A DNA stretch of 32,000 nucleotides, taken from the NCBI GenBank assembly GCA_963663995.1, contig OY760660.1, positions 660,001 to 692,000 of the forward strand. Direction: 5' to 3'. This DNA is from Erysipelotrichaceae bacterium. GTDB lineage: Bacteria > Bacillota_I > Bacilli_A > Erysipelotrichales > Erysipelotrichaceae. The notes under the pieces are model-generated. The model searched no databases. It saw nothing but the letters and a program-made list of their open reading frames with translations, and was not told the DNA's origin. Below, piece by piece: positions 1 through 32,000 of this stretch (position 1 is its first letter; the number at the start of each line of letters is the position of its first letter). The position numbers were made by a program, and so were the translations under genes.

Positions 1-16
1 AATACTCCTTATAAGT

Positions 17-50
17 AGAGCGGCTTGTGGCCGCTCTTTAATACTTTTCT
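17..50. terminator. GC-rich hairpin next to the 3' end of the PTS gene; probable intrinsic terminator, direction ambiguous
   Basis: 8-bp stem AGAGCGGC (17-24) / GCCGCTCT (30-37) with a 5-nt loop. A T-rich run follows on the plus strand (38-50). On the minus strand it lies 15 nt past the PTS stop codon but has no U-tract. Positions 1-12 read AAGGAG on the minus strand, so a further minus-strand gene may start just left of the window. Confidence 0.45.
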
Positions 51-51
51 A

Positions 52-1401
52 TTATACAGTTTCTACGTCGTCGAATCCAAGGACCCAAGTGACTACAAAG
101 GCGACAACCATCGCAATAATCATGGTTGCGATAGCCATATACATATTCCCTAATGATCCATCAGGTGCAATGAATGTAGGTAGTGCAAACCAACCTGGTG
201 ATACAATACCGTATTGTTTTAAACCAACAAGTCCTGCAAATAAACCACCTACAGCTCCACCTGCTACTGCACCAATGAAAGGTTTCTTAAATGGGAGTAA
301 GATCCCGAAGATTGAAGGTTCTGTAATTCCTAAGATACCCGTTAAACCAACAGATGATGCTAAAGCTTTTGTATTAGCGACTTTTGATTTAACAAAAACA
401 GCTAAAGCTGCAGCACCCACCGCAACGTTTGCTGCGAGCATTCCAGGAAGGACAAATGCATCATACCCAAAATCAGCAAATGAAGCGATAACTGGTGGGA
501 ATAAAGCTTGGTTCATACCAGTCATAACTAAGAACGGTGTGAAGGCACCCATAAGTGAAACAGATAACCAACCTAAATAAGTATTTACCCAAACTAAGAA
601 AGCAGCTAACCATTGACCCGCAATAACGCCAATTGGACCTAATGCGATAAGTGTGAATGGTACCATGACAATCATCACAACAAGTGGTCTTAAGAAAAAT
701 TTAACCGCTTTTGGTGTATACATGTCTACGTATTTATCAACGAAGTACATCACCACAACCCCAAAGATAATAGGCAATACAGATGAACTATAGTTTTGTG
801 CAGCAATACCAATTCCAAAGAAGTTGAGTTCCATGCCATTGATAGGTGCTGATAATAAGACAGCTGCTAAGAAAGCCCCCATGAATGGGTTTAAACCAAT
901 TTTACGAGCTGCTGAGAAACCGACAAACATAGGTAAGAATGCAAAACCAGCTGTATTAATTGAACTTAAAATTGTATAGGCACCGGATGTAGCATCCATG
1001 CCTAAGAAAGTTGTCCCAATCGTTAGAACAGCATTAATTAAACCTGCTGCTACAAGGATTGGTAATAATGGAACGAAAGTTCCGGATACGAAATCGATGA
1101 TTGTTCCCCAAAGATTTTTTGAACCATCGTCATTTACTTTTCCACCTTTTGTAAAGTTTCCAAGTTTAACAAATGCTTGATATAAATTAGGAACATCGGT
1201 GCCAATAACACATTGGATTTCATTTCCTCTTTCAACAAGACCCATAACACCTGTTACTTTTTTGACTGCCTCAAGATCTGCTTTACTTAAATCATTTAAA
1301 GTTAAACGTAAACGTGTTGCACAGAAGTTAACTCCTGTGACATTTGATTCCCCACCGACTTTTTCTAAAATTGCTTTAGAAGTTTCTGTATAGTTACTCA
1401 T
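52..1401 (-). CDS. PTS system EIIBC component, glucose/beta-glucoside/sucrose superfamily (no EIIA domain)
   Basis: 449 aa. The N-terminal EIIB domain carries the phosphorylatable Cys motif NFCATRLRL. About 10 hydrophobic helices typical of EIIC follow. The start overlaps the stop of the upstream GH1 gene by 8 nt, indicating an operon. Confidence 0.9.
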   Translation of the reverse strand: MSNYTETSKAILEKVGGESNVTGVNFCATRLRLTLNDLSKADLEAVKKVTGVMGLVERGNEIQCVIGTDVPNLYQAFVKLGNFTKGGKVNDDGSKNLWGTIIDFVSGTFVPLLPILVAAGLINAVLTIGTTFLGMDATSGAYTILSSINTAGFAFLPMFVGFSAARKIGLNPFMGAFLAAVLLSAPINGMELNFFGIGIAAQNYSSSVLPIIFGVVVMYFVDKYVDMYTPKAVKFFLRPLVVMIVMVPFTLIALGPIGVIAGQWLAAFLVWVNTYLGWLSVSLMGAFTPFLVMTGMNQALFPPVIASFADFGYDAFVLPGMLAANVAVGAAALAVFVKSKVANTKALASSVGLTGILGITEPSIFGILLPFKKPFIGAVAGGAVGGLFAGLVGLKQYGIVSPGWFALPTFIAPDGSLGNMYMAIATMIIAMVVAFVVTWVLGFDDVETV

Positions 1402-2845
1402 TATTCATTTCCTTTCCCCAATCTTGTCCATTGGATTTAATGAGTTTTGAATACCAGTGATAGGATGCTTTTTTAACTCTTCTCAAGTCTCTAACATCTT
1501 CATCTGTTGTATTAACAAAGACTAAGCCATAGCGTTTTGCCATTCCGTTACCTGTTGATAAGATATCGGTAAATGACCATAAATTATACCCAAAGACTTC
1601 ACAACCATCTTCGATTGCAAGTCCGATTTGATAGATTTGATCACGTAAGAAGTCAATACGTCCTTGATCATTTACTTCACCGTTTTCATCTAAATCTTCA
1701 TGTGCACCAAAACCATTTTCTGTAATAATCATTGGTAAATGATAATGGTCCCATACATAACGAAGCATATAACGCATTGCGACTGGATCAATTTCCCAAT
1801 CCCAATCAGTTGTTTCGACATATGGATTACTATCAAGTGCATATAAACCTGGATAGTTAGGATAAATAAATTCACCTTTATTACCAGATTTATTCAATGC
1901 TAAACCAACTACATCACTATCATGTGGGGCATGTTTCGCGACATTGGAGCGATAACAATTTAGCGCAAAGAAATCGATTTTTGCTTGTTTAATCAGTTCC
2001 ATATCGCCTTCACGAATATCAGGATGAATATCATTTTCTGCCCAATATTTCTTCGTAAAGCCGTTATATTCACCAAATACATAAAGATCATTCCAAATTT
2101 TTTCGGTTAGTTCTTCAGCATTCATGGCGGCAATTTGATCTAAAGGATTTCCACTTTGAGGATAAATCGGTACGTAACCCGGAACAGGTCCAATTTTTCC
2201 ACCTTCAACCAGTTCATGACAGGCAATAACTGCTTTTGCATGACATAAGTTCATGATGTGATTAACATCCCATTTATCTCTAAACCAGTCCGTACATCCT
2301 TTATCAACACCTAACCAATCACCATAAACAATTTGCATATTTTGTTCATTGATGGATAACCAGTGTTTAACACGATCTCCAAAAGCTTCAAAACAAACTT
2401 CAGCATAATGTTCAAACGCATCAATAATTCTTCGATCACGCCATCCACCTAATTCTTCATCTACCCAAACAGGCATATCGTAGTGGTATAGCGTTGGGAT
2501 TGGTTCAATGCCATATTTCAATAATTCATCAATAAGATTATTGTAGAATTGAATTCCTTCTTCATTCACTTTTCCATCACTATGGGGAATAATACGTGGC
2601 CAAGCAATCGAAAAACGATAGGACTTAAAGCCTGCTTCTGCCATTAATTTGACATCTTCTTTATAGTGATGATAATGATCTGCTGCAATTGAATTGTCAG
2701 CATATGGTTTCTTCTTTTGGCTATTTAAATCAATGATGGCAGGTGTACGACCACCTTCAGTGGTTGCTCCTTCACATTGCCAAGCTGCCGTTGAAGCACC
2801 CCATAAAAACCCTTCTGGGAAGTTTGGATTGTGTTTATAATACAT
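1394..2845 (-). CDS. Glycoside hydrolase family 1, 6-phospho-beta-glucosidase
   Basis: 483 aa. Has the GH1 hallmarks FLWGASTAAWQCEG, an acid/base region SINEQN and the nucleophile motif ITENGFG. SD AGAAAGG lies upstream. Operon context with a PTS EIIBC implies a phosphorylated substrate. Confidence 0.9.
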   Translation of the reverse strand: MYYKHNPNFPEGFLWGASTAAWQCEGATTEGGRTPAIIDLNSQKKKPYADNSIAADHYHHYKEDVKLMAEAGFKSYRFSIAWPRIIPHSDGKVNEEGIQFYNNLIDELLKYGIEPIPTLYHYDMPVWVDEELGGWRDRRIIDAFEHYAEVCFEAFGDRVKHWLSINEQNMQIVYGDWLGVDKGCTDWFRDKWDVNHIMNLCHAKAVIACHELVEGGKIGPVPGYVPIYPQSGNPLDQIAAMNAEELTEKIWNDLYVFGEYNGFTKKYWAENDIHPDIREGDMELIKQAKIDFFALNCYRSNVAKHAPHDSDVVGLALNKSGNKGEFIYPNYPGLYALDSNPYVETTDWDWEIDPVAMRYMLRYVWDHYHLPMIITENGFGAHEDLDENGEVNDQGRIDFLRDQIYQIGLAIEDGCEVFGYNLWSFTDILSTGNGMAKRYGLVFVNTTDEDVRDLRRVKKASYHWYSKLIKSNGQDWGKEMNNE

Positions 2846-2862
2846 GTTTTGCCTTTCTTAAA

Positions 2863-3651
2863 TTAAGATTCTTTATAGGCATTTACATAAGCAGATAAAA
2901 TGATATCGAAAACATAGTCAATTCCATATTTCCCATACATAAAGCTACTTTCACCGGTTACATCACGTTTACTTAAATGGTAAACCTTATCATAACCCTC
3001 ATTTAATTTGGGATTACGATTACCTGTATACAGTGTTTTATGAGCTTTTGAATCCTTAATAAAAGGATAAATTGCATTTGCAAATACCCCAGTAACGGAT
3101 AGTGTAATCAAACAATCTTTTTCATTAGCCTCGCTAATCATAGAATGATCTTCATAACTATCAGATACTAAGTAAATAATCTTTCCATACAAAGCCATTG
3201 CTTGTTGGAAGTTTTTGATGACAGATGTTGAAGCATCTGACGTTAAAATAACGACATAGCGTGAATCATGGAGCACTTTAATAATTGAATTTATCTCTTC
3301 CGTATCCATACGGTAATCAAGTTCTTCAATCATTTCATTGATTTCTAAGGTTAATTTAGATCTATACTCTTCGCGTCCATAATGTTTAATTGATTGCGAC
3401 ATTTTGTCATCGTACTCAGTAAACTCATTTTTCAAATCTAAAAAGCTTCCATAGCCAAGAGACTTACAAAAACGACGAACACTTGAACGAGAAACGTAAC
3501 ATTCAGCTGCTACATCAAAGATATTGAGTTCTGATAAATGATTATAATTTTCCAAAAAATAGCGTGCGAGTACTGCGCTACTATCATCTGGAGAGTTATC
3601 ATTCAGAACCGTAAATAAAGAATTCAATAGGCCTAATCGGTTTATGCGCAT
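2863..3651 (-). CDS. RpiR/MurR-family transcriptional regulator (HTH_6 + SIS domain)
   Basis: 262 aa. N-terminal HTH segment reads IFDVAAECYVSRSSVRRFCKSLGY. The C-terminal half is a SIS-like sugar-phosphate-binding region. A strong SD GGGAGGA lies 5 nt before the ATG. It is the first gene of the rpiR-GH1-PTS operon. Confidence 0.85.
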   Translation of the reverse strand: MRINRLGLLNSLFTVLNDNSPDDSSAVLARYFLENYNHLSELNIFDVAAECYVSRSSVRRFCKSLGYGSFLDLKNEFTEYDDKMSQSIKHYGREEYRSKLTLEINEMIEELDYRMDTEEINSIIKVLHDSRYVVILTSDASTSVIKNFQQAMALYGKIIYLVSDSYEDHSMISEANEKDCLITLSVTGVFANAIYPFIKDSKAHKTLYTGNRNPKLNEGYDKVYHLSKRDVTGESSFMYGKYGIDYVFDIILSAYVNAYKES

Positions 3652-3678
3652 AAGATCCTCCCATAAGTCTATTCAATC

Positions 3679-3707
3679 TTGACTCAATATTAGCAACCGT
3701 TTACATT
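3679..3707 (+). promoter_or_regulatory. Candidate sigma-A-type promoter P1 (TTGACT-17 nt-TACATT) in the rpiR/MFS divergent region
   Basis: TTGACT at 3679-3684, an exact 17-nt spacer, then TACATT at 3702-3707. Use of this promoter would give a ~130-nt leader starting at the 3713-3731 hairpin. Confidence 0.35.
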
Positions 3708-3797
3708 TGATGGGGTTCAAGATGTGAACCCAATATTATTATGTTTATTTTACCTTAAGTTTAAAGTGTTCTGTAAGGGTCGAATATGTGTTTACTA

Positions 3798-3806
3798 TGC
3801 TATAGT
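3798..3806 (+). promoter_or_regulatory. Candidate extended -10 promoter P2 (TGcTATAGT) proximal to the MFS gene
   Basis: TGC at 3798-3800 followed by TATAGT at 3801-3806, about 39 nt upstream of the ATG at 3845. No good -35 element. Confidence 0.35.
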
Positions 3807-3844
3807 AGATAATAGTCAGTTGTTTGGGTAGTAAAGGTTATGGT

Positions 3845-4996
3845 ATGCGGACAAATAATATTAGAACATATTTAGTTTTTAGTTTAATGAGTTTTACAAA
3901 CGGAGTTTCCATGTTTGTTTTTAGTGGAATCCTTGATACATTGGTCATTGATTTAAATATTACACTAGCACAAGCTGGAATGCTTTCGAGTTCATATGCG
4001 ATTGGTGCCCTCTTTGGTGGGCCACTGGTCTTAATTGCTTTTTCAAAGTTAAATCGAAAACATCTATTAGTCGGATCATTAGCGATTGGGATATTAATGA
4101 TGTTTGGATTAACACAAGCACGCTCATTCACCATCATCTTAGTCTTTAGAGGTCTAATGGGAATTTCTCTAAGTGCTTTTACCGTTTTAGCTGTCGCGAC
4201 TGTCATTGCCATATCAGATCCTCAAAAACGTGGACAAGCCATGGCTTATATGCCAATGGGATTATCATTATCCTTAATCATCGGGATCCCAGTTGCTCGA
4301 TTACTTATTACTTATTTCCCTTGGCAAGTTATCTTTTACGGTTTGATTGTTCTCGCTATTTTTAATTGTCTCTATTTTGCCTTTAAATTACCTAAAAGCA
4401 ATCACAAAGATCATTATATTTCTTTAAAAAATCAGTTAACTTATTTAAAATCTAAAAAAGTTATCGTCGCTTTAATAATTACAATAGTCATGTTTGTAGG
4501 TTATTCAGCACTCTATGTCTATATCACACCTTATTTAATACAGTATGATAGTTTCAAACCATATATCAGCTTAATCTTAATTATCGTTGGTTTATTCGCG
4601 TTAATTGGTAATCATTTTGGTGGAAGAGCTTTAGATAAACTAGGTGGTGAAAAAGCATTAATTTGGGGATCAATTATCTACTTAATCGGATCTATCTTGT
4701 TAATGTTTACGCGATCCTTTGCGATGTTGAATCTTATAAGTTTTCTTATATTTGTATTTGCATTATGGATGTTAGGTTTAATGACAAACTACAGCATTGT
4801 TCATTACACCCATCAAAATGCAAATGTTATATTGGCCATCAATGGTTCAGCCATCCAATTAGGTTATGTAATTGGTCCAAGCAGTGCTGGTTATATTATC
4901 TCTCATTTTGGACTTAATCAAATTGTTTTGATTTCATTAATCAGTGCAATCTTACTTATGATCTTCAGTTTATATTTAACTAAAGTAAAAGCCTAA
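3845..4996 (+). CDS. Major facilitator superfamily transporter (12 TM; resembles the sugar/purine-base efflux DHA-type subfamily)
   Basis: The ORF track begins at TTG 3824. I prefer ATG 3845 (MRTNNIRTY...), which has SD AAAGG at 3833-3837. The hydrophobicity pattern fits 12 TM helices, and the loop motif ISDPQKRGQAMA between TM2 and TM3 is typical of MFS. Confidence 0.8.
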   Translation: MRTNNIRTYLVFSLMSFTNGVSMFVFSGILDTLVIDLNITLAQAGMLSSSYAIGALFGGPLVLIAFSKLNRKHLLVGSLAIGILMMFGLTQARSFTIILVFRGLMGISLSAFTVLAVATVIAISDPQKRGQAMAYMPMGLSLSLIIGIPVARLLITYFPWQVIFYGLIVLAIFNCLYFAFKLPKSNHKDHYISLKNQLTYLKSKKVIVALIITIVMFVGYSALYVYITPYLIQYDSFKPYISLILIIVGLFALIGNHFGGRALDKLGGEKALIWGSIIYLIGSILLMFTRSFAMLNLISFLIFVFALWMLGLMTNYSIVHYTHQNANVILAINGSAIQLGYVIGPSSAGYIISHFGLNQIVLISLISAILLMIFSLYLTKVKA

Positions 4997-5004
4997 ACAA
5001 AAAC

Positions 5005-5028
5005 AAAATCTCCAAGCGGAGATTTTTT
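5005..5028. terminator. Bidirectional intrinsic terminator between the convergent MFS and nuclease genes
   Basis: 9-bp stem AAAATCTCC (5005-5013) / GGAGATTTT (5018-5026) with loop AAGC. A/T runs flank it on both sides. Confidence 0.8.
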
Positions 5029-5040
5029 AATAGATTTAAC

Positions 5041-6276
5041 TTATTCCCCTACCATTCCATCATTATCACCATCAACCATATATTGATATAACCAAAAGTC
5101 AGAATGAATAGGCATAGAGTAACCAGCTGCTTTTGCTTCAGCAATGGTGATTGTCCCATTGTGATTTGTGTCTATTGAACTAATATCATGCGAGTCTTGT
5201 GCATTAGAATTATCTTTAGGACTCACATTATCAAAATCATCTGTCGTTGTGATGCCATTAATAACATAGCTGAAACTGTAATGTGATGGTGTTTGAGTTG
5301 CCGTATTAGGATAGGTTATCAGGGCAATAAACTGACTTGCCCCTAAGGCAGAGCGAATGCTACTTTCCATATAAGCTTGATCACCATAGCGATTCAAGGT
5401 TGAATCTTGAGGGGTGATGTTATAAGCATTGGATACACCTCCAAGAGAATCAGCTATAACATGACCTTGATCTAAATCTGGGCTTTCTGTACCTGGCACT
5501 CTCGCTTCATCACTACAATATCTTCCCTCTCCTAAAAGCACTTCTGTACGTTCATTTTGACGGGTAATTTTATCAGCTAATATCACGATAAGTTGTCCAT
5601 ATTCATTTGTAAAAGCCCAATACTCACGATCACCATACCCGACATCAACGACAACATTAACATCTCTTCCACCTGACAGATCACATTTATCAACTTCAAT
5701 AAGTCTGTGATTCAATAAGTCTAAAGTTTTTATTTTATCTAATAACCAATCACTCCCATTATTAATACTTGCTTCACTTACAATAACTGTTAATGTTTTT
5801 GAAAAATCATCTATTGAATAAGTTACCGTATAAGTACCTGCAGCGCTTGTATTTACAGGATTAATTATATTTATTTTGGGATTATCATTAATATAATTTC
5901 GTGGGTCAAAGACTGAACCAAATTCTAAAGTTAATTCACTTGAGCTTAAAAGAATTGGCTCCTCTAAAACGATGACATTCAAAGTTTTTTTGACATCATC
6001 GATTGAATAGATAACCACGTATGAACCAGGAATATTGATATCTACACTATTGGCAATACTTAATTTATATTTTAATGACTCATCAACAAATTGATAAGGA
6101 TCAAAGTTTTGTCCAACATAAATTTCAACTTGATCTTTTAATAAATGAAAATTAATATCTTCAGTACTTTGAATCTCTTCATTTGATTCAGTTGAAACAA
6201 TCGATGAACATGAAAATAAAAAAACTAAGAGAATAGATCCAATAACTTTTAAAAAGTACTGTCTTTTTTTAATCAT
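5041..6276 (-). CDS. Secreted lipoprotein nuclease: 2 Ig-like repeats + DNA/RNA non-specific endonuclease (EssD/Endonuclease_NS_2-like beta-beta-alpha-Me) + Excalibur-like Ca-binding tail
   Basis: 411 aa. Signal peptide with lipobox-like LFSC (Cys23). Two ~60-aa repeats end in GSYVVIYSIDDVKKTLNVIV and GTYTVTYSIDDFSKTLTVIV. The catalytic-type motif is DQGHVIADSLGG...NITPQ...LN. The C-terminus reads DTNHNGTITIAEAKAAGY...DGDNDGMVGE. Confidence 0.65.
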   Translation of the reverse strand: MIKKRQYFLKVIGSILLVFLFSCSSIVSTESNEEIQSTEDINFHLLKDQVEIYVGQNFDPYQFVDESLKYKLSIANSVDINIPGSYVVIYSIDDVKKTLNVIVLEEPILLSSSELTLEFGSVFDPRNYINDNPKINIINPVNTSAAGTYTVTYSIDDFSKTLTVIVSEASINNGSDWLLDKIKTLDLLNHRLIEVDKCDLSGGRDVNVVVDVGYGDREYWAFTNEYGQLIVILADKITRQNERTEVLLGEGRYCSDEARVPGTESPDLDQGHVIADSLGGVSNAYNITPQDSTLNRYGDQAYMESSIRSALGASQFIALITYPNTATQTPSHYSFSYVINGITTTDDFDNVSPKDNSNAQDSHDISSIDTNHNGTITIAEAKAAGYSMPIHSDFWLYQYMVDGDNDGMVGE

Positions 6277-6300
6277 AAACTCCCATTCCTTTACAATATG

Positions 6301-6309
6301 ATTATCTCA
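6301..6309 (-). promoter_or_regulatory. Candidate extended -10 promoter (TGaGATAAT) for the nuclease gene
   Basis: The minus strand reads TGAGATAAT over 6309-6301, about 25 nt upstream of the ATG at 6276. It lies just downstream of the terminator of the preceding GGDEF gene. Confidence 0.35.
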
Positions 6310-6321
6310 AAAAGCATACAT

Positions 6322-6349
6322 AAAAAAACTCCAATTTGTATAGAGTTTT
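6322..6349 (-). terminator. Intrinsic terminator of the first GGDEF gene
   Basis: The minus strand reads AAAACTC-(11-nt loop)-GAGTTTT followed by TTT. The stem overlaps the TAA stop at 6348-6350. Confidence 0.55.
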
Positions 6350-7472
6350 AGGAATACGCAACGATTTGTTTTTTACCTTGGTGTTTAGCCACATATAATC
6401 GCTCATCAGCCAGTGCGAGTAATCGTTCATTACTGTTATCTTTCAGTTCAGCTAAACCACCACTGATTGACATACTAATCTTATCAAACTTAAGTTGAGC
6501 AACCGCATCACAGATACGCTGACTAACAATATTGGCGTTTTCTTTTGTGGTTTCAGGAAAGACAACTAAGAATTCTTCACCACCATAGCGACCAATTAAA
6601 TCAGTATCACGCACACAACGATGAATCACTTTAGCAACTTCTAAGATAACTTTATCGCCTTCTTGATGACCAAAGGTATCATTAGTTTTTTTAAAATCGT
6701 CAATATCTAACATGAGTACTGATAAATCCTTCTTGTATCGATGGGCATGAGCTACAGCTTCATCCATTTGTAAAAGAATACTTTCATGATTATAGAAGCG
6801 TGTCATTGGATCACGTTTATTAAGTTCTTCTAGTTTATTATTTAAGTCCATTTGATGTTGATGGTTATACCAAAGTTCAACCGTTTTTTGATTTGACTTA
6901 ATCCCTAAATACCAAGCAATAAATGTGAAGACAATGAGATTTTCAATCATATGAAAGGAAGCTTCAGGATTAGTTGATAATATCGCAACAAAGAATACAT
7001 TTACGATGAGTGAAACCATAACCATAAAAGTTAATGAAACAACTGGAATATAAATAGTTACCGCAATTATCATGATTGTCGCAATATACATATGAACAAA
7101 ATCAAAATCATTAATGACAACAATATTTAAACAAGAAGCTAATGCGATAAAGTTAAAAACGATAATATGTTGAAGTTTAAACATCTTCATAAAATCTGCT
7201 TGCCAATTTTTACGTTTAAATTTAAAAGTAGGAATAAAAAGCAAACCATTTGTTACAAGAAAAGCCATTGCGACATAACGAATATTGATATGAATTGATG
7301 GCATCAACGCGATGGATAATTCAACAAATTCTAAACCAATCATTATTCGATAAACACTTTGAAAATTCTCAATAATTCTTTCCTTTGAGAATTCATCACG
7401 ATACTTTTCCATCTCATCAGCACTGTGATTAGGTGCAACAAGTTTATAATATATTTTCTTAAATATATTCAT
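6348..7472 (-). CDS. Membrane-bound diguanylate cyclase (6 TM N-terminal domain + GGDEF domain), paralog 1
   Basis: 374 aa. GGEEF is encoded at 6570-6584. The I-site RDTD lies 5 residues upstream. Nucleotide-binding motifs are DIDDFKKTND and GHQEGD. Six hydrophobic helices occupy residues ~40-195. Confidence 0.9.
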   Translation of the reverse strand: MNIFKKIYYKLVAPNHSADEMEKYRDEFSKERIIENFQSVYRIMIGLEFVELSIALMPSIHINIRYVAMAFLVTNGLLFIPTFKFKRKNWQADFMKMFKLQHIIVFNFIALASCLNIVVINDFDFVHMYIATIMIIAVTIYIPVVSLTFMVMVSLIVNVFFVAILSTNPEASFHMIENLIVFTFIAWYLGIKSNQKTVELWYNHQHQMDLNNKLEELNKRDPMTRFYNHESILLQMDEAVAHAHRYKKDLSVLMLDIDDFKKTNDTFGHQEGDKVILEVAKVIHRCVRDTDLIGRYGGEEFLVVFPETTKENANIVSQRICDAVAQLKFDKISMSISGGLAELKDNSNERLLALADERLYVAKHQGKKQIVAYS

Positions 7473-7555
7473 ACTTAAAATATATCACGCTATGTCACAT
7501 TTTTTAGGTATAATTGTATTAATTTCATGTCGTATTTCTATAGATAAATATTTAT

Positions 7556-8680
7556 TTAGACAGTTGTTTGAATTTGATTTTTACCATTGTTTTTAGCAAC
7601 ATAGAGTTGTTTATCAGCTATTTGAATGAGTTCCTTACTACTTTGTTTATTTAACTCTGCGATACCACCACTAATAGTAATCGAAAAATTTTCAAACTGA
7701 ATATCTGCGATAGATTGACGAATCCGTTCTGCAATATCTACGGCTTGAGCTTTTAGCGTTTCAGGGAATAAAATCATAAACTCTTCGCCACCATAGCGGC
7801 CAATTAAATCATTATTACGAACTTGACTTCGGATGACTTTAGCAACTTCCATTAAGACTTTATCACCATATTGATGTCCATAATTATCATTAATATTCTT
7901 AAAGTCATCTAAATCCAGAATAAGAATTGATAAATCTTTATGATTCATTTTCGCTTTTTCGATTTCATTATCGAGTAGTTGGAAGATTTTCTCATGATTA
8001 TAAAATTGGGTCATTGAATCTTTTTGAGCTAATTCCTCAAGTTGAATATTAGCTTCTTTTTGATTGTGATAATTCATCCAAATAATAATTCGATTACGAT
8101 TGGATAACACTCCAACATACCAAGCTAAAAAGATAAAAATAAAAATATTCATGATTTCAAATTGAATAACTAAAGGGTCAGAATGATAATATAAAATACC
8201 CGCAATATTAAAAATTTCAGTTACAATCGCTAAGTTAGCTAGTGTGGTCGATTTGATATGTAAAACAACTGCTGAAAATACAAAGATAACAATATACATA
8301 TGCACTAAGACTAAATGATCTGATTCAAAAAAGTTGAATATACTGCTTAAAAAGTAAAAGTTTAAAAGGATGACGTTTTGAACTCGTAACATTGATTTAT
8401 AGCGAACACCATAATTATTCTTTTTAAAACCATTTACAACTAAAATTGCAATCACATTGATAAATAAGAATATGACTAGTGAAATTTTTGTTTTAAGCTC
8501 AAAATTAAAGAAAAGAAGTGAAAAGTTTAATGGTGTTGTCAACAACATTAAACCCCACAAGTGTTCTAAGTTAACTTGGGTTTGTTCAAACAAAAACTCA
8601 AAGCGAAATGGGAAAACCGCTTTGTGTTCTGGTTTAGGATAAGCAAAGTCATAAAACATATCGACAAATTTATTTATCAT
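7556..8680 (-). CDS. Membrane-bound diguanylate cyclase (6 TM + GGDEF), paralog 2
   Basis: 374 aa. GGEEF is encoded at 7778-7792. The I-site is RNND. Motifs DLDDFKNIND and GHQYGD are present. Architecture and length match paralog 1. Confidence 0.9.
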   Translation of the reverse strand: MINKFVDMFYDFAYPKPEHKAVFPFRFEFLFEQTQVNLEHLWGLMLLTTPLNFSLLFFNFELKTKISLVIFLFINVIAILVVNGFKKNNYGVRYKSMLRVQNVILLNFYFLSSIFNFFESDHLVLVHMYIVIFVFSAVVLHIKSTTLANLAIVTEIFNIAGILYYHSDPLVIQFEIMNIFIFIFLAWYVGVLSNRNRIIIWMNYHNQKEANIQLEELAQKDSMTQFYNHEKIFQLLDNEIEKAKMNHKDLSILILDLDDFKNINDNYGHQYGDKVLMEVAKVIRSQVRNNDLIGRYGGEEFMILFPETLKAQAVDIAERIRQSIADIQFENFSITISGGIAELNKQSSKELIQIADKQLYVAKNNGKNQIQTTV

Positions 8681-8738
8681 AAGTCTATTTTACCCACATA
8701 ATTAGACTTATTTATATCAAGATGCATTTGATAGAGTG

Positions 8739-8761
8739 AAAAAAAAGCTCAATTTGAGCTT
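8739..8761 (-). terminator. Intrinsic terminator of the third GGDEF gene
   Basis: The minus strand reads AAGCTCA-AAT-TGAGCTT followed by 8 U. The TGA stop (8749-8751) sits inside the stem. Confidence 0.75.
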
Positions 8762-9888
8762 AATATTGATTCAATACGATTTTTACCTTGTTTTTTCGCT
8801 TTATATAAGCGGATATCAGCTAATTCAATTAATTCATCACGTGTATGTTGATCAAGGCTTGCTAAACCACCACTGATGGTTAAGTGGATATCACCCACTC
8901 TAATGTTCTCAACATTTTCTCTTATTCTTTCAGAGACATTTAGTGCTTGTTGAAGATTAGCACCTGGGAAGATAATCATAAATTCTTCACCACCATGACG
9001 GCCTAATATATCTTGTTCACGTACATTTGAACGAATACAATCAGATACGGCTAATAAGACTTCATCCCCTTTTAGATGACCATACTTGTCATTAATGTTT
9101 TTAAAGTCATCGATATCAATAATCAATAAAGCTAAAGATGATTGCCGTACATTAGCTTCCTTAATACTAAGATCTAATAATCTAAAAACATGGTCATGAT
9201 TAAAGAATTGGGTCATTGAATCTATAACTGCAATATCTTGTAAAAGTTCATTTTCATTTATATGTTTACGAACATTTAACCACAAGAGCATACGATGTCG
9301 ATTATTAACAACACCAAAGTACCAAGCAAAAGATACAAAGAAAATTAGATTAATTATTTCATACAGGATTGTATAGAAATCATAGGTATGTAAAAGCAAA
9401 ATACTTGTTATATTAAGACTTAAACTAATAAAACCAATAATTGCCATTGTTTTTGCAGGTATATGAAACAGAATTGCCGTATATGCAAAGGCGACAATAT
9501 AGAGATGAATATTGATCATGTCATTATAACTAAAGGCATTGAAAGCACTTGTCCCATATAAGAAAGTTAATATTACAAGTAACTGAACAATAAATTGATA
9601 TCGAAATGAAACAGCATAATGATATCGCTGCCAATAATAAATAATAATGGCATACACTGTTGAAAAAACGACAAAGACAACTAGACTTGCTTTTAATAAA
9701 CCATCAAAAAGCGGAAACAATAAAGCTATAAATGCAGAAATAATTGAAACAATTAATATCTTTAACATCTGATTAAGATTACGAATGGTGTATTCTCTTA
9801 AAAAGACATCTAAATATGGAAGTATTTCTTTATGTTCTGCGCTTGGATATAAAAAATTTTCAAAGCTTCTATTAAATTTTTTCCACAT
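8749..9888 (-). CDS. Membrane-bound diguanylate cyclase (6 TM + GGDEF), paralog 3
   Basis: 379 aa. GGEEF is encoded at 8980-8994. The I-site is REQD. Motifs DIDDFKNIND and GHLKGD are present. The N-terminus aligns with the other two paralogs from Met1. Confidence 0.9.
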   Translation of the reverse strand: MWKKFNRSFENFLYPSAEHKEILPYLDVFLREYTIRNLNQMLKILIVSIISAFIALLFPLFDGLLKASLVVFVVFSTVYAIIIYYWQRYHYAVSFRYQFIVQLLVILTFLYGTSAFNAFSYNDMINIHLYIVAFAYTAILFHIPAKTMAIIGFISLSLNITSILLLHTYDFYTILYEIINLIFFVSFAWYFGVVNNRHRMLLWLNVRKHINENELLQDIAVIDSMTQFFNHDHVFRLLDLSIKEANVRQSSLALLIIDIDDFKNINDKYGHLKGDEVLLAVSDCIRSNVREQDILGRHGGEEFMIIFPGANLQQALNVSERIRENVENIRVGDIHLTISGGLASLDQHTRDELIELADIRLYKAKKQGKNRIESILSSN

Positions 9889-10038
9889 GCATAAATAATA
9901 CTACTCAATCGATTTTTTTTAAATTATTTCACATTTTTTAAGTTCATAATTTTAAAGTTTAATCTAATTATCTATTGTATTAGTATAAGCTTGATTAAGC
10001 TTCTTGAAAAAAGAGAATAGATAGTTTTTAATTAATAT

Positions 10039-10236
10039 ATGGAATGGTTTCATGTACTTGGTATTTCTACCGCAACCCTTGCCTTTTTAGCCCTTATCTT
10101 ATTTAAGGGATTTTCTTATTATCAATACTACAAAATCTACAGTAAGAAACGACAAGAAGGTCAACAAAAAATCACTTATAAAGAGTATGAGAAATATCGT
10201 CGTTTAATGGAAGCGCAAATGAAAGACAAAAAATAA
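10039..10236 (+). CDS. Small single-pass membrane protein, hypothetical
   Basis: 65 aa. One N-terminal hydrophobic helix (LGISTATLAFLALILF) is followed by a K/E/Q-rich tail. A strong terminator starts at the stop codon. No SD is present. A TTGAAA-17 nt-TTTAAT promoter-like pair ends 6 nt before the ATG. Confidence 0.45.
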   Translation: MEWFHVLGISTATLAFLALILFKGFSYYQYYKIYSKKRQEGQQKITYKEYEKYRRLMEAQMKDKK

Positions 10237-10260
10237 AGACAATCGCGAGATTGTCTTTTT
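10235..10260. terminator. Bidirectional intrinsic terminator between the small ORF and the lipoprotein gene
   Basis: 10-bp stem AAAGACAATC / GATTGTCTTT with loop GCGA, and a T-run on the plus strand. It sits between convergent gene ends at 10236 and 10267. Confidence 0.8.
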
Positions 10261-10266
10261 ACTTAA

Positions 10267-11181
10267 TTATTCGAAATATATAGTTTGTCCATTAAGCTTA
10301 AAGAGTTCTAAGAAAGCTTCAACAGCATCCTTTGAATCACTGGCGTTTTTAACATCAATGTTTAAGCCATCCCATGCTTTCGCAACAAGTGCCCCACTTG
10401 GAACACCAAGTACTGCAGCTCCAATCGCATCAATAGGCGCAACGACTACATCCATTGCATTCTCATCTGCACTACTCACAAAGTCTTGCATTGCTGCAAA
10501 TCGAACTTCTATTTGAGCTAATTGATCTTCTGATAAATCTGCTTTAACAAATAGACCAGCTTGTGGGAAGTTTTCATAGCCAGTTTTTGCTAACCAGGCA
10601 GCTTGTACATCTTCAATTACTTGTAGATTGATACCATTTTCTTGTGCTTTAACTAAAGTCGCTGTGACTAATGGTTCAGCCAGTAAACCTAAGTTGTATT
10701 GACCAGTCAATAACTGCGCTTGAACATCCGCTACAGCATTGAAGAATTCACCACTATACGCAGGATTAGCTGCATATAAAGTGTTATAAACAATTCCAGG
10801 AACGGCTTTATCACCAAATAAGGCAAGCGGTTCTGCTTCTTCCGCTACCATATCTGGATTACCAACAAGGTATAAATTACCCCAAGTTAATACAGCATAT
10901 AGTTTGTATGTTTCATTTCCCTTTGAATAAAGCATCGCCCCTAAATTAACTGGCGCAACAATAACGTCATATTCCCCTTTAACAAGTTCTGCACTGAGTA
11001 AATCTGCGCCATCAACGAAGTCGATCGCATCAACATCAGATTCTACTAAAGGAATTAATGCAACGGCTGGTGCACCTTTAGGTGACAATATACTTAAACT
11101 ATTCCATTCAAGTGGTTGTGTACTTGTACAGCCACTTAATAATAAGCCCACTAATAAAACTAAACTAAGAATTCTCTTCAT
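10267..11181 (-). CDS. Lipoprotein resembling a type-2 periplasmic solute-binding protein (orphan; no permease or ATPase nearby)
   Basis: 304 aa. Signal peptide with lipobox LLSGC. The mature part is a soluble A/L/V/G-rich alpha/beta-type sequence. The ATG (11179-11181) directly abuts the thrS stop (11182-11184), and its SD AGGAGA lies inside the thrS 3' end. The fold and family assignment come only from overall sequence character. Confidence 0.5.
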   Translation of the reverse strand: MKRILSLVLLVGLLLSGCTSTQPLEWNSLSILSPKGAPAVALIPLVESDVDAIDFVDGADLLSAELVKGEYDVIVAPVNLGAMLYSKGNETYKLYAVLTWGNLYLVGNPDMVAEEAEPLALFGDKAVPGIVYNTLYAANPAYSGEFFNAVADVQAQLLTGQYNLGLLAEPLVTATLVKAQENGINLQVIEDVQAAWLAKTGYENFPQAGLFVKADLSEDQLAQIEVRFAAMQDFVSSADENAMDVVVAPIDAIGAAVLGVPSGALVAKAWDGLNIDVKNASDSKDAVEAFLELFKLNGQTIYFE

Positions 11182-12912
11182 TTAACGTTTCTCCTTGACT
11201 TCACTTGTTAATAATATCACAAGTTCTTCCACTGTCAAGGTTTCACTATCCTTTTGTCCATATTTTCTAACATTTACTGAGTTTGATTCTAGCTCACCAT
11301 CCCCAACAACCAGTTGGTATGGGATTTTCTTCATTTGTGCTTCGCGTAAACGATAACCTAATTTCTCATTACGATCATCTAAGCTTGCTCGTAAGCCTAA
11401 AGCTTGCAGTTTTTCTAATAGATTTTTTGAGTATTCATTATGGAATTCTGCATTAACGGGTAAGATGACCACTTGTTTAGGTGCTAACCAAAGTGGGAAG
11501 GCACCAGCATAGTGTTCAATTAAGATACCAATAAAACGTTCAACTGAACCAAAGACAACACGGTGTAACATAACCGGTCTTTGTTTACTTCCATCAGCCG
11601 CAATATAAGTCATATCGAAGCGTTCTGGTAAGTTCATATCGAGTTGAATCGTTCCACATTGCCATTCACGACCAATACTATCTTTTAGATGGAAATCTAG
11701 TTTTGGACCATAGAATGCGCCGTCTCCAGGATTGATTTTAATATCTTTGCCTGCTTTTTTAACCGCTTTTTCTAAGGCTCTTTCCGATTCATCCCAAACT
11801 TCGATAGAACCAATGAATTTTTCTTCAGGACGAGTAGAGAGTTCAATTGAATAAGTTAAACCAAAAAGTTTATAGAAACGATCAAAGAGATCAATCATCC
11901 GTACGATTTCATCTTCAATTTGATCTTGTGTCATATAAAGATGGGCATCATCTTGGGTAAAGGCACGAACTCTAAATAAGCCATTTAAAGCGCCACTGGC
12001 TTCATGACGATGAACTAAGCCTAATTCACCAACACGCAGTGGAAAGTCTTTATAAGAGTGCAAATTGTGTTTATAGGCTAAGATACCACCTGGACAATTC
12101 ATTGGTTTAATCGCAAAGTGACGATCATCAATTTCTGATGTATACATGTTTTCACGATAGTTATACCAGTGCCCTGAGATTTCCCATAATTCTTGAGATA
12201 ACATCGTTGGTGTTTTAATGAATTGATAACCTTCTTTAGTATGTTCTTCATACCAGTAATTCTCTAAAATATTACGAAGAATCATGCCATCAGGTAGCCA
12301 GAATGGGAAACCTGGACCATATTCACTCATCATAAAGAGATCTAACTCTCTTCCAAGTTTTTTATGATCACGTTTTTTTGCTTCTTCTAACATATACATG
12401 TGTTCATCTAAGGCTTCAGGTGTATCAAAACAAACCCCATAAACACGTTGTAACATTTTGTTAGAGGCATCACCCTTCCAATACGCACCAGACACTTTTA
12501 ATAACTTAAAGTTTTTAAGTTCTTTTGTTGTATTCGCATGAGGTCCACGACATAAATCTTCAAACTCATCTTGTTTGTAAGTTGAAATAACAACCCCATC
12601 CATGTTTGAGATTAAATCAATTTTATAAGGATCATCCTTAAATTTCTCTAAAGCTTCTTCTTTAGATAATTCATTACGAACAATACGTTTATCACTTTTC
12701 GCAATCTTCTTCATTTCTTTTTCAATGGCAGGAAGATCGGCTTCAGATAAAACAATATCCCCTAAATCCATATCATAATAGAAACCTTCTGTAATAACAG
12801 GTCCTACCCAGAATTGGGCTTCTGGATACAAACGTTTTACTGCTTGTGCCATCATGTGAGCACATGAGTGATTAATCACCGATAGTCTTTCATCTTCTTT
12901 AATGTTGATCAT
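11182..12912 (-). CDS. thrS: Threonine--tRNA ligase lacking the N-terminal TGS domain
   Basis: 576 aa. The editing-domain motif HSCAH is at residues 15-19, where Bacillus-type ThrRS has it near residue 75. Class II core motifs include FRVRAFTQDDAH and GTIQLD. The C-terminal anticodon-binding domain is present. SD GGAGGA lies 8 nt before the ATG. Confidence 0.95.
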   Translation of the reverse strand: MINIKEDERLSVINHSCAHMMAQAVKRLYPEAQFWVGPVITEGFYYDMDLGDIVLSEADLPAIEKEMKKIAKSDKRIVRNELSKEEALEKFKDDPYKIDLISNMDGVVISTYKQDEFEDLCRGPHANTTKELKNFKLLKVSGAYWKGDASNKMLQRVYGVCFDTPEALDEHMYMLEEAKKRDHKKLGRELDLFMMSEYGPGFPFWLPDGMILRNILENYWYEEHTKEGYQFIKTPTMLSQELWEISGHWYNYRENMYTSEIDDRHFAIKPMNCPGGILAYKHNLHSYKDFPLRVGELGLVHRHEASGALNGLFRVRAFTQDDAHLYMTQDQIEDEIVRMIDLFDRFYKLFGLTYSIELSTRPEEKFIGSIEVWDESERALEKAVKKAGKDIKINPGDGAFYGPKLDFHLKDSIGREWQCGTIQLDMNLPERFDMTYIAADGSKQRPVMLHRVVFGSVERFIGILIEHYAGAFPLWLAPKQVVILPVNAEFHNEYSKNLLEKLQALGLRASLDDRNEKLGYRLREAQMKKIPYQLVVGDGELESNSVNVRKYGQKDSETLTVEELVILLTSEVKEKR

Positions 12913-12931
12913 TTACTTGTTCCTCCTAAGT

Positions 12932-13148
12932 AAAATATAAAAGCACCTCATCCAAAGGACGAAGTGCTCGTGGTACCACCTTAATTTGTAAGCACACTGC
13001 CTACCTCAAATCCTTAACGCAGATTCACGGAAACTTTTCGAAGTTTCTCCCCTAAAGTGGTAATTTAAATGACTGTGTGAAAGCTCACACCAAACGCTTT
13101 CTCTCTAGAAACACAACTCAATTAAACCATGTCTTTAGCATTGGTTAT
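12932..13148 (-). promoter_or_regulatory. T-box riboswitch leader, threonine-specific (ACC specifier)
   Basis: The minus strand contains an AGAGA box (TTCTAGAGAGAAAGCG) and the distal-loop element GGTGTGAGC. The specifier region AAATTACCA has ACC at 13061-13059. The F-box-like sequence CTGCGTTAAGGA and the T-box AATTAAGGTGGTACCACG (12985-12968) follow. The terminator is AGCACTTCGTCCTTTGGATGAGGTGCTTTTATATTTT. Confidence 0.85.
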
Positions 13149-13154
13149 GTAGGT

Positions 13155-13184
13155 AGTTTAATGCAAGTTGATTATTAAAGTCAA
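13155..13184 (-). promoter_or_regulatory. Promoter of the thrS T-box leader (TTGACT-18 nt-TAAACT)
   Basis: -35 TTGACT at 13184-13179 and -10 TAAACT at 13160-13155 on the minus strand, directly upstream of T-box stem I. Confidence 0.55.
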
Positions 13185-13209
13185 GTAAGAGTCTTCAATT
13201 ATTGATGGC

Positions 13210-13803
13210 TTATTTTTGTTTACGCCAAACAAAGGTATGAATCAATTTTAATATGCCATAGATCGCTGCCATGGCGATCGCCACAATTCTGTTTTGTGGG
13301 GTTGAAGCATTCACAATGAGATGTACAAACATTAAGACATAAGATACATAAGCAAAGCGTTGAAGTTTTTTCCAGTTTTGTGGTGTCATTTTCTTTCGAA
13401 CACTGATATAAGATGTAATCCATAGTGGAATCATCACCACATAGGAAATCACACCATACCAAGGAATATCACGAACACCTGTTAAAATTTCACTTGTATA
13501 GAAAATTGGATGAGCTGTTAAGAGGACAAAACCTAAAATACTGTACATCCCTCTTACACTCATTAAACGTTTAGTGAGTGTCCACTTAGGGGGCAGTGCA
13601 CCGCTAATGGCAACCACGAAGAATAAGGCATAACCAATGAAGCCTTTGACAAAGGGTGCCATAAATGGCGCATTTCTCAAAATAATTTCAAGAGCGAGCA
13701 CGCCCCAAACACCATAAGTTAAAATTTTACGGTATTTAAGAATTTTTGGCGCAAAGAAGTAAGCTAAAATCATAAACAAAATTGCAAATATCGGAGACAA
13801 CAT
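13210..13803 (-). CDS. Six-TM membrane protein, tentatively ferric-reductase-like / MsrQ-like transmembrane domain
   Basis: 197 aa with ~6 hydrophobic helices. WKKLQRFAYVSYVLMFVHL resembles the W-x-x-L-H-R...H segment of MsrQ/YedZ-type haem-binding domains, but has Q in place of the first His. The start is 3 nt after the MMPL stop, indicating the same operon. Confidence 0.35.
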   Translation of the reverse strand: MLSPIFAILFMILAYFFAPKILKYRKILTYGVWGVLALEIILRNAPFMAPFVKGFIGYALFFVVAISGALPPKWTLTKRLMSVRGMYSILGFVLLTAHPIFYTSEILTGVRDIPWYGVISYVVMIPLWITSYISVRKKMTPQNWKKLQRFAYVSYVLMFVHLIVNASTPQNRIVAIAMAAIYGILKLIHTFVWRKQK

Positions 13804-13806
13804 AAA

Positions 13807-16620
13807 CTAATTTCCTCTCTTTTCCCTAAGTTTTTTAGGGATCAAAACATTATCAAATAAAACAATCAGTGGTGGTAATACTAAGAAGGTAGAAAGTAGT
13901 GCTAAGCTAATATTCACCACTGTCATAATCCCGAAATCTTGTAGAATTACGAAATCTGACATGAGCAATACCGCAAATCCACCCACGGTTGTAAGTCCTG
14001 AAGCTAAGACCGCTTTCCCAATCTTTTGAATCGACACAATCATCGCTTCTGTTTTATCAAAACCTAGACATCTTTCTTCTAAATAACGTTCCATCACCAT
14101 GACTGTCATTTCTGTTCCCATCCCTAGAATCAAAGCACCCAGTGTTGCGGTAATCGGGGTAAAGGCAATGTTGAAACTATACATAAAGAGTGATGAGAAA
14201 CCAATGATTATCGATACAGGAATAATCGGGACAATCGCTTTAAAGAGATTTCGATAGATAAGAAGTAGAGCAGCAAAGACTAAAGCTAGACCAATTAAAG
14301 TCATTTCAATGCGTCCTGAGGTTAAACCATCTACCATGACCACATCTAAGACTGATTTCCCAGTGAGTGTATATGCAAAGGGTGCAGCTGATAGAAGTCG
14401 ATCAATGTCATCAACTAAATCACTCATATCTTCAATCGCTAAGTGTCCTACCGAAATCAGCATGACAGCTTGATTATTTTCAGAGACAAAGAGTTTTCTT
14501 TGATTCTCAGGTAAGTTTAGGATTTGTTCTTGAATATCATCAGCATTTAGATCAATTTCGCTATCCATATTTTTTAAGATAGAAGTAATCGATTGCACAT
14601 CACTAATTTCATCAGGGAAATGATTTTCTAAAAGCCTTTCAATTTCATCTAAATAAATGAGATTTTCAGGTGCTAAGATATCATCGTCTTGAATATAGAT
14701 CGCAATTTGATCGGTACTTGATAGCGCATCACGTATCAAATGAATATCTTCTAATTCTTTTAAATCTTGAGGCATAAAAGTCTCAATATCTGTTTCAACA
14801 GCTATCTTCGAATCAACTGAGAAACCATATGCCGCAATGCCACTTACAAGCACAAGAATGATTAGACCAAGTTTTAATGTCCACTTGGTCCAAAATGCGA
14901 AGAAGCGCTCTAAGTGACCTTGCTTTGTTTCAGTGGATTGTGTTTGCACTTTCGTTTCATGATGCTGAGAAGCTCTTAAAATAGGCATTAAGATAAACAT
15001 GGCTGCCAAGAAACTTATCACAACCCCTATCGTCAACATCTTCCCAAAATCTTGAATCATAGGAACTGATGACGCGTACAAGGAAATGAAACCAAGCATG
15101 GTCGCAATGACTGCCACCGCTACAGCTGGGGCAATATTGATCATGGCTTCTTTCACATTTTGGTTTTCTTGAAAACGGTTATGGAATTGAATCGAATAAT
15201 CAATCCCTAAACCGATTAGAATTGGGAAGACCGCCATCGACACCATCGTTACCGGTACATCAATCCATGACATAAAGCCTAAAGTAGCCAGTACCGCAAT
15301 AAATATCGTAAGAAGTGAGAGGAGTCTCCATTTTACTTTAAACACAAGCAATAAGATAAGTAACATCAAACCAATAGCCATACCAACCATAGCCTGCATA
15401 CTACTTTTCATTTCAGTTTTCAAAGCAGAATCTAAAATAGATTTTCCTGAAACAGTTATATTTATTTCATCTGTTTTTAAATCCAGCAATAAAGAAGCTA
15501 TGCTTTGGGATATTTCATCTTTATCCCCATCACTTAAATTTCCTTCTAATTTAACTACCATCATCATTTGATGATCAGAAATCAAAATGTCATCAAACAA
15601 AGACCGAAGTTCTGTATCTTCATATAAAAGTAAATCTATTTCATCTTGACTTGCAGGAATTCGTGCTTCCATCATTCCCGACTTATCATGAAACATACTT
15701 AAGGCATCTGAGATATCGCTTAGTTTTCCACCCATCTCAATAAAACCATCAGCCATTTTTAATAAATCATCTTTACTTAAGGCAGAGGATAAATCCCCTT
15801 TCATATCACTTAATTTAGTGCTTAAGTTATCTTCAATCGATCCTAAAGCCGTCGCTGTATTAGAAGTACCTGTTTGAATACTTTGGGTATTTGTACCCAT
15901 CGTATCTAAACCTACAGATGTCGTATTTAAATTTGTCGCAATGGTTAACAATTGTGTTTTTAATGGATCTTGTAAGGTATTTGCTAATTGACTTAGTTGT
16001 AATGCGACTGTCCCAATCCCATCCGATGTTTGGTATAAGGCAAGCTCTAGCGTATGAACACCTTCTGTTAAAGCATTTTGACCTGCTTGAAGTTCTGTAA
16101 ATTTTAAAGAGATATCTTCAAGCGCACTTAATTCAGCTAACATTTCTTCAGGATCTTTAATGTCTTTAGCCTTAAGTTCTTCACCTAAATCAATCATGGT
16201 AGAACTCATCATACTTAAGCCATCAGATAGTTCAGCTAAGTTATCAATAATCATCGCTGCTTGTTTGCTTGTCATTTCATGAAGAATAGAAGTGAGTGAT
16301 AAAACAGAAAAGACATGATCTGTTTCTTCAATGCGTGTTTGTATATCATACAAATCATTTAAGAAAACAGGTTCTAATAAAGGCTCAAGATTTTCAGCTT
16401 CGAACAATATTAATACTGCATCTCCCCCAAAATTAGCTTCCATTTCAACATTGGCAATATAAACAGGATTATCACTTTGAACTAAAGTGTCATTTCCTGT
16501 GGCTAAGCGCAGCTGCGTTGCCCCAACTACCATTGCGAGCACTATTAATAAAGTTATAAATAGTGTTTTAAAAGGTCTTCTATCCACGATAGAAGCTAAG
16601 AAATTAATAATATTATTCAT
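13807..16620 (-). CDS. MMPL/RND-superfamily membrane transporter with a long coiled-coil insertion in the first extracytoplasmic loop
   Basis: 937 aa. Two 6-TM bundles (about residues 405-560 and 760-920) each follow a large loop. Loop 1 contains a ~200-aa low-complexity, heptad-like L/S/T/D/G-rich segment (encoded ~15631-16263) reminiscent of YhgE/Pip-type repeats. The gene starts 3 nt after the TetR stop. Confidence 0.8.
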   Translation of the reverse strand: MNNIINFLASIVDRRPFKTLFITLLIVLAMVVGATQLRLATGNDTLVQSDNPVYIANVEMEANFGGDAVLILFEAENLEPLLEPVFLNDLYDIQTRIEETDHVFSVLSLTSILHEMTSKQAAMIIDNLAELSDGLSMMSSTMIDLGEELKAKDIKDPEEMLAELSALEDISLKFTELQAGQNALTEGVHTLELALYQTSDGIGTVALQLSQLANTLQDPLKTQLLTIATNLNTTSVGLDTMGTNTQSIQTGTSNTATALGSIEDNLSTKLSDMKGDLSSALSKDDLLKMADGFIEMGGKLSDISDALSMFHDKSGMMEARIPASQDEIDLLLYEDTELRSLFDDILISDHQMMMVVKLEGNLSDGDKDEISQSIASLLLDLKTDEINITVSGKSILDSALKTEMKSSMQAMVGMAIGLMLLILLLVFKVKWRLLSLLTIFIAVLATLGFMSWIDVPVTMVSMAVFPILIGLGIDYSIQFHNRFQENQNVKEAMINIAPAVAVAVIATMLGFISLYASSVPMIQDFGKMLTIGVVISFLAAMFILMPILRASQHHETKVQTQSTETKQGHLERFFAFWTKWTLKLGLIILVLVSGIAAYGFSVDSKIAVETDIETFMPQDLKELEDIHLIRDALSSTDQIAIYIQDDDILAPENLIYLDEIERLLENHFPDEISDVQSITSILKNMDSEIDLNADDIQEQILNLPENQRKLFVSENNQAVMLISVGHLAIEDMSDLVDDIDRLLSAAPFAYTLTGKSVLDVVMVDGLTSGRIEMTLIGLALVFAALLLIYRNLFKAIVPIIPVSIIIGFSSLFMYSFNIAFTPITATLGALILGMGTEMTVMVMERYLEERCLGFDKTEAMIVSIQKIGKAVLASGLTTVGGFAVLLMSDFVILQDFGIMTVVNISLALLSTFLVLPPLIVLFDNVLIPKKLREKRGN

Positions 16621-16623
16621 TTA

Positions 16624-17148
16624 TTAAACCAATAATTCCGCTACAACATAATCGATGTAGTCTTCAATATTCTTAAGTTTAATTTCTGGATGATATAAAT
16701 AGGATAGAAACATACCCATTAAAATACGTTGTTTAAGTTCTATTTTTTCTTTTACGCCATAAGAGAATAAAAGTTTTTGAAGAGATTTCACCATCTCTTC
16801 AATCACATTTGTATATTCTTTCAACAACATTTGTTCATTCAGTATGAGTTTAATCACTAAGTGATGTTTATTAATATATTGAACACGTTGAATTAGCGCA
16901 GCTCTTAGAGTTTCTATAAACTTTTCATGATTCGCATCCAACTTCAACATTTCTAATGATTCTTCAATCACTGGCTTAACACTCAACATAAAGATTTCAT
17001 CTTTCGATTTAAAATATCTAAACAATGTTACTTCAGAGATATTCGCTTGTTTAGCAATCTCTGCAGTAGTTGTTCCTTTATAGCCTTTTTCAATAAAGAC
17101 ATTTAATGCAGCCTCTAATAATTCACTTTGACGTTCTTCTTTATTCAT
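16624..17148 (-). CDS. TetR/AcrR-family transcriptional regulator
   Basis: HTH segment TTTAEIAKQANISEVTLFRYFKSKDEI. The ORF track starts at 17160, but that ATG overlaps the SD. I prefer ATG 17148 (MNKEERQ...), which has GGAG at 17158-17155. Confidence 0.85.
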   Translation of the reverse strand: MNKEERQSELLEAALNVFIEKGYKGTTTAEIAKQANISEVTLFRYFKSKDEIFMLSVKPVIEESLEMLKLDANHEKFIETLRAALIQRVQYINKHHLVIKLILNEQMLLKEYTNVIEEMVKSLQKLLFSYGVKEKIELKQRILMGMFLSYLYHPEIKLKNIEDYIDYVVAELLV

Positions 17149-17164
17149 ATTTCGCTCCAAATGT

Positions 17165-17209
17165 ATGTAAGTACTTACTTACATTAACAAAGTTAAAATC
17201 AAAAGTCAA
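17165..17209 (-). promoter_or_regulatory. Promoter (TTGACT-17 nt-TAATGT) with overlapping dyad operator for the TetR-MMPL operon
   Basis: -35 TTGACT at 17209-17204 on the minus strand. A perfect 12-bp palindrome GTAAGTACTTAC lies at 17167-17178. It is nested in the inverted repeat ATGTAAG (17165-17171) / CTTACAT (17178-17184), immediately downstream of and overlapping the -10. Confidence 0.6.
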
Positions 17210-17211
17210 TA

Positions 17212-17240
17212 TAAAAAAGCATTTGATTTCTCAAATGCTT
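17212..17240 (-). terminator. Intrinsic terminator ending the VTC-DUF4956-lipoprotein operon
   Basis: The minus strand reads AAGCATTTGA-GAAA-TCAAATGCTT followed by TTTTTT. It lies 7 nt after the stop at 17247. Confidence 0.85.
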
Positions 17241-17246
17241 GAATTA

Positions 17247-19013
17247 TTAATTACGGCTAGGTCTAGTTCCACCAGGCTGTGCGGCGGACGAACCAAAACT
17301 TGTGATCGTTTGACTAATGCTAAAGGTACCAATACTTGTATAAGAACCCAGTGATCCAGAAGTAGCGACATAATCTGTGTAAGTCGCATCAGTTGAACCA
17401 CCCGAGACTAAAATATAATCACCATTAACAAGATTTAATCCACTGTAAACAATTGAACTCAGTGTTTTTGGTGCTTCTACTGAAACAATAATATTCCCAT
17501 CAGTATCAATTATACTAATAAGCTCACCTGCACTAACACCTGAGAAGTTTATCAAAACTGTATTTTGGCTTGAGCTTGTCGCTTGTTCGGCCATACCTGC
17601 TGATCCTACTGCTAAGAGTGTTCCACCATTTAAAGTAAATTGTCCATTGTAGTCAATGGCACCATTACCATTATTGGTTGGACCAAAAACAATCACTGTT
17701 CCATCATTCATAACAAGTGAGCCATTAGAGTCTAAACCATCACCAGAAGCATCCATCACGAGTGTTCCACCATTGATGGTAACCAAAACAGCTGCTTCTG
17801 CTGACATACTTTGTGAACCTGATCCTGATGATCCATTAATACCATCATCAAAGGATGTTAAATCAATTCTCCCATCATTAATGGTAATAACTGTTGCTTC
17901 AATCCCTTCGTAAGATTCAATGATGCTAATATTTCCTCCGTTGATAGTGATACTGTTATCAGAATGCAAACCATCATCTCCTGAAGATAAAGTAATCGTC
18001 CCATCATTAATGATTAAATTACCATTACTGTGTACAGAATCATCTTTTGCGCTAATGATAATATCACCACTATCAATAATGATTTCATTAACTGCTTTTA
18101 AACCTTTACCTGAATCCACTGAAGTCATTAATGAACCTGATGTGATATCAAAATCTCCAGAGATAATTTCTAGAATATTTTCTGCTTGAATACCATCATA
18201 ACCCGCATTAATTGTGATATCAGAACCTTCGATTAAGATATTTCCAACATCTGTGCTTTCAGCATTGCTTGATACAATCCCATCACCATTTGCAGTGATA
18301 TTTAAAATAACATTTTGTGCCCAAACAACATCTTTGCCTTTTATCGCATCATTTTTAGCAGTTACTGTGATATTTACATCGATCATTCTTAAATCATCTT
18401 TAGAATAAATACCATGATTGTAATTAGCAGTAACAATTAATTCGCCTGTACCGTTGAAAGTTAAATCTGATGATGAGAAGATTGCCGCATTTGGTTCCTC
18501 TTCAGCTTGGGCATATAAGCTGCCATCTTCAATCGTGTTTGTTGTCCCTTCTTTCAATGTAATGATGATTTTATCACCACTGTTAATTACGACAGCTGCA
18601 CCGCTTGTGTGTGTGATTGAAGCATTATCTAATACGATATGTACTTCTTCATCATCTGCCGCATTAACAATAATTTGACCATCCGTTAATGTCCCAGTTA
18701 TGACATAATCACCCCCACCATTAATGCTAATTAGTCCATTATCAATGCTTACATTGTTTCCATCTGTTGTTGCTGAATTTCCACTTAAAGTAATTGTTTC
18801 TTCATCATATACATCTGTTCTTAAATCTTCCTGTGTAAAATTAAAACTTAAAGATGTTTCTATCGATGTATTAGTTGTTTCTGTACTAGATGTTTCTTCT
18901 GTATTTGTATTTGTCTCATCAACGACTTCACTGTTTGAAGTTGTTGTACTACATCCAGCTAGTAATAGTGATAAGAGTAAGCCACTGCTCATTAATATTT
19001 TTTTAGATTTCAT
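17247..19013 (-). CDS. Cthe_2159-family beta-helix (carbohydrate/polyanion-binding type) lipoprotein
   Basis: The ORF track starts at 19088, overlapping the upstream gene by 71 nt. I prefer ATG 19013 (MKSKKILMSSGLLLSLLLAGCS), a classic lipoprotein signal with lipobox LLAGC and SD AGGA. A T/S/E/N-rich linker follows. Family-typical segments include GDYVITGTLTDGQIIVNA and EPNAAIFSSSDLTFNGTGELIVTANYNHGIYSKDDL. At least 8 coil repeats carry DG[ILV]x[SA] (DGIVSS, DGIQAE, DGLHSD, DGINGS, DGLDSN...). Confidence 0.8.
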   Translation of the reverse strand: MKSKKILMSSGLLLSLLLAGCSTTTSNSEVVDETNTNTEETSSTETTNTSIETSLSFNFTQEDLRTDVYDEETITLSGNSATTDGNNVSIDNGLISINGGGDYVITGTLTDGQIIVNAADDEEVHIVLDNASITHTSGAAVVINSGDKIIITLKEGTTNTIEDGSLYAQAEEEPNAAIFSSSDLTFNGTGELIVTANYNHGIYSKDDLRMIDVNITVTAKNDAIKGKDVVWAQNVILNITANGDGIVSSNAESTDVGNILIEGSDITINAGYDGIQAENILEIISGDFDITSGSLMTSVDSGKGLKAVNEIIIDSGDIIISAKDDSVHSNGNLIINDGTITLSSGDDGLHSDNSITINGGNISIIESYEGIEATVITINDGRIDLTSFDDGINGSSGSGSQSMSAEAAVLVTINGGTLVMDASGDGLDSNGSLVMNDGTVIVFGPTNNGNGAIDYNGQFTLNGGTLLAVGSAGMAEQATSSSQNTVLINFSGVSAGELISIIDTDGNIIVSVEAPKTLSSIVYSGLNLVNGDYILVSGGSTDATYTDYVATSGSLGSYTSIGTFSISQTITSFGSSAAQPGGTRPSRN

Positions 19014-19017
19014 AAAT

Positions 19018-19698
19018 TTATCCTGCATAGTCTCCATTGTAGCTAACGAGTTGTACATTTGATACACCTGTAATTTGCGCAATCGCATTCACAAAAGCGG
19101 TATCTTGATCTTTAAGTTGACACTCGTAAATCAACTCATGTTCATATTGAGATTGTGTTTTTGACTTTATTCTAAGTTTTCTTGTTCGACTTTCCAAAAT
19201 TCTAAAAGCTTCTTCTTCAGCATTTGCGCTTTCTAAGCGAAGTATCGCAATATATGCTGTATTCTCACCTGTTTGTTTACCTTTAAAGACTAAGAGTAAA
19301 CCGATAAACATTGACCCAAAGATGCCAAGAGGAATAAGTCCTGCGCCCATAACGATACCACCACCAATGGCCCAAAATAGAAAGACTAAATCAAGTGGAT
19401 CTTTTATCGCCGTTCTAAATCGAACAATGGATAAAGCCCCAACCATCCCTAAAGACAAAACTACATTGGATGTAACGGCCAAAATAACAAAGGTTGTTAG
19501 TAAGGTTAATAAGATTAAACTTAAATTAAAACTTTCTGAATACATTACCCCTAAGAATGTTCTTTTATAAATAATATAAATAAACATCCCTAAAATAAAT
19601 GAGGCGGATAAAGCTATTCCATAATCAACAAATGAGACAGCTGTCATATTCTCTAAAAACGAATTCTTAAAGACATCACTAAACGTTGTTAATAACAT
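19018..19698 (-). CDS. DUF4956-family integral membrane protein with a C-terminal soluble domain
   Basis: 226 aa with 4 predicted TM helices. The family hallmark SLGMVGALSIVRFRTAIKDPLDLVFLFWAIGGG is present. A ~95-aa soluble tail follows. SD AAGGAGA is upstream. The stop lies 4 nt before the lipoprotein ATG. Confidence 0.8.
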   Translation of the reverse strand: MLLTTFSDVFKNSFLENMTAVSFVDYGIALSASFILGMFIYIIYKRTFLGVMYSESFNLSLILLTLLTTFVILAVTSNVVLSLGMVGALSIVRFRTAIKDPLDLVFLFWAIGGGIVMGAGLIPLGIFGSMFIGLLLVFKGKQTGENTAYIAILRLESANAEEEAFRILESRTRKLRIKSKTQSQYEHELIYECQLKDQDTAFVNAIAQITGVSNVQLVSYNGDYAG

Positions 19699-19710
19699 AT
19701 TTTTTCTCCT

Positions 19711-20382
19711 TTAAATTTGAGACATTCGTCCCAAAACATATTTTGAATGAGCAATCCGTGAGGGATCAAAGCGTTTAATAGAGGCTTGAATAAAATCAGG
19801 AATAAAGCGATCATATTTTATTTCAAGTAGATTTTGAACACCCCACTTAGGTAAGCAAGCAAGGTTTTTATCAAAGAATCCTTTAACATTGATTGAGCTT
19901 TGTATCTTACGATCGATCGTAACCCTGACATTTCCACTTTCAAATTGAAAGGCTTCACGTTCATAATCAATGATAATAACCGGTCTTAATTGATTCTGTT
20001 TGACATCATGCATAAAGGCATGAGCTAAATCACTTTGACTCTTTTCTAAGAAATCAATCTCACCTTTCAGAATCTTTTCAACTTCATTTTTTTGAAGTCT
20101 TATATGTTCTTTTCGACCTTTATGATAATTTTTAGATTTTCTTTCAAGTAGTATAAATTCAGTATTGTAGTTATACATACGTATTCGATATTTACTACGT
20201 TTGGCTAAACCCATTTGATTTTGATGAAGACTTCGATCATAAATATCATCGAAATAGAGTGAGCGCACATGATACATACCATTTATCGCATGTTTATCAT
20301 GTTTAAGAACTTGCCTTAAGATATTGGATATCCTTAAATTATCTTCATGCTTAATTTCATATTTAATCTCATTTCGATACAT
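19711..20382 (-). CDS. VTC-domain (polyphosphate polymerase / triphosphate tunnel metalloenzyme-like) protein
   Basis: 223 aa. The N-terminus MYRNEIKYEIK matches the R-x-E-x-K-Y beta-1 signature of bacterial VTC/CYTH-like proteins. Alternating charged strands appear as YRIRMY, LLERKSK, RVTIDRK and LLEIKYD. SD AAGGGG is upstream. It is the first gene of a three-gene operon. Confidence 0.75.
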   Translation of the reverse strand: MYRNEIKYEIKHEDNLRISNILRQVLKHDKHAINGMYHVRSLYFDDIYDRSLHQNQMGLAKRSKYRIRMYNYNTEFILLERKSKNYHKGRKEHIRLQKNEVEKILKGEIDFLEKSQSDLAHAFMHDVKQNQLRPVIIIDYEREAFQFESGNVRVTIDRKIQSSINVKGFFDKNLACLPKWGVQNLLEIKYDRFIPDFIQASIKRFDPSRIAHSKYVLGRMSQI

Positions 20383-20475
20383 CCTATATCCCCTTTCCTT
20401 TGTTTACAGTGTTAATTCTAATCAACAAATATGGCGAGAATGTGGCAACAAAGAAACAAAAAAAGAACATATGAC

Positions 20476-20505
20476 TAGACAAATAGTCTTGAACCTGTGT
20501 ATAAT
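20476..20505 (+). promoter_or_regulatory. Candidate promoter for the DUF4395 gene (TAGACA-18 nt-TATAAT)
   Basis: TAGACA at 20476-20481 and a consensus TATAAT at 20500-20505, 34 nt upstream of the ATG at 20539. Confidence 0.45.
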
Positions 20506-20509
20506 ACAA

Positions 20510-20532
20510 ACCTACCTATAAGTATGGTAGGT
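20510..20532 (+). promoter_or_regulatory. 5'-UTR hairpin whose 3' arm is the only SD-like sequence of the DUF4395 gene
   Basis: Perfect 7-bp inverted repeat ACCTACC (20510-20516) / GGTAGGT (20526-20532) with a 9-nt loop. The ATG follows 6 nt later. Confidence 0.4.
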
Positions 20533-20538
20533 ATATAC

Positions 20539-20952
20539 ATGAAAACTATTCCACAACCCTTGGTAAGAGCTAATCAAGCCTTCGTCGCAAGTACTGCATT
20601 AGCCTATTTAATCTTTAAGAATGAAGTCTTTTTACTCATTCCTTTACTTAACTGTTTATTCTCTTTAGTCATCCATAAAAACTTCATCATGCTTATTGCG
20701 AAAAAGTTTTTAAGAAAACCACTCAATGAATATCATCAAGAAGATAAGGATGATCAACGTTTTAATCAAAGTTTAGCGATGACGATGTTTCTACTAGCGT
20801 ATATTAGTCATCTCTTAAGTTGGACCTTTAGTAGCGTTATCTTTGCCTCTATGGTTTTAATCGCATCGACGGTTGCTTTAATGGGCTTCTGTGTTGGATG
20901 TTTTATCCGTTTCCAATATAGAATGTACAAATATCGTAGAGCACAAGCTTAA
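20539..20952 (+). CDS. DUF4395-family small membrane protein
   Basis: The ORF track starts at 20497. I prefer ATG 20539 (MKTIPQPLVRANQAF...). It has 4 hydrophobic helices and a C-terminal GFCVGCFIRFQY (CxGC) segment typical of the family. Confidence 0.6.
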   Translation: MKTIPQPLVRANQAFVASTALAYLIFKNEVFLLIPLLNCLFSLVIHKNFIMLIAKKFLRKPLNEYHQEDKDDQRFNQSLAMTMFLLAYISHLLSWTFSSVIFASMVLIASTVALMGFCVGCFIRFQYRMYKYRRAQA

Positions 20953-20959
20953 ACAAACA

Positions 20960-20988
20960 AAACAGATTTCTAAAAAAATCTGTTTTTT
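20960..20988 (+). terminator. Intrinsic terminator of the DUF4395 gene
   Basis: 10-bp stem AAACAGATTT / AAATCTGTTT with a 6-nt loop, followed by TTT. Confidence 0.8.
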
Positions 20989-21000
20989 AATATCAACTAT

Positions 21001-21031
21001 AAAAAAAATGGAACTTGTTATAGTTCCATTT
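21001..21031 (-). terminator. Intrinsic terminator of the pfkA-pyk-ROK-pepS gene string
   Basis: The minus strand reads AAATGGAACT-ATAACA-AGTTCCATTT followed by TTTTT. It starts 6 nt after the pepS stop. Confidence 0.85.
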
Positions 21032-21036
21032 TTACA

Positions 21037-22272
21037 TTAGATTACGAAGTTACCGTCTTTAAATACTTGAACTTCAGTTCCATCATATTTAGTCCCAACA
21101 ATATTCATATCACTGGTTCCAAACATAAAGTCTTCATGTTCCATTGAGTTATTAGAGCCGGCCTTGTCCAATTCATCTTGAGTCATATCATGACCGCCTT
21201 TGATATTCATTGGATAAGCACGTCCTAGTGCTAGATGACAGGATGCATTTTCATCAAAGAGTGTATTCATAAAGAGAATACCAGAATTAGAAATTGGAGA
21301 ATCATAGTTGACTAAGGCAACTTCACCTAAGTAAGATGAACCTTCATCATATTCAACTAAACTCTTTAGTGTTTCTAAACCTTCTTTGGCATCATATTCT
21401 ACGACTTTTCCATCTTTAAATTTCAACCAGAATTCTTTCACAAGAACGCCATTGTAATTTAAAGGTTTAGACGCATAAACAATCCCATTAACCCCTGTTT
21501 TAAGTGGCATAGAGAAGTTTTCTTCAGTAGGCATATTGGCATTGAAGATAGTCCCATTTGTGCTTTCTTCGTTACCACCTGCCCAAATATGATCTTTAAC
21601 AAGTTCAACGACTAAATCAGTACCTAAACCTGAAGTAAAGTGGAGTGATTTAAAGTTGAAGTCATTTAAGACTTTATTGTTGTGTTGTAGACGTTTTGTA
21701 TGTGTGTCCCACTCAGCAACAGGATCATTATCTTCTTCGACACGAACGGCTGATAAGATTGCATTCCATAAGGATTCAACTGCTTCTTCAACACTTTGCT
21801 CAGGGAAAACTTTTAATGCCCAACTTGGAGTTGGAACGGAAATAACACACCATTGGGTACGATTCCCCATCGTATGCTCTCGCCACATTTTTAAAGCTTT
21901 ACTTGAAGCAATGCTTGCAGCCTGAAGTTTTTCAGGATCAATATCTGCAAGAAGTCCTGGTGTTGTCGCATGGACAGCGATTAAAGCATAACCTTTTTCA
22001 ATGTAATATTCATATTCCTTCACAACATATTCAGGAATTTCTTCTAATTGTTCTTTTGTTTTATAAGCATAACTAGAGTGCGCTGTGATTTCGTCATTCC
22101 AACGAACTCTGACATCAGATGCGCCAGCTTTATAGGCTTCTTCAACAATTAATCTAACAAATTCTTTTGTATCTGTATTCGCAGAAATCATTAAAGGTTG
22201 ACCCTTTTGTAGATTTGCTCCACTTAATACAGATAATTTAGCGTATTTTTCTAAACGCTTTTGACTAGGCAT
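21037..22272 (-). CDS. pepS: Aminopeptidase, M29 family (PepS/AmpS type)
   Basis: 411 aa. The N-terminus LEKYAKLSVLSGANLQKGQPL and the later motifs NMPTEE and HLALG are typical of M29 thermophilic-metalloprotease-type aminopeptidases. SD GGAGG is upstream. Confidence 0.85.
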   Translation of the reverse strand: MPSQKRLEKYAKLSVLSGANLQKGQPLMISANTDTKEFVRLIVEEAYKAGASDVRVRWNDEITAHSSYAYKTKEQLEEIPEYVVKEYEYYIEKGYALIAVHATTPGLLADIDPEKLQAASIASSKALKMWREHTMGNRTQWCVISVPTPSWALKVFPEQSVEEAVESLWNAILSAVRVEEDNDPVAEWDTHTKRLQHNNKVLNDFNFKSLHFTSGLGTDLVVELVKDHIWAGGNEESTNGTIFNANMPTEENFSMPLKTGVNGIVYASKPLNYNGVLVKEFWLKFKDGKVVEYDAKEGLETLKSLVEYDEGSSYLGEVALVNYDSPISNSGILFMNTLFDENASCHLALGRAYPMNIKGGHDMTQDELDKAGSNNSMEHEDFMFGTSDMNIVGTKYDGTEVQVFKDGNFVI

Positions 22273-22298
22273 ATAAACGACCTCCTATGCGATTCAAA

Positions 22299-23195
22299 TT
22301 AATGACCATGACTGATTGGCAACATCGCTGCACCAACAATACCAGGTTCTTTAAGTTCAGCACGAACAATCACAGGATTGCGCATACCGACATGGACTAA
22401 GCCATTATAGAAATTAATCATTTTATCAAAATAATAATCTTTTGATTTACTTACACCACCACCGATGACAAAGATATGTGGATCAACCACATGTGCTACA
22501 GCCGATAAGAGTGAAGCAAAATTAAAGGCCATTGTATCGACAATGTCTTGGGCGACTTTATCACCATCATTGGCTTTATCAAAGATGGATTTTGCAGAAG
22601 TGATACTTGGATCTAATTTAGCTTGTGCTTCTTTAACTAAAGCCGTTCCTGAAAAAAGATTTTCAGCAGCTCCAACATTAAGGTGATTAATTTTTTCACC
22701 ATCACGCGTTAAAATAATATTTCCAACTTCACCTGCATAACCATTACGGCCAGAGACAACTTTTCCATCCACCACTAGTGCACCACCAACACCTGTTGAA
22801 TGAGTGACATAATAACAGATTGGTTGACCTTTACCTGCACCTACTAAAGCTTCCGCTAAACCAGCAACATTCGCATCATTATCTACGTAGGTTGGAAGTT
22901 TAAATTCAGCTTCAATTTCTTTGGCCATTGGATATTCTTCAAAACCTGGAAGATTGGTTGCCATCGTCATTACACCACGGCGTGTATCTACAGGTCCTGG
23001 AACACCGATCCCAATGCCCACAACATCAGTCATATCTATCTTTTTAATCAATGATTTAAGATTATCCATGACTTTTTTTGTACCTTCTAAAGCGTACGAT
23101 TCAGAACTTTCTATTTGAAGAATGTCCCCACTTTCACTAACTTTGGCGACACGTACATTTGTACCACCTAAATCAATGCCAATAACTGCTTTCAT
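22299..23195 (-). CDS. ROK-family sugar kinase (glucokinase-like) lacking the canonical zinc-binding Cys motif
   Basis: 298 aa. ATP-binding N-terminus IGIDLGGTNVRVA, then DNDANVAG and GVGGAL. The expected E-x-G-H is EVGN, and the expected CxCGxxGCxE position reads HLNVGAAENL. Confidence 0.8.
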   Translation of the reverse strand: MKAVIGIDLGGTNVRVAKVSESGDILQIESSESYALEGTKKVMDNLKSLIKKIDMTDVVGIGIGVPGPVDTRRGVMTMATNLPGFEEYPMAKEIEAEFKLPTYVDNDANVAGLAEALVGAGKGQPICYYVTHSTGVGGALVVDGKVVSGRNGYAGEVGNIILTRDGEKINHLNVGAAENLFSGTALVKEAQAKLDPSITSAKSIFDKANDGDKVAQDIVDTMAFNFASLLSAVAHVVDPHIFVIGGGVSKSKDYYFDKMINFYNGLVHVGMRNPVIVRAELKEPGIVGAAMLPISHGH

Positions 23196-23207
23196 ATGAT
23201 GAGCTCC

Positions 23208-24632
23208 TTATTTGATCTCCACGATCTTCATCATATTGGCTGTGCCTTCTCCGGTTGGATATCCAGCTGTGATAATGACATAATCACCAGTGACTAAACC
23301 ACGATCACGGGCAATAATCATTGCGAGTTCATCATCGTTAGTCATTTCATTTTGGACATCTGATAAAATTGGAATTACACCCCAATATGTTTCAAGTTTA
23401 CGTTGTACAGACTTTGTAAAGGTAACCGCAAAAATAGGCACACTTGGTCTGAACTTAGAGATACGACGAGCAGTAGATCCACCTTGTGTAAAAGCCACAA
23501 TCGCTTTAACTTTTTCAAGTTGTAAAGCAGTATCGGCAACGGAAATACCAATCGCATCTTGGATTGTATGACGTGATGTTTTGATACTCATACCTAAACG
23601 ATCACGGTAAGGAATAATGTCTTCCATGGTCAAAGCAATAGTATTCATGGTTGAGACAGCTTCTAATGGATATAAACCAGCAGCCGTTTCACCTGATAAC
23701 ATAATCGCATCTGAACCGTCTAGTACTGCATTGGCAACGTCATTTGCTTCAGCACGCGTTGGACGTGGGTTGCCCATCATACTTTCTAACATATGGGTTG
23801 CGGTAATAACAGGTTTACCAAGTTCATTAGCACGCTTTATGATTGATTTTTGATAAATAGGGACTAGGGCAGTTGAAACTTCAACCCCTAAATCACCACG
23901 CGCAACCATCACGCCATCAGCTACTTCTAAAATGTCATCAAGATTGTCATAACCTTCTTGGTTTTCAATCTTCGCAATAATTTGAATTTTTGATTTATTT
24001 TCAGACACTAAAATTTTACGAATGTCTAAAACGTCTTTAGCACGACGAACAAAGGATGCTGCAATATAGTCAACATCTTTTTGACAACCAAAACGAATAT
24101 CTTTTTCATCTTTTTCAGAAACAAAAGGCATACTGAGTTTTACGTTAGGAACGTTAACCCCTTTACGTGATTTAATCCATCCTGGATTTTCGATACGGCA
24201 AGTCAATTCACCTTTTTTAACTTCTAAAATCGTTAATCTCATTTTCCCATCATCGATGAGTAAATAATCATCCACTTGAACATCATCAAAAAGTTCAGGA
24301 ACAATCACTTGGAAACGTTCTTTGTTTCCTTCTACTTCTTTTGAGACAACTTTAACAATATCGCCTTTAGCGAATTCAACGCCACCATTTTCCATCACAC
24401 CACAACGGATTTCAGGACCTTTAGTATCTAAAAGAATCGCAATGTTGTAGCCAGATACATCAGACACTTGTCTAACAGTATCCATACGAGCCCCTTGTTC
24501 TGCGTGATCACCGTGTGAGAAGTTTAAACGGACGATATTCATCCCAGCTTCTGCTAATTTTTGAATCATTTCAGGTGTTTCACTAGACGGGCCTAATGTA
24601 CACACAATTTTAGTTTTACGAATTTTATTCAT
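23208..24632 (-). CDS. pyk: Pyruvate kinase (short form, no C-terminal PEP-utiliser extension)
   Basis: 474 aa. Contains KIVCTLGPS, NFSHG, DTKGPEIR and the signature IAKIENQEG...MVARGDLGVE. Confidence 0.95.
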   Translation of the reverse strand: MNKIRKTKIVCTLGPSSETPEMIQKLAEAGMNIVRLNFSHGDHAEQGARMDTVRQVSDVSGYNIAILLDTKGPEIRCGVMENGGVEFAKGDIVKVVSKEVEGNKERFQVIVPELFDDVQVDDYLLIDDGKMRLTILEVKKGELTCRIENPGWIKSRKGVNVPNVKLSMPFVSEKDEKDIRFGCQKDVDYIAASFVRRAKDVLDIRKILVSENKSKIQIIAKIENQEGYDNLDDILEVADGVMVARGDLGVEVSTALVPIYQKSIIKRANELGKPVITATHMLESMMGNPRPTRAEANDVANAVLDGSDAIMLSGETAAGLYPLEAVSTMNTIALTMEDIIPYRDRLGMSIKTSRHTIQDAIGISVADTALQLEKVKAIVAFTQGGSTARRISKFRPSVPIFAVTFTKSVQRKLETYWGVIPILSDVQNEMTNDDELAMIIARDRGLVTGDYVIITAGYPTGEGTANMMKIVEIK

Positions 24633-24640
24633 TTTTTCTC

Positions 24641-25603
24641 CTAGATTAAGCGAATCTGCATATCAAAGAATTCGCGACGTGAAGGTTTTGGCATCGCCAA
24701 AGCTTCAACAATTGGGAACGAAACAATCTTGTTTTGTTTAATTCCAACACAGTGTCCTCCGACACCTTGGGCAATTAAATCAACTGCCTTATCCCCCATA
24801 CGCGTTGCCAAGACACGATCAAATGCAGTAGGTGAACCACCTCTTTGAATATGTCCGAGAACGGTAGCGCGACCCGAGAATGATGTCGCATTTGAAATCT
24901 TTTTAGCTAATAGTTCTACATCTGTAATCTTTTCGCTGATAACGACAATCGCATGTTTTTTCTTACGATTATCATCTAAATAATGTAGACGATCTAACAT
25001 CGCTTCTTCATCATACCCTGTTTCAGGTGTAACGACAATTTCTGCCCCACAGCTGATGGCTGAAAATAGTGCTAAATCACCACAGTGATTTCCCATAACT
25101 TCAACCACAGAACATCTGTGATGGGAAGACGATGTGTCCCTTAATTTATCGATGTTTTGAATGACGGTATTTAAGGCCGTATCAAAACCAATGGTATATT
25201 CAGTGCTTGAAATATCATTGTCAATTGTACCTGGTAAACCAATACAATTAATTCCCATATCAGTTAGAGCTTGAGCCCCTTTATAGGTACCATCTCCACC
25301 AATAACCACAACGGCTTCAATGCCATGTTCTTTTAAATTGGCCACTGCTTGTTTACGAACTTCATCTAATTTGAATTCAGGTAAACGAGCAGAACCTAAA
25401 ATTGTTCCACCTCTAAATACAATGTCACTAACACTTTTGGTTGTCATCGGATAAATATTTCCTTCAACCATTCCTTTATAACCATCTTCGATGGCCATGA
25501 CTTCCATTCCTCTGGCAATCGCTGATCTTACCACAGCTCTGATTGCCGCATTCATTCCAGGAGCATCGCCACCGGATGTGAGTACGCCGATACGTTTTAC
25601 CAT
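24641..25603 (-). CDS. pfkA: ATP-dependent 6-phosphofructokinase
   Basis: 320 aa. Contains IGVLTSGGDAPGMNAAIR, VIGGDGTYKGA, GLPGTIDNDI and GHIQRGG. SD GGAGG lies 8 nt upstream. Confidence 0.95.
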   Translation of the reverse strand: MVKRIGVLTSGGDAPGMNAAIRAVVRSAIARGMEVMAIEDGYKGMVEGNIYPMTTKSVSDIVFRGGTILGSARLPEFKLDEVRKQAVANLKEHGIEAVVVIGGDGTYKGAQALTDMGINCIGLPGTIDNDISSTEYTIGFDTALNTVIQNIDKLRDTSSSHHRCSVVEVMGNHCGDLALFSAISCGAEIVVTPETGYDEEAMLDRLHYLDDNRKKKHAIVVISEKITDVELLAKKISNATSFSGRATVLGHIQRGGSPTAFDRVLATRMGDKAVDLIAQGVGGHCVGIKQNKIVSFPIVEALAMPKPSRREFFDMQIRLI

Positions 25604-25621
25604 TTGTTACGCCTCCAAACC

Positions 25622-25648
25622 ATTATATATTCTAACATCATATGTGAA
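25622..25648 (-). promoter_or_regulatory. Candidate pfkA promoter (TTCACA-15 nt-TATAAT)
   Basis: Consensus TATAAT at 25627-25622 and TTCACA at 25648-25643 on the minus strand. The spacer is short, so the -35 assignment is uncertain. Confidence 0.4.
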
Positions 25649-25657
25649 TTTTTTCAT

Positions 25658-25680
25658 AAAAAAAGGGTGAAAATTACCCT
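25658..25680 (-). terminator. Weak intrinsic terminator after dnaI
   Basis: 5-bp stem AGGGT/ACCCT with a 7-nt loop, followed by a run of 6-7 U on the minus strand. It overlaps the dnaI stop codon. Confidence 0.35.
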
Positions 25681-26585
25681 CTTCTATTGACACCTTGTAC
25701 GGCACATGGATTTGAAAGCGTTTGAATTCTCTCAATCATACGCATTGACTTAATTTGTTCATCATCAGCCTTATTGTTAAAACGATAATGATTCTCTAAT
25801 GCCTTCATTGAATGATTAGATGTAAAAAGCGTTAAAGCATTACTTTCCATTCGTGCATTTAAGATAGGAAATAAGACTTCATCTCTAAAATAGGAGGTAT
25901 AAGTCTCTGCCCCGATATCATCAAAAACGACACAATAAGCTTTCTTTAAAAGATACATATATTGTTCTTTTTCAGGACCTTCATAAAAACTATTAGGGAA
26001 TTTAGAGGCAAGGGTTGGTATGTGAACACAGGCGACTTTATGTCCTTTAAGGGCAAAGTAATTCGCTATCGCCATCGCTAAATGTGTTTTACCTGTTCCT
26101 GGCGCACCATAAAAGTAGAAACCTTTTTGACTTTGATTCTTAAACCAATCAATCACTGATTTTAATGAAGCTTTATAATTCACATCACTCTTTTGATCAA
26201 AAAGTGATTCAATACGACTTTCCAAGAATGATTCATCACACTCTAAAATTGAATATTGTTTTTTATGGGCTCTTAATTGTTCTTGATGTATTTGATATGT
26301 ACAAGCTTGATATTCACGACTGGTTAGTGGTTCAACTTGGATGCCTAAAACATAGCCACGATGATCTTGTTTACAAGCATGTAAGCCTGGACAATGATCA
26401 CACTTACCCTTTTCTTTAACATAATCCGCTAACATCTGTGCTTTCTTCTCTATAAAAGTTTCGTCTAAATGGTTCTCACGCAAAAAAGCTTGAACAATCT
26501 TGTTTTCTTTTAAGTCATGAATCAGTGCATTTCTCTCTTTTTCTTGCACAGCGCTTAGTTTAAAATCAAATTTTAATTCTTGCAT
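25674..26585 (-). CDS. dnaI: Primosomal helicase loader DnaI (AAA+)
   Basis: 303 aa. N-terminal Zn-type segment CDHCPGLHAC. Walker A GAPGTGKTHLA and Walker B VVFDDIG are present. It directly follows the Firmicute dnaB gene. Confidence 0.85.
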   Translation of the reverse strand: MQELKFDFKLSAVQEKERNALIHDLKENKIVQAFLRENHLDETFIEKKAQMLADYVKEKGKCDHCPGLHACKQDHRGYVLGIQVEPLTSREYQACTYQIHQEQLRAHKKQYSILECDESFLESRIESLFDQKSDVNYKASLKSVIDWFKNQSQKGFYFYGAPGTGKTHLAMAIANYFALKGHKVACVHIPTLASKFPNSFYEGPEKEQYMYLLKKAYCVVFDDIGAETYTSYFRDEVLFPILNARMESNALTLFTSNHSMKALENHYRFNNKADDEQIKSMRMIERIQTLSNPCAVQGVNRRG

Positions 26586-26586
26586 C

Positions 26587-27717
26587 TTACTTTATTTCTT
26601 TTAAAGCCATTTCTAAGGCTTTCAGTTCAGCTTCACTTAGATTAATTTCTTTATTTGAATAATCTGTTTTTTCTTCTACTCGTTTTTTAGATGATTTAAA
26701 TTCATTTACTTTTTTAAAGGCTTCTTCTTTCGAATAAACGTTTGAAACAGCCCATTGCATGGCCACTTCTTCTAAAACCTTTGTATTTATTTTAGAACGA
26801 AATTGATTAAAATGCGCTTCAATTAATACATTTAAGACTTCCGGTTTTAAACCAACTTCACTGACCAGTCTAACAAGTACATATTTCTCTAAAGCTGTCG
26901 CAGCAATGCCTTTACGTAATCTCTTTAAGAAGATTGATGGTGGATAATCATAAGGATCATCTTTTTCAACCATGTCTTCAACCTCTTGTTTGGCTGCACA
27001 TTTGCGTAATTTATCAAAATTTAAAGTTGCATCGTTTTTAGCGCAAGCTTTACCAACACACTCAATCATTTGTTTGACTGATAAGCCATAAACTGAGCCT
27101 ATTTCCGAGATCGCTGCAATCGCATGCTCAGTCCGTTTATGATGGGGGAAAACTAGATCACTACATTGATTTAAGAAAGCAATTAAATCAAAGGATAAAT
27201 TTTCACTTTTGTGTCTGATAATTTTTTCTTGTTTAAATTGTTTCTCATCTTCATTGGTCCAAGATTGAATATTGGCTGACGCTTTTATCTCATAATCATC
27301 ATAACCTTCATTTGAGAGATTATCTTGTGATTCAGACTTTAATTTTTCAAAGGCTTCAGGACCAATTTTTTTAAGTAATTGGCGACCTAATACATCATGT
27401 CGACAAAATTCTTGTATCGATAAACAATGATTAAAATGAAGTCGAAGATGATTTGTGTTTTGCTTCTTTACTTTAATATCAATGACTTCACATTGAACCA
27501 AACGATCTAAAGCTTGATTAAACTGACTTAGATTTAAACCAGTATTTAGACAAAGTTCTTTCAGACTTAATGATTGAGTATTAGTACGTTTTAGAAATTC
27601 AAACACAAAAAAAGCTTCTGCTTGAATAAGCACACCATAAGTGCGCATAAAAGCACTTGAACTTACTTCAATTGATGGGTTTAAAACATGTATGGTATCA
27701 AGTTCATTTAATTTCAT
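26587..27717 (-). CDS. dnaB: Replication initiation/membrane attachment protein DnaB (Firmicute DnaB/DnaD-domain type, not the helicase)
   Basis: 376 aa. The stop lies 1 nt before the dnaI ATG. The call rests on the conserved dnaB-dnaI gene pair context, size, and a helical DnaD-like repeat character. Sequence-level recognition is weaker than for its neighbours. Confidence 0.65.
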   Translation of the reverse strand: MKLNELDTIHVLNPSIEVSSSAFMRTYGVLIQAEAFFVFEFLKRTNTQSLSLKELCLNTGLNLSQFNQALDRLVQCEVIDIKVKKQNTNHLRLHFNHCLSIQEFCRHDVLGRQLLKKIGPEAFEKLKSESQDNLSNEGYDDYEIKASANIQSWTNEDEKQFKQEKIIRHKSENLSFDLIAFLNQCSDLVFPHHKRTEHAIAAISEIGSVYGLSVKQMIECVGKACAKNDATLNFDKLRKCAAKQEVEDMVEKDDPYDYPPSIFLKRLRKGIAATALEKYVLVRLVSEVGLKPEVLNVLIEAHFNQFRSKINTKVLEEVAMQWAVSNVYSKEEAFKKVNEFKSSKKRVEEKTDYSNKEINLSEAELKALEMALKEIK

Positions 27718-28285
27718 AATTCAAACTGTGTAAGTATTGTATCACTTTTTCTTTTAGTTCTTCTTTCGTTCCATTGTTTTCAATGACATAAGTAGAAAGT
27801 TCCCTTTTCTCATCAACACTCATTTGATGAGCCCAGCGTTTTTCAATCTCTTCAAGACTTAAACCTCGATTTTTCGTTAAGCGATCAATCGCTTGCTCTT
27901 TAGCACAGACAATACATAAACTTTGATCAAAATAGGATTGACCACTTGTTTCAAATAAGAGTGGAACTTCAGAAAAAGCTAAAGGATATTTTATTCCTTC
28001 TTCATGAAGTTTTTTATAGACTAAAGGATGGATAAGTGCCTCTAGTTTTATTTTTTCGTTTAAATTGTTAAAAATCCTAAATGAAATGTATTTTCGATCA
28101 ATTTCATTAAAACAACTTAGTGCTTCTTGACCAAAAAGTTCTTTCATTTTTTCTTTAATTTCATCTTTTTGATATAGCTCACTCACAATGTCATCCGCAT
28201 TTAAAACAGGAATCTTAAGTGATTTCAGAATTTCAACTACTTCAGTTTTTCCTGATCCCATGGTTCCGGTAATGGCGATGTGCAT
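27704..28285 (-). CDS. coaE: Dephospho-CoA kinase
   Basis: 193 aa. P-loop IAITGTMGSGKT at the N-terminus, and the size and order fit CoaE. It overlaps mutM by 44 nt and dnaB by 14 nt. Confidence 0.85.
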   Translation of the reverse strand: MHIAITGTMGSGKTEVVEILKSLKIPVLNADDIVSELYQKDEIKEKMKELFGQEALSCFNEIDRKYISFRIFNNLNEKIKLEALIHPLVYKKLHEEGIKYPLAFSEVPLLFETSGQSYFDQSLCIVCAKEQAIDRLTKNRGLSLEEIEKRWAHQMSVDEKRELSTYVIENNGTKEELKEKVIQYLHSLNYEIK

Positions 28286-29093
28286 TTTGACTCACTTTCT
28301 GACAATTCATGCAGTATACACATGATCGTCCATTGACTCTAGCTTTTTCTAATATACTTTGACAAACATGACATGCTTGATAGCCTCTTGCATAGACATG
28401 AAGATGTTGTTGAAATAAACCGTTAATCTCATGACTTACCGCAAATGACTTAATCGTTGAACCTCCATCTTTTAAAGCGAGAGTGAGAATCTTTCGAATC
28501 GATAAGATTAAACGTTCATATTCTTCTAGTGTTACTTTTTGAGCTGATTTAAAGGGTGAGAGTTTCGCATCAAATAAACTTTCATCACTGTAGATGTTGC
28601 CAACACCGGCTATAACTGATTGATCTAAAATAAATGTTTTAACAGGAATTGTTCTTCCTTTTGCCTGTGTTTTTAAATAAGCAGCTGTACAATTCTCATC
28701 AAAAGGTTCTAAGCCTAATTTATCTTTGAAATAAACATCTAAATCATGACAGATATCAATTCGACCAAATTTACGTGTATCGTTATAATCCAATCTAAAG
28801 TCATTGAAGATAAAGGAAGCATGGGTATGCATATGAATTGGATCATCACCATCTTGAACAAAAAATTTCCCTTCCATTCTTAAGTGAATGATGACATAGA
28901 TTTTTTCACAAACAAAGATGATATATTTTCCTCTTCGCTTTAAATCAAGAATTTTTTGTTGGATTAAATCAGTTTTAAAATCTTTATGGTAAGTGATGGC
29001 TGGATAATAGACTTCAAAGTCTTTAATCACTTGATTGATCAACTGTGGTTTTAAATGATTAATAATCGTTTGAACTTCAGGAAGCTCAGGCAT
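28242..29093 (-). CDS. mutM: Formamidopyrimidine-DNA glycosylase
   Basis: 283 aa. The catalytic N-terminus is MPELPEV, followed by an H2TH region. The C-terminal zinc finger is CHVC...CMNC. The start shares one nucleotide with the polA stop (TAATG). Confidence 0.95.
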   Translation of the reverse strand: MPELPEVQTIINHLKPQLINQVIKDFEVYYPAITYHKDFKTDLIQQKILDLKRRGKYIIFVCEKIYVIIHLRMEGKFFVQDGDDPIHMHTHASFIFNDFRLDYNDTRKFGRIDICHDLDVYFKDKLGLEPFDENCTAAYLKTQAKGRTIPVKTFILDQSVIAGVGNIYSDESLFDAKLSPFKSAQKVTLEEYERLILSIRKILTLALKDGGSTIKSFAVSHEINGLFQQHLHVYARGYQACHVCQSILEKARVNGRSCVYCMNCQKVSQNAHRHYRNHGIRKN

Positions 29094-31624
29094 TATTTTG
29101 CCTCATACCAGTTATTACCAACTTCCACTGAAACCTTAAGTGGAACCTCTAAGATAACGGCCTTTTCCATGGCATTAACAACTAAAGTTTTAAGAGCTTC
29201 TAGTTCATCTTTTGGACAATCAAAGACAAGTTCATCGTGTACTTGAACAATCATTTTAGCTTTAAACTTTTGATCAATTAATTTTTGATGAATATCAATC
29301 ATCGCTAATTTCATAATATCCGCAGCACTGCCTTGAATAGGTGCATTCATGGATGCTCGTTTCGCAAATTCACGCACTTGATATGATTTATTATGAATTT
29401 CAGGAATTTCACGACGACGTCTAAAGAGTGTTTCTACATAGCCATTCTCTTCACAAAAAGCAATTGTTTCATTCATATAGGATGAAATACCACTATAAGT
29501 ACTTAAATACTTTTCAATAAAGGTTTTAGCCGTTTTACGATCAGAACCAATTTGTTGAGCTAAACCAAAATCAGAAATTCCATAGATAATTCCAAAGTTA
29601 ACCGCTTTTGCGCTACGTCTGACACTTGAATCAACTTCATCTTCTTTTAATCCAAAGACATCCATGGCAGTTTTTGTATGAATATCTAAACCTGTTGTGA
29701 AAGCTTCAATCAATGACGATTCATGGGCCATGTGTGCTAAAACTCTGAGTTCAATTTGAGAGTAATCACAAGCGAGTAGAACATGTCCTTCATGAGGGAT
29801 AAACGCTTTACGGATCGCTCTTGATTCTTCATCACGAACAGAAATATTTTGTAGATTTGGATCACTGGAGGATAGACGTCCAGTTTGAGCAGTCGTTAAG
29901 TTATAGGCGGTATGAATTTTAGAATCGGCTGAAATATATTTACTTAAACCAATCGCATACGTCGAATAGAGTTTTTGGTATTTACGGTATTCCATTAAGT
30001 CCGCAATAATGGGATGTTGATCAACTAAGCTCTCTAAAACATCAACTGAAGTCGAACGTTTACGATTTGCTGGTAAGCCTAAATGATCAAATAAAACTTC
30101 TGAGAGTTGTTTAGGTGAATTAATATTAAAATTCATTCCTGCCAATTTATAAATGGAATCGGTTAAAGCATTAATTTTAATTAAGGTTGTATCAGCAATA
30201 TCACTAAGAATTGAAGCATCTACTAAGAAGCCTTCTTTTTCCATTTGATAAAGTACCTCAATCATAGGATAATCAATTTTCTTATAGACATCTAAAACAT
30301 CTTTATCACTTAAAGATTTTAATAAATCAGCACTTGTTTTATGTAGAATAAGTGCTAATTCTCTGACTAAATTTTGATTCGCTTCATCATTTTTAGCGAT
30401 TGCTGCACTAGGCCAATGAAAAACTTCAGCACATTTATTGTAGTTATTTAAACTAGAATCTTCGATAAATGCTAACAAAGAAACATCAATCATCTTTGGA
30501 TTAAATTGAACTTTATCTGTTTGTGCATGAAATAAAGTTTTCACATCATAACTAATACAGTCCTTTGTTTCCTTGAGATAGCTTAAGCAAGCTTCATCTT
30601 TAATAATCTCATCAATATCGATATAACAAGAATCTTTTCCGTCACTTAGTGCTAAGCCAAAAAGAGGATGTGGCCAATCACTATCTAAACGATAATGTCC
30701 TACCACTGATAAGGGTTTTGATTGATCCAAATCTTTAAAAGATACCGCCTCATTCAAATCTTCTTTTGCGGCTTCAATATTGATTAATAGAGATTTCATC
30801 TCATACTTTTCAAAAAATTTATTAGCTTCATATGGGGTTGGATTAAAGAGTGTATCCTCTAATTTAATCGCAATATCACCATCTGTCTTAATGGTTGCTA
30901 ACCATTTGGAAAAAGTTGCTTTTTCACTTTGCGTTAAAACCGTTTCTTTTAACTTTCCTTTTAATTCTTCAACATGTTCAAGGACACCTTCAACACTATC
31001 GTACTGAGCTAAAAGCTTAAGTGCTGTTTTCTCACCAACACCTGGTAAACCAGGAATATTATCTGAAGGATCACCCATTAATCCCTTTAAGTCACAGATT
31101 TGTTCAGGACGTAAACCCATTGATGTCATCAATGCTGCTTCATCCATTTCTTCAATTTGACTAATCCCTTTTTTGGTTAACCAAACAGAAGTTGTTTTAT
31201 CTATTAATTGAAGCAAATCTTTATCAGATGATAAGACATTGATATCCCAATCAGGGTAGCGTTTAACTAAAGAACCAATAATATCATCGGCTTCTAGTCC
31301 GTCTTGTTGGTAATAACAATACCCACTTGATTGACAATATTCACGCACTAAAGGAAATTGAGAGATTAACTCTTCAGGTAAGGCTTTACGTGTCCCTTTG
31401 TATTCTTCATAGGCGTCATGTCTAAAAGTCTTTTTACCACTATCAAAGGCAATCACTAAAGCCTGTGGATTAATCAGTTCTAATGCTTTGTTTAACATGT
31501 TCGCAAAACCATATACGGCATTGGTTGCTTGACCAAAAGATGTTGTTGTCATACGCGTATAAGCCGTCGCATAATAAGCTCTAAAGAAGAGTGAATTTCC
31601 ATCCACTAATAACATTTTTTTCAT
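29093..31624 (-). CDS. polA: DNA polymerase I (5' nuclease + vestigial 3'-5' exo-like + polymerase domain)
   Basis: 843 aa. 5'-nuclease motifs include LLVDGNSLFFRAY and GDPSDNIPGLPGVGEKTA. Polymerase motifs are A (LLACDYSQIELRVLAH), B (RRSAKAVNFGIIYG) and C (VHDELVF). No DxE Exo I motif is present in the middle domain, as in Bacillus-type PolA. Confidence 0.95.
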   Translation of the reverse strand: MKKMLLVDGNSLFFRAYYATAYTRMTTTSFGQATNAVYGFANMLNKALELINPQALVIAFDSGKKTFRHDAYEEYKGTRKALPEELISQFPLVREYCQSSGYCYYQQDGLEADDIIGSLVKRYPDWDINVLSSDKDLLQLIDKTTSVWLTKKGISQIEEMDEAALMTSMGLRPEQICDLKGLMGDPSDNIPGLPGVGEKTALKLLAQYDSVEGVLEHVEELKGKLKETVLTQSEKATFSKWLATIKTDGDIAIKLEDTLFNPTPYEANKFFEKYEMKSLLINIEAAKEDLNEAVSFKDLDQSKPLSVVGHYRLDSDWPHPLFGLALSDGKDSCYIDIDEIIKDEACLSYLKETKDCISYDVKTLFHAQTDKVQFNPKMIDVSLLAFIEDSSLNNYNKCAEVFHWPSAAIAKNDEANQNLVRELALILHKTSADLLKSLSDKDVLDVYKKIDYPMIEVLYQMEKEGFLVDASILSDIADTTLIKINALTDSIYKLAGMNFNINSPKQLSEVLFDHLGLPANRKRSTSVDVLESLVDQHPIIADLMEYRKYQKLYSTYAIGLSKYISADSKIHTAYNLTTAQTGRLSSSDPNLQNISVRDEESRAIRKAFIPHEGHVLLACDYSQIELRVLAHMAHESSLIEAFTTGLDIHTKTAMDVFGLKEDEVDSSVRRSAKAVNFGIIYGISDFGLAQQIGSDRKTAKTFIEKYLSTYSGISSYMNETIAFCEENGYVETLFRRRREIPEIHNKSYQVREFAKRASMNAPIQGSAADIMKLAMIDIHQKLIDQKFKAKMIVQVHDELVFDCPKDELEALKTLVVNAMEKAVILEVPLKVSVEVGNNWYEAK

Positions 31625-31642
31625 AAGAATCCTCGCTTTACT

Positions 31643-31651
31643 ATTTTAACA
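31643..31651 (-). promoter_or_regulatory. Candidate extended -10 promoter (TGtTAAAAT) for the polA operon
   Basis: The minus strand reads TGTTAAAAT over 31651-31643. SD GAGGA lies at 31634-31630. It sits just downstream of the terminator of the preceding gene. Confidence 0.45.
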
Positions 31652-31659
31652 TACCCACC

Positions 31660-31683
31660 AAAAGAAAAAGCCCTTAGGGCTTT
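31660..31683 (-). terminator. Intrinsic terminator of the partial upstream gene
   Basis: The minus strand reads AAAGCCC-TAA-GGGCTTT followed by TTCTTTT. The stop codon lies within the 5' arm. Confidence 0.75.
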
Positions 31684-32000
31684 ATTCATTTGTCGTATTT
31701 GTACTTGATTCTTCAGCATAAGCGATGGGCAACATACCTTCTAAAGTTGATAGGTTTTCCCACATCAAGGTAATGTAGTTTTTATTCGCTAATGTATCAT
31801 TATCTGTTAAGAAAGCAATGTTGTGCATTTCAACCGATTGTAGATTTAATTCATCTTTAACGCGTTGGTATAAAGCTTCCATATCCTCAGTCAAGTTTGG
31901 TTCATGTACGATGTATTGAACTTCATCAATTTGAATACGCTCAAGCATAAGGGCAAGTTGTTCTTCAGTTGGTAAAACACCATAACGTGAAAGAATCAGT
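31682..32000 (-). CDS. Hypothetical protein, 5'-truncated by the window edge
   Basis: The ORF track lists 88 aa from Met 31948. The same frame stays open to position 32000 (...LILSRYGVLPTEEQLALMLERIQ...), so the gene probably begins outside the window. The tail is acidic with a T/N-rich end. I recognise no family. Confidence 0.5.
   Translation of the reverse strand, partial: LILSRYGVLPTEEQLALMLERIQIDEVQYIVHEPNLTEDMEALYQRVKDELNLQSVEMHNIAFLTDNDTLANKNYITLMWENLSTLEGMLPIAYAEESSTNTTNE

Follow-up and report, generated by a model that had tools for sequence, protein, structure and literature searches.

We found that three adjacent genes in an Erysipelotrichaceae bacterium, encoding a VTC-type enzyme (gene 1), a DUF4956 membrane protein (gene 2) and a candidate lipoprotein with a Cthe_2159 beta-helix (gene 3), represent a rarer form of a module that is widespread in Firmicutes. 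The genes lie in the 32,000-nucleotide stretch of DNA that was analysed, here called the window (Table 1). We tentatively favour, with somewhat less than even confidence, the reading that the trio is one form of a conserved envelope module with three parts, in which polyphosphate (polyP) would be made, passed out of the cell and met by a surface partner.

Table 1. Coordinates of the three genes, their notable parts and the neighbouring features in the window
Feature	Coordinates	Strand	Details
Gene 1	19711..20382	-	223 aa, single VTC domain
Gene 2	19018..19698	-	226 aa, DUF4956 membrane protein
Nearly invariant core within gene 2 (residues 72-120)	19339..19485	-	ILAVTSNVVLSLGMVGALSIVRFRTAIKDPLDLVFLFWAIGGGIVMGAG; alignment A2, 32 sequences
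ACT-like C-terminal domain of gene 2, residues 148-219	19042..19257	-	model, pLDDT ~80
Gene 3	17247..19013	-	588 aa, candidate Cthe_2159 lipoprotein precursor
Predicted lipoprotein signal peptide of gene 3	18951..19013	-	MKSKKILMSSGLLLSLLLAGC; lipobox Cys = residue 21
Upstream intergenic region, shared with divergent DUF4395 gene	20383..20496	-	contains gene 1 Shine-Dalgarno
Intrinsic terminator 3' of gene 3	17217..17240	-	10-bp stem, 4-nt loop, then TTTTTATATTG
DUF4395 gene, divergent	20497-20952	+	
Second terminator	21033..21004		ends upstream pepS

The three genes are co-transcribed as one unit with one shared terminator. Gene 1 is preceded by AAAGGAAAGGGG, its Shine-Dalgarno sequence. The spacer between genes 1 and 2 is 12 nt long (AGGAGAAAAAAT) and contains an AGGAG Shine-Dalgarno, while 4 nt separate the gene 2 stop from the gene 3 ATG (19013), which has AGGA 7 nt upstream. 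These spacings and the Shine-Dalgarno of each gene agree with the initial annotation, every quoted peptide of which is also found in the sequence. The open reading frame of gene 3 extends from 19088 to 17247, and translation could also begin at either of two in-frame ATGs, 19037 or 19028; in the orthologous locus L001, the gene caller start is the equivalent of the ATG at 19037. Because pepS ends in a terminator and the next gene is divergent, the promoter of the trio can be placed within the upstream intergenic region, and the divergent DUF4395 gene sets the trio apart as its own unit. The upstream promoter proposed earlier is therefore located by layout, and a consensus scan of the minus strand at 20383-20496 gave no match to a sigma-70-like promoter. 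A terminator had also been proposed after gene 3, at 17212-17240. It is present, with a T-run after the stem, and spans 17217-17240.

Our census comprises 83 VTC loci. A DUF4956 gene directly follows the VTC gene in 80/83; of the remaining three, two are truncated contigs. The third slot is occupied by a CotH kinase-like gene in 57/83 loci, by a Cthe_2159 beta-helix gene, as in the window, in 14/83; a further 5/83 are Pel-type loci. No locus among the 83 contains both CotH and Cthe_2159. The initial annotation had asked whether CotH-like kinases co-occur with the trio; CotH is what the third slot usually contains, and in these loci the beta-helix protein takes its place and is not found next to it. 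On the VTC+DUF4956 tree the two swap repeatedly, and the beta-helix type is polyphyletic. Including the window, 14 census loci carry the beta-helix trio, and L091-L093 bring the number to 17. Their flanks are unrelated, so the trio moves as a unit, which bears out its expected co-conservation. A convincing VTC-DUF4956 fusion was not seen among the 150 best representatives.

Profile searches recovered the family proposed for each protein: VTC for gene 1 (PF09359, E 3.3e-35, 122.2 bits, cutoff 23), DUF4956 for gene 2 (PF16316, E 8.7e-8, 32.5 bits, marginally over the 30.6 cutoff) and Cthe_2159 for gene 3 (PF14262, E 3.3e-80, 269.6 bits, cutoff 25.8).

The gene 1 product is basic (pI 9.7) and cytoplasmic, with no hydrophobic segment. 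The VTC match covers residues 3-219/223 and thus fills the protein, with no other Pfam match over cutoff, SPX included. PF09359 was also found in all of at least 120 homologues, among the matches listed. In a Foldseek search of the AF2 model (pLDDT 90.1) against the PDB, ranks 1-13 are all tunnel domains of Vtc4, Vtc2 or Vtc3 (E 1e-13 to 1e-10; TMq up to 0.78, for Vtc4). Other TTM enzymes begin at E 8e-9, and the lower-ranking matches include ygiF and putative adenylate cyclases. A profile of 34 homologues matches Vtc4 structures with E 4e-8. The triphosphate-tunnel fold of VTC type that had been read from the strand pattern is thus supported by both the Pfam match and the fold search.

The profile alignment pairs gene 1 with Vtc4 at R66/R264, R68/R266, K82/K281, K91/K294, Y140/Y359, R142/R361, R153/R373, E187/E426, S213/S457 and K214/K458. 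Within the gene 1 family, R66, R68, K82, K91, Y140, R142, R153, E187 and K214 are invariant, and S213 is nearly so. K7, which lies in an unaligned part, would correspond to Vtc4 K200 judging by the motif R-x-[E/T]-x-K-[Y/H] only. The mapped Vtc4 residues are needed for polyP in yeast, K458 alone differs in the inactive Vtc2/Vtc3, and an R264A/R266A/E426N mutant of Vtc4 is impaired in catalysis. Gene 1 carries the full set of residues that bind triphosphate and metal, among them the lysine specific to active Vtc4. The bacterial family has D191 where Vtc4 has Q, a difference that, together with E5 (below), counts towards a hydrolase or another activity.

Gene 1 thus looks catalytically competent, a candidate polyphosphate polymerase of the Vtc4 type rather than a generic CYTH protein. 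In the literature searched we found no biochemical study of any bacterial VTC member. Bacterial TTM/CYTH proteins are mostly hydrolases, and gene 1 could instead be a triphosphatase, a polyphosphatase or a nucleotide cyclase with the tunnel fold, the trio then acting in signalling or scavenging. We regard this as very unlikely. Several such proteins do appear in the fold ranking, but all hydrolases stand below the Vtc proteins. The family has retained E5 from the ExExK motif found in hydrolytic TTM proteins, a position where Vtc4 probably has threonine, yet its second-strand motif is LE[VI]K, like Vtc4, and not the ExE of hydrolases. Likewise, the single sequence of gene 1 resembles Vtc4 weakly (E 0.055), but the equivalent of the Vtc4-specific K458 is invariant.

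All 32/32 aligned homologues of gene 2 also match DUF4956 (best E 3e-12), and NCBI labels its relatives “DUF4956 domain-containing protein”, so that this assignment in the initial annotation holds. DUF4956 resembles MgtC/SapB/YhiD, a likeness also reflected in JGI names. Gene 2 itself matches the NCBIfam MgtC/SapB model PRK09977 with E 1.1e-5 and 25 bits, below the cutoff of 214, and Pfam MgtC (PF02308) is sub-threshold in 22/32 homologues (best E 0.007). This recurrent, sub-threshold sequence match spans helices 3-5 and the tail. The model predicts five helices in residues 23-143 (membrane part pLDDT 50-68) rather than the four counted initially. Columns of the conserved core are invariant or at least 90% conserved (alignment A2, n=32), and its basic loop, RFRTAIK, is predicted to face the cytoplasm according to the positive-inside rule on the modelled helices. 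The C-terminal domain has the modelled order beta-alpha-beta-beta-alpha-beta, and its fold weakly matches ACT domains as well as 2LQJ, the C-terminal domain of MgtC (TMt 0.62, rmsd 3.0, E 0.012). Gene 2 is thus predicted to be an MgtC-like protein in which, as in MgtC/SapB/YhiD, five helices precede a cytoplasmic ACT-like domain. It differs from that group in scoring under the family cutoffs and in belonging to a separate, VTC-linked Pfam family; we know of no MgtC protein tied to a VTC enzyme. Gene 2 keeps 57-69% identity across Clostridia, as against 37-45% for the VTC enzyme at similar taxonomic breadth, so the constraint on DUF4956 exceeds that on its enzyme partner.

Since gene 2 resembles MgtC/SapB/YhiD, the trio might serve intracellular phosphate and energy homeostasis. 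PolyP made by the VTC-like enzyme would then stay cytoplasmic at the membrane. DUF4956 would not be a conduit but would anchor or regulate, like MgtC, with a metabolite sensed by its ACT-like domain, and the beta-helix would be a co-regulated surface carbohydrate binder or adhesin without direct contact to polyP. For Salmonella MgtC, PMC12345266 cites links to the inhibition of ATP synthase and to the uptake of phosphate. Gene 3 is acidic and of a family reported to bind polysaccharides, and Cthe_2159 proteins also exist without VTC. We nevertheless consider this explanation rather unlikely. In loci with enough downstream sequence, the third gene almost invariably codes for an acidic protein that is extracytoplasmic and tethered to the membrane. 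The Clostridia beta-helix proteins share a conserved N-terminal membrane anchor with the CotH type, and retention of this anchor on two unrelated ectodomains argues for membership in a membrane complex over mere co-regulation. The movement of the trio as a unit also counts against it.

In the gene 3 product, a signal peptide and a linker rich in T/S/E precede the right-handed beta-helix, which is followed by a C-terminal region. Residues 82-293 match the structure of Cthe_2159 from Clostridium (Acetivibrio) thermocellum (4peu/4phb; E 8.6e-29 to 4peu), so that the beta-helix is common to both over about 210 residues. The start, MKSKK-ILMSSGLLLSLL-LAGC, has a basic n-region (MKSKK), a hydrophobic core and a lipobox, LLAGC at residues 17-21 with Cys21, that follows the pattern [LVI][ASTVI][GAS]C. 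Lipoboxes of the forms LAGC, LSAC and LTAC occur in the orthologues of L001, L002 and two Trichococcus. The family and the lipobox had been recognized initially; of the at least eight DG[ILV]x[SA] coils also reported, four are literal copies, and eight are reached with a looser pattern only. The founder likewise starts with a signal of lipoprotein type that ends in GC. It has about 290-313 aa; gene 3, with 588 aa, is double that length and has extra coils and the C-terminal region.

In its mature form the gene 3 product is very acidic (pI 4.05; 15 K+R versus 77 D+E), so direct binding of a polyanion, as had been proposed for a phosphate-rich polymer, is unlikely unless it is bridged by Ca2+ or Mg2+. 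The founder reportedly binds cellulose and polygalacturonate (cited in PMC6712302). Its gene follows a secreted CotH gene with VTC and DUF4956 not nearby, while gene 3 is beside both. In A. clariflavus, the orthologue and its CotH neighbour sit in an exopolysaccharide cluster, and no VTC gene lies within 8 kb. Given the CotH neighbour and this cluster, a glycan ligand is at least as well indicated as polyP.

The CotH set itself has been seen in an exopolysaccharide context. VTC-DUF4956-CotH has already been noted beside Gram-positive pel loci, uncharacterised (Whitfield et al. 2020, PMC7112168). These loci have the same adjacent VTC-DUF4956 pair, with cotH and DUF4832 as the other accessory genes and pelDEADAFG contiguous with the set; in the window the third gene is that of the Cthe_2159 lipoprotein. 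In S. intermedius, SIR_1591-1594 are accessory genes of the cotH/polyphosphate-polymerase/DUF4956/DUF4832 type at pel, and deletion of the DUF4956-type and CotH genes lowered Pel-dependent aggregation (PMC12345266). The earlier statement that bacterial VTC/DUF4956 pairs lack an experimentally shown function is nearly right, apart from the pel-locus description and these deletions. The same study found the three-gene synteny at pel loci only. By contrast, the VTC-DUF4956-CotH sets in our census are mostly outside pel and free-standing (57/83 loci), often with a two-component system alongside. VTC, “tubulin-like” membrane protein and CotH genes also occur in NELoc-2 of C. perfringens (PMC2879425). 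The beta-helix variant did not turn up in the literature searched.

The link to Pel suggests that the module could phosphorylate or remodel a surface glycopolymer, with VTC and DUF4956 supplying polyP as an extracytoplasmic phosphoryl or energy donor for wall or exopolysaccharide enzymes. In most loci its user would be the CotH kinase; here a PL9-like beta-helix would bind that same polymer or cleave it. This explanation, which we judge unlikely, draws on the pel-locus gene set, the S. intermedius deletions, the neighbours of the Cthe_2159 genes and a published description of the Cthe_2159 fold as PL9 pectate lyase-like, although lyase activity of Cthe_2159 is only putative. The window, however, encodes no CotH, DUF4832, PelF, PelG, other pel or glycosyltransferase genes in the 23 ORFs scanned (3824-31624), and to our knowledge no CotH enzyme uses polyP. 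The donor explanation overlaps with the envelope polyP module, differing in that the gene 3 ligand is a glycan and not polyP.

The eukaryotic VTC complex (Vtc4 with Vtc1/Vtc2/Vtc3; PDB 3g3q, 7ytj, 8i6v) shares the tunnel fold with gene 1, and in both systems the enzyme is tied to a membrane protein, here genetically. Vtc4 additionally has an SPX sensor and a membrane domain, whereas gene 1 is a bare tunnel domain. The VTC channel is built from DUF202-type three-helix domains (Vtc1 and the C-termini of Vtc3 and Vtc4); the membrane protein of the bacterial unit comes from a separate gene of unrelated, MgtC-like type, and a third, extracytoplasmic protein is included. We considered gene 2 as a Vtc1-like channel subunit and rejected this, as the profile search gave no similarity to VTC membrane subunits: with E up to 1 allowed, the DUF4956 profile had no match in a PDB library that includes the VTC complex entries. 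The initial annotation had proposed that the trio could be a split VTC analogue. The enzyme fits this description, but DUF4956 is MgtC-like and unrelated to the VTC membrane subunits, so the analogy is limited to the enzyme.

In the envelope module that we favour, gene 1 would polymerise the gamma-phosphate of ATP into polyP in the cytoplasm, a role suggested by its Vtc4-type fold and residues. Gene 2 may tether the enzyme to the membrane and take up the growing chain, most likely handing it to the outer face by analogy with the non-homologous Vtc1/3/4 channel. We know of no transport function in the MgtC family. In the last step, which is the weakest, lipid-anchored gene 3 would fill, on the outer face, the slot that in most relatives belongs to a membrane-anchored CotH kinase-like ectodomain. 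It would act there either on the product itself or on a polymer of the wall or exopolysaccharide, with cation bridging if the ligand is polyP.

PPK1 and PPK2 make the same product as is proposed here, but their folds and mechanisms are unrelated to gene 1, and neither is encoded in the window (ORFs scanned, 3824-31624). A preprint reports extracellular polyP that does not depend on PPK in bacteria of the B. cereus group, which makes such a route plausible, although it also states that its organism lacks a VTC4 homologue. The module could be a PPK-independent route to envelope polyphosphate.

The three genes on the minus strand of the window encode a VTC-type protein (gene 1; Pfam VTC, E 3.3e-35), a DUF4956 membrane protein (gene 2; E 8.7e-8, barely above the cutoff) and a Cthe_2159 beta-helix lipoprotein (gene 3; E 3.3e-80), in agreement with the gene trio and families proposed in the initial annotation. 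Genes 1 and 2 are separated by 12 nt with AGGAG inside, and the ATG of gene 3 lies 4 nt past the gene 2 stop, with AGGA 7 nt before it; translation could also start at either of two other in-frame ATGs, 19037 and 19028. With its own terminator, the pepS terminator upstream and a divergent DUF4395 gene as its upstream neighbour, the trio forms a separate transcription unit. An upstream promoter region had also been noted, but a consensus scan of the 114-nt region upstream of the trio found none on the minus strand, so we can only infer one.

Features of the trio and of neighbouring genes in the window
Feature	Position	Strand	Details
Gene 1	20382..19711	minus	223-aa ORF
Gene 2	19698..19018	minus	226-aa ORF
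Gene 3	19088..17247	minus	ORF call; ATG at 19013
Trio terminator	17240..17217	minus	10-bp stem
Upstream terminator	21033..21004	minus	closes pepS gene
DUF4395 membrane protein gene	20497-20952	plus
DUF4395 promoter	20476-20505		TAGACA-18-TATAAT, near consensus
Operon directly after trio	13210-17160	minus	TetR regulator, 937-aa MMPL/HAE3-type RND transporter, ferric-reductase-like membrane protein
304-aa ORF	10267-11181	minus	directly after thrS; no Pfam match
GGDEF genes	6348-9888	minus	three tandem paralogous membrane proteins (374, 374, 379 aa)
411-aa protein gene	5041-6276	minus	bacterial Ig-like surface domains, non-specific DNA/RNA endonuclease domain

The surroundings are ordinary chromosome, and the G+C level is even throughout the region. 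One flank contains polA, mutM, coaE, dnaB/dnaI, pfkA, pyk, a ROK kinase and an M29 peptidase, the other a TetR/MMPL pair, thrS and the GGDEF genes. L001, a close relative, and L002 have the same flanks as the window, even with a VTC identity of 44%. The divergent DUF4395 gene is present in L001 but not in L002. The same holds for the operon directly after the trio, which we therefore place outside the module. A gene of the same size as the 304-aa ORF occupies the same place after thrS in both L001 and L002. L001 has a HicA/HicB toxin-antitoxin pair (17321-17960) between the ferric-reductase-like gene and thrS that the window lacks. The 411-aa protein is likely to be a nuclease, either secreted or on the surface.

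Structure prediction places gene 1 with the polyphosphate (polyP) polymerase Vtc4. The top 13 PDB matches of its confident AlphaFold model (pLDDT 90.1) are Vtc4, Vtc2 or Vtc3 tunnel domains throughout (best E 1e-13; TMq up to 0.78 against Vtc4), and TTM/CYTH hydrolases and putative cyclases from bacteria, archaea and plants rank below them. A profile of 34 aligned homologues matches Vtc4 structures at E 4e-8, the gene 1 sequence by itself being marginal (E 0.055). This alignment has 30 invariant positions, mostly basic or acidic and located at every other residue along strands. Through the profile alignment, gene 1 residues R66, R68, K82, K91, Y140, R142, R153, E187, K189, S213 and K214 correspond to R264, R266, K281, K294, Y359, R361, R373, E426, K428, S457 and K458 of yeast Vtc4, respectively. 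In Vtc4, triphosphate is bound by K200, R264, R266, K281, R361, K458, S457 and Y359, and Mn2+ by E426; cellular polyP falls when any of the eight that bind triphosphate is mutated, and the R264A/R266A/E426N mutant has impaired catalysis (VTC cryo-EM papers). The sole difference among these residues in the inactive Vtc2 and Vtc3 is K458 (VTC cryo-EM papers), so the invariant K214 groups the bacterial family with active Vtc4. K7 and R3 may correspond to K200 and R196, on the strength of a shared R-x-[E/T]-x-K-[Y/H] motif. Gene 1 encodes a basic protein (pI 9.7) with no hydrophobic segment, SPX domain or membrane domain.

Two positions in this family differ from Vtc4. E5 is kept where Vtc4 presumably has a threonine, and D191 stands where Vtc4 has Q; these differences may leave some room for other chemistry. 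That gene 1 is a tunnel enzyme but not a polymerase is improbable, in our view, with the fold ranking and K214 weighing on the side of polymerization. If it were merely a hydrolase, the significance of the locus would drop to that of a conserved operon of unassigned function.

The membrane protein is a different matter. The initial annotation envisaged a split version of the VTC complex in which DUF4956 exports the polymer. A PDB profile search with the DUF4956 profile gave no match at E up to 1, in a set that contains VTC complex entries. By sequence and model, gene 2 appears MgtC-like rather than Vtc1-like. Its residues 75-216 match NCBIfam MgtC/SapB below threshold (E 1.1e-5), 22 of 32 homologues have sub-threshold matches to Pfam MgtC, and relatives are named as ‘YhiD’ type in JGI. 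The model consists of five helices, not the four originally counted, followed by a beta-alpha-beta-beta-alpha-beta domain. No fold match at E <= 0.001 was found with the whole model, whose membrane part is poorly modelled; the C-terminal domain weakly matches ACT domains and the MgtC C-terminal domain 2LQJ. The Streptococcus intermedius homologue SIR_1592 has likewise been described as combining a membrane domain of MgtC type with an ACT domain (PMC12345266).

DUF4956 is a large family (6,577 representative clusters at 50% clustering and E <= 1e-3). Across Clostridia and Erysipelotrichaceae its members are 57-69% identical, as against 37-45% for the VTC partner. A near-invariant stretch of ~45 residues ends in VRFRTAIKDPLD...FWAIGGGIV.GAG. 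The positive-inside rule would put the RFRTAIK loop and the ACT-like domain in the cytoplasm, on the same side as the enzyme. An alternative, which we consider unlikely though worth keeping in view, is that polyP stays inside the cell and DUF4956 is an MgtC-like regulator; this would suit the MgtC-like and ACT-like features, and fits less easily with the extracytoplasmic third partner. None of the candidate natural VTC-DUF4956 fusions among the 150 best representatives was usable as evidence of interaction: P0384 is a frameshifted read-through product, P0283 and P0382 are read-throughs from DUF4956 into CotH whose reality is doubtful, and P0335 has an unrelated N-terminal extension.

Conservation of the gene order was assessed in 83 loci: 80 fetched loci with VTC homologues, L001, L002 and the window. 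The fetched loci are those nearest the query (the best 80 of >584, from GTDB representatives), so the proportions below are not representative of all bacteria. ORFs were called and clustered, cluster-specific profiles were applied, and representatives were checked against Pfam. DUF4956 directly follows VTC in 80/83 loci, the exceptions being two truncated contigs and one probable miss. The third slot, after this pair, holds a CotH kinase-like protein in 57 loci and a Cthe_2159 beta-helix in 14, including the window. Five loci are of the Pel type (DUF2194-PelF-PelG-CotH-VTC-DUF4956-DUF4832), the slot is empty in two, and in five the contig is too short to read it. We found three further beta-helix trios, in L091 (an Erysipelotrichaceae MAG), L092 and L093, whose flanks are unrelated. 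Conservation across the 83 loci and the movement of the trio between unrelated flanks led us to reject chance co-transcription of three unrelated genes. The module of VTC, DUF4956 and a third partner is widespread among gut and rumen Firmicutes.

The expected conservation of the neighbourhood is thus borne out. Co-occurrence with CotH, which had been raised as a question, extends to the VTC-DUF4956 pair but not to the beta-helix: CotH and Cthe_2159 are together in none of the 83 loci. In a rough neighbor-joining tree of VTC plus DUF4956, calculated without support values, beta-helix loci are scattered among CotH loci in five or more separate positions. In Clostridia, third proteins of both kinds have a common N-terminal signal anchor, MSTHKHIDKIC-(11-12 residues)-LFMNGEALG (seen in third genes of loci L005-L082, e.g., L058 11379-13301 and L073 11371-13929), which implies that the ectodomain is exchanged behind a conserved membrane anchor. 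The conservation of this sequence points to a specific contact in the membrane, for which DUF4956 may be the partner. A lipobox replaces the anchor in the window lineage and in Trichococcus. Every third-slot protein sampled is acidic.

An OmpR-type response regulator and histidine kinase pair is adjacent in 37/83 loci, though not in the window. Attempts to type this system gave only generic, sub-threshold matches (PnpS, PhoR, WalK and others), and we therefore draw no link to phosphate from it. The window's GGDEF genes lie ~7-10 kb downstream of the trio. In L092, PAS-GGDEF-HD and GAF-HD genes stand on either side of the trio (243-2003, 9547-11082), and in L093 only a downstream GAF-HD gene (4119-5654) is beside the trio. 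Together with the Pel-type loci, such GGDEF/HD neighbours hint at a c-di-GMP link.

From the ATG at 19013, gene 3 begins with a textbook lipoprotein signal, MKSKKILMSSGLLLSLLLAGC, and it aligns with the solved Cthe_2159 structure 4peu (E 8.6e-29). At least eight DG[ILV]x[SA] coils had been claimed; the literal motif occurs four times. The mature protein is strongly acidic (77 D+E vs 15 K+R; pI 4.05), which disfavours direct electrostatic binding of polyP and makes it a poor candidate for the direct binder first proposed. Contact via cation bridging is possible.

The wider Cthe_2159 family has its own ties to CotH. The founder from Clostridium (Acetivibrio) thermocellum (P0408, 99% identical) and the orthologue in A. 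clariflavus are each encoded 25-50 nt after a ~800-aa secreted CotH protein. The A. clariflavus pair is embedded in an exopolysaccharide cluster, and no VTC gene occurs within 8 kb of it. The upstream protein has the architecture LTD-Fn3-CHB_HEX-CotH (L083 5553-8870, L084 4003-8870, L085 5556-8861); in the A. clariflavus reference genome, a transposase splits the CotH gene. CotH and Cthe_2159 are therefore partners at these loci and alternatives at those of the census, and both have surface-glycan genes nearby. Short Cthe_2159 proteins (~283 aa) also have other regulated envelope settings (L087 4025-9071, L089 4513-6852): one is encoded after an OmpR-type two-component system and before a protein bearing a 5'-nucleotidase C-terminal domain, and another is behind an ECF sigma/anti-sigma pair. 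The ‘cellulose/pectin-binding’ Cthe_2159 may belong to a CotH-linked surface-polymer system, and the third-slot swap suggests that this label may not describe its native role. A glycan-directed function, with gene 3 as a polysaccharide binder and polyP as no more than a donor, would fit these neighbours; it overlaps the explanation we prefer, and we rate it slightly below intracellular retention of polyP.

Parts of this module have been met before. The genes cotH, ‘polyphosphate polymerase’, DUF4956 and DUF4832 have been described as an accessory set at the pel loci of streptococci and clostridia (PMC7112168). Mutating the DUF4956-type or the CotH gene of S. intermedius lowered Pel levels and aggregation, and the authors loosely tied these genes to phosphate metabolism (PMC12345266). 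NELoc-2 of C. perfringens encodes VTC, CotH and a 222-226-aa membrane protein mis-annotated as ‘tubulin/FtsZ’ (PMC2879425). A Zetaproteobacteria stalk cluster in the literature has CotH but no VTC, and transcriptome tables for Bacteroides and S. mutans merely list DUF4956 genes. In our literature search, neither biochemical work on a bacterial VTC-type enzyme nor any account of the beta-helix version came up. The VTC-DUF4956-CotH module is therefore already known, and the version with Cthe_2159 in the third slot is new.

The enzymes to which bacterial polyP is ascribed are PPK1 and PPK2. According to a 2026 preprint, however, bacteria of the B. cereus group have abundant extracellular polyP that requires neither and has no known synthase; the authors of the preprint state that B. 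cereus lacks a VTC4 homologue (PMC13484657).

The explanation that we tentatively place first, at somewhat short of even confidence, is a three-part envelope module consisting of a Vtc4-type polymerase, an MgtC-like partner and a tethered acidic ectodomain. The polymerase, with its Vtc4-like fold and residues, would act in the cytoplasm. The MgtC-like partner, linked to it and highly conserved, would dock the enzyme, receive the chain at the membrane and probably pass it across. The ectodomain, located outside and interchangeable with CotH in its slot, would have the product or a wall polymer as its target. The idea of synthesis, export and anchoring first suggested is in part borne out as a hypothesis, once amended in three respects: CotH rather than a beta-helix usually fills the third slot, the membrane protein resembles MgtC, and the beta-helix is ill suited to bind polyP directly.

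A more specific reading, about as doubtful as intracellular retention, is that VTC and DUF4956 are a bacterial polyP synthase-translocase feeding the outer face, with third-slot proteins using polyP outside. Such a system would parallel the VTC complex of eukaryotes while using an unrelated membrane part of MgtC type, and would supply surface or extracellular polyP independently of PPK. CotH kinases and Cthe_2159 beta-helices would take polyP as phosphoryl donor or cation-bridged ligand on wall or exopolysaccharide polymers. If true, it would be the first transport-type function in the MgtC superfamily. The module is also relevant to the ancestral role of MgtC-type proteins.

An intact predicted Vtc4-like active site, a conserved membrane protein and an extracytoplasmic partner make the module an obvious candidate for a second bacterial polyP route, and a candidate means of moving polyP across the membrane. 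The third-slot swap behind a common anchor offers a handle on the roles of secreted CotH kinases and Cthe_2159 proteins. The trio in the window is the smallest form of the module, with three genes, its own terminator and no regulator, and is thus suited to heterologous expression. What makes the locus notable is that its three small genes allow a direct test of a PPK-independent bacterial polyP pathway that may include export.
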